This document shows, one piece after another, positions 1 to 64,000 of a stretch of DNA of 64,000 nt. Positions within the stretch are counted from its first letter, which is position 1. Each line of letters starts with the position of its first letter. The position numbers and the translations under genes are program-made. The notes beneath the pieces were generated by a model, which saw only the letters and a list, made by a program, of their open reading frames with translations, was not told where the DNA came from and ran no database searches. Source of the stretch: a virus. Location of the stretch: IMG/VR virus record IMGVR_UViG_3300025425_000002; one strand, written 5' to 3'.

Positions 1-3
1 AAA

Positions 4-228
4 ATGAAATCATTTAAACACCTCATCTTTTCACTAATCGGATTAATGATTATGATGACGTTCATCTCAAGCGCCGAAGCTTCGCCTGGGGTCACGAAAG
101 TACAAAAGGAGACTTTTGCTAAAAAAAAGCGACGTTTTACAGGTAGAAACAGCTACAACTGTAATTGCCTGCGAATTAACCTACAACGTACACAATGTAA
201 CTTTGCTAACGTCGCCCCGACAGGATAA
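4..228 (+). CDS. small exported protein, 5' portion (signal peptide); frame breaks at an A8 tract
   Basis: ATG at 4. MKSFKHLIFSLIGLMIMMTFISSAEA is a classic signal peptide. After the A8 run (121-128) this frame turns basic and junk-like, while the +1 frame (116..379) stays protein-like. Confidence 0.5.
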   Translation: MKSFKHLIFSLIGLMIMMTFISSAEASPGVTKVQKETFAKKKRRFTGRNSYNCNCLRINLQRTQCNFANVAPTG

Positions 229-401
229 CGATCGTAGTCGAGCTCAAGAAAAAAGCGCCATTATCAGTTTTGCTGCACTTAATAAAGCTATAAAAACCCC
301 GGATAATTATTGGAAAAACATAGCTAATAGGTACACTCATAAACGCATATCGAGTTACAAGCCCAGTCTTCGGTGTTAACACGCATGTCAGTCTAAAATA
401 G

Positions 402-436
402 AAATCCTACCCTAAAAAGTAGGATTTTTTGTTTTG
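402..436 (+). terminator. rho-independent terminator
   Basis: AAATCCTAC / GTAGGATTT 9-bp stem, 8-nt loop, followed by TTTTGTTTTG. It lies directly after the 116..379 ORF. Confidence 0.7.
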
Positions 437-472
437 TTAAAATATTATTACCTTTAAGCAAATTATTTTGCT

Positions 473-703
473 ATGCCTGACCCTATTCAGCTACCCGAAG
501 TTACCATTACCGCAAGCAGAGTTGACCCTAAAAAGTACAAAACTGCTAAGGCGAGGCTTTACCCAAAAGGAACTATCGAGCAATCTTCCATCGACAGTTT
601 GAAAAAAGCAGGGCACGCTAAAACGATTGGCGAGCCTATGAAGGGTAATCTATACGGACCAGACCAGAGCGATCGGATTAAACAACTAATGCGTAAGAAA
701 TGA
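473..703 (+). CDS. hypothetical virion-module protein (76 aa)
   Basis: ATG start. Its stop overlaps the next start (ATGA). It is the first gene after the terminator. Confidence 0.6.
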   Translation: MPDPIQLPEVTITASRVDPKKYKTAKARLYPKGTIEQSSIDSLKKAGHAKTIGEPMKGNLYGPDQSDRIKQLMRKK

Positions 704-1326
704 TTAGTGTCGTAACCCTGTGGAATACGCTGATGCAGTCCGCAAAGTCAGGAACCAGTGGCTACCAGTCTGCCGGTGAGTTCAACCGTGACTTAGCTTC
801 AGTGCAAACAAGCGCTATGGGGTTACTTGCTCCGCAGTACGCTACGAACACTTACGTACAAGAGTTACTAAGCCCATTCGTTAAAAGCGTTGCTGTGTCA
901 CTGACTAAGCCTACCGAGTGTTTCTACTTTTTAGGGGCAACTATTAATGATATCGCAGCATACCAAATAAACCCTTTACAAGCACCGATTTACAACTCAA
1001 GCCCTATTCGCAAACCAAGTGCGACTAATCCGACAGCTTATTTCTATTTGATAGGTGGCGACATTACCTATATCCACGACGGTGCCTTAGCAGGAACGAT
1101 GCAGTACATCAGAACGCCTACAACAGCTACGATTGTCTTGACACCTACCTCTGACCCAAATCGGGATTACGTAACGCCTACCGCTGGGGCTGACCTAGAG
1201 TGGCCTGAAAGTGCGTTCAATCTTATCCTTGCACTGATGCAACAGAAATTAGGCGTAGAGATGAAAGAATCATTACTAATGGAAGTAGCTCAACTAGGGC
1301 TACAATTTGAAATATCTAAAGCTTAA
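700..1326 (+). CDS. structural protein, paralog A1 of 2377..3033
   Basis: ATGA-coupled start. Shares MIS..L.., EFN, LL.PFV and DLEW.ESA.NL motifs in the same order with 2377..3033. Confidence 0.7.
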   Translation: MISVVTLWNTLMQSAKSGTSGYQSAGEFNRDLASVQTSAMGLLAPQYATNTYVQELLSPFVKSVAVSLTKPTECFYFLGATINDIAAYQINPLQAPIYNSSPIRKPSATNPTAYFYLIGGDITYIHDGALAGTMQYIRTPTTATIVLTPTSDPNRDYVTPTAGADLEWPESAFNLILALMQQKLGVEMKESLLMEVAQLGLQFEISKA

Positions 1327-1331
1327 ATATT

Positions 1332-1772
1332 ATGGCAAAGAAAGCAGAGACTCCAAAAGCAGAGACTCCAAAAGCAGAGACTCCAAAAGCAGAGACTGCA
1401 AAAGCAAAGACTGCAAAAGCAAAGACTGCAAAAGCAAAGACTGCAAAAGCAGAGACTGCAAAAGAATTAAAGCTAGAAGTTCCTTCTTGGCTAGAAGGAG
1501 AAATGGAAGAAATAGCTAAAGCACAAGAAGAAAGATTCGTATCTGGGATGCTGGCGGGCTCACCTTCTGCTATCACTGAGCATTACGATGGGGTGGAGGT
1601 GACAACATTTGAACTTGACGAGATAGGGCAGATGCCTGAATCAAAGCCTCCAAAAGCAGAGACTCCGAAAGCAGAGACTAAACAATGGGTAACAGATGCC
1701 CTAAAACTTAAAAAGTTAGAGGGTTGCAAAGACACTTTAAACGGCACACTTTATTACGGAGAACTTAAATGA
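1332..1772 (+). CDS. Lys/Ala/Glu/Thr-rich repeat protein (scaffold- or decoration-like?)
   Basis: ATG at 1332. (A-E/K-T-P/A-K)x8 at the N-terminus and 2 more copies near the C-terminus. Acidic helical middle. Confidence 0.65.
   Translation: MAKKAETPKAETPKAETPKAETAKAKTAKAKTAKAKTAKAETAKELKLEVPSWLEGEMEEIAKAQEERFVSGMLAGSPSAITEHYDGVEVTTFELDEIGQMPESKPPKAETPKAETKQWVTDALKLKKLEGCKDTLNGTLYYGELK
1344..1463. repeat. 15-bp tandem repeat x8 (GCAGAGACTCCAAAA and variants)
   Basis: Eight head-to-tail units read directly. They produce spurious ORFs in the other frames (1307..1519 +, 1316..1576 -). Confidence 0.95.
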
Positions 1773-2380
1773 AAGTCGAGAAACTTGTAGAAAGTGTTTT
1801 CTTGATGGTGAACGGTGGTAAGCCGAGCACTGACGATAATGTTATGCGTGCTGATATCACAGCCCTCGTGCCCGATGCGGTAAACGAGGTCATGGCGTTA
1901 TTCTATGCGGCAGACGTGCCTTCTAGCGAAGGAACTGAGCCTAATCCGGTATTCCTACAAGTTTTTGAAGCAGTTGCAATCGCTTTGAGCGCAACCCGTA
2001 AAAAGTTCACTTTTACCTTACCTAAAACGCCTTTGAGTGTAAACGTGTTCAAATCGGTCAGGTCGGTAGGGCTTATGGATGGCACACTGTTCACGCACTT
2101 CTATCCGCAGGATGGGACGTTAGGGTCGTATAATATCCAAATCGACAGAGCGATACCTGCATATTCCGTAGAAGGAACGTCCGTAGTGCTGTATAACGTA
2201 CCAACAGGGACGGCAGAAGTATTAGTTAAGCAATTAGTACACATCGACGATTATGCTTTGACTGATGAGATAATCGTGCCTTCTGGAACTGAAAATGCTT
2301 TGATTAGTAAATTATTTGCTATGTTTATGCAGCAGAAGAGCATACAACCCGATAACCTAATTAACGGAGCGACGACATGA
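1769..2380 (+). CDS. structural protein, paralog B1 of 3030..3647
   Basis: ATGA-coupled. The N-terminus ..LV.SVFLMVNGGKPSTDDNVMRADITALVPDAVN aligns with ..LIGSVLLRVGGGRATSDMSVREADVRTLIAPAMN. Confidence 0.7.
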   Translation: MKVEKLVESVFLMVNGGKPSTDDNVMRADITALVPDAVNEVMALFYAADVPSSEGTEPNPVFLQVFEAVAIALSATRKKFTFTLPKTPLSVNVFKSVRSVGLMDGTLFTHFYPQDGTLGSYNIQIDRAIPAYSVEGTSVVLYNVPTGTAEVLVKQLVHIDDYALTDEIIVPSGTENALISKLFAMFMQQKSIQPDNLINGATT

Positions 2381-3033
2381 TTTCTATACTAAACCTATTC
2401 GATTCGGTATGTCACGCTTTGCCTAATTACAAATCGGGGGTGAATCCTATGCCTGAGTTCAACTCCAAAGTGAATGAGGCGCAGAAAGAACTCATGGATG
2501 CTATTGCGGTTAAATACGATCAAAACGAACGTATCCGCACCTTACTAGACCCTTTTGTACTGAACGCTACAGGAACAGCCGTAGGTTCGATCGTAAAACC
2601 CACAGGTTTCTACCGTGCGCTCGGCATCACACTCACGCATGCTACTAAAACCATACCTGTTTACCAAGCTAAAGAAAACGAATTAATCGCACAGGATTAC
2701 CTTCCACAGCGCAAGGCTAACTTGGATAACGGAATTGCTTATTACAAGCAAGCAGGAACGACTATTACAGTCATCCCTTCTACCAGTGCGCCTTACTCTA
2801 TGTTTTATCTACGCTCGCCTTTAGACGCCGCTCTGAGTTCCGTTTACACGGCACTTCCGAGTGGCGAATTGGCGCTTACCGCATCAGGTGTAATCGACTT
2901 AGAGTGGGATGAAAGCGCATATAACTTATTACTGAATAGGGTTCTGCGCAAATACGGAGTAACGGGAAAAGACGAGTTAGTCCTACAAGCAAGTTCGGCA
3001 GATATAAACAGTGACTTAATCGCAGAGCCATGA
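2377..3033 (+). CDS. structural protein, paralog A2 of 700..1326
   Basis: ATGA-coupled. Colinear motif sharing with 700..1326. Confidence 0.7.
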   Translation: MISILNLFDSVCHALPNYKSGVNPMPEFNSKVNEAQKELMDAIAVKYDQNERIRTLLDPFVLNATGTAVGSIVKPTGFYRALGITLTHATKTIPVYQAKENELIAQDYLPQRKANLDNGIAYYKQAGTTITVIPSTSAPYSMFYLRSPLDAALSSVYTALPSGELALTASGVIDLEWDESAYNLLLNRVLRKYGVTGKDELVLQASSADINSDLIAEP

Positions 3034-3647
3034 CCAAGAACGAATTAATCGGTAGTGTATTACTGCGAGTAGGTGGCGGGAGAGCAACCTCAGATATGTC
3101 AGTCAGGGAAGCGGACGTTCGCACACTAATCGCTCCTGCTATGAACTTGGCTATTGAAGCAGGTGATAACATGAATCGCAACGAAGAAGCAGACAGAGAT
3201 TATCTGACTGAGTTCTACGGTACGTATCAAAACGTAACCATAGACCGAACTAACCGCATCCCTACGTTTGCGATAGCTGAGGCTACTGTTCCCCTTAAAG
3301 GTAATGGGGGGCTTAGAGCGGTGTATGATAATTGTGGTACGTTCTACGGCAAGCTGACCGCAGCGGACAGAGCGTCTGTTGTGTATTACAGTGGGCTAAC
3401 ACCGGGCATGGCTTGGTATTTTCGTTTAGGTGATACCGTGCAACTTTACGGAGTGAACCCTATTGCCGAAACAGTTAATTACGATGCGCTTGTAAGCGTG
3501 GATGCAATCGGAGACGACGACCAATTACCCTTAGTAGCAGGAACGGAAGCCAAAGCAATCGACGTGCTGTTCCAAATGGTTATGGGGCAAATAGCCAATC
3601 CTTACGATAGCAGGATTGATAAAGACGATATAAACCGAAACGAATAA
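3030..3647 (+). CDS. structural protein, paralog B2 of 1769..2380
   Basis: ATGA-coupled. N-terminal similarity to 1769..2380. Confidence 0.7.
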   Translation: MTKNELIGSVLLRVGGGRATSDMSVREADVRTLIAPAMNLAIEAGDNMNRNEEADRDYLTEFYGTYQNVTIDRTNRIPTFAIAEATVPLKGNGGLRAVYDNCGTFYGKLTAADRASVVYYSGLTPGMAWYFRLGDTVQLYGVNPIAETVNYDALVSVDAIGDDDQLPLVAGTEAKAIDVLFQMVMGQIANPYDSRIDKDDINRNE

Positions 3648-4399
3648 TGAGCAGATCAGTTATAAGCCTTGACATCATAGCGAGCGACATTTGCGGAGAC
3701 TTGAACGATCCGATGCTCAAGTATAAGTTCAGAGTGACTCGTCACTTGCTGAATGGGTACAGGCGCATGAATATGTTCCTGTCAGGGCAAACGCAAGTAA
3801 AGACTGCCATATTGGATTTCTCCAATGTGATAAACCTGCCGTGTGATTTTCAGTACGTGACTAAGGTTGGTGTCAGGCGAGCTGGAAGTAGCTGCATCGC
3901 TATTCTGTCTGTCAGAGATAACGTAGAGCGCAGGGTGCTTAACGACACGGATACGTGCAACTATTTGAACAATATTTGGAGCGGAGCAGAACTTGGTCCA
4001 CAATACGCTTTCTACAATGCTTGGACTGCGCAAGGCAATTACTACGGAGAATTGTACGGTATGGGCAGAGGGGTTATAAACTCAGGAACGTATAGCATTG
4101 ATAAAGGAGAAGGTATTATCTACATCGGAAGCAACGTACCGCCCGATTCGGAGGTTATTGTAGAGTATGTGGGTAATGGAATCTCTAATGGGGTGACTAT
4201 GGTTCCTATGGAACTTAAAGAGTGCTTGGAGTTTTACGCTAAGTGGAAGTTTTATGCGGACAACAACCCACGCTTGGGTGAGATGAACTACGATAAGTAT
4301 AAAAAAGAATATAACGTGCTTAAAAGATATTATAACCACCGCACGCCTTTGCAAATAGCTGTTGCGGTGAACAGTGCCATCAGCCCCACTAATTATTAG
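3647..4399 (+). CDS. hypothetical virion protein (250 aa)
   Basis: TAATG-coupled start in the co-directional structural array. No motif recognised. Confidence 0.65.
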   Translation: MSRSVISLDIIASDICGDLNDPMLKYKFRVTRHLLNGYRRMNMFLSGQTQVKTAILDFSNVINLPCDFQYVTKVGVRRAGSSCIAILSVRDNVERRVLNDTDTCNYLNNIWSGAELGPQYAFYNAWTAQGNYYGELYGMGRGVINSGTYSIDKGEGIIYIGSNVPPDSEVIVEYVGNGISNGVTMVPMELKECLEFYAKWKFYADNNPRLGEMNYDKYKKEYNVLKRYYNHRTPLQIAVAVNSAISPTNY

Positions 4400-4402
4400 G
4401 CT

Positions 4403-4666
4403 ATGACACTAAAAGAACGTCTGGTAAGTCAATTAACGGCAAAAGGTATTTCAAAAACAAAGGCCGTAGGTATAGCTGTCCGTAAATTGCAACAGAGTGG
4501 GAATTTAGACATGGCAGGTAATCCTACAGCGCAAGGATTGTACCGTGGCGACATGACACCTGCTCAAAGAGCCGTACACAGAGCCGTTAAAGAACGAGGT
4601 GGTGATTTTACAGACTATAAATACAATTCGCTAACTAACAAAGCCGTTAAGAAGTATAAATATTAG
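4403..4666 (+). CDS. hypothetical small basic protein (87 aa)
   Basis: ATG start, 3-nt spacers to both neighbours. Confidence 0.6.
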   Translation: MTLKERLVSQLTAKGISKTKAVGIAVRKLQQSGNLDMAGNPTAQGLYRGDMTPAQRAVHRAVKERGGDFTDYKYNSLTNKAVKKYKY

Positions 4667-4669
4667 AAG

Positions 4670-7600
4670 ATGCCCTCTAAACTGAAACAAGTCGTAACCC
4701 ACACTTTTACCGAAGGAATGAATCGGGATACAGCGCTGTGGGTTATTCCCAACGGTGCGTACTATGAAGGCATCAATGTTAGAATTTTCCAATACGGAAG
4801 TCAGTACATCGTCACCAACCCAAAAGGGAATTTAGAAATTCCTTTTACACTTCCTGCTGGTACTAATTACTGCTTAGGTTCATACGGGGACACTGAAAAT
4901 AATAAATTCTATTGGTTCAATCATAATAGTACTGGCTATCACGGTATCTACTATTATGACTACTTACTGAATAGTGTAACTCCGGTTATCATCAACTTGA
5001 CCGATACGGGCGGGGTTGACATTTTGCAATTCGCTAAAAGGTCGTTAATCTTAATGATTGACGTGATTAAATCTGCATCGGGCGATGACTTAATCTATTG
5101 GTGCGATGGGCAGGTCAAGCAGAAGAAAATCAACGTACAGAAAGCCTTAGACAAAAGTTCTGCGGGCTATGGGGCGATCATAACGCCAACGGATATTAAC
5201 GCTTACAAGCTCGCCGCAAGTGCGCCTGCTATGGCTTACTTTACAGATACTACGAGGTCAACTAACTTCGTGTATGGGCATCTCTACAAAGCATCGCTCC
5301 GTCAATGGTTCGATGATGGCGAGATGAACAACTGGTCGGAGTTCTCTATCGTACCGCTTCCTCTGGATAGCGGTTTTGCGGGTAATCCTGCAATCAGTAA
5401 CGTGAACAATACCATACAGATAACTATCGAGACGGGCCCAAGTATAGTAACTCACTTAGAAATTGCGCTTAAAGACGGAAACAAAGATTTTGTATCGGTA
5501 GTTGTTCTTGACAAGGCTAAACTCAGCATCTCCGATAACAGCACTTACGTTTACAATTTCTACAACGGCAGTACTGCCTATTCAGGCTTAGACCAACTGA
5601 ACGTGTACCGAGCGTACTCATTCATGCCACGCTTAGCGGCTTTGCAGGCTTTCTGCCAGAACGCAATGGTTTACGGTAAAGGCGTAGAGGGGTTTCCCGA
5701 TGTAGATGTTGTGCTGAGCAACGAAACGGTATATTCAGATTTGTTCTTAGCATCCGATGTGGAGAATGAGCTGAACTCTCCATCCTTCGTAGCTACTATC
5801 CTAGACACAGACTTCACAAGGCAAGGCTCGGGCAGGCGCACGAATGCTTTAATAAGAGTAGTGGTGGGTAACGATGTGAAACTAGGTAATCAGTTCCAAC
5901 TATTCGGTAATAATGGGCAGTCGGACAACCAGTACTTCACTTACACGGCCACTTTATCTGATACGGCAATTACCGTAGCGGATAACTTCAAGCAACAACT
6001 GATAGGCACGGGGAGAATACTCAGTACAAGTCCTGAGCTACCTGATACGGACATTTGGGATAATAGCATAGACGGTTCGGGAAATGTGACCTTTGAGTTC
6101 ATTTGGAGGGGTTCGTTTGATGAGAACGCTACCACTTTCACAGGGCAAGTGAACCCCGTATCGTTCCAAACCTTGAAAGATAACGGGCAATCCGTCCTAA
6201 CACAGAAGTCAGGCGATTCGATTAATTACGCGGTAATTTATTGGAACGAGGACACTTACCGCTCAAACGCTTACACTTCTAATGGTGGGTTTGTGCGTCA
6301 CGATTTCGTAACAGAAACCGCAGGGTTTAAGAAGATAGTCGATAACATCTCCCTCAGCAACGTGCCGCCTGAGTGGGCTACGCATTGGGAATTGGTTAGG
6401 ACTGCAGGACTTACTTATGGGTCGCTACCTACGGACTACGTGCAGATTCTCATACAGAAAGCCGTAGAAAGTCAAAGTACGACCGATACGGATTACGTGG
6501 ATCTGGTGATAGGCTCTCTATACACCTATCAGAAAATGTACCCAAATACGGTAGTTCGTTACGCTTTCGAGAAGAACGACAGAGTTAGACTTATAAAGAA
6601 AGAGGATGACGGAACGTACTACCCTTTCACCGAAACTATCGTAATTGATTTTAAGGAAGTCGGAACTACACTTACGGTGGACCAGGACGTAACCACAGCA
6701 GGAACTTCTACGATAACTATCGGTGGAGTGACCTCAGCGGACAACATTGGCCGGTTCATCGTGATTGATGGCGTAGAGCGTGAGATAATCGCGGTGCCAT
6801 CAGGAACTACTTACACCCTAAACAGTTCTTTCGGAACGACCGAGACGTACACTAGCTTCCAAATCGTTGACAAAAGAGGAATCATAAGAGTGCGTAAACC
6901 TATCGGCGTTGATATTGAAGATAATTCTTTAGTGGAGGTGTACAAGCCTGTGCAGAACATCGAGTCGGCGCAGAATAACTTCTACCTATTCGGTCAGAAG
7001 TACGCCATCATTAACGCAGGGACAGCTACAAGAACCCATAGCGGTAACGTGCAGAACCAAGTCGGTTCTACACCAGCTATCGTATCCGTCTCGCAAGGCA
7101 CATCATACGTCAGGAACAGACAACTGCCGACTAACAACACTATACCTGGTACACAAGCTATAATTGACTTAGTGGAGGATAACAGCTATTCTGACTTCTA
7201 CGAAAGTGCTTTGAACAACAACGGCAAGGTAACACCAGAAGATGATGGCAGTGGAGAGGTGCGCTTCGGCTCACGCCTGCGTTACAGTAACAACTACATC
7301 GAGGGCACACGCATCAATGGGTTGAATGACTTCAATAATCTTGACAGAGAGGACTACAGCGACCCGTGGGGGGATTTCATGCTCTTAAAGTACCGAGATA
7401 GACTGCTCTACGCTTTCAAGCAATTAAAGGTGGGCTACATCGGTGTGCTGAACAGTATAATCACCACGAGCGACGGCAATCCTTCGCTTGCGACCACCAC
7501 TAAGTTCTTGAATCAGTACCAGACTTTTGCTTGGGAGGGTGGCATTGGTAATATGCCTGAGAGTTACGCATCTGACCAGACTTGGCAGTATTTTCTATCC

Positions 7601-8545
7601 CCCAATTCGGGAACAGATTGTAGAATAGGTGGCGATGGTGTCTTACCAACCTCACACCAATTCGGTTTGTCTAAAACGGTTAGAGAATACATAGACCTGT
7701 CACAGAAATACGGGGCTTTTGTATTTGGTGAAGTCGACAGACAGAACGTAGAACGCCTATTGGCTTTTGAACCAGTCATTCCTTACATTTACAGAGGTAG
7801 CTTCAATCAGGCGAATTGGAAGCTATTTGATGATGACCTACCACTTGATACAATCTTCGAGATCACTACTCAGCCGGTAAATGGCTCTGATAGCGTTCCT
7901 GTGGACGGAGTGACTACCTATACGCCTGACACAGATTTCGTGGGCTCTGACCCGTCCTACTTCAGATGGAGTATCGGCGCAGGGTGGAGCGCACCTAAGA
8001 AGATTTGTATGCTTGTGGATGACGTGCCTATCCCACCTCCGACAGTAACTTATTACAATGTGGTCGCCTCAGAATGGTTTACTAAGGAAGGTTGCGAAGC
8101 AGGTTATCACGGCTCGGGTGTAGAATACACCGTGGCGGCATTAACTTACTCCTCGCCTTTCAGCCAAGAAGCCGCCGACCAACAGGCGATTGCTGATATA
8201 GCAGCTAACGGTCAGGCTTATGCCAATGCGAATGGAGAGTGTATTCCAGATGCGCCCCCAGGAGTAACAGAGTATCGTTTGGTCAGCTATTCAAGCCTAG
8301 ATAGGCCAGAGGCTTGCGGAGGTTCTATTCTATTAACAGGAAGTCCTATATCGGTATATGCCACATCGGGAGCAGTAACGGATAACAAAACATTATACAA
8401 CCAACCTGAGTTAATCAGTGTGTGGCCAGACGTACCGAACGATGGGGATTATGTGATGTTCTTCGTAGCAGGTGCGCCTACTGTAACTTATGTAGGAAAT
8501 GTCGATATAAGTGGTAATATGATTTCAATAGTAATTTGTACTTAA
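4670..8545 (+). CDS. large virion structural protein (tail tube/nozzle- or baseplate-like), 1291 aa
   Basis: Uninterrupted 3.9-kb ORF, beta-rich and Asn/Thr/Gly/Tyr-rich. Its position before the internal-protein run parallels the large tail proteins of podoviruses. The function is inferred from position only. Confidence 0.6.
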   Translation: MPSKLKQVVTHTFTEGMNRDTALWVIPNGAYYEGINVRIFQYGSQYIVTNPKGNLEIPFTLPAGTNYCLGSYGDTENNKFYWFNHNSTGYHGIYYYDYLLNSVTPVIINLTDTGGVDILQFAKRSLILMIDVIKSASGDDLIYWCDGQVKQKKINVQKALDKSSAGYGAIITPTDINAYKLAASAPAMAYFTDTTRSTNFVYGHLYKASLRQWFDDGEMNNWSEFSIVPLPLDSGFAGNPAISNVNNTIQITIETGPSIVTHLEIALKDGNKDFVSVVVLDKAKLSISDNSTYVYNFYNGSTAYSGLDQLNVYRAYSFMPRLAALQAFCQNAMVYGKGVEGFPDVDVVLSNETVYSDLFLASDVENELNSPSFVATILDTDFTRQGSGRRTNALIRVVVGNDVKLGNQFQLFGNNGQSDNQYFTYTATLSDTAITVADNFKQQLIGTGRILSTSPELPDTDIWDNSIDGSGNVTFEFIWRGSFDENATTFTGQVNPVSFQTLKDNGQSVLTQKSGDSINYAVIYWNEDTYRSNAYTSNGGFVRHDFVTETAGFKKIVDNISLSNVPPEWATHWELVRTAGLTYGSLPTDYVQILIQKAVESQSTTDTDYVDLVIGSLYTYQKMYPNTVVRYAFEKNDRVRLIKKEDDGTYYPFTETIVIDFKEVGTTLTVDQDVTTAGTSTITIGGVTSADNIGRFIVIDGVEREIIAVPSGTTYTLNSSFGTTETYTSFQIVDKRGIIRVRKPIGVDIEDNSLVEVYKPVQNIESAQNNFYLFGQKYAIINAGTATRTHSGNVQNQVGSTPAIVSVSQGTSYVRNRQLPTNNTIPGTQAIIDLVEDNSYSDFYESALNNNGKVTPEDDGSGEVRFGSRLRYSNNYIEGTRINGLNDFNNLDREDYSDPWGDFMLLKYRDRLLYAFKQLKVGYIGVLNSIITTSDGNPSLATTTKFLNQYQTFAWEGGIGNMPESYASDQTWQYFLSPNSGTDCRIGGDGVLPTSHQFGLSKTVREYIDLSQKYGAFVFGEVDRQNVERLLAFEPVIPYIYRGSFNQANWKLFDDDLPLDTIFEITTQPVNGSDSVPVDGVTTYTPDTDFVGSDPSYFRWSIGAGWSAPKKICMLVDDVPIPPPTVTYYNVVASEWFTKEGCEAGYHGSGVEYTVAALTYSSPFSQEAADQQAIADIAANGQAYANANGECIPDAPPGVTEYRLVSYSSLDRPEACGGSILLTGSPISVYATSGAVTDNKTLYNQPELISVWPDVPNDGDYVMFFVAGAPTVTYVGNVDISGNMISIVICT

Positions 8546-8546
8546 T

Positions 8547-9458
8547 ATGAGCTTTGTAACCCTTAAAAACACCCCAATCCAAATTGACTTAGCGCAGTTA
8601 GCCGTCGATAATGGGTGGCGTATATCTGGGGGGACTGCCTATCACGACCCTTGCTTTGCAGGCTACATAACGCTTGAGAACACAGCCGTTGTAGCGGATA
8701 CTTCTTACGTAGTTACTTACGAAGTGGTAGATTACGTTTCGGGAAGTGTGCGTGTAATCATAGGCACAGAACTTGGTATTAACCGCACCGCAAATGGGGT
8801 TTACACTGAAACAATCTTAGTTCCGGGCGCACCTGCTAACCTGCTAGTGCAGTTCTACTCCGATGGCGAATTGGGTGTGAACTATGTCGAGGCTTATCCT
8901 GTGGAGGATACACCAGATACAGGCCATGTTTTAGGATTCAACATCGAGGAAAACAAATGGACGACCTACTACTCGGGGCAGCGTGAGAATATGCTGAAAT
9001 TCCTGAATGACTTCTTTGCTTTCAAAGATGGTAGGTTGTGGAAGATGAACGTAAATCCTATTCGTAATAACTTCTTTGGAATGCAGTACACTTCGAGCAT
9101 TACGCTTGTCGTGAACACTAATCCGACGGAGATTAAGAACTTCTTTTCAATTAGGCAAAAGTCGAATAGCGTATGGGGGGTTCCGTCCATCATAATCCCT
9201 CCGAGTGAAGGAAAAGTAAATGGTATGGAATCTTTAATAAAAAGTGGTAACTTTATCACGTTGAACAACGGCGATCGCTTCGCTGACTTTTTGCGGGATA
9301 AGACCGACCCTCGATTTGGGACGGAGTTACAAGCACTTTTCGAGGGAGCGGTATTGCAAGGAAACTATGCAGTTATTACCTTTGAGAACACAAGTACTGA
9401 GGAGGTTAGGACTTTGAGTATAGATTTTATGATTAGTAAACAAGAATTTACCTATTGA
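8547..9458 (+). CDS. hypothetical virion protein (303 aa)
   Basis: ATG 1 nt after the previous stop, in the structural array. Confidence 0.65.
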   Translation: MSFVTLKNTPIQIDLAQLAVDNGWRISGGTAYHDPCFAGYITLENTAVVADTSYVVTYEVVDYVSGSVRVIIGTELGINRTANGVYTETILVPGAPANLLVQFYSDGELGVNYVEAYPVEDTPDTGHVLGFNIEENKWTTYYSGQRENMLKFLNDFFAFKDGRLWKMNVNPIRNNFFGMQYTSSITLVVNTNPTEIKNFFSIRQKSNSVWGVPSIIIPPSEGKVNGMESLIKSGNFITLNNGDRFADFLRDKTDPRFGTELQALFEGAVLQGNYAVITFENTSTEEVRTLSIDFMISKQEFTY

Positions 9459-9459
9459 C

Positions 9460-9912
9460 ATGCTACAAGAGATAGATGTAACTACAGACTACCATAAAGG
9501 CATGGATGCGATTGAGAGCGTTATAGCCAATAGTGTCCCTGTAGATTGCCCTATTACGCATCATTTTGTAAATGGAGTGTATTGTAGAGAAATGTTTACC
9601 CGTAAAGGGACGGTACTAACCAGTAAAATACACAAGTCTATGCACCCTTTTATCCTATCTATGGGTGTTATTGCTGTAGTAGATAACGATATGAAGCCCG
9701 TTATTTTAGAAGCTCCGCATTTTGGGGTTACTATGCCCGGTACAAGGAGACTAATTTATGCGTATGAAGATTCAATATGGACAACCATACACCGAACAGA
9801 CGTTAAACCCGAATCGGATACTATTGAAGATATGGAAAAAGCAGCAAAATTAATAGAGGACGACATTATACAGCCTCATGACTTAAAAGAATTAGGATTA
9901 TGGCCTTCGTAG
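9460..9912 (+). CDS. hypothetical protein (150 aa)
   Basis: ATG 1 nt after the previous stop. No confident motif. Confidence 0.6.
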   Translation: MLQEIDVTTDYHKGMDAIESVIANSVPVDCPITHHFVNGVYCREMFTRKGTVLTSKIHKSMHPFILSMGVIAVVDNDMKPVILEAPHFGVTMPGTRRLIYAYEDSIWTTIHRTDVKPESDTIEDMEKAAKLIEDDIIQPHDLKELGLWPS

Positions 9913-10646
9913 CAGCATCGGCAATAGCAGCAGGAGCAGCAGCTATTCCAAGTATATTTGCAGGTATAAAAAGCATCGGCCAAAGGCGACAAGCCAAGCG
10001 CATCCGTGCAAACTCGGTAGACCCTGGGTACGAGGTAAATCAAGGCGTGATGCAAAACAAAGAAACTTTGGAGAACCGCTATAACAACTACACGCTTCCC
10101 GGTATGTCGCAGCAGATGAACCGCATCGGTACCAATGCAGCTACCGCTTTCGGGCAAGGTGCACGGGGGGCAAGCTCCGGTGGTGATGTACTAGACTTAG
10201 CCACTAAAATCGCTTACGGCACAGGGCAGCAGCAAAACGACTTGATGCTTCAAGAGGCGCAGGGCAAAGAAGCCGCATTGGGGGGATACTTGGGGGCAAA
10301 TGCCGCTGCAGGAGAAGAACGTCAGAACGTGAACGCTTATGAGCGTCAGCGATACGAAGCTCAGTTAGCCGAAGCCGCTGCGCTTTACGGGGCGAGCGAC
10401 CAGAATTTGAACAGTGCAGTTACCGGTGCAGCTTCTATTGGTTCAGCGCTTCTTATGAATCCCGAAACTAAAAACCAATATACAAGGAACGCCCAGATAA
10501 CTCAACGTGCAGGGTATGCAGGCGTCAACACCAATCAAAACCCTTATCCCAACCCAGTTACACCGAACACACCGCTCCCTGCTCGTAACATTTCGCAGAG
10601 AGCGAGGCTATTAGGGGTGACTAATACTTCCTATAATGGCCGCTAG
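9900..10646 (+). CDS. putative internal virion/ejection protein (Ala/Gly/Gln-rich, N-terminal hydrophobic segment)
   Basis: MAFVAASAIAAGAAAIPSIFAGI hydrophobic start followed by low-complexity Q/A/G/N sequence. Overlaps its neighbours by 13 and 11 nt. Confidence 0.55.
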   Translation: MAFVAASAIAAGAAAIPSIFAGIKSIGQRRQAKRIRANSVDPGYEVNQGVMQNKETLENRYNNYTLPGMSQQMNRIGTNAATAFGQGARGASSGGDVLDLATKIAYGTGQQQNDLMLQEAQGKEAALGGYLGANAAAGEERQNVNAYERQRYEAQLAEAAALYGASDQNLNSAVTGAASIGSALLMNPETKNQYTRNAQITQRAGYAGVNTNQNPYPNPVTPNTPLPARNISQRARLLGVTNTSYNGR

Positions 10647-12246
10647 TTACGTAAATACAGTCCCTGGAGGACAGATTGGTACTGGCAACGCACAAGTGTT
10701 TGGGGCTAACCCTTTGGCTACGCAGTTCGCTAATCAATTAGGAGACTTGCGTAAACGCCAAGAGTTCGAGGCGCAGAAAACAGCAAAAGCATGGAAAGAT
10801 AATCAGCTCGCAGCGTCCAAAGGACGGCTGTGGGCATCTGACATGGCAGGGCTTGAGAAAGACTTCATCGACCGAGGTATCAAGTTGAAGCAAGGCGGTA
10901 TCGACCCTTACGGCACCTCGCAAGAGGCGCTCGATTACCAACGTGACCAACGATACGTAGAGGCGCAGCAAGGATTCCGAGAAGCTAAGGAAAGAGATTA
11001 CACAGCAGCACTTGCCAAGATAAGCGACAAGACTGACCCTAAGAGCATCAAAGCTCTGAACGATTATTTCTTGAATACTAAGTTAGTCGATGCTTTTGCG
11101 GGTAATCAAGCGATTCCACAGTTGAAGGATAGGTTTGACGCTGCAGGAGCCATCAAAGGCTTACGTGCACCAACTATGGAGTCTAAGCGTACCGCTGAGG
11201 GCATAACCAAAGAAATTACAGAAGTGAATACGCCCGAAGCGGAAAACATGGTGCTTGGCGCATTGCGTAACACCATAGGAGGTATGGACTACATTAATAG
11301 CGAACTGACTTCTGGTTTTACTGTGCCTGATGTTAAAGGATTTGATAAAACTTATCAAGGAAACGCAGATTCGCTCAAAGCTGAAATAGCAGGTAACCCT
11401 CCTCTACAAAAGCAATTAGCCGAACAAGGCATTGCCCCCGATTCGCAACTTATGCAAGAGTACATAAGCGACCAGGCGTATAAGCGTACTGAAGCTAAAA
11501 AGAAATTCGATTCGGAGTTACAAGCCTTAGTGGCTATGACCGCTACGGGGGTTAAGACTGAGAATTTAGAAACTCCTTATCGTGACCCTAACGAGATGAC
11601 TGCTGCTCAAAAAGATGCTTCGACAAGAGGATGGGCTAACCTAAACAGATTAAAGGCTAAAGATGCGGCAGACGCATCGGGTGAGCAGCAAGATCCCCCT
11701 AGCGATTTGACTTTTTCTTACGGGGTTACAGATCCGAAAACAGGTGTACGCCCTTCTTTTACGGGACTAGGTACGGTTAAGCTTAACTCGACAAAGATGA
11801 ATATGCATGGCGAGAAAGTGATAGATACCACCACAGGCAGACCTACAAAGACTGCCAACGCATCTAGCGAATTTGATTTGGTAGAATTAACGCACGCACC
11901 CATCCTTCTTAAAAGTACTACCATAACTAAGCCTGATGGTACTAAAGAGATATTAGAAGCTGGGTCAGTGGTTCAGGATAGTTATGCCGAGGCTAACCCT
12001 AAATCGGTAGAATATAAGAAAGTAGGGGTGGTGCAAAAGGATAGGGGTAAGTCCGACCCGCTAACCTATTACATCGACGCAGATTTGATACCTACCAACA
12101 CTATGTCTAAAATATCGAGGGGTTTGTATGATAAGTTTATATCAGATAAATCTTATGAGCGAGGGGTTGGAACAACTAGACCTGCTTCAAGTGGTAAAAT
12201 GTCAAATGCGGATTTTGCCAAGTATCTAAAATCCAGAAATTTATAA
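10636..12246 (+). CDS. putative internal virion/ejection protein (536 aa)
   Basis: Long charged helical ORF between the small internal protein and the giant protein. The function is inferred from position only. Confidence 0.5.
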   Translation: MAASYVNTVPGGQIGTGNAQVFGANPLATQFANQLGDLRKRQEFEAQKTAKAWKDNQLAASKGRLWASDMAGLEKDFIDRGIKLKQGGIDPYGTSQEALDYQRDQRYVEAQQGFREAKERDYTAALAKISDKTDPKSIKALNDYFLNTKLVDAFAGNQAIPQLKDRFDAAGAIKGLRAPTMESKRTAEGITKEITEVNTPEAENMVLGALRNTIGGMDYINSELTSGFTVPDVKGFDKTYQGNADSLKAEIAGNPPLQKQLAEQGIAPDSQLMQEYISDQAYKRTEAKKKFDSELQALVAMTATGVKTENLETPYRDPNEMTAAQKDASTRGWANLNRLKAKDAADASGEQQDPPSDLTFSYGVTDPKTGVRPSFTGLGTVKLNSTKMNMHGEKVIDTTTGRPTKTANASSEFDLVELTHAPILLKSTTITKPDGTKEILEAGSVVQDSYAEANPKSVEYKKVGVVQKDRGKSDPLTYYIDADLIPTNTMSKISRGLYDKFISDKSYERGVGTTRPASSGKMSNADFAKYLKSRNL

Positions 12247-12249
12247 GAA

Positions 12250-15200
12250 ATGCCAGACTTAAAAGAGCTATTAACAGAAGCGCATAAAATGGGAGCAAGT
12301 CAAGCACAACTTGACACTATTGTAGAACGGTACAATCAAAAAAAAAGCGACGTTGGCAACGATTCACCCGATGCACCGAGTACCTTAAACTCATTTGGGG
12401 GTGGTTCAAATCCTTTCCAAAGTTCCCAAGTAGATACTGAAATACCAACGGTATTAAGTGAAAAGGCAAAGCTAGACAATATTCGTTCCAAGAATATTGC
12501 AGGTAAGTTCAAAGTAGATACACAACTACCCGAAAGCCAATTAGGTTATCCAATAGGTAAAATAGGTAAAACTACTATTGATGTACCCTTAGAGAATAAA
12601 GTATTCAGAGAATTTGCTGCACCTACCATCCAAAGAGAATTTGGGGTTGCCGATATAGACGTAACACAGAACAAGGTAGGTGAAAGCCTTACACGAAAGG
12701 GCGGTTTCCAAGACGACATACAGGCGACTGAATATGTGCCACAAGAACCAACACAAGAGGATGTAGGCTATTTAGAAAGCCTAAAAAACTCAATAACCAA
12801 TGTTGGTGTTGGACTTCAACAGTTTATCCCTAATACACAAATTGCACTTGAAGGCACTCTTAAAACTTTATTAGGTAAAGATTTAGGTACTGACGCATAT
12901 TGGCAACTAACAAAAGGCGATCCTGAATTACACAGAGCAGAATCCTATCAAAAATTAGCCGAATTAGAACCACAATTTAAGCAAACAAGGGGGTTAGTCG
13001 AAAGTGGTCAAAACTTTGATGTGTTTGGTCTTGCAGTAGCAACAGTAGACGCGGGGCTTTCTTTGGTTAGAACAATGGTTACATCAGTACCAACGGCAGG
13101 GTTAGGTTTATATTCTGATATGGTTGGTGGCAGTGTTGCTTCGTACAATCAAGAGAAAGCAAAGCAAATGGGCCTTAGTGTTAGGGAATTGTATGATAGA
13201 GGGGAGAATGACTTTGTTGTCCCTGCTACAATAGGTACAATTGCTGCACAAATGGAGAAAATAGGATTGAAAGGTGTTAGTAATGCAATTAATAAAAAAC
13301 TTGTTGGTAGTTGGCTTAAAAAAACCGCTGTATTTGGTGTAGAGGTAAATAAAGAAGGCTTAACCGAATTGGTTCAGACAGGATTAGATGAAGCAAATAA
13401 GTCATTAGCACAGGGTAAAGGTGCAGTACAATCAAGCAAGGATGCTGCCTCAGCTATGTTATCTAAGAAAGGTCTTGAAAGCTATTTAATGGGGGTTGTA
13501 GGGTCAGCAGGTGCAGCAGGTGCAGCAGGAGTGGGTAGGATAGCCAAGTCTATGATAAGCCCTAAAGCTAAAGAAAAAGTTCAAGCGCAGACAGAAACTA
13601 TTGAACGCTTAAAGACAGAGTTAGAAAACCCTAATTTATCCCCTACTGCACAAGAGTTTGTTGCAGCTCAAATCCAAACATCGGTTGCTGATGTAGCCAC
13701 AGAAGTTGAAACAGATGCAACACTTTACGAAAATCTAAGTACCGAGCAGAAGAAAGAAGCAGACAGGCTGAATGGCGAAATTGAAAAATCAGAAACCGTT
13801 ATTAACGATCCTGCGCTCTCGGAAGAAACCAAAGCCGCTGCGGTAGTTGAGAACGAACGACTGAATACCGAATTAGAAGCTAAACTAAATGAGAAGTCTG
13901 CTGAAGTAAAAACTCCAAAAGTAGATACCCCCGCCAAGACGGTAGACGTAGCTAAGGTAGCACCCATGTCTTATACCGAAGACTCGGCAGAACAAATAAC
14001 AAATATAGTTAATAGCATACCAGATATTAAAACTACGGAGGGTTTACTTAATAGCACAAAAGGAACTCATTACGAGGCGTTAGCTAAAGCATTAGGCGGT
14101 TACCTACAAAATATAAAAACATCTATTGTACCCAAACTTATAGATAAATTTGGTATTAGAGAACATGGCGGGCTGTTTGAAGACGGTGTAATAAAGCTAA
14201 AAAAAGGCGAAGGCATAACAACTTTTTTACATGAAGCATTGCACGCTGTCACATCAGCTAAATTATTAGCCTGGACACGTTTTAATCAATTAAATAGATA
14301 TAATTTAGAGGGTGGGAAACCACAACAATCATTTAAAGAATTAGGATTGCATGATTTATCTAAAAAAGACATTGAGGCAATAAAAAACTTAGAAAGAATC
14401 TATGAAGAAAGTAAATTAAAAGCACATGAATTTTTAGGTGGTGGTAAAGCCGATAGAACTAAAGGGTTTTATGGTTTTACTAATATAGATGAATTTATTT
14501 CAGAGGCTTTTACTAGCAAAGAATTTCAAACTTTATTAAAAAATATAAAAGGAGAAGGTAAGACATCCAATTTATTTAAAGATTTTTTAGATAGTTTGGC
14601 TAAACTATTGGATATAAAAGACCCTACTATTTTAGATGATATATTTTACCATACTGAAGTCTTGATGGATGGTAAAAAACAAACGCAAGTTAAAGACTCA
14701 GCAGAACAAATCACCAAAGAAGCTAAGCAAGCCGAAGCGGAGATGGCTAAGAACAATGACCCTGCTGAATTTGAGATTAAGATGGAGGCTTTGGATAAGC
14801 GGGCTCAGGCGTTGCCTAAAACAGGGGAAGTTATTTCTGAAATTAAAAATACAATTGAAGATGAACAAGCAATTACTATTTCGCCTAATGCGAAAGAATT
14901 ACAATCCAAGGCTAACAACAATGAAGAATCGGTGGTACGTAACGAAGCTGGTACGACTAGCAATGCTACTGAAACCGTTACACGAGAAGTAAAACCAACT
15001 GCTGAGGTAGCAAAGCCAGAACGCACAGGCGATGCTACCGAGAACGAGATTAAGATGGAGGCTTTGGATAAGCGGGCTCAGGCGTTGCCTAAAACAGAAG
15101 CCGAGGTAGGAGCATTAAAAGATGTAGAGAGTACCGCTAAAGCATTGGATAGTGTTGAATTAGGTGATAAGTTTAAATCACAAGATACTGAAAGTGTATT

Positions 15201-18200
15201 AGATAGAAATAATTTTTATAGAAAAGCACAAGAAATGTTTGTAGAATCAAAAGGTTTAACAAATGACGAAGTGTTTAATAAAAATAAACAAAAAGGCGAG
15301 CTCACCACAGAAAAAGGCAGAATAGCATTTCAGAAAGAATTTGAAAAGTGGACAGAAACAAATAAAAAACAAATTATTTCAGAAGCCTATCACTCCGACA
15401 AAGCATCGGGTAAAGAAACAGAACTAACCAAAGCAGTAGAATCCCTACTAAAAGAACAACCCACAGAACCCATACAATCTAAAGCAGAACAAACCACTCC
15501 TGCTGCTACTGCTGCTGCCCCTGCCACGACTGCAACAACTGACCCTTTATTAAAAGCAGAAGATGACCTAAAATCTTTAAGTAAGTCAAGCGATAAGCAA
15601 ACCAAATATGCAGCAAGCGTTAAGCGGTTAATCGAGGCTAAGAAAGATAGGCAGATCACAGAGAAAGAGTTCAATGATATGTTTAAGCGTTTTGGTGACG
15701 TGCTTGCTGCGGATAAGAAAGCAGGAGATATATTACGCAAGTTAGCTGATAAAATAGACCAAGGCAGGATTAACAAGCTAGGCGGTATGCGTGGCGGTAC
15801 AGGTTACGACCTAATGTGGGATGGCTCACTTACCATTGCCTCCGCATCGTTGCGTGCAACCGCTGATATAGTGGATGTGTCTGTGCGCATAGCTATCGCA
15901 ATAGAAGCAGGTCTTGCCCACGCCAGAAAATCTGATTGGTACAAGAGTTTAAACAATAAGCCTAAGTTCGAGGCCGCCTATACCGCCCATCTTGAGAAAG
16001 AGTTTGGTAAGCAATTAGCGGATGACGTGGTAACTCCTGAAAAAGAAACCCCAACGCAGGAAGCACCAACGCAAGAAGACCGCAAAGAGTTGAAACGTGC
16101 GGCAACCCAGCGCGCATTAGATTCAGACCAATACGGGCAAGGCTTCAAAGATGCGCTATCTTACAAAGCAATTCATTATACCGAGTTACCTAACCAAGTA
16201 ACTGAGCAGGAAGCTGAGGCGCTTATAGAGATACAAGGCGAAGTGGGTATAGAACGAGATTTGTATGATTTCAATAACGGAATGCCTAGTGCGGTCAGGT
16301 TCTCTGTGCTTCAGAAATTAATCGACATCTACGAGGCCAAAGGGGATAATTTGAAGGCGGGCGAACTTGCCGAGGAGTTATACTCCAAGGCTACCGATTA
16401 TGGGCAGGGTATTCAGATTTTCTCGACCTTTCCAAAACTTTCCAAAGCCACTAACGTCGCTATAGCCAGAAAGACTGTAAAGACCAACAGAGATGTCGTA
16501 GCTAAACGTGCTAAGCCCACTACCGACAAGCTGACCAAAGAGTTCAAGAAAGCGAATAAAGAAGCCGCAGAGGAAACGGTAGAGGCTGTAAAGAAGTCCA
16601 TAGGCAAAGCTACCCTTCAGAAAGGAGCTTCGCTGACAGACCTCCCTCTAGGGTACGGTATGAAAAATAAGGTGTTCACTCGGGCTAAGTATTTGAAGGC
16701 TAAACAAAATCTACGAGGGGCTACTTTCTCTTTTGCAGGGGGTATCCCTATTGAGGATTTAGTGAACATTGCAGGGTACCACATCGAAGCTACCGGAAAA
16801 GACTTTACTAAGTTCACAAGGCGGATGAAAGCTGACTTGGGGGCAAAGATTAAACCTTATTTAAAGGATATCTATGCGAAGTCCAGAGAATCGCTCATCG
16901 AAGGTGGGTACGATCCTGCGTTGTTCTTAACCGATGAGCAAGTGGCCGAGCAGATAAATGCCGAAGATGGGCAAGTGTATAAAGAGAAGTTAGACAAAGC
17001 TATCAAGCGCAAATCTGCCAAAGAGCAGAAGCAAGCCATCGCCAAACTGCAACAGATAAGCAAAGAGGAAGGACTATGGGGGCAGTACAGCAATAGTGCT
17101 GCCAGCAGGCTGAAGAGTATGGTTAAACCTAATATCCAAGCCGATATAGCAGGGCAACCCTCTTTGCAGCAATTCACAGACGGACTTGTCCGCAACATGA
17201 AGCAGAAGATGGCTGAGTCCATGCCTGAGCAGACTAAGAAAAGGGCTGCTCCTCGCTCAGCTATCGACATCATAGGCGATGCGTACAGTAATTTTGAGAA
17301 GTACAAAGACGTATGGGTCAAAACCCAAAAAGAGTTTCAAGAGGAGTTCGCCGACCAACCTGAGATACTAGAGGCTATAGACGCTTATTTCGGAGAGATT
17401 CTGGAAACTCCTTTCTCAGATCGAGTGTTAGAGTCTGCGGTGCGTAAAGGTTTGAAAGATATGGATAAGACCATAACCGACCTTGTTGTGCAACACTACA
17501 CCCTCGTTGACCATGCTAGAGAGTCTTTATCCGATAAGCTAGTTAACGAAGCTGGGCTATCAGGCGCCGAGGCTAAGCAGCTCGCCTATGAAATAGAGCG
17601 TAAGTTTGACGAGATAGCTACTAAAAAGAAGCAACAGATATTGGAGCGCATGTTTTCAGCCAAGACCAAAAGGACACCGCAAGGGAAAGCCTTGGAAGAT
17701 GGTATTGTGAAAATGACCAACTTGGGTGGGTTCTCCAACGCTGACATCGTGGAGATGTATGCTGAGAAAATGGGGTGGCCTAAACTCACCCAAGAAAACA
17801 TAGCAGAAATTGAATTGTTATCCGACATCATCCAAAATACTAAAGACCCTATTAACCGCAGACGTGCTACAGAAGATTTGCTCGCCTACCAAGCTAATCT
17901 AAAGGGTATATCCGCTTTAGATATGGCCACCGCTATATGGTACGCTAACGTACTATCGGGGTATAACACTCAGATAATAAACATAGGAGCTAACGCTATA
18001 AACACGTCACTTCTATATGCTAATGCCGTTGCGCAGAATCCTACTAATGCCGCTTTCATCGGCAGAGGATTGATGCAGGGGTTGAAACGAGGATGGCTAG
18101 AGAGCAAAGATACTTTGCGAACCGGATATAGCCCTATAAAGGGTAAACCTGAGATACCGTCTCTCCTTGAGCGTATGGATTTCAAAGGAGGGCAGTGGAA

Positions 18201-20094
18201 CCCCGCGAACTACTTAAAGCATGTTAGGCGTGTTATGGTAGCGGCAGACGTTTTGTTTTTTGAAGGGCAGAAAGAAATGAGGGCTTACCAAATGGCTATG
18301 AAACAGGCTATGCGGGAAGGGAAAGACGTACCAACCTTAGACCAACAGAACAGGGCTATCGAGTTAGTGGGTAGAAGTGCGGGTCAGCTTCAAGCTATCC
18401 AAGATAAATACCAAGCTGAATATGCTGAGGATTTAGAGCGTATAGAGGGGCAGGATGAATTAACTCCTGCGGAGAAGAAAGAGCTGTTAGGCATTTTAAA
18501 GGCGGATACACAGCGTAAGATATTCGATGCAGTAGAAAGGCAACGTAGCGCAGAGATGGTGGAAGACGCAGTGAAGTATGCCTCAGAAGGTACTTACAAC
18601 TACCAACCTAAAGGCACACTAGGGGCAGTGGCCAATTTCATAAATCAGTTGGTACAAGACGTGCCAATTCTGAGATACGCAGTGCCTTTTACGAACATAA
18701 TTGCCAATGTGGCTAATGAGACTATAAATTACACCCCTTTGGCTTTTACAAGGTTGAACAGAGGTGGGTGGAGTAAATTTCGCAGAGACACGCTGTCTCA
18801 GCAGGACCGAGCCGATTTAATGACCAAGGCGATTATAGGCACTACTTTGATGGTGACACTCATGGCTCTTTCCCAATCGGGCGAGGATGACGAACCTATA
18901 ATCGAAATAACAGCTAACGGAACGGGGGATTACGCTAAAAACGAAACTTTGAAGTTAGGAGGCTGGCACCCTTATTCTTTTAGGATCAAACTGCCTTCGG
19001 GTAATTACTCGCCTTGGTATTCCTACCAATACTCCCCGTTAATGGCATCGCTGGGGTTCGTAGGCCACTTTAACGACTTGCAGAAATATAAAGGTGGGGA
19101 TAGCGAGTTGGGGGTTGTGGCTAGACTCAGTGCCGCTGCCGGACTGACTGCGACTTCTATTTTCCAAGCCACGTTTCTAACAGGTGTGGGTGATATGTTA
19201 GCGGCTTTGCTCGACCCTAGGAGCAGCGAAGGTCTAATTGATAAAATGGCGAGAGGGGCGGTCAATGCAGCTAGGGGTGTCGCTATACCTAATTTACTTA
19301 CTCAAACATCTCAAGACTTGGAGCGCATATTTGACGTGCCTAAGAAAGAGACGCGACCCGTTAAAGATGGCACGGTAAGCGATTACGCCAAGAGTTTGAT
19401 AGCTAGAACGGTACAAGACGCTCCCTATGCTCGGAATATGTACTATGATAAAATTAACATCTTAGGAGATCCTATTCTGTACGATACAGATAAATTTGAA
19501 TCAGCGAATATACCTAATAGAATAATCGAACTGTTAGTCGATAAGAAAGCAGTGTTTGCCCCTATGAGCCGGAACGAGCAGAAGATTTACGACGTAGATA
19601 AAGAAGTGGAACGTGCGCTCAACGATCAAGAGTTCTACGAATACGCCAAGGTAAAAGGTGCTTTCATAAAGAACGCCCTTACGGAAGGATACAAAGATGG
19701 GGGTAAGACCTACCTGTACGAAGACTTCACTAAAATGAGTGAGGACAAGTTCAAGAGTGTACTATCTAAAATAAAAAGGAATGCAACGCTAGAAGCCAAA
19801 GCCAGTACAGGTGGTGTGCCGAGCGAAGTAATGACTATCCAAGAAGATATAGATAATGAATGGCAGTTATCGCCCAAACAAATAAAAGAGCGTATACGTT
19901 TAAACAAAGAATACGTAGAGAATAATGAGTCTATTCTAATAACCGATACTGAAGCCTATATTAGAGAGGAGGGGCTTACACCTGCACAGGCTAGAGCCAA
20001 GGCACTCAAAGATTTATGGCGCGAGGCGAATAGCAAATCTAAGGACATTCTACTAGCAGACCCTACTTTTAAAGAAAACGCAACTATTAAATAA
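12250..20094 (+). CDS. giant virion protein (2614 aa) with a zincin-type HExxH motif, coiled-coil/low-complexity middle and C-terminal hydrophobic segments
   Basis: Single 7.8-kb ORF. Contains GITTFLHEALHAVTS (HExxH), long K/E/A-rich stretches, a perfect internal 52-nt repeat, and AIIGTTLMVTLMALS plus further hydrophobic stretches near the C-terminus. Confidence 0.75.
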   Translation: MPDLKELLTEAHKMGASQAQLDTIVERYNQKKSDVGNDSPDAPSTLNSFGGGSNPFQSSQVDTEIPTVLSEKAKLDNIRSKNIAGKFKVDTQLPESQLGYPIGKIGKTTIDVPLENKVFREFAAPTIQREFGVADIDVTQNKVGESLTRKGGFQDDIQATEYVPQEPTQEDVGYLESLKNSITNVGVGLQQFIPNTQIALEGTLKTLLGKDLGTDAYWQLTKGDPELHRAESYQKLAELEPQFKQTRGLVESGQNFDVFGLAVATVDAGLSLVRTMVTSVPTAGLGLYSDMVGGSVASYNQEKAKQMGLSVRELYDRGENDFVVPATIGTIAAQMEKIGLKGVSNAINKKLVGSWLKKTAVFGVEVNKEGLTELVQTGLDEANKSLAQGKGAVQSSKDAASAMLSKKGLESYLMGVVGSAGAAGAAGVGRIAKSMISPKAKEKVQAQTETIERLKTELENPNLSPTAQEFVAAQIQTSVADVATEVETDATLYENLSTEQKKEADRLNGEIEKSETVINDPALSEETKAAAVVENERLNTELEAKLNEKSAEVKTPKVDTPAKTVDVAKVAPMSYTEDSAEQITNIVNSIPDIKTTEGLLNSTKGTHYEALAKALGGYLQNIKTSIVPKLIDKFGIREHGGLFEDGVIKLKKGEGITTFLHEALHAVTSAKLLAWTRFNQLNRYNLEGGKPQQSFKELGLHDLSKKDIEAIKNLERIYEESKLKAHEFLGGGKADRTKGFYGFTNIDEFISEAFTSKEFQTLLKNIKGEGKTSNLFKDFLDSLAKLLDIKDPTILDDIFYHTEVLMDGKKQTQVKDSAEQITKEAKQAEAEMAKNNDPAEFEIKMEALDKRAQALPKTGEVISEIKNTIEDEQAITISPNAKELQSKANNNEESVVRNEAGTTSNATETVTREVKPTAEVAKPERTGDATENEIKMEALDKRAQALPKTEAEVGALKDVESTAKALDSVELGDKFKSQDTESVLDRNNFYRKAQEMFVESKGLTNDEVFNKNKQKGELTTEKGRIAFQKEFEKWTETNKKQIISEAYHSDKASGKETELTKAVESLLKEQPTEPIQSKAEQTTPAATAAAPATTATTDPLLKAEDDLKSLSKSSDKQTKYAASVKRLIEAKKDRQITEKEFNDMFKRFGDVLAADKKAGDILRKLADKIDQGRINKLGGMRGGTGYDLMWDGSLTIASASLRATADIVDVSVRIAIAIEAGLAHARKSDWYKSLNNKPKFEAAYTAHLEKEFGKQLADDVVTPEKETPTQEAPTQEDRKELKRAATQRALDSDQYGQGFKDALSYKAIHYTELPNQVTEQEAEALIEIQGEVGIERDLYDFNNGMPSAVRFSVLQKLIDIYEAKGDNLKAGELAEELYSKATDYGQGIQIFSTFPKLSKATNVAIARKTVKTNRDVVAKRAKPTTDKLTKEFKKANKEAAEETVEAVKKSIGKATLQKGASLTDLPLGYGMKNKVFTRAKYLKAKQNLRGATFSFAGGIPIEDLVNIAGYHIEATGKDFTKFTRRMKADLGAKIKPYLKDIYAKSRESLIEGGYDPALFLTDEQVAEQINAEDGQVYKEKLDKAIKRKSAKEQKQAIAKLQQISKEEGLWGQYSNSAASRLKSMVKPNIQADIAGQPSLQQFTDGLVRNMKQKMAESMPEQTKKRAAPRSAIDIIGDAYSNFEKYKDVWVKTQKEFQEEFADQPEILEAIDAYFGEILETPFSDRVLESAVRKGLKDMDKTITDLVVQHYTLVDHARESLSDKLVNEAGLSGAEAKQLAYEIERKFDEIATKKKQQILERMFSAKTKRTPQGKALEDGIVKMTNLGGFSNADIVEMYAEKMGWPKLTQENIAEIELLSDIIQNTKDPINRRRATEDLLAYQANLKGISALDMATAIWYANVLSGYNTQIINIGANAINTSLLYANAVAQNPTNAAFIGRGLMQGLKRGWLESKDTLRTGYSPIKGKPEIPSLLERMDFKGGQWNPANYLKHVRRVMVAADVLFFEGQKEMRAYQMAMKQAMREGKDVPTLDQQNRAIELVGRSAGQLQAIQDKYQAEYAEDLERIEGQDELTPAEKKELLGILKADTQRKIFDAVERQRSAEMVEDAVKYASEGTYNYQPKGTLGAVANFINQLVQDVPILRYAVPFTNIIANVANETINYTPLAFTRLNRGGWSKFRRDTLSQQDRADLMTKAIIGTTLMVTLMALSQSGEDDEPIIEITANGTGDYAKNETLKLGGWHPYSFRIKLPSGNYSPWYSYQYSPLMASLGFVGHFNDLQKYKGGDSELGVVARLSAAAGLTATSIFQATFLTGVGDMLAALLDPRSSEGLIDKMARGAVNAARGVAIPNLLTQTSQDLERIFDVPKKETRPVKDGTVSDYAKSLIARTVQDAPYARNMYYDKINILGDPILYDTDKFESANIPNRIIELLVDKKAVFAPMSRNEQKIYDVDKEVERALNDQEFYEYAKVKGAFIKNALTEGYKDGGKTYLYEDFTKMSEDKFKSVLSKIKRNATLEAKASTGGVPSEVMTIQEDIDNEWQLSPKQIKERIRLNKEYVENNESILITDTEAYIREEGLTPAQARAKALKDLWREANSKSKDILLADPTFKENATIK
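14773..15098. repeat. perfect 52-nt direct repeat inside the giant gene (copies about 14773-14824 and 15047-15098)
   Basis: GAGATTAAGATGGAGGCTTTGGATAAGCGGGCTCAGGCGTTGCCTAAAACAG occurs twice. Both copies encode EIKMEALDKRAQALPKT. Confidence 0.9.
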
Positions 20095-20117
20095 AATATT
20101 TATAACTTTATAAAATT

Positions 20118-20600
20118 ATGGCAGCATTTGAAGTAAGTACTGAAGCATCGCAATCCCCTGACGGACTAACAGTCACGTTCTTGGATACGAGCAATTACAC
20201 CACTAACGATGAAGGGTATGTGAAAGCAGATTTTACTACCAACACCATCGTTATTCTGGACGCTTATGGTGCAGTCCTGCAAACAAGTAACTTCTTAGCA
20301 TCTGACACCGTAACCTTTGAGCAGACCAAAGATCATTGGTTCACTACTGAGCGGACTTTAGCAGGAGTAGCCTCTTATGAGAAAACAGAGAAGTTTCCGC
20401 TGCGGCTCATCACTACAAACAAGTTACAGACCGTTCTAGGTACAGGATGTTGCCAAGGCGCACAGAATGCGAAGAACTTATGCGAAGCTAATGCGTACAT
20501 TAACGGGGCGACTTTCGCTGCTCCGTCTGGCAATAGCGTGGCATGGCAGAAGTTCATTGACGCTGCTAATGCTTACTTAAACATAATATTAGGGCGATAA
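20118..20600 (+). CDS. hypothetical virion protein (160 aa)
   Basis: ATG start, lying between the giant protein and the fibre genes. Confidence 0.6.
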   Translation: MAAFEVSTEASQSPDGLTVTFLDTSNYTTNDEGYVKADFTTNTIVILDAYGAVLQTSNFLASDTVTFEQTKDHWFTTERTLAGVASYEKTEKFPLRLITTNKLQTVLGTGCCQGAQNAKNLCEANAYINGATFAAPSGNSVAWQKFIDAANAYLNIILGR

Positions 20601-20603
20601 CTG

Positions 20604-21146
20604 ATGGCAACCTATAATGAAATAACAGCAGCAATAGAACTCGGGTGGGCTTACTACGTCGAGCAGTTAGAGGTTATTCGGTTGAAGCAGGTGGAGGGTT
20701 GCTTTGTTTGTACGTGCAGCGAGTTATCGTGCCTAGCAAGTGCGATACAGTCCTTAGAGTATGATGTGGAGGTTGAGAACAACTCACCCCTGACAACCAT
20801 TGCTTACAATCAGCTACTCTCTTTAATCGCAAACTTCACAGGTGCGTTCACCGCAGATCCGACTGTTCAAATTGCCGGGATAACAATACTAGACGGCAGC
20901 ACCGCTACGATTGCTCAGACAGCGGTTGTAACTCCTGGCGATGGGGTTTCGTCTTACGTATTCCCTGAACTGATAGGTAACGAAGCGCTATCTGTTTACA
21001 GAGGTACGGGTACTACGCTTAGAGCACATACTTCTGCGGCCACTGATGAGTTCGCACAAATTAACTATTCCACAGGCACAGTGACCGTGAACTATCCATT
21101 TGGGGTGGATGAAACGCTTTGGGTCAGCTATAAAATAACGACATGA
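20604..21146 (+). CDS. hypothetical virion protein (180 aa)
   Basis: ATG start. Its stop overlaps the fibre gene start (ATGA). Confidence 0.6.
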   Translation: MATYNEITAAIELGWAYYVEQLEVIRLKQVEGCFVCTCSELSCLASAIQSLEYDVEVENNSPLTTIAYNQLLSLIANFTGAFTADPTVQIAGITILDGSTATIAQTAVVTPGDGVSSYVFPELIGNEALSVYRGTGTTLRAHTSAATDEFAQINYSTGTVTVNYPFGVDETLWVSYKITT

Positions 21147-24100
21147 AAAGACTACTAACCTTATTACTTTTAATACCTGTGTTGTTATTCGGCCAACAGC
21201 CCAATAACACGAACACGAACTTCACGAACGGCTTAGGCTCAAGTAAGTTTTTCAACATCCCTCGTGGCACTACACCTCCTACGACGGGTATTTTATCAGG
21301 CTCTCTGTTCTACCACACGACAAATGGGCTGCAGTACTACGATGGCGCGACGTGGCAGACTTTAGGGGTCAGCGGGGGAAGCGTGACTTCTTTTAACGGA
21401 AGGTCTGGGGTTGTCGTTCCACTAATCGGTGACTATTCTGGGTTCTTTGCCCCTTTGACACGCACTTTAACAGTTAACAGTGTGGCCTACGATTTATCCG
21501 CTAATCGGTCATGGTCCGTAGGAACTGTCACTTCGGTAGCGGCGACCGCCGGAACGGGGATAAGCGTAAGCGGTTCTCCAATCACTACTAGCGGAACATT
21601 AACAGTTACTAATACCGCACCCGATCAAACAGTTGTACTTAATAACGGTTCAGGGATTGACGTGACAGGTACATATCCTAACTTCACCATCACTAACACC
21701 GGTTCGCCATCGAGCGGGACGGTTACAAGCGTATCGGGCAATTACCCTCTTTCAGTATCTAGCCCGACTACTACCCCCATCATAAGTATTCCTGACGGCA
21801 CGATTGCTAATGCGAAACTCACTAACAGCACAATTAGCGGTAAAGCATTGGGTACTGATTTGGCAACTTTAACTTTAGGAAATGGCCTGACAGGTGGTTC
21901 ATATAATGGTTCGGCCACAACTACGGCAAGAGCGGATACTTCGGTTGTTCAAACAGTAGATAATTTCTTCCCTAAAGGTGATACAAGGTATTTAAAAGGC
22001 GATGGTACAGCTAATTTTGTTCCTTATTATACTGCCGCAAGAACTTTAGCAGTAAGCCCAATTAAAGTGAACGAAGATAGTCTTACTGTTGGCAACACAG
22101 CAGGAACGGGCGGAACTTCGTTATACGGCAAAGTCTACCTGAAAAATGTATCACTTGGCTTGGTATCAGATAGTATTTTGGTAGTTCGTAATGGAAGGAT
22201 ATTTAAGGTGCTGAAAACTAACGGAACGGTCACTTCGGTTGCAGCCTTAACTTTAGGCACAAGTGGAACAGATTTATCTTCAACAGTAGCCACAGGCACA
22301 ACAACGCCAGTCATAACCCTAAATGTACCTACGTCTTCGGCAGCTAATAGAGGGGCTTTGAGTGCGGCAGATTGGACAACCTTTAATAATAAAACCTCAA
22401 ATACAGGAACAGTCACCTCTGTATCAGGAACATCCCCTATATCAGTTGCAACGGGTACAACTACGCCTGTTATAAGTATGACAGCTGCAAGTGCGGCAAA
22501 TGATGGCTATGTAACAACGGGAACGCAGACGATTGCAGGAGCAAAGACGTTTAATTCTACAATTGTCGGGAGCGTTAACGGCAATTCAGCAACAGTAACC
22601 ACCAATGCGAATCTAACTGGAGCGGTCACGTCAGTGGGCAACGCTACATCTTTAGGATCTTTCACATCTGCAAATCTTTCAACTGCATTAACAGATGAAA
22701 CAGGAACAGGAAATGCAGTTTTTTCAGTAAGCCCAGCTTTAACGGGAACGGTAACAGGAGCTGCCGCCAATTTCAGCGGAAATGTTGGCGTAGGAACGGC
22801 ATCACCATCAAGTAAGCTTACTGTTTCAGATACGGGAGGCACAACCTACGGAAGCTCCGACCAATTAAGAGTAACATCGGGAACATCAGGAAATCGATCC
22901 GAGATACATTTAACAGATGGAGTTACTTCGGATGGTTATGTTTCATTCTTACCATCCGCAACGGCAGCAACTAGATTTGTCGAGATTTCTGCAAATGGGT
23001 CAGGTGGTGGGATTAAGGTTTACGGGAATGGTAATTTAGATGTTGTTTCTTTAGCTGGATCTGGGGATGTTATTGCCTATTCAAACAATTCAGGAGTAGT
23101 TGGGAAAGCGGCAATCGGTTCTGGATTATCATTTTCAAGTGGCACATTATCAGCTACTGGTGGAGCGGCAGGCACTATAACAGGAAGCGGAACGGCTGGC
23201 AAAATTGCAAAATTCAATTCATCATCAGACATAGGCGATGCTTCAAGTTTAACAATATCAGGTAGTGATTTACAAGTTGCAGGGGTGGTTCAGGGCACAA
23301 CATTAACATCGACTGTTGCCACAGGAACAGCACCATTGACCGTCACATCGACAACACCCGTAACTAATCTTAGTATTGGAGGCAGTGCAGCCACTTTAAC
23401 GACTAATAGGGCGATTTGGGGGCAGAATTTCAACGGTTCATCAGCCGTAAGTGGAGCGATAATAGGAGCGACTACAATAGACGCTTCTTCGGATGTAACG
23501 GTAGGAGGGAGTCTTTTATTAGGCTCGACAACTCCTGCTGTTAATGGAACAGGAATTTTTAAGATTATCAAATCTAATAGTGCAACAAATTGGCAGATTT
23601 CTACTAATAACACTCTTTCAGGTGCTTTAGAGCTTACACCATCAACAGCAGAAGGAGGGAGCACTTTCACTACTCCAGTTATGTATTTAACACCGACAAG
23701 CATTGTTGCAAATCAAGCTATAACAGGGGCTTTAACGGGCAACGCTTCAACAGCAACGGCTTTGCAAACAGCACGTACAATTTCAGGAACTTCATTTGAC
23801 GGAACGGCAAATATTACCTTAAATAATTCAGGGATAACCAACGGGGCTGCATATATCACAAGTTCGGCACTTAGTGGATATGCACCCTTAGCTTCCCCAT
23901 CCTTGACAGGTACACCAACAGCACCAACTCAAACAGCGGGTGATAACAGTACTAAGATAGCTACAACGGCTTATGTGGATACCAAATTTGCAAGTACATC
24001 CAATAGACAGTTGAAAGATTGGTATGCAGACGCAAATAATGTGAGTACAACCTCAACGGATTTAATGACCTACACTGTGCCGGGTAACACCTTGGTGAAT

Positions 24101-24445
24101 AATGGGGATAAGCTTTCATTTAGATTTTCTGGAATATATGCCGCAAATGCAAACTCAAAAACACTTGAAATTAATTTTGCCGGCACTGCTTGGTCAAACT
24201 TCCCTTACGCTGTCTCTGGCGGAAGCTGGGTTATTTTCGGAACAATTATAAAAACAGGAGCAACAACTTACAGAATCAATATATCTGAGCAAAATGTTAA
24301 TACATCACGGGCGGCATCTTCTACGGCTGGAACGGTTACTAATTTCACAGGAACAAATGTTTTCAAACTTGCTGCAACAGGCGGAGCTTCATCTGATATA
24401 ACCGCACAAATGGGAACACTCGAATTTAAACCGGCAGCATTATAA
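21143..24445 (+). CDS. tail fibre / receptor-binding protein (1100 aa)
   Basis: Gly/Thr/Ser/Asn-rich. About four copies of a 40-aa unit starting GTVTSV. Contains GNASTATALQTARTISGTSFDGTANITL and DNSTKIATTAYVD, both typical of phage fibre proteins. Confidence 0.8.
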   Translation: MKRLLTLLLLIPVLLFGQQPNNTNTNFTNGLGSSKFFNIPRGTTPPTTGILSGSLFYHTTNGLQYYDGATWQTLGVSGGSVTSFNGRSGVVVPLIGDYSGFFAPLTRTLTVNSVAYDLSANRSWSVGTVTSVAATAGTGISVSGSPITTSGTLTVTNTAPDQTVVLNNGSGIDVTGTYPNFTITNTGSPSSGTVTSVSGNYPLSVSSPTTTPIISIPDGTIANAKLTNSTISGKALGTDLATLTLGNGLTGGSYNGSATTTARADTSVVQTVDNFFPKGDTRYLKGDGTANFVPYYTAARTLAVSPIKVNEDSLTVGNTAGTGGTSLYGKVYLKNVSLGLVSDSILVVRNGRIFKVLKTNGTVTSVAALTLGTSGTDLSSTVATGTTTPVITLNVPTSSAANRGALSAADWTTFNNKTSNTGTVTSVSGTSPISVATGTTTPVISMTAASAANDGYVTTGTQTIAGAKTFNSTIVGSVNGNSATVTTNANLTGAVTSVGNATSLGSFTSANLSTALTDETGTGNAVFSVSPALTGTVTGAAANFSGNVGVGTASPSSKLTVSDTGGTTYGSSDQLRVTSGTSGNRSEIHLTDGVTSDGYVSFLPSATAATRFVEISANGSGGGIKVYGNGNLDVVSLAGSGDVIAYSNNSGVVGKAAIGSGLSFSSGTLSATGGAAGTITGSGTAGKIAKFNSSSDIGDASSLTISGSDLQVAGVVQGTTLTSTVATGTAPLTVTSTTPVTNLSIGGSAATLTTNRAIWGQNFNGSSAVSGAIIGATTIDASSDVTVGGSLLLGSTTPAVNGTGIFKIIKSNSATNWQISTNNTLSGALELTPSTAEGGSTFTTPVMYLTPTSIVANQAITGALTGNASTATALQTARTISGTSFDGTANITLNNSGITNGAAYITSSALSGYAPLASPSLTGTPTAPTQTAGDNSTKIATTAYVDTKFASTSNRQLKDWYADANNVSTTSTDLMTYTVPGNTLVNNGDKLSFRFSGIYAANANSKTLEINFAGTAWSNFPYAVSGGSWVIFGTIIKTGATTYRINISEQNVNTSRAASSTAGTVTNFTGTNVFKLAATGGASSDITAQMGTLEFKPAAL

Positions 24446-24449
24446 AGAA

Positions 24450-24659
24450 ATGACACAAGAACAATTCAACACCGAAATCGAAGTAATCCAAAAACCTAGA
24501 ATAGCTGCTATTCCTTTTTTATGGGGAGTGCTTAAAGGGTGGGTGTTTAAGAATTGGGAATCTATATTAATATTACTTTTAAAGTTAGCTTTAAGTAAAT
24601 ATAAGGGCACTAAATTGGGTGCTTTAATTAGGCAAATTTTAAACGAATTACAAAAATGA
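24450..24659 (+). CDS. small membrane-associated protein, lysis cassette (69 aa)
   Basis: ATG 4 nt after the fibre stop. Hydrophobic core IPFLWGVLKGWVF..ILILLLKLAL. Confidence 0.55.
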   Translation: MTQEQFNTEIEVIQKPRIAAIPFLWGVLKGWVFKNWESILILLLKLALSKYKGTKLGALIRQILNELQK

Positions 24660-24943
24660 CACAAGCAACTAACTTTTTAGAATTCGGCAATCTTTTATTG
24701 ATTATTGGACTCCCTTTGCTGGCTGCCGTAATTGGACTTCTATCCTACCTACGTGGTCATTTTAATCATTTAGCTGAATCTCGTAAAGCAAAAGAGAGGG
24801 AGGCTAATGAAAATAGGGAGATGTATATTAAGATGGTTGTGCAGAGTACGATTGACGTGCAAATTAAAGAGATTCATGATATGATTTCAGAACTTGGGAA
24901 ACGTATAGATAAACTTTTTGCACTATTGAAGAATGGAAGATGA
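24656..24943 (+). CDS. N-terminal TM + coiled-coil protein (holin- or spanin-like)
   Basis: ATGA-coupled. LLLIIGLPLLAAVIGLLSYL TM helix followed by a charged helical tail. Confidence 0.55.
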   Translation: MTQATNFLEFGNLLLIIGLPLLAAVIGLLSYLRGHFNHLAESRKAKEREANENREMYIKMVVQSTIDVQIKEIHDMISELGKRIDKLFALLKNGR

Positions 24944-25082
24944 AATACTTAGAATGACGCAAAACATTGATAAATTGGCAGGTTATATTTTTGAACTGAA
25001 AAGCGAGAATGAAAGCCTGAAAAATGAAAATGAACGACTTAAAGAGGAAATTCAGATGTTATTAAATGAGATAAATAAATGA
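24933..25082 (+). CDS. 49-aa coiled-coil protein (below the ORF-track size cutoff)
   Basis: ATG overlaps the previous stop region. [49 protein letters not shown]. Its TGA overlaps the endolysin ATG at 25079. Confidence 0.45.
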
Positions 25083-25558
25083 GGTACAAACGCCCGACAA
25101 CTGACAAAAGGAATTTAAAGTACGGAAAAGCTAATCCGCAAGGTCGTGGTTATTTGGTTTGGGTTGACCTGCCTTTTGCGATGCGCATATCTTGGGATAG
25201 GAAAAAGAAAACAAAGCGCATACAATGTCATAGATTAATAGCTACAAGGCTTGAAAATGTGCTGCTTGATATATTGGTTCACTACGGGTATGAACGTATT
25301 GTAGAGCTTGGTATTGACCTGTACGGTGGGTGTTTTAATTACAGAGAAATGCGAGGGGGGACTGAATTGAGTTCGCATAGCTATGGAACTGCAATTGATT
25401 TAGATCCTGACAGGAATTTGCTGCATGAAACAGCTAAAACGGCACGATTTGCAAGGCCTGAATACAAGCAGATGATTGATATTTTTTACAGTTACGGATT
25501 CATTAATTACGGAGTAGAGTTCAATTTTGATTGGATGCACTTCGAGGACAGATATTAA
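25079..25558 (+). CDS. endolysin, peptidase M15 family (L-Ala-D-Glu / D-Ala-D-Ala peptidase type)
   Basis: [14 protein letters not shown] (H-x6-D) and FDWMHFE zinc-ligand motifs. Flanked by small TM proteins. Confidence 0.8.
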
Positions 25559-25571
25559 ATTAAAAAATAAT

Positions 25572-25799
25572 ATGACAAACAAAGTAATTTCAAAACAATT
25601 CTCTTTAAAGTCAAGGGATGTTTTCAGAGCGTTAATCATGGCAGTCTTAACACCTGCATTAGTAATAATTCAGCAATCGGTTGAGGCTGGAATTTTAGAA
25701 TTTAATTGGCAGGCTATCGCTATGGCTTCCGTAGCCGGTGGACTTGCTTATTTGGTTAAGAATTTCCTAGAACCTACAAAAACTATTGAAAAACTATAA
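25572..25799 (+). CDS. holin-like two-TM protein (75 aa from the first ATG)
   Basis: The track ORF starts at a TTG (25527). The first ATG is at 25572. Hydrophobic segments ALIMAVLTPALVII and AIAMASVAGGLAYLV. Confidence 0.55.
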   Translation: MTNKVISKQFSLKSRDVFRALIMAVLTPALVIIQQSVEAGILEFNWQAIAMASVAGGLAYLVKNFLEPTKTIEKL

Positions 25800-25882
25800 T
25801 GGAAGCGTACCAGATAACCTTGCTAGTGATGGCAGTCTGCATACTTGCAGGAATGGTGTATAAGATTTGGTTTGAGGATTAG
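25799..25882 (+). CDS. 27-aa single-TM peptide
   Basis: TAATG-coupled. MEAYQITLLVMAVCILAGMVYKIWFED. Last plus-strand ORF before the convergent terminator. Confidence 0.35.
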   Translation: MEAYQITLLVMAVCILAGMVYKIWFED

Positions 25883-25885
25883 TTA

Positions 25886-25916
25886 CCACAATACAGCAGA
25901 TTATGCCATATTGTGG
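25886..25916. terminator. hairpin at the convergence of the late (+) and early (-) blocks
   Basis: CCACAATA ... TATTGTGG 8-bp stem with a 15-nt loop. No clean U-tract, so terminator function is tentative. Confidence 0.4.
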
Positions 25917-25923
25917 AAGGTTT

Positions 25924-25944
25924 ATGGCCACAAGCGATTAGTTA
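25924..25944. repeat. 21-nt conserved element ATGGCCACAAGCGATTAGTTA (copy 1 of 3)
   Basis: Near-identical copies at 30060-30080 and (with a 2-nt gap) 30835-30853. Each lies at or just 3' of a minus-strand stop codon. Confidence 0.85.
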
Positions 25945-25952
25945 TAGGGCAT

Positions 25953-26360
25953 TTAAGAAACACGAAATACGATAGACTTTAAATACTCAATTTGTTGAAC
26001 CATACACGCTTCAACAGATGTTTTACACCCATCTTTATCAGGTATATTTTCAAATATATCTTCAATTTCTTTATCGAAAGCAAAAAGCCCAACAGTTGTA
26101 TCTTTATGATGCTCCAAATCTTTTACATATTTATTATAGCCAATATCTTTTAAATATTGTTCGTGTTCCTCTTTTGAATTTATACCTTCGGGCATACATT
26201 TTTTGCGCTCGTAATTATCCGACACTTCTTTAATAATATCGTCTATAATTTCATTGAACGGAGCATAAATAATATTTTCTCCTGTTGTACCTGTGCTCGA
26301 AGCTTCAGCGATTGTGCTACCTTCAAAAATTTCTAAAATTATCTTTTTTAAATCTTCCAT
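25953..26360 (-). CDS. hypothetical acidic protein (135 aa from the internal ATG; the track ORF extends to 26447)
   Basis: The long form adds an odd 29-aa N-terminus. MEDLKKIILEIF... looks like the natural start. The choice of start is uncertain. Confidence 0.5.
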   Translation of the reverse strand: MEDLKKIILEIFEGSTIAEASSTGTTGENIIYAPFNEIIDDIIKEVSDNYERKKCMPEGINSKEEHEQYLKDIGYNKYVKDLEHHKDTTVGLFAFDKEIEDIFENIPDKDGCKTSVEACMVQQIEYLKSIVFRVS

Positions 26361-26520
26361 TGTAATTAAAATAAACGCCCTATAAGATACGCTATAAAAA
26401 AGCAGGGGCTTGGTCTGTAATTGAAGCGGTGTGCATCTATTTGTCATTTGTGGTAGGCTGAAAGGGTGTGCATCTTAATCCCTGCCTTCTTATAGCGTCA
26501 GCCGTTATAAGCAATAAAAA

Positions 26521-26751
26521 TTACTGCTTTTGTGCTGTCGGATAGTCTGGTTCTCTGAATTGAAATCCTTTTGGTTTAATCAGAAAATCAGATTCATTGG
26601 TGAGCAAATGCCAGTCTCCGTCATCAATCTTCATTTCAAATCCCATATCTCTCATACAGATATGCAATTGTTTACCTTCTCGTGTTTCAAGTGTAATTGA
26701 GTTATACACTTCTTTTAAAATAATCTGATTTTCTTTAGTTTCTACTTTCAT
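26521..26751 (-). CDS. hypothetical protein (76 aa)
   Basis: ATG start in the minus-strand early array. Confidence 0.55.
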   Translation of the reverse strand: MKVETKENQIILKEVYNSITLETREGKQLHICMRDMGFEMKIDDGDWHLLTNESDFLIKPKGFQFREPDYPTAQKQ

Positions 26752-26863
26752 TTCCGTATTGATTAGATTTGGCAGTTGTGTTTCTGCCTGCCTCGAATTG
26801 GATTATTTGGGCGTTCAGGAATTGCGATCCTGCGAGTAGGATTAATAGGGTTAGGTCTTTCAT
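26735..26863 (-). CDS. possible 42-aa exported peptide
   Basis: TAATG-coupled to the upstream gene. MKDLTLLILLAGSQFLNAQ is signal-peptide-like. Below the track cutoff. Confidence 0.3.
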   Translation of the reverse strand: MKDLTLLILLAGSQFLNAQIIQFEAGRNTTAKSNQYGNESRN

Positions 26864-27282
26864 TATTTTATCTCCTTTGACATTAAAACATGAATGGTAT
26901 CTGGAATGTCTATTTTATTCCCATCGAGATATTTCACGTTGACCATAAGCGGAACAGGTGCATAAACAGAACTTGAGAATCCGCTAAGTTTTGGCGTTAT
27001 CTGATAATATTCAGACATCTCCCTGATAGAAAAACCCACCATGTATTTAACCGCAGATACTGTAATCTTACTCGGGGATTCAGCAAAAACGATAAATACA
27101 GGTATGGTATCTCTAAATGGTTTTGAATTATCGGGATAAAAATGAGATAATATCGTAGTACTATCAATTTTTAATGTTCCAGAAACTCCAGTACTAAAGA
27201 ATTTATTAGTCTGTAAAGTTCCGCTTTGCCCGTACCCTACCAAACTTGACAGGATTAGTATTGTTGTTATTAGTGTTTTCAT
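26863..27282 (-). CDS. exported protein (139 aa) with signal peptide
   Basis: MKTLITTILILSSLVGYGQ signal peptide followed by a beta-rich body. Confidence 0.6.
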   Translation of the reverse strand: MKTLITTILILSSLVGYGQSGTLQTNKFFSTGVSGTLKIDSTTILSHFYPDNSKPFRDTIPVFIVFAESPSKITVSAVKYMVGFSIREMSEYYQITPKLSGFSSSVYAPVPLMVNVKYLDGNKIDIPDTIHVLMSKEIK

Positions 27283-27302
27283 GGGTTATCCGTTAGTAAA
27301 TA

Positions 27303-27530
27303 TCAATCCTCCTCCTGAACCTCTCCAGTCCCTCCGCACTCTTCACACCAATCATATACCCGGGTGAAAATATCTCCACAAGTCAGGCACTTGTCTGATT
27401 CTGTTTCGCTCATGTCGTCACCACAACAGGACAGGAAAATTGCGCCTGTCCCATCGCATTCGGGGCAATCTTCTGCAACATGGTCAAACTGTTTGCCGTG
27501 TTCGATGTGGTCGTGTGTTTCTTGGGTCAT
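27303..27530 (-). CDS. zinc-finger protein with two CxxCxGxG motifs (DnaJ cysteine-rich-domain type)
   Basis: CPECDGTG ... CLTCGD ... CEECGGTG, with acidic termini. Confidence 0.6.
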   Translation of the reverse strand: MTQETHDHIEHGKQFDHVAEDCPECDGTGAIFLSCCGDDMSETESDKCLTCGDIFTRVYDWCEECGGTGEVQEED

Positions 27531-27532
27531 GC

Positions 27533-27850
27533 TTATTTACCTCCTTTAATTTTCTTAATCAAACCTAAAACTCTTTTCTGATCGTCAGCGTCCATACCAA
27601 CTACGTTGTATAGGATATCCATGCGAGCCTCTATATAGGGTTGCAGATGCGGCATTATCTTGCCTAAATCCCTGTGCAGCATATTGATGTTTTGAGTACA
27701 CAACTTAACCGTGCTCTCCATCTTATTACGCTTGTAGTTATCGGTACACATCGTAGTCAGTCCTTCAGCGTATTGCTTCAGTACGTCCGATGCGATTAGC
27801 ACGCTTACCGCGTAGCTAAACTCTATCTCTTCTTTGGTTGGTTTATTCAT
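27533..27850 (-). CDS. hypothetical helical protein (105 aa)
   Basis: ATG start, 2-nt spacer to the downstream gene. Confidence 0.55.
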   Translation of the reverse strand: MNKPTKEEIEFSYAVSVLIASDVLKQYAEGLTTMCTDNYKRNKMESTVKLCTQNINMLHRDLGKIMPHLQPYIEARMDILYNVVGMDADDQKRVLGLIKKIKGGK

Positions 27851-27998
27851 GTATATTTTTAATAATGTTGGATAGGTCTAAGTTTATTTCTATTAATGTT
27901 AATATTTTATCCGTGGAAGTCGTATCTCCTTTTACGTGTGCCGCCATCTGCATAGCTATTAATCGGGCTGCATATTTTTTGTCTTTTGGGCTTAGCAT
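27843..27998 (-). CDS. possible 51-aa protein
   Basis: ATG near 27998 (MLSPKDKKYAARLIAMQMAAHVKG...). Its 3' end overlaps the next start by 8 nt. Below the track cutoff. Confidence 0.35.
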   Translation of the reverse strand: MLSPKDKKYAARLIAMQMAAHVKGDTTSTDKILTLIEINLDLSNIIKNIHE

Positions 27999-28078
27999 AT
28001 TTTTTACATTAAATCAAAATTATTTTCCATACCTCAAACCTAACTAAATTATTTGATATTATCTAATATTATTTTAAA

Positions 28079-29461
28079 TTATCCCCAAAGCCAGTCATCT
28101 TTTTCTCTTCGGAACGCTTCGGCTTCTTCTTTGAACGCTTTAAGGGCAGCTATTAGCACGTCTTGTGTCATTGTTTTATCTACCAGACGGGCGGCCACCG
28201 TTTCTTCGATCGTGCCCTGCGTAATCAGGTGTGTGTTAACAACCGACTCTGGTTGCCCTTGTCGGTCTAACCTTGCTACGGCCTGTTGGTATAGTTCTAG
28301 TGAGTTAGGTAAACCAAACCAGATGATGTGCCAACCTCCGAACTGTAAGTTCAATCCGTGCCCAGTCGATTTGGGGTGTGCCAGTAGCACCTCAATCTCT
28401 CCGCTATTCCAACGGTCGATTTCCGCTGAGCCTTCCAGCTTCACTACGTTCTTAATCCTTTGTTTGATCCGCTCGATGTCACTAATGAAGCAGTAGAATA
28501 CAATCACAGGCGCACCGTTTAGGCTCTCTATCATTTCCTCCAATGCGTCTAACTTCGCATCGTGTACAACGTGGTAATTATGGTCTGCATCATAAACGGC
28601 ACCGTTACAGAACTGTAATAACTTAGTATAAAGAGCCCCAGCATTGACTGCCGTAATCTCACCTTCCGTGAGTTGTAAGACTGCGTCTCGTTTGAACGCA
28701 TCGTACTCATCCATGTTAGGGAGGTTTATTTTATGGGTCACGTCGATAACAGGTTTCAAGTCCAGCCAGTCCTCTTTACGCATCGAGATGCAGATGTCGC
28801 TTATTTTAGCTTGGATGGACTCCTGCGCTCCTGGTCTTGGTACGTACCGCCTCGTATAATCGTTCTTGACAAAATATCTGTTGCGGAAACCTTCCATTGT
28901 CGTGCCTAGCCTTTCCCCTTGGTCAAGTAGGTACATGGGCGCCCACAGGTCGAGCAGCCCATTCGGGGCAGGTGTTCCGGTCAGGTGAATCATGCGCTTA
29001 ATCTTCTTATGCTTCAGCACCGATTTCATTTTCTTGAAGCGGAGCGAGTCGTGCGACTTGAACGATGTCGATTCATCCAGAACCACCATGTCGAATGGCC
29101 AGAACTCTCCGCATAGATTAACGAGCCAAGCGATATTGTCTCTGGAAATTATCCATATATCTGCCTCTGCGGTGAGTGCCTTCTTTCTCTGCGCTGCGCT
29201 GCCTATTACTTTGGAGATTTTGAGATGGGAGACGTGTTCCCATTCCGAAATTTCATCGCTCCAAGTCTTCTCGGCTACCAAACGGGGGGCTATGATTAGA
29301 GGTTTGCTGATTTCGCACCAGTCTAATAAGTCATTAATTACGGTCAGTGTAGAAATTGTTTTCCCTAAACCCATACTCAGCAGCAACTGACAGAAAGGTG
29401 TATTGTGGGCGAAAGTAATAACTCGCTCTTGGTATAGGTGGAAATTATCTCTTGTTTTCAT
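28079..29461 (-). CDS. SNF2-family (Rad54-like) helicase/ATPase
   Basis: MGLGKT Walker A, VVLDESTSFK (DExx box), HLTGTPAPNG, and the C-terminal helicase lobe motif ARLDRQGQ. Confidence 0.85.
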   Translation of the reverse strand: MKTRDNFHLYQERVITFAHNTPFCQLLLSMGLGKTISTLTVINDLLDWCEISKPLIIAPRLVAEKTWSDEISEWEHVSHLKISKVIGSAAQRKKALTAEADIWIISRDNIAWLVNLCGEFWPFDMVVLDESTSFKSHDSLRFKKMKSVLKHKKIKRMIHLTGTPAPNGLLDLWAPMYLLDQGERLGTTMEGFRNRYFVKNDYTRRYVPRPGAQESIQAKISDICISMRKEDWLDLKPVIDVTHKINLPNMDEYDAFKRDAVLQLTEGEITAVNAGALYTKLLQFCNGAVYDADHNYHVVHDAKLDALEEMIESLNGAPVIVFYCFISDIERIKQRIKNVVKLEGSAEIDRWNSGEIEVLLAHPKSTGHGLNLQFGGWHIIWFGLPNSLELYQQAVARLDRQGQPESVVNTHLITQGTIEETVAARLVDKTMTQDVLIAALKAFKEEAEAFRREKDDWLWG

Positions 29462-29952
29462 CTGTTGAAAAGGATGTTAAATATACTTACGAATTTATCT
29501 TTTGCGAGTGCAGGTTCCCAACACCACACAGTATCGTTCCTCAACATCAATGTGTCCCATTCAAACTCCAACAGGACTTTATCTGCGGCTTTAGTCTCCT
29601 CACTCAGAATAGGATCGAACCCAAACTTATCTGCAATTACCCGTAGTAAATTATCTTCTATTTCTTTGTACCCCGTGAGTCTTTTCTTGATCGGGCTCGG
29701 AATATCGAGCAGATAGGCCTCTGCCGAATCGTGCATAAGGGCTTGTAAGGTTCGGCTCATATCTGCTACATTAACACTGTGCTGAGCCACCGAGTAAAAC
29801 TTTGGCAGGTGCCCCCCGAATCTACACTGCATCGACAAAGCATGCGCAATGTCCTCTATGCAAATCATTTCTGGTGTGGGGTCAAATACGTTCATGTAAA
29901 GCCCTGTAAATGTCCGAATGCAATTCGGTTCGTATAAGTTTTCTTTTTTCAT
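29458..29952 (-). CDS. HD-domain phosphohydrolase
   Basis: SVAQHS ... LMHDSAEAYLLDIPSP (H...HD...D pattern). ATGA-coupled to the SNF2 gene. Confidence 0.7.
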   Translation of the reverse strand: MKKENLYEPNCIRTFTGLYMNVFDPTPEMICIEDIAHALSMQCRFGGHLPKFYSVAQHSVNVADMSRTLQALMHDSAEAYLLDIPSPIKKRLTGYKEIEDNLLRVIADKFGFDPILSEETKAADKVLLEFEWDTLMLRNDTVWCWEPALAKDKFVSIFNILFNR

Positions 29953-30018
29953 AAGTAGCCTAATAATTTAAGTTTATCGTTAATTAACCGCACCAGCAGG
30001 TAAGAATTGTTATCATTT

Positions 30019-30080
30019 ATGGCCACAAGCTAACATTATTGGTTCGCTTGTGGCAGGTTATGGCTACAAGCGATTAGTTA
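30019..30080. repeat. hairpin (GCCACAAGC/GCTTGTGGC) + 21-nt element (copy 2)
   Basis: ATGGCCACAAGC..(15-nt loop)..GCTTGTGGCAGGTTATGGCTACAAGCGATTAGTTA. Same hairpin-then-element layout as 25886-25944. Confidence 0.85.
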
Positions 30081-30089
30081 GGCGTAATG

Positions 30090-30380
30090 TTAAAGACCCC
30101 TCAACATCCATTCGTTATAATCATTACCAAATCTATTTATACCAACTCTAATGATGTTATCAAATGAAACCAACCATTGAGACCAAACATCAAAATTCAT
30201 AACTAAAGCTTCGTTTGTTTCAGGGTAAATCTTTTCTACTCTACCACAGTTAATTTGTAGATTTGATGATTTTACCCATACAATGCTACCCTCTTTGATA
30301 ACATCAGAAACACTACGCATAACAGCACCTATATTCAATTGCTGGGCTTCTGCTTCATTCAAGTTTTGTTTTTCTAACAT
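30090..30380 (-). CDS. hypothetical protein (96 aa) with shared NLNE..QLNIGAV N-terminus
   Basis: ATG start. The first ~20 codons and the upstream region are duplicated at 30851..31171. Confidence 0.6.
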   Translation of the reverse strand: MLEKQNLNEAEAQQLNIGAVMRSVSDVIKEGSIVWVKSSNLQINCGRVEKIYPETNEALVMNFDVWSQWLVSFDNIIRVGINRFGNDYNEWMLRGL

Positions 30381-30415
30381 AATTCTGTTTTTATTTAAAG
30401 TTTAGTAATTCTAAT

Positions 30416-30434
30416 TCCGCAACTAAATATAGCT
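30416..30434 (-). promoter_or_regulatory. conserved 19-nt upstream element AGCTATATTTAGTTGCGGA (copy 1), possible promoter
   Basis: An identical 19-mer lies at 31220-31238. It contains TATATTTA, one mismatch from the Bacteroidota -7 box TAnnTTTG, and sits about 35 nt upstream of the ATG. Confidence 0.4.
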
Positions 30435-30472
30435 TCAAAACGTTAGCAGTAATACTACATTCCATCTCCGAA

Positions 30473-30772
30473 TTAAAGTATCAAATCCATATCTGGTGAA
30501 TTACATTTAAGGGCTTCTTCAACATGCTCAAAATTAATCATATCCCTAAATGGATTGTCATCAGTATATTTTATTTCAGCATCGACTATTTGTAATTGCT
30601 GGACATGAATAATATGCACAAGCAATCTAATAGCATCGTTTTTATCCATTTTATCTAATTGTAATATTGCTTGATGCTTGTGTTCGCAATACATAGGGTC
30701 ATCGCCTTGAACCCCTACATGATTAATACCCATAACCATCTTTGCTATTTTCTGTAATTCTTGTTTTTCCAT
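30473..30772 (-). CDS. hypothetical protein (99 aa)
   Basis: ATG start in the minus-strand array. Confidence 0.55.
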   Translation of the reverse strand: MEKQELQKIAKMVMGINHVGVQGDDPMYCEHKHQAILQLDKMDKNDAIRLLVHIIHVQQLQIVDAEIKYTDDNPFRDMINFEHVEEALKCNSPDMDLIL

Positions 30773-30850
30773 TTTGTTATAAAATTAAATTTAGTGCTGA
30801 TAATCCACCCAGCAGGTAACAGCGTATAAAAGATATGGCTAAGCGATTAG

Positions 30851-31171
30851 TTAGCGGCAATAGAACATAAATCCTGTCTGAACTTTATTACCGCCTTCCA
30901 AACCTATTATTTCTCCTTCGATGCTATCCGGGTTGTGAACTGTTTTTAATGGTTGTGTTGCAATCATTGGTTCACTCTTAACTTCAATTCCGTGTGCTTT
31001 TAATCGTTCGGTTATATCTTTAGGGTCTTTACAACCTGCAACACCAACTTTGCCGCCTAAATTAAGTTCGGATATCATTGATAAAATCATAGTATTAGTT
31101 TTCCCTAATAATCTACCGCCACTAACGGCACCTATATTCAATTGCGGGTTTTGTGGTTCATTCAAGTTCAT
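30851..31171 (-). CDS. hypothetical protein (106 aa) with shared NLNE..QLNIGAV N-terminus
   Basis: MNLNEPQNPQLNIGAV matches ..QNLNEAEAQQLNIGAV of 30090..30380. The stop lies inside copy 3 of the 21-nt element. Confidence 0.6.
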   Translation of the reverse strand: MNLNEPQNPQLNIGAVSGGRLLGKTNTMILSMISELNLGGKVGVAGCKDPKDITERLKAHGIEVKSEPMIATQPLKTVHNPDSIEGEIIGLEGGNKVQTGFMFYCR

Positions 31172-31219
31172 AGTTTCTAATTTAATTTTGTGAATAATTC
31201 AAGTTTTGTGCTTCGTAAG

Positions 31220-31238
31220 TCCGCAACTAAATATAGCT
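31220..31238 (-). promoter_or_regulatory. conserved 19-nt upstream element (copy 2), possible promoter
   Basis: Identical to 30416-30434, about 50 nt upstream of the ATG at 31171. Confidence 0.4.
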
Positions 31239-31294
31239 GCATTCCGTTATAGGTAGTATTTCTTTTGCCATCCGATTTTTACTTCCCATGTATT

Positions 31295-31585
31295 TCATAA
31301 TAAATGCCAAAAATATTTGTCTATAAAAATAGGTATGTCAGTTTCAAAACGAATTACTTCGTGCCTTTGTCGCATCGCTATGCTATCACGCTGGAATATT
31401 TTCTGCAAAGGGCTTAAATCCTTATTGCCGTTCTTAATCTCCACGTACACTGTCACTCCGTCAGGCACCATAACAATCTGGTCTGTAGCGCCTCTATTAG
31501 AGGGAGAAACGAATTTATACGACCTGCCTCCTGCGATAGCTACTGCTTTTTTAAATTTTGCTTCTAATTTTGCTTCTGGTCCCAT
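31295..31585 (-). CDS. VRR-NUC domain nuclease
   Basis: GATDQIVMVPDGVTVYVEIKNGNKDLSPLQ fits the D..(n)..E-x-K ... Q pattern of VRR-NUC/PD-(D/E)XK proteins. Size is typical (96 aa). Confidence 0.75.
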   Translation of the reverse strand: MGPEAKLEAKFKKAVAIAGGRSYKFVSPSNRGATDQIVMVPDGVTVYVEIKNGNKDLSPLQKIFQRDSIAMRQRHEVIRFETDIPIFIDKYFWHLL

Positions 31586-31586
31586 G

Positions 31587-32228
31587 TTAGCTGTTTATCC
31601 AATCGTTCCAATCATTCTGATCATTCCGATCATCCGTTAGTACTTCCTCGGCACACCTTAGTATGTGTAAACCCATTTCTGGCACTACGCAATTACGCAA
31701 CACTTTTCGTTTATCTATGCCTGTGTAGCTGTCCAAGTCGAAGCCTAGTTTTTCAGATAGAAACTTCCTCTCTTCAGGTTTTTTGCAAGTTTCTAACTTC
31801 TCGAACTCCATAGGCTCTATGTGGAAATTACACCAAATGGCGTGCCGGTGTAGTATTGTACTCGGCTTTATCAAAGGGGCGTAGTAAGGTATTACATTCT
31901 CAATTACCCACAATCCTTTATACCACTTTTGCAATAGGATTATCTCGGCGTACAAAGTCATATCGGGGTAAACGATTACTTTATTCATTGTCCGTAACCT
32001 ACTATGTGTAGGGCAAGGAGGAGATGCCCAAATAATATCAAACTCTTTAAAGTGGTCTAGTAGGTATTGGTGGGCGTCCCCTACAATTACAGTATCGTTT
32101 GGGAAGTGCTCTTTGTATATAGCTGCTATATTAGGGTCGTACTCTACGGCTGTAATTTCGTACCCGTCACCCCATAGTTTTCTGTTACCCCCTATTCCTG
32201 CGTATAGATTCAGTATTTTCTTTTTCAT
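31587..32228 (-). CDS. compact DNA (cytosine-5) methyltransferase-like protein (213 aa)
   Basis: Motif I LYAGIGG, motif IV ASPPCPTHS, motif VI WVIENV, motif X-like RNCVVPE. Acidic/Trp tail DDRNDQNDWNDWINS. Confidence 0.7.
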   Translation of the reverse strand: MKKKILNLYAGIGGNRKLWGDGYEITAVEYDPNIAAIYKEHFPNDTVIVGDAHQYLLDHFKEFDIIWASPPCPTHSRLRTMNKVIVYPDMTLYAEIILLQKWYKGLWVIENVIPYYAPLIKPSTILHRHAIWCNFHIEPMEFEKLETCKKPEERKFLSEKLGFDLDSYTGIDKRKVLRNCVVPEMGLHILRCAEEVLTDDRNDQNDWNDWINS

Positions 32229-32233
32229 CTTCT

Positions 32234-33565
32234 TTAATTATCTACCCAATCGTTCCAATCATCCGTTAACAAATTCGTTCCACTCTTTTGCTTTTCGCCA
32301 CAAGTCCCAGAAGGCAAGTTCGGCGGTTTGTTCGACCACTGAGTTGCCAATGGCACGGTGAAGATCCTCTGTAAAGTTGTACCCATTAATTGAATACTCC
32401 ACGCTGGATTCAACCGTGCGGGGCTCTTCCCATTCGTGCTGATAAATTCCTTGACCTGCGGGAAATCGGTGTTCATAACGACAGCATTCGGTAGCTGACT
32501 GAGGTGTGGCCTTTCCTTTGAGTCGAAATGTTCCTGCGAGTTCGCCCCCTTGTAGTCTCTGGTTGCTGGTGTCGGCCAATTCTTCATCTCTCCGTACACT
32601 GCTGCATCCCTCATATTTGAGAAGCTGCTCCTGCCCGGTCTTGTTTCGTTCATCTCCTTGTCTATCGCTTTGTCCGTCTTTGGGGGCAGTTGATCCATCG
32701 TTGTTGGTGTTGGCCAATTCTTCGCTGCATTGCTCAGTCCTTGCTGTTTGCTCTTGGCACTCCTTCTGTCTGAGCAATCTGGTGTTGGCCAATTCAGTGC
32801 TTGGTGAGTCAGAGATGTATTTTTCTTCATTCCGTCTGCCGTGTAATAAGCAGTCCCTTTCCACACCCATCCTAACTCTTTTGCTCTCTCCGGTGATATC
32901 TCTCCTTGTTGTGTTGTCGCAGGGGTCGCCCAGTTCAAAACCTTGCTGTTCAAGTCTATCGTCCATCCCTTCTCCTCTTTGCGTTGGTAATTTCCCGACT
33001 CTGGTAGGTCTAGGCTCCGGAAGTCCCGGCTCTGCGGAGTTGGCCACCCTAATTGCGAGGATGAACAATCTTTCCCGCCGTTGAGGAGCGCCAATTTCTT
33101 CCGCTGAGTATATTCCTGCCTCAACGAAGTAGTCCATTTCTTCCAGTTCACGTTTAACCACGTCGAACCCGAGTGTAAGGTGACCTGCGACATTCTCAAA
33201 GAAACACCATCCGGGTTTAATAGTTCTGACGTGTTCTCGAATGAAGGGCCACAGGTGACGTGGGTCATTTTCTCCTGCTCGGTTACCAGCCAGGGAAAAT
33301 GGCTGACAAGGGTATCCGCCAATAATTCCATCAATGAGTCCTCGAAACGGTTCCGGATTGAAGGTTTTAAGATTCGTCCAGATAGGTGCTGGAGCCACCA
33401 GACCCGCTTCCATTGCAGCAAGAAGGTTTTCCACGATAAAGGCTTCGATTTCCACATAAGCACAGGCTCTAACTTCTCGAAATATTCTTTCAAGTCCTCT
33501 TTCGATTCCACGTATTCCGGGGCATAGACTGATGATAACGGGTGATTGTTTGGTAAAATCCACAT
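32234..33565 (-). other. fully overlapping +1-frame ORF (frame B, 443 codons) carrying five (N/G)W(P/A)TPxxxD repeats
   Basis: The ATG abuts the primase stop (TAAATG). The WPTP repeats vary only at frame-B third positions. Ends LTDDWNDWVDN, like the neighbouring MTase. See finding. Confidence 0.6.
32259..33563 (-). CDS. DNA (cytosine-5) methyltransferase, frame A (GTG start in track); middle third looks out of frame
   Basis: LCPGIRG (I), GGYPCQPFS (IV), FFENV (VI), QRRERLFILA (VIII), INGYNF..AIGNSVVEQ (IX/X). The central ~200 codons are R/E/Q/G-rich and featureless. Confidence 0.7.
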   Translation of the reverse strand: MDFTKQSPVIISLCPGIRGIERGLERIFREVRACAYVEIEAFIVENLLAAMEAGLVAPAPIWTNLKTFNPEPFRGLIDGIIGGYPCQPFSLAGNRAGENDPRHLWPFIREHVRTIKPGWCFFENVAGHLTLGFDVVKRELEEMDYFVEAGIYSAEEIGAPQRRERLFILAIRVANSAEPGLPEPRPTRVGKLPTQRGEGMDDRLEQQGFELGDPCDNTTRRDITGESKRVRMGVERDCLLHGRRNEEKYISDSPSTELANTRLLRQKECQEQTARTEQCSEELANTNNDGSTAPKDGQSDRQGDERNKTGQEQLLKYEGCSSVRRDEELADTSNQRLQGGELAGTFRLKGKATPQSATECCRYEHRFPAGQGIYQHEWEEPRTVESSVEYSINGYNFTEDLHRAIGNSVVEQTAELAFWDLWRKAKEWNEFVNG

Positions 33566-35914
33566 TTATATTTGTTTGTTGGTTAATTCTAATTCGTCTA
33601 TTGCATGTTCAGTACTGCCTACTCTAACATAGCTCCTTTGATTTCCATACTTCTTGTAGCTCAGTGTTCCGCATCGCTTCCACCCCTCTAAATTCAGAAG
33701 CGCATTATGGATATACTTGGTATTGTAAGCGTTCATATCTGCTAAATTGTTGTTGAACAGCTCGCACCAAACCTCTGCGGTGCAAATCTTATCTCTGCGA
33801 ACTGTTCCTTCCTGATCTCTGGTGCTGGTGTAGGACACCCGCTCATACCGGCTCATCTGCTCCCAATTCGCTGGAAGTAGCATCTCCGCAAACCCTTCAA
33901 TGAGTCCTGCACGCTCGTCCGATTCGGTGTGAAGTCGTTGTTGTTCTCCCGCCATTTCTTCTAGTGCTTTGGTTAAGTACAGTTTCTCCCCTTCTTTGTA
34001 TCTGTAAACGGCCTCTGCCCAAATTTCGTCCGCATTGATCGTTCCAGGTATGTACTTCTTAGTAACCGAAAGCGGCCAAAAACGTCTGCCCCCTGTGGGG
34101 TCTTTCATAAAAGACCATTCGTTCGTAGACCCAAAAAACACACCTTGGCGTTTAAAGTTCGTGTTGTACCTCATAAAAGGCGGACGGAAACGATCTTCGC
34201 GCTTAGATATAAAATTCTTAACCGCCTCGATATCCCCTTTTTTAATCGCTGATAACTCAGCCATCTCGATGATCCACGCTCCCTGAAGTTGAATGTATGC
34301 GTCTTTACCTGTCACGCTGTCTAAGGTGTCTGAGAACCATTCTCCGCCCAAGTCGTATAAAAGCGAACTCTTACCTTGCCCCTGCCCGCCAATAGTTACG
34401 ACCATATAGTCGAACTTGCAACCCGGTTCGTGAACTCTGGCGACTGCAGCCACAAGCGACTTTCGAGTAACGGCTCGGGTGTATTCCGAATCCGGTGCGC
34501 CAAGTTGGTCGATGAACAGCGTATCCAGTCTAGGCACGTCGTCCCAAATCAGTTTCGCTAGATATTCTTTAACCGGATGGAAGGTGTTGTCTCTACAAGC
34601 AAGCACAAAAGCATCCTTGCTCTTAGCGGTGTGATACATGTTGTAACTTTTTTCAAAGTAGTGTCTCACGCCCGATTCGTCGTCGTCTCCTACCTCTCTA
34701 ATCTTCTTATCAGAATGCCAAGGCACACCGCCTTTTGCATAAAGTCGGTAGTCGAACTCATTGGCTGAAAATCTACCTTTGAGATTCGGATCATTGCGAA
34801 GAACCAGTAAGAAGTTATCTATGGTTGGTGCGTATTCGTGTTGTTTGTTCACTTCCATCTGACCGAGCCAGTCTGTACCCCCTTCGGTAATACTATCACC
34901 TAGTTTGAAAATGCCTAGCTCCTGAATTACTTTTGGGTCTGTCCGTGCTAAGTTATTCATGGATTGGAAAGATATTTTTTGCGTACCATCCCCGTCCATC
35001 ACCCCAAACTTATGGATGCGAACTAGATCGAAAGCATTATGTATGTGACCATTGTTTGCCGGGTCCGTGGAGTGGTGGCTGTACAGAAACTTGTCCTGGT
35101 AAACAAGTGCCCCTGAACTACCTTGCCCCTCAGTATAGGTGTACCTGCCCTCTCCTGCCTCCACATACGTCTCAGGGATGAACTCTTCTATGGCTTGATG
35201 GATACTATAAACCCTGCAAAATGCGCCGATCACACCTTCTTTCTCAAGCGGGTCTTCTTGCTTTTTAAGGTCAGAGCGTATAATCTCACTCTCCGTTGGG
35301 CAAAGAGGCCATTCCGAGACGTTCTTCCAATCCCTGTATTCGGCTAAAGTATCGTCTACGCCTAGCCATTTACCTTCTTGCTCTTTAAAGTAATAATCAC
35401 CGTCCTTCGCCGTAGATGGCCAGTACATCAACCGCTCAGACTGAAAAGTAGTACGGTCGAAATATTTCATACCTACCCCATCTGCAATCTTGCGCCCTAG
35501 CGCCTCGTACTCTTCCGGTGATGCAGGTCTGTCAAGCGGCAGTACCAAGCGAAACCTTGGGGCGATCATGGAATGCTTATGGGTGGAATATACGACCGCT
35601 GCTATTGGGAAGTACATACAAAAGTCATCCCACAGTTCAGAGTATCCAAAATCTATATCTAAAGTTAATATTTGACGGTGCTTGATAAACCCTTTAGCCC
35701 TTCTGCCTTCTAAAAGATACCCGCCAACAAAACCACCAACGTCTTTAATCTCATCTTGTCTTGGCCTAGGAGAGGACATGTATGAGGCATAACTCTCCGC
35801 TGTCCGGTGAGTTTGAGACAGACGCTTTGTAATCTTAGCCCACGGCCACTGCTCGTTGTGATAGGCGGCTTGGCGATGGGGCGTTGTTGCTATGTCTAAT
35901 GGGGTTGCGTTCAT
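33566..35914 (-). CDS. DNA primase/helicase (VirE / P4-alpha type: N-terminal primase-polymerase, C-terminal P-loop NTPase)
   Basis: 782 aa. VVTIGGQGQGKSSLL Walker A in the C-terminal half. The N-terminal LTLDIDF ... STHKHS ... RFRLVLPL region is primase-like. Sits next to the polymerase, as in the DUF2800-type replication module. Confidence 0.75.
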   Translation of the reverse strand: MNATPLDIATTPHRQAAYHNEQWPWAKITKRLSQTHRTAESYASYMSSPRPRQDEIKDVGGFVGGYLLEGRRAKGFIKHRQILTLDIDFGYSELWDDFCMYFPIAAVVYSTHKHSMIAPRFRLVLPLDRPASPEEYEALGRKIADGVGMKYFDRTTFQSERLMYWPSTAKDGDYYFKEQEGKWLGVDDTLAEYRDWKNVSEWPLCPTESEIIRSDLKKQEDPLEKEGVIGAFCRVYSIHQAIEEFIPETYVEAGEGRYTYTEGQGSSGALVYQDKFLYSHHSTDPANNGHIHNAFDLVRIHKFGVMDGDGTQKISFQSMNNLARTDPKVIQELGIFKLGDSITEGGTDWLGQMEVNKQHEYAPTIDNFLLVLRNDPNLKGRFSANEFDYRLYAKGGVPWHSDKKIREVGDDDESGVRHYFEKSYNMYHTAKSKDAFVLACRDNTFHPVKEYLAKLIWDDVPRLDTLFIDQLGAPDSEYTRAVTRKSLVAAVARVHEPGCKFDYMVVTIGGQGQGKSSLLYDLGGEWFSDTLDSVTGKDAYIQLQGAWIIEMAELSAIKKGDIEAVKNFISKREDRFRPPFMRYNTNFKRQGVFFGSTNEWSFMKDPTGGRRFWPLSVTKKYIPGTINADEIWAEAVYRYKEGEKLYLTKALEEMAGEQQRLHTESDERAGLIEGFAEMLLPANWEQMSRYERVSYTSTRDQEGTVRRDKICTAEVWCELFNNNLADMNAYNTKYIHNALLNLEGWKRCGTLSYKKYGNQRSYVRVGSTEHAIDELELTNKQI

Positions 35915-36732
35915 TGGTTTAGCCCTTTAAAAATATGTGCAATTACATCTACTGTCCAGCCGTTTCCAAGCATTTTATACCGGTTTGTTTTTGCAACACA
36001 ATCGGTATATCCAATCGGTACTGTTTGTAATTTTTCACATTCAGTAGGCGTTAGCATACGGTGTGCTTCTCTGTCACCATCTAAAAAGCCTTCTCTTATA
36101 CTTACTGCTGGTCTTGAACTCCCTCTTATACCTTTCCAATATGTTGCAGTTAACGTATTGAAAATTTGTTTACGTTTAAAAACTCTATCAATACCGCAAC
36201 TTGTTGGGAACCCCTCACCATCAATATAATCTAAAACATTGTATTCCGATTGTTTCGGTTGTTCTACATTCGGTATATTAGTCCAGTACAATCTTCGCCC
36301 TGCTTGTGGTACAAATTTAGCACTTGTAATTTCAATAGGTTTTACACCCAATGCTTCTGTAATTACATCTTTCCACTCCTTCTTCATAATCACATTTTCA
36401 AGTAAAAAGTAAGTTGGTTTCACTTCGTTTAATACCCTTACAAATTCCCAAAACAATTTACTACTTACATCTTCAAAGTTTAACTGTTTCCCCGCAAAAC
36501 TAAACCCTTGACACGGAGAGCCACCAATCACCAAATCTATCTTGTGAGGGATGAACCAAGGGTCAACCTGCGTTACATCTCCGATATGGGTGATATCCGG
36601 ATAATTAGCTTTGCTTACTTGAATCGCATATTTGTCGATTTCAGAGGCGTAGTAATTGGTTACGGGAATACCAGCTCTTTCCAGAGCAATCCGCCCGCAA
36701 GACATCCCGTCGAATAGTGATAATATGTTCAT
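35911..36732 (-). CDS. DNA (cytosine-5) methyltransferase (273 aa)
   Basis: SLFDGMSCG (I), GGSPCQGFSFAG (IV), FLLENV (VI), MLGNGWTVDV (X). ATGA-coupled to the primase gene. Confidence 0.9.
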   Translation of the reverse strand: MNILSLFDGMSCGRIALERAGIPVTNYYASEIDKYAIQVSKANYPDITHIGDVTQVDPWFIPHKIDLVIGGSPCQGFSFAGKQLNFEDVSSKLFWEFVRVLNEVKPTYFLLENVIMKKEWKDVITEALGVKPIEITSAKFVPQAGRRLYWTNIPNVEQPKQSEYNVLDYIDGEGFPTSCGIDRVFKRKQIFNTLTATYWKGIRGSSRPAVSIREGFLDGDREAHRMLTPTECEKLQTVPIGYTDCVAKTNRYKMLGNGWTVDVIAHIFKGLNQ

Positions 36733-36737
36733 ATTAG

Positions 36738-38720
36738 TTATTTTTTATAGTAAAATGATTCTTCTCCTGCAGCTTTTAAAGGCATATCTTTTGCCCAATC
36801 TGGAAGCATTAGCATTAGCCTGTTAACTTCATCTAACGACCCCACACCAACCGGCATTTCGGTAACTGACTCATCGTGTACATGTAAAACGGTTTTGTAT
36901 CCTGCTCGGTCTAAGTTCTGCAAACCGTTCATCAATATATCCCTAGCGGTTGCTTGCGCACAATTTTCCGCCAATTTCCCAGAATACGTGTCCATCTTAC
37001 ACCATTTTTTTTTGGTCTGGTCAACCCCCCAATATACAATTCGCTCTCCGTATTCTCCTTCCTCGAGAGATGTGCTTATATAGACCAACTCCCTACCACT
37101 AGGCAACGTAAAAAATAATGAATTACCTACCGTGTGGAATGAAAGTCCTCTATTTGGTGCTAAGTATTCACTTCTTACTAGCGTTTCGTGTACATACACT
37201 TTGGTCTTAGTTTTTATAGCTTGTATAGCTTGTATAGCAGCAGCCTGTAATGCGTACCAAAAACTTACAATGCTTGGGTTAGCGTTGCGCCACCCTTTCA
37301 CAATAGCGGGCAGTTCTTCCTCGGTAAGGCCAGAGTTCAGAGCCCCTCCGTTTATTAGCGCACCTACGGATCCCTGATAACCAAGTAAAAGCGTACTTAT
37401 TTTACCCTTTTGTCGCCAATGCGAATCTTTGGTTATACTTTCAACAGGTATGTTAAACATTTTGGCCGCTGTCATTTCGTAAATCTTACCGTGTGTACGG
37501 AACACTTCGAGCGCCCACTCCTCTCCTGCGAGCCACGCTATGACAACTCCTTCAATCGCACTATAATCTGAAATGATGAATCGCTTACCAGGTGCGGGTA
37601 TAAGCGAACTTCGTAATAAGGAAGAGAGCGTATCGGGTATAGCCCCGTAGGTGAACTCAAGCCAGTCAGGATCATTCAGCATGACTAAATCACGTATAGG
37701 TTCTATGTTCTTGACATTTCCTCTTGGAAAGTTTCCGGTCTGTATCAACCTGTGAGAATCTCTCCCCGTGCGATTAGCACCATAATATTGGTGAACACCT
37801 CGAATCCGTCCATCCTTGCACACGCATTCTAGCATCCTCGGGTATTTCTTCACAGAGGTTTTGGAACCCTCTTGGCGTATCTGAAGTACGCGCTTAACCA
37901 CTTCGCTATCCGTGCTTTTCAGGATAACGGGTATGCTTTCCTTATTTAAGGATTTTATATCTTCGCCTGTTTCTTTAAAGAGCCACTTCTTCAACTGCGC
38001 TACACTCTTAGGGTTATCTAGTCCTGTCAGTTTCTCCGCTTCGGTAAGTAGGTTAGCTTCATAGTGGTTAATGAGCGCTATAGCATTGCGCACAAAGGGT
38101 ATGTTAATGCCGACACCGTTCTTATTTATCTTCATATCTAAACACCACTGTTTATGCTCGAACTCACTTATATTGTAGAAACTTAACTTCTTAGAAATCT
38201 CCCACTCTGCTTCTACATCCTTCTTACAGTAATCTATGAACTGCGCCCACTTGACAGGATCGTGCTCAGGCAGGTTTCGGGTTCTGAAATCATTGGCTTT
38301 TGTGGGTTTACAAGGTACACAAAAATATCTAATTAGTGCAGACCCGCTTTTATCTTTTTGATTCTCTAAGTTTAGAACAGCTGCTGCTTGTTCCAGATTC
38401 ATAGGCAGTCCACACATTGCCGTACGCACCTGTGTACATTCCCACTGCTCAACCGGCAATTCTATCCCGAGCCATGATTCTAATTGCGAAATCTCGAAGG
38501 CGGCGTTGAAGGCTTTCTTCTTTATATCCGGATTAGTTAAATCTGAAATTATATATACCGGTATGGGGTTTCCTTTCAGTAAGTCCACGCAGTGCGTAGG
38601 GTTGTCATCGTATTTGAATCCGAATAAAATAACCTCCACTTCCTCAGCATAACGATAAGCTCCGGCTTTCAGCAGATCAATTTCACAATACGTTTCTATG
38701 TCGATGTGGAGTGAAGTCAT
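36738..38720 (-). CDS. family A DNA polymerase with 3'-5' exonuclease domain
   Basis: HIDIETY (Exo I), ISDYSAIE (motif A), RQKGKISTLLLGYQG (motif B), LHVHDE (motif C). Confidence 0.9.
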   Translation of the reverse strand: MTSLHIDIETYCEIDLLKAGAYRYAEEVEVILFGFKYDDNPTHCVDLLKGNPIPVYIISDLTNPDIKKKAFNAAFEISQLESWLGIELPVEQWECTQVRTAMCGLPMNLEQAAAVLNLENQKDKSGSALIRYFCVPCKPTKANDFRTRNLPEHDPVKWAQFIDYCKKDVEAEWEISKKLSFYNISEFEHKQWCLDMKINKNGVGINIPFVRNAIALINHYEANLLTEAEKLTGLDNPKSVAQLKKWLFKETGEDIKSLNKESIPVILKSTDSEVVKRVLQIRQEGSKTSVKKYPRMLECVCKDGRIRGVHQYYGANRTGRDSHRLIQTGNFPRGNVKNIEPIRDLVMLNDPDWLEFTYGAIPDTLSSLLRSSLIPAPGKRFIISDYSAIEGVVIAWLAGEEWALEVFRTHGKIYEMTAAKMFNIPVESITKDSHWRQKGKISTLLLGYQGSVGALINGGALNSGLTEEELPAIVKGWRNANPSIVSFWYALQAAAIQAIQAIKTKTKVYVHETLVRSEYLAPNRGLSFHTVGNSLFFTLPSGRELVYISTSLEEGEYGERIVYWGVDQTKKKWCKMDTYSGKLAENCAQATARDILMNGLQNLDRAGYKTVLHVHDESVTEMPVGVGSLDEVNRLMLMLPDWAKDMPLKAAGEESFYYKK

Positions 38721-38887
38721 TTTGTTAGGTAGGTATTTGGTAAGTTTAAAACTTTAAGTAGTGTTATTATGCCTGTTGGCCCCTCTTTTATTCTATTGCA
38801 GTAAGCGCAATCTTCTTTAGTACACTCGTGAGTCTGCCCTGTTGTGGTGACTTCGATTTTGTCTAAATATTTTTTTAAGTCGCTCAT
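38717..38887 (-). CDS. 56-aa protein with a CxxxxCxxC cluster, first gene of the leftward operon
   Basis: MSDLKKYLDKIEVTTTGQTHECTKEDCAYCNRIKEG... Its TGA overlaps the polymerase ATG (ATGA). Below the track cutoff. Confidence 0.5.
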   Translation of the reverse strand: MSDLKKYLDKIEVTTTGQTHECTKEDCAYCNRIKEGPTGIITLLKVLNLPNTYLTK

Positions 38888-38897
38888 TGTGGGACAA

Positions 38898-38905
38898 CAA
38901 ATGTA
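38898..38905 (-). promoter_or_regulatory. candidate Bacteroidota-type -7 box (TACATTTG) for the leftward replication operon
   Basis: Perfect TAnnTTTG on the minus strand, 10 nt upstream of the ATG at 38887, in an AT-rich divergent region. Confidence 0.4.
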
Positions 38906-38952
38906 TAAATTTATTTCAATAAAAATTATTTTTTTTTATCGAATATTATTTT

Positions 38953-38960
38953 TATGTTTG
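38953..38960 (+). promoter_or_regulatory. candidate Bacteroidota-type -7 box (TATGTTTG) for the rightward 38993-41849 operon
   Basis: Perfect TAnnTTTG, 32 nt upstream of the ATG at 38993. Confidence 0.4.
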
Positions 38961-38992
38961 TAGTCGACAATTGAAGTAAAACAAAAACAGAA

Positions 38993-39184
38993 ATGGAACT
39001 ACAAGAAACATGGTGGGAGAAGTTAGATGGGCTAACTACTAAAGAGTGCATGCCTTTAGAGGGCACACCTCAGCAAACCATTTACTCTGCCCTTAGAGAT
39101 AATAAGCGCAAACTGAAGGGTCGGCAGTTCCGCATCCAGACAGACAAGAAGAGTAAGGCTCAATTTGTTTGTCGCTTAAAATAG
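38993..39184 (+). CDS. hypothetical small basic protein (63 aa)
   Basis: ATG start, first gene of the plus-strand insert. Confidence 0.5.
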   Translation: MELQETWWEKLDGLTTKECMPLEGTPQQTIYSALRDNKRKLKGRQFRIQTDKKSKAQFVCRLK

Positions 39185-39199
39185 AAAACCAAAACAAAT

Positions 39200-39715
39200 A
39201 TGAAAATAGTAATCAATGTAGAAGCTGACTCAGTAGAGGAAGCGCAGGCCGCTTTTGCTCAATTAGCAGGCACGGCTCAATTAGCAGGCACAGCGCAAGA
39301 AGCTAAAGAAGAAACTGCTCAGGTAGAAAAGCCGAGAGCATCGCGCGCAAAACCGGTAGATAAAGTTGTAGAAACGCCTGCGGTAGCTGATCCTTTGGTA
39401 AACGCTCCTGAGACTAAGGTAGTACCTATTAATGCTGACCCTCTAGCTGGACAAGCTACATCGGTCGGCCCACTAACTGCCGCTCCGGTAACTCAAACTA
39501 CCGCTGACCCACTAACTGCTGCTCCGGTAACTCAAACTGGCCTAATCTCCTTGGCGACGCTTCGTGAGCAAATTGGTAAGATGGGCGACAAGCGTCAGCT
39601 AGTTAAAGACTTGATGGGTAAGTACTTCAAGTCGGACGGACAGCCTTGCGAAAGACCTCCTGACTTACAAGAGAAGGACTACCAGTCATTCTTTGACGCT
39701 TTAGAGTGGTTGTAG
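39200..39715 (+). CDS. Ala/Pro/Thr-rich repeat protein (171 aa)
   Basis: Contains an 18-bp tandem duplication (39257-39292, AQLAGT x2) and a 39-bp tandem duplication (about 39468-39540, DPLTAAPVTQT x2). Confidence 0.6.
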   Translation: MKIVINVEADSVEEAQAAFAQLAGTAQLAGTAQEAKEETAQVEKPRASRAKPVDKVVETPAVADPLVNAPETKVVPINADPLAGQATSVGPLTAAPVTQTTADPLTAAPVTQTGLISLATLREQIGKMGDKRQLVKDLMGKYFKSDGQPCERPPDLQEKDYQSFFDALEWL

Positions 39716-39719
39716 TATT

Positions 39720-40904
39720 ATGGGAGAAGCATCAGCACACGCAAAACTATCACCATCGTCTGCAAAGCGGTGGTTAGCCTGCACGCCCTCTGCGCATTTC
39801 GAGTCGCAGTTTCCAAACGTGGAGACTGTGTTCGCCGCAGAGGGCACGCTTGCCCATGCCGTAGCCCAAGAAATATTAGAGTTCAGGCTAGGCTTGCAAA
39901 CCGAAGAGAGCTACATCGACAACCTAATCAAACACCAATCTCATAAGCTGTACGCCGATGAGATGTTAACGCATGCCGAGCAGTACGCTGACTTCTGTCT
40001 GTACGATGCAGAAGAGGGTGACGTGTGCGCCGTAGAGACTCGGTTAGACATTACGGAGTTCGTGCCGGAAGGGTTCGGTACAGGTGACTTTATGCGCGTT
40101 CACATAGAACGCAAAGTATTGAAGTTCAAAGACCTCAAATATGGAAAGGGCGTTGCCGTTTCGGCTATTGATAACGAGCAGCTCAAAATATACGCATTGG
40201 GTGCTCTGGCGTGGTGGGGGTGGGTGTACGACATCGAAACCGTTGAGGTGAGCATTTATCAGCCTCGCATCAATAACAACTCTACGTGGAGTATATCAGT
40301 AGTAGACTTAGTGAACTGGGCAGAAACGGTCGTTAGACCTAAAGCTAAATTAGCGTTTGTGGGAGAGGGAGAGTTTGTAGTGGGCGACCACTGTAAGTTC
40401 TGCCGTGCCAGAGTACGTTGCCAAGCCTTAGCCGATCATAATTTGGATCTGTTCAAACACGAACTAAAGTCAAGTGAGGAGCTATCCGATGAATCCTTAA
40501 TCGAAATTGTGAAGAGGGGCAGCTTACTCGCTGCCTGGTACAAGGATATTGAGGAATATGTGCTGAGTGAGGCGGTCAAAGGGAAGCATTGGGAGGGGTT
40601 TAAATTAGTGGAAGGCAAGAGTAACAGAGTGTTTGTTAGCGCGTCCGCTACGGAGGCTAAACTGCTCGAAGAAGGGTTCACCGATATATACACGCCGGAA
40701 GTCTTACTAGGTATAACTGCCTTAAAGAAGAGTATAGGTGCCAAGGCATTCAAAGCGTTCGTCGAACCAGATTTGCGCAAGCCTGCGGGTAAACCGACTT
40801 TGGTGGGCGTGGATGACCCAAGACCTGCGTTCGATGACGCACTTAGTGTGTTCAAGGATGCTGAGATTTCGGCAGAGATAGGAGAGGAGGGTGATGATGA
40901 TTAA
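39720..40904 (+). CDS. PD-(D/E)XK nuclease, DUF2800 / Cas4-RecB-like
   Basis: N-terminal AHAKLSPSSAKRWLACTPS, GTGDFMRV...FKDLKYGKG nuclease core, and a CKFCRARVRCQ Cys cluster. Confidence 0.8.
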   Translation: MGEASAHAKLSPSSAKRWLACTPSAHFESQFPNVETVFAAEGTLAHAVAQEILEFRLGLQTEESYIDNLIKHQSHKLYADEMLTHAEQYADFCLYDAEEGDVCAVETRLDITEFVPEGFGTGDFMRVHIERKVLKFKDLKYGKGVAVSAIDNEQLKIYALGALAWWGWVYDIETVEVSIYQPRINNNSTWSISVVDLVNWAETVVRPKAKLAFVGEGEFVVGDHCKFCRARVRCQALADHNLDLFKHELKSSEELSDESLIEIVKRGSLLAAWYKDIEEYVLSEAVKGKHWEGFKLVEGKSNRVFVSASATEAKLLEEGFTDIYTPEVLLGITALKKSIGAKAFKAFVEPDLRKPAGKPTLVGVDDPRPAFDDALSVFKDAEISAEIGEEGDDD

Positions 40905-41205
40905 GGAGCAATTTGAACACATATCCGACTGGCAAACCAAAACATTCGGTCAAGCCACAGCACTATCTAAGATTGTGCATCTGAAGCAGGAAGTACAGGA
41001 GTTGGAAGCAGATATCCGTTCAGGTAATATAGAACGGAGATTGGAGTATGCAGATTGTTTCATACTTTTGTTCGGCGCGGCATCCTCTGATGGTATGTCG
41101 TACCAAGACATAACCGCTTGCATTAATGAGAAGATGCGTATCAATGAAAATAGAGTGTGGGGTCTTCCGGACGAGAATGGGGTAGTTAATCATATTAAAA
41201 GTTAA
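40894..41205 (+). CDS. MazG-like nucleoside triphosphate pyrophosphohydrolase (all-alpha NTP-PPase)
   Basis: LKQEVQELEADI ... EYADCFILLFG fits the E..E...E..D pattern. The track start is a GTG at 40891; the first ATG is at 40894. Confidence 0.55.
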   Translation: MMIKEQFEHISDWQTKTFGQATALSKIVHLKQEVQELEADIRSGNIERRLEYADCFILLFGAASSDGMSYQDITACINEKMRINENRVWGLPDENGVVNHIKS

Positions 41206-41206
41206 A

Positions 41207-41261
41207 CAAGTAAATCAAGTAAATCAAGTAAATCAAGTATAAACAATTAAATCAAGTGAAA
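41207..41261. repeat. 9-bp tandem repeat CAAGTAAAT x3 perfect + 3 degenerate copies
   Basis: caagtaaat caagtaaat caagtaaat caagtataaa caattaaat caagtgaaa, immediately upstream of the SSB ATG. Confidence 0.9.
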
Positions 41262-41849
41262 ATGTCAGATCTACAATCAAATGAAGTAGTAACCGGAGAG
41301 TGCCGGTTATCGTACGTAACCTTGGCGGAGCCAACGTTAATGAAGGGTGCAGCTAAGGCCACCTACAGTGTTAAAATTCTAATCGCAAAGACTGACACGG
41401 CAACGCTTAAAGCGTTAGGTGCGGCTCGGGATGCGGCTAGAGCCAACGGCGTGGCCGAAGGCAAGAAGCCTTTTTCTACCTACAATGCCGCTAAATTAGC
41501 TTCGATGAACTTAACCTTGAAGGATGGCGATGAGTCAGATCGCGATGAGGAAGCGGGTTGCTGGTTACTGAATGCCAAAACACCCGAAGATAAGCCACCA
41601 GGTGTTATCAACGAGAAGAAAGAGCGTACTAAAGATCCTATCGAGATTTACTCAGGTATGTATGGTAGAGTTCACTTGCAGTTGTTTCCTTACGACACAA
41701 ATGGCAACGCGGGTATAGGGGTTAGCTTGCAGAATGTGATGAAGACTAAAGACGGTGATCCGCTAGGTGGCGCACGTAAGCGCCCAGAGGATGTGTTTGG
41801 TTCTCCTGCAGATGCAAGTCCTTTTGAGACAAGCGGAAGTCCTATCTAA
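41262..41849 (+). CDS. ssDNA-binding protein, DUF2815 type
   Basis: The N-terminal VVTGECRLSYVTLAEP is typical of this family. Genomic context with DUF2800 and PolA. The track start is a GTG at 41256; the first ATG is at 41262. Confidence 0.65.
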   Translation: MSDLQSNEVVTGECRLSYVTLAEPTLMKGAAKATYSVKILIAKTDTATLKALGAARDAARANGVAEGKKPFSTYNAAKLASMNLTLKDGDESDRDEEAGCWLLNAKTPEDKPPGVINEKKERTKDPIEIYSGMYGRVHLQLFPYDTNGNAGIGVSLQNVMKTKDGDPLGGARKRPEDVFGSPADASPFETSGSPI

Positions 41850-41870
41850 TCGTATTAGCTTAAAACAAGA

Positions 41871-41899
41871 AAAGCCTCTCAGAAATGGGAGGCTTTTTT
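41871..41899. terminator. bidirectional rho-independent terminator
   Basis: AAGCCTC..GAGGCTT stem flanked by an A-run and a T-run (aaaagcctctcagaaatgggaggctttttta), between convergent genes. Confidence 0.7.
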
Positions 41900-41904
41900 A
41901 TTTG

Positions 41905-41981
41905 AGCGGGTAGTGGGACTCGAACCCACTTTACCCAATCGCTGCAAAACCACGTAGGAATTACAATGCAGGTATACTCGC
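41905..41981 (-). other. tRNA-like element: canonical T-arm + Gly-type acceptor 3' strand, degenerate 5' half
   Basis: Minus strand ...GTGGG TTCGAGT CCCAC TACCCGC T. A partner GCGAGTA lies 77 nt upstream. No D-arm or anticodon stem can be folded, and there is no CCA. Confidence 0.5.
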
Positions 41982-42565
41982 TACCAATCATCAATAGTTT
42001 TACCTTTTACAATATTGTACACTTGCCAAGTTAGTTCCAAATCGTAGACTGCATCGTGCAACTTACTATCGTCCACATCAACGCCAACCCATTTAGCGAC
42101 TCTGTGTAGCTTGAATGAGGGCATTTTATGACGGTCGGGCATCAAGTACTGTCCTGCTAACACCATAACATCTATCCCATTCTGCCAAAAATAATTTCCG
42201 AAACTACTATCCCCCTCTAGCACGAATAAATTACGGAGAAATTCATTATCGAACCAGCTATTGTTATACCCCACCAGGAAGAACTTGTCTTCCGGATTGA
42301 ACAGGTCAATGTGCTTATCCAATAAATCCACAAACCTTCCAAACTGAACGGTTCTATGCTCGTAAGCCATAACTGTTTCCGGGTCTACACCAGATACTTT
42401 CAAAGCCATCTCATCAATTACCGCTTTCTCATGCGGTCTTATCTTCAAATCAATTACTTCTGTAATCTTACCGTCTATGACTACCATAGCGGAGAGCTGG
42501 TGGATGCTGTGCTGCCAGTGTTTAACGCCGGTAGTCTCTACGTCAAACACTAAAATCTTCTCCAT
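41981..42565 (-). CDS. DEDDh 3'-5' exonuclease (DnaQ/epsilon-like)
   Basis: LVFDVETTG (Exo I), GYNNSWFDNEFL (Exo II), HDAVYDLELT (Exo III, H-x4-D). Confidence 0.85.
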   Translation of the reverse strand: MEKILVFDVETTGVKHWQHSIHQLSAMVVIDGKITEVIDLKIRPHEKAVIDEMALKVSGVDPETVMAYEHRTVQFGRFVDLLDKHIDLFNPEDKFFLVGYNNSWFDNEFLRNLFVLEGDSSFGNYFWQNGIDVMVLAGQYLMPDRHKMPSFKLHRVAKWVGVDVDDSKLHDAVYDLELTWQVYNIVKGKTIDDW

Positions 42566-42708
42566 CAGTAAAAATTTAAAAATAAACAGCCTCCGTAGTC
42601 ACGCTTGAATATCGCAAGCGCCTCCTGTTCGGAGTGCGCCTCTATGCTTACGGTGCGTGATCTGCCGTAATAGTCTTCATATTCTATTTTAAATTCTTCT
42701 GTTGTCAT
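42565..42708 (-). CDS. 47-aa hypothetical protein
   Basis: ATGA-coupled to the RNase H-like gene and TGATG-coupled to the exonuclease gene. Below the track cutoff. Confidence 0.45.
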   Translation of the reverse strand: MTTEEFKIEYEDYYGRSRTVSIEAHSEQEALAIFKRDYGGCLFLNFY

Positions 42709-43190
42709 AATAAAATATCTGTTAAATCATAAATTATAGCCTTAAAGCTACCTTTGTTTTTTCGGTGTTGTTTGCTGACCTTATCACACCATCTGTTCAT
42801 TACCGATGCGTCGTCATGCCCTCCGGTATGCGCCTTGGCGTGATTAAGTTCTATCAAGTCAAACACCTCACTTGGGCGGTTGCCGTTCTTCAAAGCGAGT
42901 CCTATCAGGTTGAACACATAGGGGTGTTTGATATCTTTCATCCGGTGTATCGCCTCTGTGCTATCTGTGAATATCTCCACCTTGGTCAGCGGTACTAGGT
43001 CTTTAGTGAATAAGAGAGTCACTGCATCGTTTATTGCGTAAAGTTCTCCTTTAGCAATCTTATCTATGTGATGCACGTAACCTGCGACTCTGTACTCGAA
43101 CTGGTAGCACTTTATAATGTAGGCATAGCCACATCCACCTCCTGCGTTGTTCACATTTACCGATGCGTCTGTATAGATTTGGATGTTCAC
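42705..43190 (-). CDS. RNase H-like (RNase HI fold) nuclease
   Basis: IYTDAS ... GELYAINDA ... IFTDS ... C-terminal H/D residues give a DEDD-like arrangement. GTG start overlaps the upstream stop. Confidence 0.55.
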   Translation of the reverse strand: MNIQIYTDASVNVNNAGGGCGYAYIIKCYQFEYRVAGYVHHIDKIAKGELYAINDAVTLLFTKDLVPLTKVEIFTDSTEAIHRMKDIKHPYVFNLIGLALKNGNRPSEVFDLIELNHAKAHTGGHDDASVMNRWCDKVSKQHRKNKGSFKAIIYDLTDILL

Positions 43191-44392
43191 TACAAATCCT
43201 CCATTATCTCATAACTAATCTCACCACCCGTTCTATCCACCATCTCTATGCCCATTTGAAGGTCTTCCTTCTCCGCCCAAGCCAATACCTCTTGTAGTGA
43301 CACATTGTCTAGCATAGAGGCGTCAAAGTGCAGCATCCTAACATTACCCACGTTAATTGATGCCAGTTTAAGCGCTGCAATGTAAATAGCGGAGGAGGAT
43401 AGCTGCTCCTTGGTTAGCGGATAGCCGTTGTAAGTGATCCCCTCATCGGCAAAGCCAAAGCCCTTGGGCATCTTAGCGCCTTTAATGAGGGCGTCTTTCT
43501 CTGCCATAAGGTCCTTAACGGCTAAGTCCTTCTCGTGTGCGATGTCTTTAAGCCCGGTCAGGCTCTCTAGGGCGATGCGTAGTCGATTGTTCTCTTCTAT
43601 GCGTATATTTTGTTGCTTTAAGGCGGTGAGTGTCTCTGAGAGCTCCGATACGTGCTCAGGCGTCTTAGGTTGCAAGTCCGGTGCGCTTAACTGCTCATCC
43701 AGAGTATCCAACTTAGCCCCTATCTGTTTCAACTCCTCTAGTAAGGCCTGCTGGCGCCTCATTAGCTCCTCTTCCTGCCCTGTTAATTGGGCGTAGTAGC
43801 GGTTGTGGCTCTCTACACCCAATAGTTCCTTCTGCAAGTCCTCTGTGGGTGTAGGCTCAAGCGGTAGCTTCTCATCCACGTACTTACCTTTGTAAGTAAT
43901 CTCCACTCGGTCCACATCCCGATTAGCCTCCTTGCGATCTTCGGTCGCCTTGACGTACCGCTCATCAATACCACTAAAGTCAAGCCCTAACAATTTCTCC
44001 AAAGACTTTCTCTGCGCTGCTGGTGATTCGTTCAGGAACTTATCAATGTCAAAACTGCCGGGGCTGAACCACTTGATGATGTCTGTGATGACTGAGGTCT
44101 TGCTTCCATCGCTGCTGATTAGGGTTAACTTCTCCCCGGCTTTGGTTTCTGTGCTCAACTCCCACTCAATCCGATCCCCTGAAGTGAACTCCATGACGTA
44201 CATACCAGAGGTTTCTCCGGCCCTGACAAGGTGGTCTGCTTTCAGCTTTAAAAGCCGGTCTTTCAGCGAGCGGAGCAAGGTAGACTTACCTTTGTTGTTG
44301 CCCCCCATCAGGATTGCCGTTGCTCCGTTGAGGTTCAACTCTTGCTCTGCGATGGCTTTTACATTGGTTACTTTAATTCTTTTTACTTTCAT
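43190..44392 (-). CDS. SMC/Rad50/RecF-like ABC ATPase with central coiled coil (400 aa from MKVKRIKV)
   Basis: ILMGGNNKGKSTLL Walker A, a long coiled-coil middle, LSSSA signature-like motif, and MLHFDASMLD Walker B. The track ORF extends 16 codons upstream. Confidence 0.7.
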   Translation of the reverse strand: MKVKRIKVTNVKAIAEQELNLNGATAILMGGNNKGKSTLLRSLKDRLLKLKADHLVRAGETSGMYVMEFTSGDRIEWELSTETKAGEKLTLISSDGSKTSVITDIIKWFSPGSFDIDKFLNESPAAQRKSLEKLLGLDFSGIDERYVKATEDRKEANRDVDRVEITYKGKYVDEKLPLEPTPTEDLQKELLGVESHNRYYAQLTGQEEELMRRQQALLEELKQIGAKLDTLDEQLSAPDLQPKTPEHVSELSETLTALKQQNIRIEENNRLRIALESLTGLKDIAHEKDLAVKDLMAEKDALIKGAKMPKGFGFADEGITYNGYPLTKEQLSSSAIYIAALKLASINVGNVRMLHFDASMLDNVSLQEVLAWAEKEDLQMGIEMVDRTGGEISYEIMEDL

Positions 44393-44412
44393 TTTTTTTG
44401 TTTGGTTAAGGT

Positions 44413-45285
44413 TTAAAAAGGTTCGCACGACTCTGCGCATCCGCCGTACTCTATTTGGTCTAACTCAAAATCAAAATTAGGCTTATTGGTGTCAGAGTAT
44501 TTTAGGAAATCTTCATCGATTAGTAACCTCAAATCTGCCATTGATCGGTTCTCCCTAAAAAAATAATAAGGTGCGTGGCCTTGCGTCCTGCTAGGTGGTG
44601 TGAACATAGAGTACTTTCTCTCCATATCTTCAACCCATGTGTCGTTTGGCGCTTCCAATGCTTGTGTGAGTATTTTCCTGTCTGTTTTTTTATAGCACCT
44701 TCGGCAATTACCTTGGTGCTCCATCAAACCTAGATCAAAAGGCTGCTGTTTAAAGAATTGCAGTACGTCTGCTTTAGCTATCTTCCACTCGTATAGTGGG
44801 TAGTACTGTTTCTCAATTAAAGCCTTTTCGAGTTTAACACGTCCCGGTTCATCGAATCTGTACCCTATCGCCGTAGTGTATTTTTTGTGCTCTCCCCACC
44901 CTATACTTTTCATATATGCACGGATGGGGTTTGTCTTCAATTCGCGGGTACAGTGGGGGAATTGGGTGTTGGGGATACCATACTTCTTTATGACCTCTTC
45001 AAAAACGCTTCCGTCTCTTTTAGCGGTTTCAAAATTAACCACTTTGTACGTACTTCCTTTTCGCTTGTTGTGATGCACAATAGCTTCGACCCATGTAATA
45101 GGTATACCCCAATACTTAGTAATATTAGCAACAAAAACCAGCGTTTCTTCTTTCTCCCTGCTGGTGTTGGCAAATACGAAAATCATTTCATACTTTTCTT
45201 GGTAGCGGTCATGCAGGAGTTTAGCCATAAGCGCGGAAGTCCTACCCCCTGATACGGATACTAATAGCTTCTTTTTGCTTAGCAT
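44413..45285 (-). CDS. PAPS-reductase-family PP-loop ATP pyrophosphatase (CysH/DndC-like fold)
   Basis: LLVSVSGGRTSA PP-loop, YPLYEWKIAKADVLQF...QGNCRRCYKK and a terminal GGCAESC. The track GTG start at 45366 is rejected for the ATG at 45285, which has a GGAGGA upstream. Confidence 0.7.
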   Translation of the reverse strand: MLSKKKLLVSVSGGRTSALMAKLLHDRYQEKYEMIFVFANTSREKEETLVFVANITKYWGIPITWVEAIVHHNKRKGSTYKVVNFETAKRDGSVFEEVIKKYGIPNTQFPHCTRELKTNPIRAYMKSIGWGEHKKYTTAIGYRFDEPGRVKLEKALIEKQYYPLYEWKIAKADVLQFFKQQPFDLGLMEHQGNCRRCYKKTDRKILTQALEAPNDTWVEDMERKYSMFTPPSRTQGHAPYYFFRENRSMADLRLLIDEDFLKYSDTNKPNFDFELDQIEYGGCAESCEPF

Positions 45286-45343
45286 GGGTAATCCTCCGCT
45301 AGTATAGAGGTTAAGGTTTCTAGGGTCTTCATAATTTATTTGG

Positions 45344-46279
45344 TTAGGATAGTTCCATTTCAGCACATCTTTTCATGTCTGCCAAAGCGGCCTCGTTGTT
45401 TTCAAAAAACCGTGTAGGACTGACCCGAATTTCAGATGACTTTTTATAGATCATCAGGGCAGCAAAAATAGTGGATGTTCTTTCTTCAAGTTCTTTGCCT
45501 TTTTTGCCTGCTAATTGAACTACCCACCCAGCCCTGCAATGCGTAGTATCGCAGGTGTGCCATTCTTCCATGTTTAAAGCATTCGGCGCAGATACGGCTT
45601 CTAATATTTTGTTGTGTATATTTGAAAGTTTAGGTATTGTAATCTTGCTTTTTTTTCCTTTTTCCTTTTTTTCACCTGTTAAACTGTGATATTTGAAACA
45701 GTCGGAACATCTGGAACAGTCGGAACATCTGGAACAGTAGGAACAGTCGGAACAGCTGGAACAGCCGGAACATTCGAAACAGTCGGAACAGCCGGAACAG
45801 TCGGAACAGTCGGAACAGTCGGAACAGCCGGAACAGTCGGAACATCTGGAACAGTAGGAACAGCCGGAACAGTCGGAACATCTGGAACAGTAGGAACAGC
45901 TGGAACAGTAGGAACAGTCGGAACAGCTGGAACAGCCGGAACATTCGAAACAGTCGGAACAGCCGGAACAGTCGGAACAGTCGGAACAGTCGGAACATCT
46001 GGGACAGTAGGAACAGTCGGAACAGTCGGAACAGTCGGAACATCTGGAACAGTCGGAACAGTCGAAACAGTCGGAACAGTCGGAACAGTCGGAACAGCCG
46101 GAACAGTCGGAACAGTCGGAACAGCTGGAACAGCCGGAACAGTTAAAACACACCATATTTGTCACATTCTGTTTTTCGTAATCTGGATTTTTGTCTGCAA
46201 AATCCTGATCTACGCCGTTACTTTCTTTGTCCTCTCTTTGAAGGAAGTCTGAATAGTTTTTAAAGATTTGTGTTTTCAT
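45344..46279 (-). CDS. cysteine-rich (Cys-Ser-X)n tripeptide-repeat protein with a globular C-terminal domain
   Basis: About 150 aa of CSDCSGCSDCSD... (about 50 C-x-x units), followed by ..EEWHTCDTTHCRAGWVVQLAG.. ATG start. Confidence 0.75.
   Translation of the reverse strand: MKTQIFKNYSDFLQREDKESNGVDQDFADKNPDYEKQNVTNMVCFNCSGCSSCSDCSDCSGCSDCSDCSDCFDCSDCSRCSDCSDCSDCSYCPRCSDCSDCSDCSGCSDCFECSGCSSCSDCSYCSSCSYCSRCSDCSGCSYCSRCSDCSGCSDCSDCSDCSGCSDCFECSGCSSCSDCSYCSRCSDCSRCSDCFKYHSLTGEKKEKGKKSKITIPKLSNIHNKILEAVSAPNALNMEEWHTCDTTHCRAGWVVQLAGKKGKELEERTSTIFAALMIYKKSSEIRVSPTRFFENNEAALADMKRCAEMELS
45695..46147. repeat. 9-bp tandem repeat array (GGAACAGTC family, about 50 units) with a higher-order duplication of about 171 bp
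   Basis: Read directly. A block of about 80 nt (gtcggaacagctggaacagccggaacattcgaaacagtcgg...) recurs at about 45745 and 45916. The array is open in several frames on both strands. Confidence 0.95.
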
Positions 46280-46418
46280 TTTTTTGTTTGGTTAAAGGGT
46301 TAATTACTGCAAAGCATATAAATAGCAGCCAATAAAAAGATTACCTATATCGCACGTAGCACGCTTAGCACCCTACCTTTAAGTGCGTGGTGGCAGTACT
46401 TGTAGTTACTCATTATTT

Positions 46419-46616
46419 CTAAGTTAAAATGTAATAAATACAAACCACTACCAACAGCCCGAGACCAAACATGCTGCGGTATAGCCACTTTGGATTAGGG
46501 TCTTGTAAGTGGTGCTCATGCGGCTCTTTAGGGTGTAGCGCTTCGTTGTTGAATAGGTACAGCGTGACCATTGCGGCGCACAGTAGTGCTAGAATTAGGA
46601 TGGGTAGGTAGCTCAT
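46419..46616 (-). CDS. small two-TM membrane protein (65 aa)
   Basis: MSYLPILILALLCAAMVTLYLF and GLGLLVVVCIYYIL hydrophobic helices. Confidence 0.55.
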   Translation of the reverse strand: MSYLPILILALLCAAMVTLYLFNNEALHPKEPHEHHLQDPNPKWLYRSMFGLGLLVVVCIYYILT

Positions 46617-46628
46617 TTCTGTTTGGTT

Positions 46629-47048
46629 TTAATCCATATTATCTAAATCGTCCTGAGTTATCTCAAGGCAGTCTATCTTATCTGCGCAGTTCTCCAGGAA
46701 AACGTGCAAGAAAGGTTCGTTAAGTCTAGGCATGATACCTCTTACGAAAGTATGCCCTTCCTTAGATACGAACTTCCACACAGGTACGTTGAACATATCG
46801 TGTCCCCAATCGCTACTTTCTAAAGTCTCATAGATAGTAGGTCTTAAATCAGGACTATCTCCTAAGCGGTTAAACCCTTTGGGCATCCCTAAAAATAGTT
46901 TCCCTACGTTTGACATTAGCGTTCCGGCATAATGCTTTCCGCACCCTACACCTCCTTGAGGATTTTCTAAGAAACAAGAGATACCCCTACCATTAACGCA
47001 CCCTGCGCATTGGTATTTTTCTACTGCTTTTTTTATTTCTGTTTTCAT
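46629..47048 (-). CDS. hypothetical Cys-containing protein (139 aa)
   Basis: ATG start. A CAGCVNG...C...GCGKH cluster near the N-terminus. Confidence 0.55.
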   Translation of the reverse strand: MKTEIKKAVEKYQCAGCVNGRGISCFLENPQGGVGCGKHYAGTLMSNVGKLFLGMPKGFNRLGDSPDLRPTIYETLESSDWGHDMFNVPVWKFVSKEGHTFVRGIMPRLNEPFLHVFLENCADKIDCLEITQDDLDNMD

Positions 47049-47293
47049 ACTATTCCACCGTTAAAATATCCAAGGTATAAGCCTTCAAAATCTTTGCCCT
47101 TTACAAACATCAGGTCATAGTATGAATTTCTATAATTTCTTGACAATAAAGTCAGCGAATCCCAAGTATTGCTAACTTTTTTATATACTGCGCTTACTAT
47201 TGTATGTTCGTCTTGAAGGAGATAGACCAACTCAATTTTATTTAACACACTTTTTTCTTTTGCCCCGGACGTGAGGTCTATTACTTTAGTCAT
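47045..47293 (-). CDS. hypothetical protein (82 aa)
   Basis: ATGA-coupled in the minus-strand array. Confidence 0.55.
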   Translation of the reverse strand: MTKVIDLTSGAKEKSVLNKIELVYLLQDEHTIVSAVYKKVSNTWDSLTLLSRNYRNSYYDLMFVKGKDFEGLYLGYFNGGIV

Positions 47294-47409
47294 CTTATCT
47301 GTATATAAAATTTAATAAATATCTCCACTAAAAAGAATATTAACAATATCGCACGAGCTGAGACAATTATCCAGAACGTGATCAGGTTCTCCGGGTCTTT
47401 GATTTTCAT
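47290..47409 (-). CDS. 39-aa single-TM peptide
   Basis: ATGA-coupled at both ends. MKIKDPENLITFWIIVSARAILLIFFLVEIFIKFYIQIR. Below the track cutoff. Confidence 0.45.
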   Translation of the reverse strand: MKIKDPENLITFWIIVSARAILLIFFLVEIFIKFYIQIR

Positions 47410-47633
47410 AAAGTCAAAATGTAAAAGAACACCCATCCGATAATTAAAATACCAATACACAAAGCAAGTGATTGAAAACCCTCTTTAGGATTAGATGACC
47501 GTTCTATTGAATGCATCCATATTGATTGGTTGCGCAAGGTCATTGTTGGTGGTTCTTCCTCTTTAATCTGATTAACGGTATGAACCTTTGAGATTGAACC
47601 ATCTCTATTTACTCGGTGTGCTATATTTCTCAT
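47406..47633 (-). CDS. small membrane protein (75 aa)
   Basis: ATG start, with a C-terminal TM helix LALCIGILIIGWVFFYIL. Confidence 0.55.
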   Translation of the reverse strand: MRNIAHRVNRDGSISKVHTVNQIKEEEPPTMTLRNQSIWMHSIERSSNPKEGFQSLALCIGILIIGWVFFYILTL

Positions 47634-47677
47634 GATATTTTACTCTAATAATTTTAATTAGTTTATAAATTGATCTG

Positions 47678-47809
47678 CTATTTGAACTGTATACAAAGCA
47701 ATTGATTCGCCTTGGTTAATCCGATATTTATAGCAGTTACACTACCGCCAAATTCATTTGCAGTATGATATTCAAAATACGATGTCGGTTCTGTTATAAT
47801 CGCTTTCAT
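47678..47809 (-). CDS. possible 43-aa protein
   Basis: MKAIITEPTSYFEYHTANEFGGSVTAINIGLTKANQLLCIQFK. Not anchored by coupling, so coordinates are approximate. Confidence 0.3.
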   Translation of the reverse strand: MKAIITEPTSYFEYHTANEFGGSVTAINIGLTKANQLLCIQFK

Positions 47810-47933
47810 ATTTTTAGTGTTAATTGTGAATGTTTAAGTAGGTAAGCCGGCAGCGCATCTTTATGTATGTACTTACCGCTTACCGTGTCTTGGTACCAAG
47901 TCTTGCTCTTTTTGATTATGTGGCGGGGTACTC

Positions 47934-48071
47934 TCACCTAGTCGCCTCTTTAAAATTCGCCTGATGCTCAACGCTCAGGCGTCTGTACTCTGGATGGCTA
48001 ATGGGCTCACCCCATAGATACCGCCTGTTAGCCGTTCTGAACGGCATGAGGCATTCATATATTTTGCTCAT
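47934..48071 (-). CDS. possible 45-aa basic protein
   Basis: MSKIYECLMPFRTANRRYLWGEPISHPEYRRLSVEHQANFKEATR. Coordinates are approximate. Confidence 0.3.
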   Translation of the reverse strand: MSKIYECLMPFRTANRRYLWGEPISHPEYRRLSVEHQANFKEATR

Positions 48072-48108
48072 AATCAAATGTAATTAATATATTTTATATT
48101 ATCTAATA

Positions 48109-48477
48109 TTATTTAAAGTTATTGTGTCTTCTTATATACAGTCTACGCCTAGCGCATCTGGTTAGCAGTTTGTAACGCTCCAATTCAGTCATACGAGGGC
48201 GGTTATGTAAGCTGAGGCTGAAAAACCACTCACGATCACTCACGTTCTGGCACGTGCCGTATCCCGCACGTATGAACAGCTCTACGTACAGGCCATAATA
48301 TACTTTGACTAGGGTTAGTGGTCTCTTACTACCCACGTGTAAGTTACAATCACCTGTGGCGCGGAACGCGTTGGTGCCGTGCGAAAAGGTGAATTTAGAT
48401 AGGTGCCGGATCTCTCTACACCTGCGGCACTTGCGCGTTGTTGCTATAGGGCTAAGGAACTCGTACTTGCTTCTCAT
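48109..48477 (-). CDS. hypothetical basic protein with a CRRC motif (122 aa)
   Basis: ATG start, Arg-rich. A 19-nt conserved AT-rich element overlaps its stop. Confidence 0.5.
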   Translation of the reverse strand: MRSKYEFLSPIATTRKCRRCREIRHLSKFTFSHGTNAFRATGDCNLHVGSKRPLTLVKVYYGLYVELFIRAGYGTCQNVSDREWFFSLSLHNRPRMTELERYKLLTRCARRRLYIRRHNNFK

Positions 48478-48884
48478 AGGTTACGGATCTGCATACTAAG
48501 TAACCCTTCGAGCACCCTACAAACGTCTGGAAAGTCGGCACCTATAGGTATAGTGAGGCGGGAGGTTAGGTCTACCCCTTTGACTATAATCACTATGTCG
48601 CACGTATCGACGTTTTTATCGAATTGCTCAGCCTTCCAGGCCAAGTCTTCCAAAGCATTTCTGAGCTTACTTCTTAGCTTATGTTTAGTGTCTTTAGGAC
48701 CTGCTGGTTTAGGGCCCTCCAGGCGGGTGAGTTGTACGCTGTCGCCTACTATTTTAGAGGCGTACAAACCAATACCCGCTCTTTTTAAACGGGTAGCGGT
48801 TGATAGGATACTGGTGTACTGTGTTAAGGTAAAGGTAGCGGTCTGTCCGAGGGCTAAACTTTTTAGAATGGGGGATATTCTCAT
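48474..48884 (-). CDS. hypothetical protein (136 aa)
   Basis: ATG start, ATGA-coupled to the downstream gene. Confidence 0.5.
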   Translation of the reverse strand: MRISPILKSLALGQTATFTLTQYTSILSTATRLKRAGIGLYASKIVGDSVQLTRLEGPKPAGPKDTKHKLRSKLRNALEDLAWKAEQFDKNVDTCDIVIIVKGVDLTSRLTIPIGADFPDVCRVLEGLLSMQIRNL

Positions 48885-49265
48885 AGGGTAAAAGTAGGGT
48901 TAATAATTAGCATTACAATACAAAAAAATAAAAAGTTGTATGTACATGAAAAAGCAGTAAAAAAATAAAATAAAAAATCCATTTTAAAAAGGGTGTTTTG
49001 CCTTTACTGAAATTTATTTTAGATTGTTGTAAAGGTAAAATGCTCCCTAGGATTGAGGTTATTATAAAGAGTATAAGTGTTAATAGTTAAGTATTGCCTT
49101 ATCAAGTAGTTAAGTATTAACCTATTGAAAAATGACATTTTAAAAAAAAGTGTTTAGTTTATAAAAAAGTAATGTTTAGTTTGTGTTTTGGGTGTAAACC
49201 TCGTGAAGAGGGGTTTACAAAATTAAATATTTCAAATTTGTTGTGTTTACAAATTACGGGTTCAA
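48885..49265. promoter_or_regulatory. 380-bp AT-rich non-coding region with short direct repeats and a hairpin (candidate origin or strong regulatory region)
   Basis: No ORF. GTTTAGTTT x3, AGTTAAGTATT x2, poly-A tracts, and the hairpin TGTAAACC..GGTTTACA at about 49192-49220. Confidence 0.4.
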
Positions 49266-49604
49266 TTATGTGTTTAGTTTTAGTGGTATTTCGATGAGGG
49301 AGTTTAGCTCTTTTATAGCTAGTGGGGTGAGGTAGGATAGCCTACCATTAAATTCTACAAGTCCTTTTTTAACTAGGAGGCTACGCCTGTCTTTTATGGT
49401 TTGTGCGCCACGTCTACCTCCGTATCTGAACATTCGCATTTGGAATGCCGTTACTCCGCATTGGGTCTTATTGAACATTATGTATATTGCGAATAGGTCC
49501 CATATTGCGGCGTCGCTGACCCTGTATTTGACTCTTAGGGCGTATAATGCTTGTAGTAGTAAAATTGACACGGAAGCTCCGTATAGGCGATTTATCTTGG
49601 TCAT
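49266..49604 (-). CDS. putative winged-helix DNA-binding protein (112 aa from the ATG)
   Basis: The track ORF starts at a TTG inside the terminator hairpin. The ATG at 49604 gives MTKINRLYGAS.... The call rests on RRSLLVKKGLVEFNG, which is wHTH-like; the evidence is weak. Confidence 0.45.
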   Translation of the reverse strand: MTKINRLYGASVSILLLQALYALRVKYRVSDAAIWDLFAIYIMFNKTQCGVTAFQMRMFRYGGRRGAQTIKDRRSLLVKKGLVEFNGRLSYLTPLAIKELNSLIEIPLKLNT

Positions 49605-49655
49605 AATGGCATAATTTAAGATATAAAAAGATAAAATTACAAAATTTTTTGCACT

Positions 49656-49692
49656 AAAAAACCCCCTTCGCAATACCGCAAAGGGGGTTTTT
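49656..49692 (-). terminator. strong rho-independent terminator (usable in both directions)
   Basis: AAAAACCCCCTT / AAGGGGGTTTTT 12-bp stem with a 12-nt loop, flanked by an A-run and a T-run. Directly after the 49704..49889 stop. Confidence 0.8.
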
Positions 49693-49703
49693 AAAAAACG
49701 GCC

Positions 49704-49889
49704 TTAAAATCCGTACTTTTTTAAGACCGGAAGCAGTTTTGTCATACTTTTTGCACCGGGCAGTTTTTTTTCCTTAATTCTCCTATAAAGTGGCGGCTCG
49801 GTGATCCCCGCTTCGGTACAAATTCCTTTGACATTTATTCCCGGCCGGTCAAGGAATTCTTTGAATTGTTTAAATGTTAAGTTTTCCAT
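49704..49889 (-). CDS. small HTH DNA-binding protein (61 aa)
   Basis: The GICTEAGITEPPLYRRIKEKKLP segment is helix-turn-helix-like. Followed by the terminator. Confidence 0.5.
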   Translation of the reverse strand: MENLTFKQFKEFLDRPGINVKGICTEAGITEPPLYRRIKEKKLPGAKSMTKLLPVLKKYGF

Positions 49890-49899
49890 GTTTAGCGTA

Positions 49900-50136
49900 T
49901 TATATAATTCTAAAATAACCGCAATCGTGCTGCGACATTACTTCCTGAATTGATTTTAAAGTTTCTATTGTGGCGGGATCTGAGATTAACTCAAGAATCG
50001 CATCGGGGGTGTATAAATGCTCCTTAATGACTAAATCTCTGTAATCCTCTGTGCCTTTTATTTGTTTGATAAATTCCGGCGTGAAGTAATCAGAATCTAA
50101 GTCTACTATTTTTACTATTCCTATTTCCATTTCCAT
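49900..50136 (-). CDS. hypothetical protein (78 aa)
   Basis: ATG start, tight minus-strand array. Confidence 0.5.
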   Translation of the reverse strand: MEMEIGIVKIVDLDSDYFTPEFIKQIKGTEDYRDLVIKEHLYTPDAILELISDPATIETLKSIQEVMSQHDCGYFRII

Positions 50137-50138
50137 AT

Positions 50139-50336
50139 TTATTTTAAGTTTTTTATAATTTGTTTAGCTCTACAGATTTTCAAGTTAAATTCAAGTGACC
50201 TGTAGAGCTGCATATAATCTATAGTTTCCAGGTCGTGCGCAATTTCGGCATCTAATTTCCAAAACTCCAAGAGCTGCGCGTGGCTACTTTGGACTGCTAA
50301 GTCCTTGGCACCAGCATAAACGAATAGCTTATTCAT
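50139..50336 (-). CDS. hypothetical protein (65 aa)
   Basis: ATG start, 2-nt spacer to the downstream gene. Confidence 0.5.
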   Translation of the reverse strand: MNKLFVYAGAKDLAVQSSHAQLLEFWKLDAEIAHDLETIDYMQLYRSLEFNLKICRAKQIIKNLK

Positions 50337-50604
50337 GGCTTATACGGACTAATATTACTGTTTTAGGAATATTCAGAAGCGCTTCGCCTTTAGGGTTAAA
50401 TTTCCTTTGCGTGGCGTAGTAAGGCTTAGTTATAGCTTTATCAGAAGTATATTTTTGCCCTGGTAAGCCAATGTCAAACAAACTTTGCATTTTTTGCCTG
50501 TGGATCTCTGTCAAGTAGTTTCCCGCTTCTTTATTTGTACCGACTTCCTTTACCTCAGTAGTGGAAACCCCCGCAGGGGTTGTCCGTGTTACTTCTATTT
50601 TCAT
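50329..50604 (-). CDS. hypothetical protein (91 aa)
   Basis: ATG start, 8-nt overlap with the downstream gene. Confidence 0.5.
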   Translation of the reverse strand: MKIEVTRTTPAGVSTTEVKEVGTNKEAGNYLTEIHRQKMQSLFDIGLPGQKYTSDKAITKPYYATQRKFNPKGEALLNIPKTVILVRISHE

Positions 50605-50628
50605 GTTATATAATATATAAGGAGTGAA

Positions 50629-50913
50629 TTAATAATCCGCCGGGTCAAGCGGCTTTGAATGGTCTATTTGCTTTTGCTTCACTAACGGACTGATCCAGCT
50701 CCGCCGCATCACTCGCTTATCGAACCAAACTTTTGCGGTCTGGTACGATTTGAATAACCTTTGATCTGCATCAGTCCATCCGCTGTACACGGCGAACGCG
50801 CTCCCGTCCGCGTAGGGTCTGCTAAGCTCTATCATATTAATAAAGCTCCCATCTTTAAAGTTCGCATACTCAATGAGCGGCGAATTAAATACTCTTTGTG
50901 GTAATTTTCTCAT
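50629..50913 (-). CDS. hypothetical protein (94 aa)
   Basis: ATG start, minus-strand array. Confidence 0.5.
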   Translation of the reverse strand: MRKLPQRVFNSPLIEYANFKDGSFINMIELSRPYADGSAFAVYSGWTDADQRLFKSYQTAKVWFDKRVMRRSWISPLVKQKQIDHSKPLDPADY

Positions 50914-50920
50914 AATTATT

Positions 50921-51199
50921 TTAAGTTAAATTTTTAAGTATTAAAGCCTTAGTTTCTATTGGCGACAGCCCCCGGAATGATATAGACTCACTTTCTAAAT
51001 TATTCCCTCCTATTCGGCGCCGAATGTCTATCCCTGTAACTCTCCCTGATTCAAAGGGTGTAATTTCGCTACCTATTATTTCCATTAGTTTACTTTTGCA
51101 CTCTTCAAGGGTGCATTTCCAAACAGTAACATCTGTAGTTTTGTCTCCTGCACGGCGTATAGATAGAGTATATACCTCATCGGGTATGTAAATGTTCAT
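50921..51199 (-). CDS. hypothetical protein (92 aa)
   Basis: ATG start, minus-strand array. Confidence 0.5.
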   Translation of the reverse strand: MNIYIPDEVYTLSIRRAGDKTTDVTVWKCTLEECKSKLMEIIGSEITPFESGRVTGIDIRRRIGGNNLESESISFRGLSPIETKALILKNLT

Positions 51200-51200
51200 T

Positions 51201-51389
51201 TTATTTTAAATTAATATTAAACCACCTATCATTTTTACCTTTGCGGCATATCTCCTGAGCTACATATCCGCAGTTATATCGAATTGTAACCGTGTCAAAT
51301 CCATTCCTTGTTGCGTAGCATTTTGCACCGCGTTCTGTTTTTGAGACGTCTATGTGCGCTCCGTCTTCTAATACTCCGTAAATGTTCAT
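51201..51389 (-). CDS. hypothetical protein (62 aa)
   Basis: ATG start, 1-nt spacer to the downstream gene. Confidence 0.5.
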   Translation of the reverse strand: MNIYGVLEDGAHIDVSKTERGAKCYATRNGFDTVTIRYNCGYVAQEICRKGKNDRWFNINLK

Positions 51390-51712
51390 ACGTTTAAAGC
51401 CCTCCGCATCTCATTTACAATGTGAATTTGATCGTGATGCACTTTTTCTTGGTAAGAGTATCCATATATAATCTCGTTACAAGCTTCACTCTGCTCCGGT
51501 GTTATACCGCCGTTCCGCATCGCAAAATCGTATTGCTCTCTGGTAGGGATATAACTCCCCCCGGCAGAATCATAATCGAATTTACTACCGGCACGGCGTT
51601 TTTCTGCCTTGTCAATTTTGCGCTGTGTGTACGCTTTTTCTTCTTGTGGATTTTTCATCCGTTCTGCGAACGCCTTGCGTTGACTTGCGTTTGGTTTCCA
51701 TTTGTAGGCCAT
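51386..51712 (-). CDS. hypothetical basic protein (108 aa)
   Basis: ATGA-coupled. Confidence 0.5.
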   Translation of the reverse strand: MAYKWKPNASQRKAFAERMKNPQEEKAYTQRKIDKAEKRRAGSKFDYDSAGGSYIPTREQYDFAMRNGGITPEQSEACNEIIYGYSYQEKVHHDQIHIVNEMRRALNV

Positions 51713-51742
51713 AATTTTAAGTTTTAAAAGGTTTATATTTGT

Positions 51743-52234
51743 TTAACTCAATTTACTAATTAGCATTTTTGCGCTCCGTTCTGTTTTATGCCTACTATAT
51801 AGCATACCATCTATATTTACATTGTGGGAATACCCAGGAAGATCGGAAGGCGTTAACTCAAAAACAGAGGCCTTAAATTTTGGATGCTGGTATTTTATGT
51901 AGCCGTCTATTTTTATCTTTACTATACAGTCAGACATTAAAGATCCTCCGCCCATACTCCGGGAATTATGAACCGATATTGGAAAACGCGCCTTATAACC
52001 CCGGCTTAAACCTACACGTCCGGTTGTGTCGTGTTCTTGGTGCCAACTTTTACCGGTTTTAACATCCCCAAAGTATATTTTAATCCGGTTTCTGTTTTTA
52101 CGTGCCCTTTCAAGTACGTTTATAACCTCTTGTTTTGTTTTAAAGTAATAGGCTATAGGCAGATCTTCGCCATCCGGTATTAACTGATATTTACATTTGT
52201 GCCCGTTCTTGAAGTTGATTGTTAATGTTTCCAT
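51743..52234 (-). CDS. hypothetical protein (163 aa)
   Basis: ATG start, minus-strand array. Confidence 0.55.
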   Translation of the reverse strand: METLTINFKNGHKCKYQLIPDGEDLPIAYYFKTKQEVINVLERARKNRNRIKIYFGDVKTGKSWHQEHDTTGRVGLSRGYKARFPISVHNSRSMGGGSLMSDCIVKIKIDGYIKYQHPKFKASVFELTPSDLPGYSHNVNIDGMLYSRHKTERSAKMLISKLS

Positions 52235-52310
52235 AATATTTATAGTTTGGTTTTTACCCCCTCAACCCCGCTTAACTGATTAAGCAGGGTTTTTAGTGGT
52301 TTTTAATTGG

Positions 52311-52658
52311 TTAGTCTTCCAGGTAGTGTATTAATTCTCCGGCCATATTCTCCCATGCAAACCAGGCAAGCCAATTGTAGTATTGTGTTGGGTCCTCTGT
52401 ACTGGGTTTATTGCCCAATTTACCGCACCCATTCTCAAAATCTTCAAGTGCCTGAAGTATCTCTAAATGATTGCGTTTGGCAAATTTAACCATACCCGTA
52501 TAATAGATCATACCTGACACGGATCCAGAGTTTGCAGCGTAATAGTCTGATGGCCTATCTTTAAAGTCTTTAAAGTCTACACCACCGGCGGAAAATGTTT
52601 TTTTGTGTAGCTCCGGATTAGAGCTATATTTCTGTAGAAAGTTTTTTAAGGTTTTCAT
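52311..52658 (-). CDS. hypothetical protein (115 aa)
   Basis: ATG start. Trp-rich C-terminus YYNWLAWFAWENMAGE. No family recognised. Confidence 0.55.
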   Translation of the reverse strand: MKTLKNFLQKYSSNPELHKKTFSAGGVDFKDFKDRPSDYYAANSGSVSGMIYYTGMVKFAKRNHLEILQALEDFENGCGKLGNKPSTEDPTQYYNWLAWFAWENMAGELIHYLED

Positions 52659-52703
52659 AATATTATTTATTTGGTTAAGACGCTTCGCAGCGTTTCGGCT
52701 ATT

Positions 52704-52958
52704 TTAAGCCTCTTCAGTTAACCTTATTAGTGCCTGGTATTTTTTAGGTATTTTATTATACATTGTAACTTTGTGACCGCTGCACCAAGCATTTATATAA
52801 TACTCTTTAATGATGACCGTTTTTGTCTTTGGGGCATCATGTAGGATTAAAAACCCTAAACCTAAGCATCCCTCCTCTATCTGGGTAAGTGTACCGTTGC
52901 GCTCATTAACGTAGCGGCTTATAAGGTCTTCACACTGTTTTAAACTGTAGTCTTTCAT
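52704..52958 (-). CDS. hypothetical protein (84 aa), first gene of the leftward early array
   Basis: ATG start, bordering the 400-bp divergent control region. Confidence 0.55.
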   Translation of the reverse strand: MKDYSLKQCEDLISRYVNERNGTLTQIEEGCLGLGFLILHDAPKTKTVIIKEYYINAWCSGHKVTMYNKIPKKYQALIRLTEEA

Positions 52959-53021
52959 AATATTTTTTATTTAGATAAGTTGGCTATAAGGTTTAAAAGC
53001 AAGCTCCGTGCTACGCTTATT

Positions 53022-53029
53022 CAAATATA
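53022..53029 (-). promoter_or_regulatory. candidate -7 box (TATATTTG) for the leftward early array
   Basis: Perfect TAnnTTTG on the minus strand, about 63 nt upstream of the ATG at 52958. Confidence 0.35.
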
Positions 53030-53246
53030 CATAGTTTATAATTACTAACCTAATTTATTTTACCTTTTATTATTGTTTGTTATTGCTTATAGGTCTATTC
53101 TAGTTACATAGGGCCTTATATCGCCGTTTATGTTGTCTTACTGGTAGATCATTTGAGTAATTTACCGGCCTTCGATCCGAGGGCACCCGGTCCGCCTGGT
53201 TTACGTTTCAAAACTGCGAAGCCCGGGGCTCTATGTGGGGGATAGT

Positions 53247-53367
53247 CCCCTATGCGCATTTCTACTTAAAAAATAAAACTGTCATACATTGTCATACAAA
53301 TAAGCTATCCCCCTATGCGCTTTTCCACTTTAAAAATATAATTTGCATTTGTCATACAATGTCATAC
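53247..53367 (+). promoter_or_regulatory. two ~60-bp direct repeats, each ending in a GTCATACAnTGTCATAC doublet (operator/promoter candidates)
   Basis: CCCCTATGCGC(A/T)TTTC(T/C)ACTT.AAAAAT....TGTCATACA(T/A)TGTCATAC appears twice. The second doublet contains the RHH gene ATG. Confidence 0.6.
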
Positions 53368-53556
53368 CTTTACAAAGTGAAAACAGAACGCCTAAACCTA
53401 AGAGTAACCCCTGAGCTAAAAGCCGAAGTGGAGAAACTCGCACTCAGTAACGACTGCTCGGTATCTAAGTATGTGGCATGGGCTGTAATAGATAAGATTA
53501 ACAGGGATAAGGAGGCTAAGCAGTCCGAAGACGACGAATGGTTAAACGGGCAGTAA
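53359..53556 (+). CDS. ribbon-helix-helix (CopG/Arc-like) DNA-binding protein (65 aa from the ATG)
   Basis: TERLNLRVTPELKAEVEKLALSNDCSVSKYVAWAV is a typical RHH beta-alpha-alpha. The upstream part of the track ORF (from 53233) lies in the repeat region. Confidence 0.7.
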   Translation: MSYLYKVKTERLNLRVTPELKAEVEKLALSNDCSVSKYVAWAVIDKINRDKEAKQSEDDEWLNGQ

Positions 53557-53573
53557 ACCAAATAGATAAAAAT

Positions 53574-54101
53574 ATGAAAACAATAAACTTTAAAGACAAA
53601 CAATACCCCGCATTGCAAGCCGAAGGATTCGCTAGTCAGTATGCCTTTCTGTTCGCTAATACCTTATTAACCGGATTTGGTGTGGACATCGGGTACGGTA
53701 AGCCTGAATGGAAGTTGCCCAAAGCGGTCGGTATTGAATTTGGAAAGTGGATGCCCGATGATAGGCACGAATGGATAGAATCCGACGTAAGCGCGACTAA
53801 CTTCAACTGTGACCCGCTAGACTATTTATTTTCTTCGCACTGCTTAGAACATCTTGCGGATTGGGTTGGTGTGTTGGACTATTGGGGAGAGAAGTTGAAG
53901 TCGGGAGGTGTCATGTTCTTGTACCTACCCAATGCGGATTACCAAGAGTACTGGCGGCCTATGTATAATCGTAAGCACGTAAATTGGCTCACGCCGCACA
54001 TGTTAGAAGCCTATTTCAAAGGGCGGTCTTACACAAATATTTTTGTTACGCAAGGGTATGACTTGAACGGGTCTTTTTACGCGGTAGCTGAAAGGGTATA
54101 G
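53574..54101 (+). CDS. class I SAM-dependent methyltransferase
   Basis: GVDIGYG (motif I-like), DYLFSSHCLEHL, LKSGGVMFLYLP. The start could instead be 53538, which overlaps the RHH gene. Confidence 0.6.
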   Translation: MKTINFKDKQYPALQAEGFASQYAFLFANTLLTGFGVDIGYGKPEWKLPKAVGIEFGKWMPDDRHEWIESDVSATNFNCDPLDYLFSSHCLEHLADWVGVLDYWGEKLKSGGVMFLYLPNADYQEYWRPMYNRKHVNWLTPHMLEAYFKGRSYTNIFVTQGYDLNGSFYAVAERV

Positions 54102-54104
54102 ATT

Positions 54105-55439
54105 ATGAACATAGGTCTGCTCATAACGACCCACAACCGCCCAGAGTATTTAGCCCGAACGCTAGAGAGTTTAAGCAGGGCTGACTTGTGCGGGGCAGAG
54201 ATTCTGATCGTAGATGACTTTAGTACCAACAGAGAAACGCTTCGCATGTTGAAGGGTCGCATGGTAACAAGGCTTCCTAGGAACATGGGCGTTAGGCATG
54301 CCCTATGCATAGGGTTTGACAGACTTCTCAGCAGGGGGCATGATGTGCTGGTGAACTTGGATTCGGATGCTGTGGTAAGGGCTGACTTTCTAGTAACGCT
54401 CTTGGCTCTGTATGAACAGTTTCCAGATCATATTATTTCGGGGTTCAATACCCTAACCCCTTCTGCCCGTACAGGACAGCCGAGGCACCCTATCCTATCT
54501 TGGCACGAAGGGTATGTGCGAAAGCATTCCATCGGGGGGTTGAATATGTTACTCTCCGCTCAAACGTATCAGGACATTGTACGGCCAGCCCTGATAGAAT
54601 CACAAAGCACAAAAAAGGATTGGGATCGGATTGCTTGCAGGATGAGCGCAGAGCAAGGCAAGGATATAATTGTGGCAAGCCCATCGGTGGTGCAGCACAT
54701 TGGGTTCACCTCTGCGATGGGGCATGCTGATAACCCCGATGTGGCGGATGACTTTGTGGACGAGTACAAGCAGAAGATGTGCGTACTGCAGCCACATGGC
54801 TTGGGGGATATTATATTTTGTCAGACCTTGGTGCGCTCCTTCATGGCCGAGTATGAGATTACGTGGGCGGTGCATCCCGATTGGGTAGAAGGGTTAAGCG
54901 GGGCATACCCTGACATTAATTGGGTTACGGTCAGTCCTGTTAGCTTAGAGGTCAAAGAGGATAAGTATGTTAATGGGTATCACACCTTACCTATTCGGTG
55001 GAGCGATACCATCATGAAAGTCCCCTACCGCTCGGTGATGGGTGCTAAGTACGGTATGTACGGGCAAGACTACCTCTCATGGACGGATCAAGCGATGTGG
55101 GTCAGGAACAAAGCTAAAGAGGATGAGCTGTTTGAACTGCTCGGCTTAACCGGTAAGGAGTACGTATTGAAGAACACACACTTCAGCGGCGGAGAGATAG
55201 CGATAGCGATAGCAATAGGGGTTCAGGGCGTAGCGATGAGGCAGATTGACGGGTTCAGCTTGTTTGACTGGGCTAAAGTGCTAGAGAACGCCAAAGAGAT
55301 TCACACGGTAAGCACCTCCCTACTATTCGTATTGGGGCTGCTGTCTACGGGGCCTGTTTATGTTTACACCAGAGGCACTAATAAAAAGCATGATGAGTAT
55401 GACTATCTGTTTACGCCCGGCAGGTTTAACTTTCAGTAA
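54105..55439 (+). CDS. two-domain glycosyltransferase (N-terminal GT2-like; C-terminal GT9/heptosyltransferase-like)
   Basis: LLITTHNRPEYLARTLESL...EILIVDDFS (GT-A/GT2 N-terminus). The second half starts VLQPHGLGDIIFCQTLV, which is GT9-like. Confidence 0.65.
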   Translation: MNIGLLITTHNRPEYLARTLESLSRADLCGAEILIVDDFSTNRETLRMLKGRMVTRLPRNMGVRHALCIGFDRLLSRGHDVLVNLDSDAVVRADFLVTLLALYEQFPDHIISGFNTLTPSARTGQPRHPILSWHEGYVRKHSIGGLNMLLSAQTYQDIVRPALIESQSTKKDWDRIACRMSAEQGKDIIVASPSVVQHIGFTSAMGHADNPDVADDFVDEYKQKMCVLQPHGLGDIIFCQTLVRSFMAEYEITWAVHPDWVEGLSGAYPDINWVTVSPVSLEVKEDKYVNGYHTLPIRWSDTIMKVPYRSVMGAKYGMYGQDYLSWTDQAMWVRNKAKEDELFELLGLTGKEYVLKNTHFSGGEIAIAIAIGVQGVAMRQIDGFSLFDWAKVLENAKEIHTVSTSLLFVLGLLSTGPVYVYTRGTNKKHDEYDYLFTPGRFNFQ

Positions 55440-55992
55440 CGCCGCAGTCCCTATTCGGAGCAAACACAACCGGAATAGGGACGAACGTAAGCCTTACCTT
55501 GCACGCCACATTTCTTATCCAGTGGTAATCTGCTGCGCCTACGGAGCCATCGAAGTCAACTAGGGGGGCGTACCGTGCGTGGAGGAACAGGCAAGGCATA
55601 CCTATTTTGCCTCTGACTATACGCTTGTTCTGGATGTAGTGCGTAGGTGGTTTAAGCCTGCCCCCTCGTGAGAATTGGCAGATTACGCCATTTGAGTTCT
55701 TGAGGTGCTTGGATAATAGAGGTAGCGAATTTGGGATGATCGTATCCCCCTCATCCAAGAACGCAAAATACCCTTCGGTGACTAATGCTTTGAGGTCGTT
55801 GCAGTAGTTATCATAGAAGAAAGGTATAGGAGACTTATAAACACGAATCTTTTGAATAGGAGCGGGTATGTAGCTCAAAGCCCGCTCATCATCATACGAG
55901 CAGATAACGGTTACGTTAGGTGGGATTGATGCTAGTGTGCGTTTGAATCCTTCTGGTCTGTAACTGCACCTTATTAATAGAGTTATTTGCAT
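55426..55992 (-). CDS. GT2-like glycosyltransferase (188 aa), opposite strand
   Basis: MQITLLIRCSYRPEGFKRTLASI...YDDERA is GT-A-like. Its 3' end overlaps the upstream GT gene by 14 nt (convergent). Confidence 0.55.
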   Translation of the reverse strand: MQITLLIRCSYRPEGFKRTLASIPPNVTVICSYDDERALSYIPAPIQKIRVYKSPIPFFYDNYCNDLKALVTEGYFAFLDEGDTIIPNSLPLLSKHLKNSNGVICQFSRGGRLKPPTHYIQNKRIVRGKIGMPCLFLHARYAPLVDFDGSVGAADYHWIRNVACKVRLTFVPIPVVFAPNRDCGVTES

Positions 55993-56048
55993 AATTCAGT
56001 AAATATAATTAGTTTTGACATATAAAGGTGTCAAACCACATAGGAAAT

Positions 56049-56744
56049 ATGAATGTAGTAATCCCCCTTACAAAATCGAAAACGGACTTCTTAGACTTGC
56101 GCTATGTATTAAGAGCGATAGAACGTCACGGGCAGAACGTAGGCGAGATTTTCATCATTGGGGAGAGACCGCAGTGGATTAAAAATGTTAAGCATATTCA
56201 ACAAGAAGATAACCCAAGAAAGGAATGGAAAGAGCGGAATATTTACCTCAAAGCTAAAGCAGCGTTTGACTTTACTGACCGCTATTTATTTATGAATGAC
56301 GACCATGTATTACTAGCTGATACAGATTTGGAAAATTACCCAAACTACTACAAAGGTACGTGCTATCAAAGTATGTTGAAGAACAGTTCGCATTACAGGC
56401 AGACGATGAACCAAACTAAGAAATGGTTAGATTTCAACCACTACCAAGATAGGAGCTTCGACGGGCACTGCCCCTTGATTATGGAGAAACGTCGGTTCTT
56501 GAGTACTATGCAGAGAGCAGATTGGACTCAAGAGTTTGGCTACGGAATGAAGTCACTCTACTGCGCAGGACTTGAGGGGGAGTATATGCTTGACGGGAAG
56601 ATAAGTACAAGAGTAGGTTTGGCTAAGGCGAAGCAGGCTTGCAGCGGCAGACACGTAATCAGTTTTACCGATGCTGCGTTACTGTCAGGACTAGGTGAGC
56701 ATTTCGCTGATATATTTAAAGAGAAGAGTAGGTATGAAATTTGA
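56049..56744 (+). CDS. putative sugar/phosphosugar transferase (231 aa from the ATG)
   Basis: MNVVIPLTKSK...IFIIGE...RYLFMNDDHVLL (DD-type motif). The track start is a GTG at 56028. The function is tentative. Confidence 0.4.
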   Translation: MNVVIPLTKSKTDFLDLRYVLRAIERHGQNVGEIFIIGERPQWIKNVKHIQQEDNPRKEWKERNIYLKAKAAFDFTDRYLFMNDDHVLLADTDLENYPNYYKGTCYQSMLKNSSHYRQTMNQTKKWLDFNHYQDRSFDGHCPLIMEKRRFLSTMQRADWTQEFGYGMKSLYCAGLEGEYMLDGKISTRVGLAKAKQACSGRHVISFTDAALLSGLGEHFADIFKEKSRYEI

Positions 56745-56824
56745 GGAGAATTACTGCCCATTAAACGGGCTTGGTTATTGTTGGGTAATTGGTGAATTTA
56801 TAGAGGAAACAAACTAAAAATAAT

Positions 56825-57022
56825 ATGCTAGATAAAATTAAAGCTCAAGAAGCCCTAATTAGTATGTACAAAGAGTATGTGCGATTGTTAGGAGACGAAC
56901 TTAATGAATTAACCCCCTTAGCACACGTCCATGGATGGAAAAGCCACAGGGCTGAGGATGGGCAACTGTTAAGAACTAAGATTCAAAATGCAGAAAGTAC
57001 ACTGTTTAAAACCAAAAAATAA
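56825..57022 (+). CDS. hypothetical helical protein (65 aa)
   Basis: ATG start. Shares its start context AATAATATGCTAGATAAA (MLDK) with the next gene. Confidence 0.5.
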   Translation: MLDKIKAQEALISMYKEYVRLLGDELNELTPLAHVHGWKSHRAEDGQLLRTKIQNAESTLFKTKK

Positions 57023-57023
57023 T

Positions 57024-57284
57024 ATGCTAGATAAACTAAAACCAGCCGCAGGGAGAGTGGTAGTGTTGCCCGATGCGGCAGCAGATAAAACGCAAAGCGG
57101 TATTTTTATACCTGAGATTGGAAAGCAACCCCCTTCAAGCGGAGTGGTTACTCACGTTGCCGAAGGTGACACGCTCTATAAAGTAGGTGACCATGTGCTG
57201 TTCGTTAAGAACGCAGGAGTTGAACTGACTTCTACCCCAGTGCATTTCTTGATGCGAGAAGACGATATTTACGCTACAATTTAA
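57024..57284 (+). CDS. groES: GroES/Cpn10-like co-chaperonin (86 aa from MLDKLKP)
   Basis: LKPAAGRVVVLPD...KTQSGIFIP...GVVTHVAEGD..KVGDHVLF....DDIYATI follows the GroES pattern end to end. Confidence 0.8.
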   Translation: MLDKLKPAAGRVVVLPDAAADKTQSGIFIPEIGKQPPSSGVVTHVAEGDTLYKVGDHVLFVKNAGVELTSTPVHFLMREDDIYATI

Positions 57285-57290
57285 ATAGTT

Positions 57291-57908
57291 ATGCAATTAA
57301 ACGCAAACATCCCCTACGTGAGGGCTTTTGTTAGAAACTGTTATTTATTTTCAGATAAAAATAACGAAGATTTAACGGAGTGTTACCTATTCGGTGTTAA
57401 AGCTATTATAAATAGGCCGCTTCTATTCCACGCTCAACTTGATAATGGCGCAGTATTTTGGTCACTGCCGTTAGCTGCTTTTTGTCAAAATTCAGAATTT
57501 GACAGAATTGATGCAGATGAGGGTAAAAGATTGTCTATGTTGCAATATTGGGACATGCAAGGAAACGATATTTCTGTAACCGTGTTCACTTACTTGCAAG
57601 GTTCAAATGTAGAGTGCAAAAGGAGAGATGGAAAATGTATTGCAGGGACGTATATTTTTACAATTGACGATTATTATGCCGATAATAACGCATTGCCATC
57701 GGGTTATGCCGTAGATAGCGATAGTAAGTGTTTTCACATAATCAGAGGTGAAGATGGGAACTTTTACGGCTACCCTAACAACTATTTAAAATGGCATAAT
57801 TTGAATTTTGTAGAAATACCTGATAAATTTCCAAGTTACAAGGCGATTAGTTTTACAGGGAAATCAGAGCATATAGCAGTAGAGGAGGAATTAAATGCTA
57901 CAATTTAA
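57291..57908 (+). CDS. hypothetical protein (205 aa)
   Basis: ATG start, lying between the two Cpn10-like genes. Confidence 0.55.
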   Translation: MQLNANIPYVRAFVRNCYLFSDKNNEDLTECYLFGVKAIINRPLLFHAQLDNGAVFWSLPLAAFCQNSEFDRIDADEGKRLSMLQYWDMQGNDISVTVFTYLQGSNVECKRRDGKCIAGTYIFTIDDYYADNNALPSGYAVDSDSKCFHIIRGEDGNFYGYPNNYLKWHNLNFVEIPDKFPSYKAISFTGKSEHIAVEEELNATI

Positions 57909-58137
57909 CCCCGTAAAAGGAAAAGTCTTAATCCGGAAAGATAAGATGGAGGACACCACCGCATCGGGCATACTGATAGGTAAGAGCTCGACCGGAAGGT
58001 GCGTTACTGCAGAAGTGGTATCGGGCGAAAGGGCAGGCGAGCGCATTGTCTTCACGCCCGGCATCAGCAACGCTTTTGACGTGGGCAGCGAGCAGTTGAC
58101 AGTTATTTTTGAATATGATATAATTGCTTATTTATGA
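57895..58137 (+). CDS. second GroES/Cpn10-like protein (80 aa)
   Basis: NPVKGKVLIRKD...TTASGILI...AEVVSGER..GERIVF....YDIIAYL has the same architecture as GroES but is more divergent. Confidence 0.6.
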   Translation: MLQFNPVKGKVLIRKDKMEDTTASGILIGKSSTGRCVTAEVVSGERAGERIVFTPGISNAFDVGSEQLTVIFEYDIIAYL

Positions 58138-58412
58138 AGTATAGAAAAAAACCAGTAGAAATCGAGGCTGTACAGTACCTCGGGTTTAACAAGACAGAGA
58201 TTGACGAGTTCGTAGGTAATATCCTTTCTCGAAAACTAGAAAGTGAGACTGCGTACTTAGCGGGAAAGGGGGCACCGATGTTTAGCCTTATCATTCCAAC
58301 ATTAGAAGGAGATATGAAAGCTCAGCATGGGGATTATATAATTAAAGGGGTTAAGGGGGAGTTTTACCCGTGCAAACCTGATATTTTTGTGCTTACTTAT
58401 GAAAAAGTATGA
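58134..58412 (+). CDS. small conserved phage beta-barrel-type protein (92 aa)
   Basis: KKPVEIEAVQY...GDYIIKGVKGEFYPCKPDIF..TYEKV is a pattern common in small phage proteins. I cannot name the family with confidence. Confidence 0.5.
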   Translation: MKYRKKPVEIEAVQYLGFNKTEIDEFVGNILSRKLESETAYLAGKGAPMFSLIIPTLEGDMKAQHGDYIIKGVKGEFYPCKPDIFVLTYEKV

Positions 58413-59260
58413 TAAGTATAAAAAACATAAAAATACCTTTCAGTTACGTCTTACTTAAATTAGATCGTAATTTTGAAAGCTATCAATTCGGGGGGAAGGA
58501 GACTAACATCATAGCCCCTACCTATGCGTACAAAGGCAAGGACAGAGTGGACACTAAGCATTTGAACTTGGCCACCACTGGAACTGTTTATGGCGCGCCC
58601 GACAAAATACGCTTCACAAGAGAAGACATCAAGAAAATCAAAGCCTCCATTGTCACCGAGCGTGACGGACAGAACGCTTTAGCCGATGCTTCGCTACTGT
58701 ACAAAATAAACCAATTGAAGGATGCCGGGTGCCGGTTCGAGACAGAAAACGAATTAGTAGTTGGAGACCATGTGAAAGTGGCTTACCAAGTCCACATGAA
58801 AGCACAGTTCTTCGATACGCAGGAAGGTGACATGTGTTTCGTCAAGTATGACGATATATTTATGACCACGGATGGGAAGATGGTCAATGGCTATATTCTG
58901 GTTGACCCTGAGCTTAGAGATACAGTTAAAGAGAACGGTATGAATTACGCAACCTCTGCGACTGGACTTGTTCTGCCTAAACTGGGTGAGACCTACAAAC
59001 GAAGCGCACGGTGGGCACACGGGAAAGTGGTTCACGCGGGTAAGAAAATAAGCGGATACTTCGACCAAGCAGATTACCAAGACGAAGATATTGGGGTAAC
59101 GCCTGGTGACAAGATTATATTCGACCCACGTACCGCACTGCGCTACGAGATGGATACCCACATGGCTCTGGCGGACAGACGGCTTTATCTCATCCAACGT
59201 AAAGATATTTTGTTCTTTGAGAAAGAGAATCCTAACTTTGCTTCATTATGTACGATTTAA
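58409..59260 (+). CDS. hypothetical protein (283 aa)
   Basis: ATGA-coupled. No motif recognised. Confidence 0.55.
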   Translation: MISIKNIKIPFSYVLLKLDRNFESYQFGGKETNIIAPTYAYKGKDRVDTKHLNLATTGTVYGAPDKIRFTREDIKKIKASIVTERDGQNALADASLLYKINQLKDAGCRFETENELVVGDHVKVAYQVHMKAQFFDTQEGDMCFVKYDDIFMTTDGKMVNGYILVDPELRDTVKENGMNYATSATGLVLPKLGETYKRSARWAHGKVVHAGKKISGYFDQADYQDEDIGVTPGDKIIFDPRTALRYEMDTHMALADRRLYLIQRKDILFFEKENPNFASLCTI

Positions 59261-59841
59261 GTAAGTGCTATATAGATATCAGTGCTCTTGCAATAGGCGA
59301 GAAGGTTTCGGATAAATATCCCGAAATAACATCTTTCTCCGAATTTATGGAGTGCAGTAACGACATGGTTAAAATAGCAATTCTGATAGGCGATGTTGAC
59401 AGTCCGTTCGTCCGCATCAAGGACAGAGAGGTTATGTTCAAGGCTATATTCGATTATCTAGGCCTCGACACTAAAACCCACCAATCCATGCTCGGTAAGT
59501 TAGTGGCTTACAGACATCCTCTGGTCATGGGGGCTTGGTTACGTTACATGCAGATTTTACATGAGACAGATTTCACCGATTGGAGCTTAGCTCGTAAAGA
59601 TTATGATTTCTTCCTATCTCAAACGGATGATGTGAAAATGACTAAAGAAACAGACTTGGCGTTCTATAAGCGTAAGAACGAAGCTAGAGACAGAGTACGT
59701 GAATTAGGGCAAGAAGTTAGGCGTATAGAGGCTAAGTTATTTCCTGACAGTAAGGCGGCTAGAGAAGCGGCCATAATCGCCAACAGCTTAAAAATAAAGT
59801 TGTGGGCCGAGTCCTATGCTGAGAGTAATACTTATATTTGA
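59248..59841 (+). CDS. hypothetical protein; the position suggests a small terminase subunit
   Basis: 197 aa, helical, immediately upstream of the large terminase. The call rests on position only. Confidence 0.3.
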   Translation: MYDLSKCYIDISALAIGEKVSDKYPEITSFSEFMECSNDMVKIAILIGDVDSPFVRIKDREVMFKAIFDYLGLDTKTHQSMLGKLVAYRHPLVMGAWLRYMQILHETDFTDWSLARKDYDFFLSQTDDVKMTKETDLAFYKRKNEARDRVRELGQEVRRIEAKLFPDSKAAREAAIIANSLKIKLWAESYAESNTYI

Positions 59842-59900
59842 TATAACATGTACAACACTACGGTTTGCTGGAAAGATAAAATGCCGGAGGAAATGCTAAT

Positions 59901-62102
59901 ATGATAAAGTGGAAAGATAAAATATCTAAAGACGGCAAGTACATAGATATGAGGGGGTTGCCGTATTACACCATGCGATTCGGTAAGAAGTCGGAAGTCG
60001 TAGAAGTGTACGAGTACAACACCATACTGCCCGAAGCCCCCCCTGACGACCATTGCGTAGGTTACAACCTGCCCGTAGCGCAGCAAGTATTTTACAGGAC
60101 AGAGATACCCAAGCAAGTGCGATTCCCTGAAAAAGATTATGGGAGAGAAAATTGGACGCCTAGCGAACTAGAGCCCTTCATTGACGCTGAGTGGAACAGA
60201 AGAAGGCAAGGAGTTTGGATGTTTATCAAAGGAAAGAAAACCTACATACCTGGTTTATTATACGTGAAGATGAACTATTGGAGAGCCCTAACGGGTGTCG
60301 AGTTCATCTACCGATTTTCGGATTGGGAATTTGCGGTATTCTGGTGCATTGAATGTGTACTCGACCCAAAGTGCCTAGGAATGACCGATTACAAGTGTAG
60401 GCAGGTGGGGGATACGGAATGGGCTGTACTTATTTTATGGGAGTATGGTAGCAGGGTGCGAGGAACTTTGAATGCAAATCAATCCTGCATCAATGAGGGG
60501 CATGCTGTAAAAACGTACAAACGATTAGTGTACGGGCATAAGAACATGATTTATTACTTCCGACCACTTAACCAAGGAACGGAAGATCCAAAGAAGGGGT
60601 TGAACCTAAGTTACCCTGCGCAACACATCACTTACGCAGCGGTAAAGAATCGGAACGAAGAAGGGCAGATGGGTAATAAGAGTTCTCACGACGATTACGA
60701 GTATCCAGAGGTCGGTAGCCAATTCTACTACGGACCATCCAAGGTCAGTGAGTTTGACGGTACTACGCTCGGTAGAGCCTATCTCGACGAGCATGGTAAA
60801 TCAGACGGTAAAATAAACCCTGCAGAATGGATTCAGGTTATCAGCGAAGCGTGCTACTCTAACATCACGCAGCGCAAAATGGGTATGATACTAATGACAA
60901 CTACGGTAGAAGAGATTACGCCCGAAGGTCTTGAGTGGGCGCAGACTATTTGGAGGGAAGCCGATCCCGCAGAAATGCAGAATGGTCGCACTACCAACGG
61001 CCTTAAACGGTGCTTCCGAAATGTAGTTGCCAGAGGTGAGGTTGACCAATGGGGCTTCCCTTATGCAGAAAAGATAATAGCCGGAATAAAAGATACTTAC
61101 AACGCGATGATCCGAGCAGGGAACATGAAAGGGGCAATAAGCTACCTCCGTAAAAACCCTATTGATATTGATGATGTGTTTAGGTCAGCTTCCAACGAGA
61201 GTCAATTCCACATAGAGAACTTGCAAAGAAGAGAGTTCTATCTGAGCGAAGTAGCCAATCCTAAGCCTTGGGGCAGAGGCAACTTGAAGTGGAAGGACGG
61301 CATAGCTGATACTGAGGTTATATGGGAGCCAAATTCCAAAGGTAAATGGGTCATATCGAGGCACCCGCATGACTACGAGCTAGAGACCAATAAACGGGTA
61401 ACTACTATAAGCGCAAACAAACCTGGTAACTCTAGGTATTTTTGTTGTGGCATTGACCCTATCGCTCAAAAAGACACCCTTGAAAAAGAGCCATCTAAAG
61501 GCGCAATAGTTATCATGCGTAAGATGGACAAAGATGTAGATGTTGCAGAATCGCTGTATTACCAATTCAATGACGAGATAAGAGGTATAGTGAAGGGGTC
61601 GCCCGTTAATAACGGTAGTGAGTTTGAGACGAATAGAGTTATTTGCACCTACATGGAGCGACCCTCTGACCCTGCTGAGTTTTTCGAGGACGTAATCCTT
61701 TCCGTCGTTTATTACGGCACCGATTTTCTTCCGGAGAAGAACAGCTACGGTGGGTTAAGCGCTTATCTGACTCTAAGAGGCTACAATCTTTACGAAATGG
61801 ATAAGCCGACAACTGTCAAGAACTACAAAGGGCAGTCTGAAAAAGGGGGGGTTACTGCTACGGAAGGGAGTATAAATATGTGTTTTGACTTTATAACTAC
61901 CTATACTTGTACAATGGCTAATGCGATTGACCACCCCGATTTGTTGGCGCAACTACTAACTATGAACTGGAACAACCGCGGAAAGCGAGATTTAGGTATG
62001 GCATTTGGGTGGGCTCTCTACGCCAATCTACAGAAAAAACCAAGGTGGCACGGCGATAAGCAGAAGCAGATTGTACAACATTATACAGAATATCACGTAT
62101 AA
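59901..62102 (+). CDS. terL: terminase large subunit
   Basis: KCRQVGDTEWAVLI resembles the T4 gp17 SRQLGKTT Walker A region (Asp in place of Lys). AYLDEHG is Walker B-like. Size and position before a portal-like ORF fit. Confidence 0.75.
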   Translation: MIKWKDKISKDGKYIDMRGLPYYTMRFGKKSEVVEVYEYNTILPEAPPDDHCVGYNLPVAQQVFYRTEIPKQVRFPEKDYGRENWTPSELEPFIDAEWNRRRQGVWMFIKGKKTYIPGLLYVKMNYWRALTGVEFIYRFSDWEFAVFWCIECVLDPKCLGMTDYKCRQVGDTEWAVLILWEYGSRVRGTLNANQSCINEGHAVKTYKRLVYGHKNMIYYFRPLNQGTEDPKKGLNLSYPAQHITYAAVKNRNEEGQMGNKSSHDDYEYPEVGSQFYYGPSKVSEFDGTTLGRAYLDEHGKSDGKINPAEWIQVISEACYSNITQRKMGMILMTTTVEEITPEGLEWAQTIWREADPAEMQNGRTTNGLKRCFRNVVARGEVDQWGFPYAEKIIAGIKDTYNAMIRAGNMKGAISYLRKNPIDIDDVFRSASNESQFHIENLQRREFYLSEVANPKPWGRGNLKWKDGIADTEVIWEPNSKGKWVISRHPHDYELETNKRVTTISANKPGNSRYFCCGIDPIAQKDTLEKEPSKGAIVIMRKMDKDVDVAESLYYQFNDEIRGIVKGSPVNNGSEFETNRVICTYMERPSDPAEFFEDVILSVVYYGTDFLPEKNSYGGLSAYLTLRGYNLYEMDKPTTVKNYKGQSEKGGVTATEGSINMCFDFITTYTCTMANAIDHPDLLAQLLTMNWNNRGKRDLGMAFGWALYANLQKKPRWHGDKQKQIVQHYTEYHV

Positions 62103-62152
62103 GCTATTGCATTTTAAAATTTTTACTACCTTTATAACAAAAAATTCCGTAA

Positions 62153-64000
62153 ATGGCGAAGAAAAGTTTAGAGCCCAAGGACTATAAAGGTAAGACCTAC
62201 GCTTACCCGCCTGACAATATTGACCCTAAAAAGAAATTAGATAAGCAATATTATATAGATGTTAATCACGCGCTTTATGCCGATTATATAAACAATAGGA
62301 TGTTTGTCCCCTATGGAGAGACAGGCGCAGGGCGCAGTATCGAGGAGCTGCAACTATATGCACAAGGCAGGCAATCTCCGAATAAGATTAAGAAGTGGTT
62401 ACTTAAAAAAGACCCAAACAACGAAGAGAATTTCATCACTAAGATGAACGTATCCTATGACGGGTACGCTAAACTCCCTCAGCTCTTGGACATTATGCGC
62501 TCGCGTAATATGAACCAAGAGTTCGACGTTCGGTTAACGTGTATTGATGAGGAAAGCACGGCTACGATTGAAGCGACTCGCCAAATGATGAAGTTCATCG
62601 TAGCTGAAAATACGCAGGAGTTCTTAAAGACTTCGATGTATAAACCAGATGCACAACCGAACCCCCAAGAATTGGGGCTGAAAACAGCAGAAGATGTGGA
62701 CACCTACATCGAATCTGGGGGATTTACTCTCCAATGGCAAATCGCAGCAGAAGCCGCTTGCGCCAAGTCGAAAATGGAATCCTACTACAAGATGTTCCAA
62801 GATCAAGTCATGGATGATTTGATTACTAACCCAAGTGGCATTTGTGGTTCAAAAACTTGGATTGAGAAAAGTACAAAAATACCTAAATTCCGAAGAGTTG
62901 ATATGCGCATGGCGTTAGTCCCTGCCTCGATTTACCGAGATTTCAACGATATTACAAGGGCAGCGGAAATCCGCACGATGACCATGACGGACATCTCTCG
63001 GGAACACCCGCATCTTACGCCTGAACAGATTTTCGACATTGCACTTACTTTCCGATGGATGAACCCACCGCTGATGAGCCTCGGCACAGGAGGTTACTCG
63101 AATTGGTACAACTCTTCCACAAGGTTCACTTCGGCTGACCCCGTAATGTCCGCACGCATATTCGTCTTGGATAGTCAATGGCTATCGGTAGACTCGCAAG
63201 TGACATTGAAAAACGAACGGGGGTTATACAAGAGTGTGGACTTCGACTATAAGCTGACTGCAAAGGATGCAAAGAACGGCGACCAAAAAATACAAAAGAA
63301 AGTAATCAAAAAATATTATTCGCAGTGGATTATCGGATCTGACACGCTTCTGGATTACGGAGTGTGCGAAGATGTGGTGTACTACGGCGAAGACGGGAAC
63401 AAAAGACCGAAGCTAGACTTCTTTTTTGCCCAAACAGGAAACATGAGCCTTGTCGAGCGTTGCGTAGCAATTATAGACGACATGAACATGATTTTGGTCA
63501 AGTACCGAAATGGTTGGGCGTCCCTACCCGCATCGCCGGCTATGGCTATCCAAAAAAGCTTGATTGAGAATGTCATGCTCAACGGTAAACTGCAACAGCC
63601 GGAAGACATCATCACAACGCTTATTGAAAAAGGCGTATTGTTATACGATTCGCTTGACGACAACGGAGATCCGCTGTTCATGGCAGGAGGGGCTAAGCCT
63701 ATCGAGTACATGGACGTGAGTCGGATGGCCTCAGTCATGGCGGTGTGTTCAGCAGAATTAGTAGTGAAAGGCAATGAGCTAAGAGATGTTTTAGGACTTA
63801 ACGGTGGCTCGGATGGCGGAGAAAAGAATCCGTACCAAGGGCTCGGAGAAACACAGCTTGCTTTTCAAGCAGCAAATGCCTCTTTGCAACCTACGTTCAA
63901 CTCTTTTAACTACTTGTTCCGTAACATGTTCACGGACATTATTAAGAAGTGGCAGATTGTGGCTAAGGGCGGAGGTGTTAAGTTACCTTGGTCTGTGCTT
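62153..64000 (+). CDS. portal-like protein, 5' partial (616 codons, runs off the window)
   Basis: I translated from the ATG at 62153 to 64000 with no stop. The ORF is absent from the track only because it has no stop in the window. The function is inferred from its position after terL. Confidence 0.6.
   Translation, partial: MAKKSLEPKDYKGKTYAYPPDNIDPKKKLDKQYYIDVNHALYADYINNRMFVPYGETGAGRSIEELQLYAQGRQSPNKIKKWLLKKDPNNEENFITKMNVSYDGYAKLPQLLDIMRSRNMNQEFDVRLTCIDEESTATIEATRQMMKFIVAENTQEFLKTSMYKPDAQPNPQELGLKTAEDVDTYIESGGFTLQWQIAAEAACAKSKMESYYKMFQDQVMDDLITNPSGICGSKTWIEKSTKIPKFRRVDMRMALVPASIYRDFNDITRAAEIRTMTMTDISREHPHLTPEQIFDIALTFRWMNPPLMSLGTGGYSNWYNSSTRFTSADPVMSARIFVLDSQWLSVDSQVTLKNERGLYKSVDFDYKLTAKDAKNGDQKIQKKVIKKYYSQWIIGSDTLLDYGVCEDVVYYGEDGNKRPKLDFFFAQTGNMSLVERCVAIIDDMNMILVKYRNGWASLPASPAMAIQKSLIENVMLNGKLQQPEDIITTLIEKGVLLYDSLDDNGDPLFMAGGAKPIEYMDVSRMASVMAVCSAELVVKGNELRDVLGLNGGSDGGEKNPYQGLGETQLAFQAANASLQPTFNSFNYLFRNMFTDIIKKWQIVAKGGGVKLPWSVL

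Follow-up and report, generated by a model that had tools for sequence, protein, structure and literature searches.

The gene at positions 45344..46279 of the window, by which we mean the whole 64,000-nucleotide stretch of the virus record IMGVR_UViG_3300025425_000002 that was analysed, encodes a protein in which cysteine recurs at every third residue over a long internal run. This raises the questions of whether such a reading frame is a real gene, to which family its product belongs and what its cysteine-rich run may do.

A three-part protein built around a cysteine array

The reading frame is that of a real phage gene. From N- to C-terminus, its 311-aa product runs through a cap, the (C-S-x)51 array, a linker and a head. 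The features of the locus are as follows.

45344..46279, minus strand: whole gene, complete (311 aa, 54 Cys, pI 4.6, 34 kDa; from the ORF list and the sequence)
46151..46279, minus strand: N-terminal 'type A' cap, residues 1-43 (MKTQIFKNYSDFLQREDKESNGVDQDFADKNPDYEKQNVTNMV)
45692..46150, minus strand: array of 51 C-x-x tripeptides, residues 44-196
45638..45691, minus strand: Lys/Glu/Gly-rich linker, residues 197-214 (YHSLTGEKKEKGKKSKIT; read from the sequence)
45347..45637, minus strand: all-helical C-terminal head, residues 215-311 (from homologs and AF2)
45524..45562, minus strand: signature motif W-H-T-C-D-T-T-H-C-R-A-G-W within the head, residues 240-252 (WHTCDTTHCRAGW)
45686..46252, plus strand: spurious ORF (VGTSGTVGT...), opposite-strand product of the array, not a gene
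45672..46043, minus strand: spurious ORF (MFRLFRLFRLF...), other frame of the array's strand, not a gene

A preliminary description of this DNA had proposed about 50 tandem Cys-Ser-X tripeptides encoded by a 9-bp array, flanked by an N-terminal region and a C-terminal region with a Cys/His motif, and had predicted that the array would generate spurious ORFs. The count confirmed 51 uninterrupted C-x-x units between an N-terminal region of 43 aa and the motif-bearing head, and both spurious frames listed above were found. Similar shadow ORFs accompany the array of phage FL-1, whose record lists one of them, APZ82901.1, as the CDS of a hypothetical protein.

Within the 51 units, the residue after Cys (X1) was Ser in 45, Phe in 5 and Pro in 1, and the third residue (X2) was Asp in 24, Gly in 8, Arg in 6, Tyr in 5, Ser in 4, Glu in 2, Asn in 1 and Lys in 1; the array had a net charge of -19 and a pI of 4.05. 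The underlying 9-bp unit was TGT-TCC-NNN, with TGT encoding 51/51 Cys and TCC encoding 45/45 Ser, and Tandem Repeats Finder placed the 9-bp array at 45697..46143 (49.7 copies, 84% matches, score 609). The ~171-bp higher-order duplication reported earlier proved real but modest, with an exact 98-nt run at offset 171 and an identity of 0.878 vs ~0.86 at other multiples of 9. The JGI contig Ga0208903_1000604 was 100% identical to window positions 46002..39344 and starts inside the array, so that only 306 bp of the array were reproduced independently and 51 is the count of this assembly. No other assembly spanning the array was recovered when metagenome and viral contigs were scanned for exact matches to the 5' flank and to the head (0 hits). 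Such arrays break short-read assemblies, and gene callers then give fragments; on Ga0208903_1000604 the gene was called only as a 75-aa piece.

The type A cap leads directly into the first array unit, at CFNC, and is kept in 120 of the fetched homologs; T3, F12, R15, N21, G22, V23, N41, C44 and C47 are invariant in an alignment. Its AF2 model (pLDDT ~90) showed a beta-alpha-beta-alpha-alpha arrangement, and neither Pfam nor NCBIfam contained a match to it. AF2 assigned pLDDT values of 34-46 and no secondary structure to the array, and ~90-95 to the cap and head; we infer from this model that the array is probably disordered on its own, without a ligand. No fold match to the full-length model was found in the PDB. 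Linkers of relatives varied in both length and sequence. The 311-aa sequence contained no signal peptide, and the protein would therefore sit in the reducing cytoplasm. Pfam and PADLOC searches with the protein gave no matches, and its exact sequence was absent from a collection of 15 billion proteins. The window contained no tRNA-Cys or tRNA-Ser genes, and a promoter and terminator scan gave nothing above shuffled expectation.

A large family with a shared head and interchangeable repeats

The protein matched phrog_15341 (E 8.8e-34; array region, in 3 stretches) and phrog_31265 (E 7.1e-26; head, residues 215-309), both catalogued as function unknown. The database search for (C-S-x)n proteins that the preliminary description had recommended returned 674 clusters matching cap plus array, and relatives were located at 422 IMG/VR loci, with arrays of at least 12 units in 75 of the best 80. 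Members share one plan, in which a small cap at the N-terminus precedes a (C-x-x)n run with 3-69 Cys, and a ~95-aa helical head with C-x-T-x-H-C-R-A-G-W follows. Judged by these matches, the family has hundreds to thousands of members in phages and prophages and is uncharacterised. The earlier remark that the architecture was not recognised as a described family stands in that no characterised family fits, but phrog_15341, phrog_31265 and this large family already cover it.

Prophage copies were found in isolates and MAGs of many bacterial phyla, and cultured-phage members include Flavobacterium phage FL-1 and Vibrio phage 1.238.A. The three-part plan, the head motif and the C-x-x run were all present in FL-1 (KY421186.2), Dyadobacter sp. 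CY261, Rhizorhapis suberifaciens DSM 7465 and Kaistia dalseonensis B6-8. These four relatives, like both phrogs, are annotated 'hypothetical'. In the deposited FL-1 genome the gene carries a +1 frameshift within the head motif, around record position 27058, which, if real, would make it dispensable in the laboratory; the FL-1 record splits the gene into separate CDSs. No near-identical phage turned up among 50,697 phage records when the surrounding 5 kb served as a megablast query. This is accordingly a very large family, with hosts of many phyla, for which a literature search found no paper and for which we found no described function or solved structure; its records get fragmented, split or mislabelled and are in this way missed by catalogues.

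The head had 216 close homologs, and a profile search extended it to 1,763 representatives at the 50% clustering level. In the close homologs H, C, T, T, H, C, R and G of the signature motif were invariant, and distant members keep the core C-x-T-x-H-C-R-[AG]-G-W, with a varying spacing between the first His and the first Cys. For the C-terminal domain, whose modelling had also been suggested earlier, AF2 produced an all-helical structure of six helices (pLDDT 91.5), in which the motif's second Cys immediately precedes the start of a helix (model helix 38-45), and the fold search found no match in the PDB (best E 4.5). The sole match in BFVD was the head's own homolog from phage FL-1, and a head profile had no match among PDB sequences.

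The modules joined to this head differed among family members. The 146 new representatives with the same head comprised 44 with Cys arrays, 26 standalone heads and 76 classed as 'other', the last being mostly pentapeptide-repeat fusions (judged by eye) together with LRR and DUF4116 fusions. Pfam models PF00805 and PF13475 and the LRR models confirmed one example each of the swapped repeat modules, and NCBIfam pentapeptide models matched ORF34 of Ralstonia phage RSK1. Conversely, cap plus array was also found joined to other C-terminal domains, or to none. The repeat module is thus interchangeable among family members, and pentapeptide repeats appear, mostly by eye, to be the commonest module in the wider family.

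RSK1 ORF34, labelled 'putative pentapeptide repeat protein', carries a homologous head (51-54% identity over ~90 aa), and the pentapeptide sisters share the order of cap, variable-number tandem repeats and head. They differ in the repeat unit, which is A(D/N)LXX there and C-S-x without a predicted fold in the window protein; no Pfam or NCBIfam match to pentapeptide repeats (PF00805) was found in the window protein, whereas its sister proteins do match. A(D/N)LXX repeats form a quadrilateral beta-helix, as in MfpA and Qnr. The N-terminal caps also differ, and a common origin was rejected both for type B and the pentapeptide cap (hhalign Prob 0.5%) and for type A and type B (Prob 3%, covering the first CxNC only). 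As the three kinds of cap are not detectably homologous, a swap within one framework holds for the head only.

Evolution of the array

Comparison of 76 arrays revealed that each is codon-homogeneous, whereas different phages taken together draw on all six codons for Ser and on both for Cys. Within arrays, non-consensus bases made up 29-35% at X2 codon positions 1-2 vs 3-5% at the three wobble positions, so that nonsynonymous variation at the exposed repeat position was far above synonymous variation. Across arrays X2 was Asp in 37%, Gly in 22%, Arg in 13%, Asn in 9%, Tyr in 9% and Ser in 5%; Ala (<0.2%) and Val (0.2%) were nearly absent, though each is one mutational step away. Aromatic residues (Y, W, F) occupied ~16% of X1 across the family. 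Homogeneous arrays whose codons differ between phages, together with the X2 variation, show that the protein is what selection acts on and that the array grows by DNA slippage. The run lengthens and shortens by slippage or unequal recombination of the 9-bp unit, and protein selection keeps Cys at every third residue, mostly with Ser next to it and a varied hydrophilic third residue (D, G, R, N, Y, S).

Array length varied widely. The 204 distinct complete arrays held 8-69 Cys (median 22), with shorter runs, down to 3 Cys, in other relatives; only 4/204 had at least 50 Cys, which places the 51 units of the window near the long end. Two Dyadobacter prophage copies with near-identical flanks contained 6 and 35 units, and this difference, with the range of 3-69 Cys among relatives, bears out the copy-number hotspot that had been suspected. 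Cys counts showed no quantisation modulo 2, 3, 4 or 5 and were uniform, which speaks against separate Cys4 sites and against disulfide pairing as a requirement. Arrays had no preferred higher-order unit period, the best unit lag being spread evenly over 1-8, and a fixed-turn solenoid therefore receives no support. Net charge ranged from -0.79 to +0.27 per unit, so that an acidic DNA-mimic surface is common, not universal. A DNA-level role as iterons was rejected: the 9-mer differs among phages (TGTTCCGAC, TGCTCTGAT, TGCAGCGAT, TGCTCGGAC and others) and the peptide pattern is kept, which excludes a conserved DNA site.

Competing explanations and a proposed role

The explanation that we place foremost, tentatively and at somewhat less than even confidence, is that the array is a putative metal-thiolate-dependent repeat scaffold in an early host-interaction protein. 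Several other explanations have to be weighed against it. That the array is a repeat created by the assembly, or a DNA repeat without coding function, such as origin iterons, that happens to be open in one frame, is barely credible. The break of the identical contig inside the array, the 20/80 viral contigs that end in or at the array-coding region, the want of an independent assembly across the array and the position within a replication module would fit it, but hundreds of assemblies made independently of one another, isolate genomes and a 981-kb contig among them, have the frame linking two conserved domains, and the DNA unit changes among phages under a constant peptide pattern. The replication/recombination module of the window comprises RNase H, exonuclease, Enc34 SSB, DUF2800, PolA, a VapE-like protein and methylases, and the commonest neighbours in relatives were YqaJ, C5 methylase, DnaB, SNF2/DEAD helicases and NinG. 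The PP-loop enzyme previously noted next to the gene was recovered as a member of the PP-loop/PAPS-reductase family (PADLOC SspD 9.5e-15, with a PAPS_reduct match), and a RecF/SMC-like ATPase follows it. A persulfide or sulfur carrier serving this PAPS-reductase/SspD-like enzyme and its AAA ATPase partner, as the preliminary description had suggested, would agree with these matches and with the adjacent, co-directional genes of the window phage. However, a PP-loop homolog was present in only 1/81 related loci and the ATPase in 2, and the most frequent neighbour family reached at most 12/80 loci; on this comparison of loci, the sulfur-carrier explanation is largely refuted by the absence of conserved linkage, and we regard it as highly improbable. 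Somewhat less remote, but still very unlikely, is that host enzymes act on the array by Cys/Ser chemistry, forming azoline or azole rings (comparators being heterocycloanthracin, sonorensin and microcin B17), thioether or sactionine links. Cys-Xaa-Xaa repeats with tripeptide indels between close relatives are a hallmark of heterocycloanthracin precursors (Haft 2009, PMC2674419), and both are seen in the window protein and its relatives; the heterocycloanthracin/sonorensin group (TIGR03601, PF27784) also shares a low-complexity coding sequence that confuses gene callers (PMC2674419), and a precomputed match to Pfam PF27784 'Sonorensin' exists in two relatives. The precedent for the cross-linking substrate proposed earlier is thus real, but its members are secreted precursors of 50-100 aa with C-terminal repeats and dedicated cyclodehydratase, docking and dehydrogenase genes, whereas the window protein is a cytoplasmic 311-aa protein in which the array lies between two folded domains. 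It had no match to the NCBIfam heterocycloanthracin leader model (TIGR03601). Searches for YcaO, cyclodehydratase, docking, dehydrogenase and radical-SAM genes found none in the window ORFs that were covered (all those of at least 300 aa and most of the replication module) and none in the neighbour families that recur in 80 relatives. In addition, hosts of many phyla would all need a compatible enzyme. The sole NCBIfam match of the protein, HxsA4 (E 0.13), is a weak similarity that could be counted in favour of such chemistry, but the His-Xaa-Ser repeat system was rejected, with 13.1 bits against a cut-off of 55 and no radical-SAM genes in the window ORFs scanned.

We consider two further explanations, each of them unlikely. 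One is metal sequestration, in which the array would be a giant metallothionein-like sink or store (Zn, Cu, Cd, Fe-S) and the head would regulate or anchor it. In Cys content and spacing the array resembles metallothioneins (~30% Cys in C-x-C or C-x-x-C), with 51 Cys in 153 residues, or 33%, all spaced C-x-x-C; Ser, Asp and Gly lie between them without a hydrophobic core, much like the Ser/Asp/Gly/Asn fillers of metallothioneins, which are about one-third Cys with CxxC spacing and likewise have no predicted structure without metal. Apo-metallothioneins are disordered, as is predicted for the array without a ligand, and free length variation without quantisation fits a capacity-type function. 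The family nevertheless departs from metallothioneins in its strict period of 3 (up to 69 Cys), its multidomain build (34 kDa in the window protein), its aromatic share of X1 and its lack of sequence homology to them. Metallothioneins are small, have few or no aromatic residues and form stoichiometric metal-thiolate clusters. Sequestration as the function is also opposed by a head that is more often joined to pentapeptide, LRR and DUF4116 repeats, which do not bind metal, by hosts that span many phyla and habitats, with neighbouring genes that show no link to metal resistance, by the diversification of X2 beyond simple composition and by the aromatic residues common at X1. The other explanation is an unstructured, length-variable spacer or low-complexity region that could serve as ruler or redox-sensitive tether, or could drive condensates, and whose cysteines would oxidise and not bind metal. 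It would account for the absence of AF2 structure, the free length variation and the lack of a fixed super-period, but not for an invariant residue at strict period 3 across hundreds of lineages with differing codons, nor for the exclusion of Ala and Val at X2, and in a protein without a signal peptide the cysteines would lie in the reducing cytoplasm. Metallothionein-like, Fe-S and redox roles, all putative, are each plausible.

The best PDB sequence match of the protein was the Tenebrio molitor antifreeze beta-helix (1EZG; IPR016133), which also has periodic Cys in short Ser/Thr-rich repeats; the match (E 1.8e-4) carries a composition bias of 38 bits. The insect antifreeze beta-helix is a secreted, disulfide-bonded protein with 12-residue TCTxSxxCxxAx turns and Cys at every sixth residue. 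It was rejected as a model, the window array having a period of 3, no TCT motif and no signal peptide, and AF2 building no helix. In Vibrio phage 1.238.A, gp68 is labelled 'insect antifreeze protein'.

In the metal-thiolate scaffold that we favour, the array would be thiolate-rich and disordered alone, and would be shaped by a putative bound metal, either in Zn2+-type thiolate clusters or as Fe-S. In the head, H241, C243, H247 and C248 are candidate Zn2+ ligands. The metal-bound array would present a fast-evolving, usually acidic surface and, together with the head, could act like the pentapeptide-repeat rod of sister proteins, as an arm that decoys or binds a factor of the host (or phage). 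The gene would be expressed together with the early replication and recombination genes, and would be neither functionally tied to its PAPS-reductase-like neighbour nor a RiPP precursor. A bolder form of this proposal, to which we give little weight, is that (C-x-x)n is an undescribed linear metal-thiolate/Fe-S 'rod' of adjustable length, without a PDB counterpart and swapped with pentapeptide beta-helices, which serves as the decoy or DNA-mimic arm of a counter-defence or host-takeover protein with a new-fold Cys/His head.

The swapping of chemically unrelated modules (pentapeptide, LRR, DUF4116, poly-CxxC) before one conserved head and the nonsynonymous excess both speak for a surface that evolves fast and engages in interactions, as is expected of genes in phage-host conflict. 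Should the array bind metal, it would amount to a poly-thiolate polymer whose length can be tuned genetically, and on which metalloprotein design could draw.

The Cys-array gene and its family

We analysed the minus-strand ORF of the window that encodes an N-terminal cap (type A), an array of C-x-x units, a linker and a C-terminal head, a helical domain of about 95 aa with the motif C-x-T-x-H-C-R-A-G-W. The gene and its repeat were located as follows:

45344..46279, minus strand: Cys-array gene, ORF of 311 aa
45697..46143: 9-bp tandem array (Tandem Repeats Finder, 49.7 copies, score 609)

The protein carried 51 C-x-x units in a row at residues 44-196 with zero interruptions, in agreement with the preliminary description of about 50 tandem Cys-Ser-X tripeptides encoded by a 9-bp array. 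The second residue of the unit (X1) was S in 45 units, F in 5 and P in 1, and the third (X2) was D in 24, G in 8, R in 6, Y in 5, S in 4, E in 2, and N and K in 1 each, giving the array a pI of 4.05 and a net charge of -19. The 171-bp higher-order duplication proposed earlier was recovered as an exact 98-nt run at that offset, only slightly above other offsets, and the ORF list contained the expected spurious shadow ORFs generated by the array in other frames.

Pfam, NCBIfam and PADLOC returned no significant match for the window protein. Among the PHROGs, phrog_15341 matched the array (E 8.8e-34) and phrog_31265 the C-terminal domain (E 7.1e-26), both families of unknown function. The C-terminal ~95 aa had 216 close homologs, mostly standalone proteins of 100-115 aa, and the N-terminal part plus array retrieved 674 clusters (190-280 aa) that share its three-part architecture. 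The architecture had been called undescribed, which holds for the literature but not for databases, given these two PHROGs and 674 clusters. Relatives also occurred elsewhere: 422 loci were found on viral contigs, with arrays of 12-50 units in 75 of the 80 best, and a survey of one genome per bacterial species revealed prophage copies in Bacteroidota, Proteobacteria, Patescibacteria, Cyanobacteria, Planctomycetota, Nitrospira and others. Carriers included the isolates Dyadobacter sp. CY261, Rhizorhapis suberifaciens DSM 7465 and Kaistia dalseonensis, and the longest array in a bacterial genome (65 units) lay on a 981-kb contig of a Spirosoma bin. Across 204 distinct complete arrays the median was 22 Cys, and only 4 reached at least 50; the window copy is therefore near the long end, not unique. 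These results show that the ORF is a real gene belonging to a huge family; the protein joins a group that PHROG catalogues yet that is wholly uncharacterised.

The existence of the window array is secure, because a second contig, JGI Ga0208903_1000604 (27.2 kb, 100% identity to window 46002..39344), reproduces 306 bp of it; the count of 51 units rests on the window assembly. This contig starts inside the array, and its gene caller therefore reported just a 75-aa head fragment. No further assembly across the array turned up in exact-pattern scans, and a 15-billion-protein collection held no exact-sequence copy of the 311-aa protein. Of the 80 best viral loci, 20 lay on contigs that stopped within or at the repeat-coding sequence, as did 22 of 80 genome loci (L005-L164 and L003), with Cys arrays and pentapeptide arrays alike, and gene callers then report the head fragment alone. 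The array thus breaks assemblies, and the breakage is systematic.

Repeat modules of the head family are interchangeable

A head-profile search yielded 1,763 representatives after clustering at 50%. The 146 newly fetched representatives comprised 44 Cys arrays, 26 standalone heads and 76 others, the last being, as judged by eye, mostly proteins in which a variable number of pentapeptide repeats occupies the array position. A few head proteins carried LRR-like, DUF4116 or other short tandem repeats, and Pfam verified one example each of the pentapeptide, LRR and DUF4116 types. Ralstonia phage RSK1 ORF34 is one of these pentapeptide-head fusions and bears the annotation "putative pentapeptide repeat protein". 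Conversely, the type-A cap and C-x-x array were also joined to at least two other C-terminal domains, and in Vibrio phage 1.238.A gp68 to none. Alternative caps occurred as well, two before Cys arrays and a third before pentapeptide repeats, with no homology among them by profile comparison. The repeat modules of the head family are thus interchangeable.

Some homologs (P0157, P0169, P0182, P0201, P0219, P0232, P0234, P0236 and P0240; likewise P0202, P0228 and P0208) combined cap and array with other small C-terminal domains, for which Pfam gave no match; one domain contained ...IGSRxxQTTxYW...VVCGCFKGTLEEFExKV, another ...MGCHLRTRKDWE..., and the common element was G-C-x(4-5)-[ED]-[EFW]. In two Aquabacterium MAGs (loci L144 and L155) and in Urbifossiella (L164), the head followed further tandem repeats, e.g. 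12-aa units VLGIASAATVDR and ASVGRY-type units, so that the module set before the head extends beyond pentapeptide, LRR, DUF4116 and C-x-x repeats. Flavobacterium phage FL-1 (KY421186.2, about 26455-27271; L001 4397..5213) encoded a type-A cap, ~37 C-x-x units and a head, and its record contains an extra A (ACTCAATTGTCGT) that shifts the frame precisely within the T-H-C-R-A-G-W motif, which reflects a sequencing error or else natural pseudogenisation in the cultured phage; the annotation splits the gene into separate hypothetical CDSs, among them an array shadow ORF. The Vibrio phage gp68 (NC_055735.1; L165 5001..5375) has 124 aa, a type-A cap and ~25 C-x-x units, with K, E, A or W at X1, not Ser. 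Its "insect antifreeze protein" label (InterPro IPR016133) is a motif-level misannotation.

AlphaFold2 modelling of the C-terminal domain, a check proposed earlier, gave a confident six-helix head (81-sequence alignment, pLDDT 91.5), in which the invariant H-C of the motif ended a lower-confidence loop directly before helix 38-45. Foldseek detected no PDB fold match (best E 4.5) and only the FL-1 homolog in BFVD, and sequence profiles identified no solved relative. In the full-length model, pLDDT was ~90 for the cap, ~95 for the head and 34-46 for the array, which had no secondary structure. The Tenebrio antifreeze beta-helix was rejected as an array homolog; this best PDB sequence match (E 1.8e-4) carries 38 bits of composition bias and is compositional.

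Evolution of the array

Cys and Ser codons were near-uniform inside each of 76 arrays (TGT for 51/51 Cys and TCC for 45/45 Ser in the window), and each array has been homogenised or lately expanded at the DNA level. Between phages, Cys was encoded by TGT or TGC and Ser by all six codons, of both the TCN and AGY classes, while the peptide pattern stayed constant; the peptide is therefore conserved, not a DNA site, and selection on the Cys period acts at the protein level. Within arrays, non-consensus bases made up 29% and 35% at the first two positions of the third codon and 3-5% at the three wobble positions, thus X2 nonsynonymous variants were several-fold over-represented relative to synonymous ones. 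Across the family X2 was D, G, R, N, Y, S or H, and Ala and Val were almost absent, though each is one step from GAC or GGC. The suspected copy-number hotspot was strongly supported by the range of 8-69 Cys in the 204 arrays and by a pair of Dyadobacter prophage copies that have 6 versus 35 units between near-identical flanks. These sequence patterns show a diversifying X2 and a plastic array length, and we read the history as purifying selection on Cys (and largely Ser), selection for varied hydrophilic X2 and rapid slippage-driven length change.

Genomic neighbourhood and possible function

The gene sits in a minus-strand block, an early or replication module. Downstream lie a PAPS-reductase/SspD-like PP-loop protein, a RecF/SMC-like ATPase, RNase H and an exonuclease; nearby genes encode an Enc34-type SSB, DUF2800, PolA, C5 methylases, a SNF2 helicase and a VapE-like domain protein, probably a primase-helicase. 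The window had no tRNA genes. The VapE-like gene is flanked by methyltransferase-like ORFs within 31587..36732 (minus strand):

31587..32228, minus strand: C5 cytosine methyltransferase-like ORF
32234..33565, minus strand: third methyltransferase-like ORF (phrog_1008)
35911..36732, minus strand: C5 cytosine methyltransferase-like ORF

Together they suggest heavy self-methylation of phage DNA. At 43190..45366 (minus strand) the PP-loop protein, whose best defence-library match was SspD (E 9.5e-15), directly precedes the RecF/SMC/AriA-like ATPase (phrog_1499). Together the two recall the core pairing of PP-loop protein and ATPase in Dnd/Ssp phosphorothioation systems, and they may form an independent phage DNA-modification or counter-defence module. 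In the 340-bp gap immediately upstream of the Cys-array gene, a 65-aa ORF (46419..46616, minus strand), which has two hydrophobic stretches, may encode a small membrane protein. Further upstream, a 139-aa ORF (46629..47048, minus strand) with a Cys-rich N-terminus (KYQCAGCVNGRGISCF...GGVGCGKH) matched no Pfam or PHROG family. In the structural module, very large plus-strand ORFs of 2,614 aa (12250..20094) and 1,100 aa (21143..24445) had no PHROG match at E <= 1e-5.

The array had been proposed as a sulfur carrier for the adjacent PP-loop enzyme. This was not supported, since a homolog of the enzyme occurred in just 1 of 81 related loci. The most frequent single neighbour family reached at most 12 of 80 loci, the commonest being YqaJ exonuclease, C5 methylase, DnaB, SNF2/DEAD helicases and NinG, and there is no conserved partner. 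The proposed Cys/Ser cross-linking has its closest described parallel in heterocycloanthracin/sonorensin, bacteriocin precursors whose Cys-Xaa-Xaa repeats vary by tripeptide indels between strains (PMC2674419), and two relatives had a precomputed Pfam "Sonorensin" match. The repeat is common to both; however, the window protein is not a short precursor, lacks leader homology and does not carry its repeats C-terminally, and maturation enzymes were not found. Cross-linking is unlikely, as no YcaO/cyclodehydratase, azoline dehydrogenase or radical-SAM protein was detected in window ORFs of at least 300 aa plus most of the replication module, or among recurrent neighbours in relatives.

Metal or redox roles are plausible. 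The array resembles metallothioneins in composition only. The most economical reading, we infer, is a metal-requiring thiolate scaffold, because Cys recurs without exception at a strict period, a hydrophobic core is lacking, ligand-free disorder is predicted and the window protein has no signal peptide; it is presumably cytoplasmic. The array would take shape only when metal is bound, with X2 facing outward as a fast-evolving surface. Counting against a simple version of this scaffold, Cys number in the 204 arrays is unquantised, a fixed super-period is absent, and array charge spans strongly acidic to mildly basic. In Qnr, MfpA and McbG, pentapeptide-repeat rods mimic DNA or bind proteins. 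The window protein belongs to the pentapeptide-repeat family via its head only, and its array may be functionally parallel to the rod of its sister proteins. The descriptive parts of this explanation are all but certain, its metal and decoy components are perhaps true but rather doubtful, and the explanation as a whole is somewhat less doubtful, though still tentative.

The single gene matters less than the family it exposes, very large, assembly-breaking and mis-annotated phage proteins, notable for an unusual poly-Cys module, a head without a PDB fold match and signs of conflict-driven evolution.
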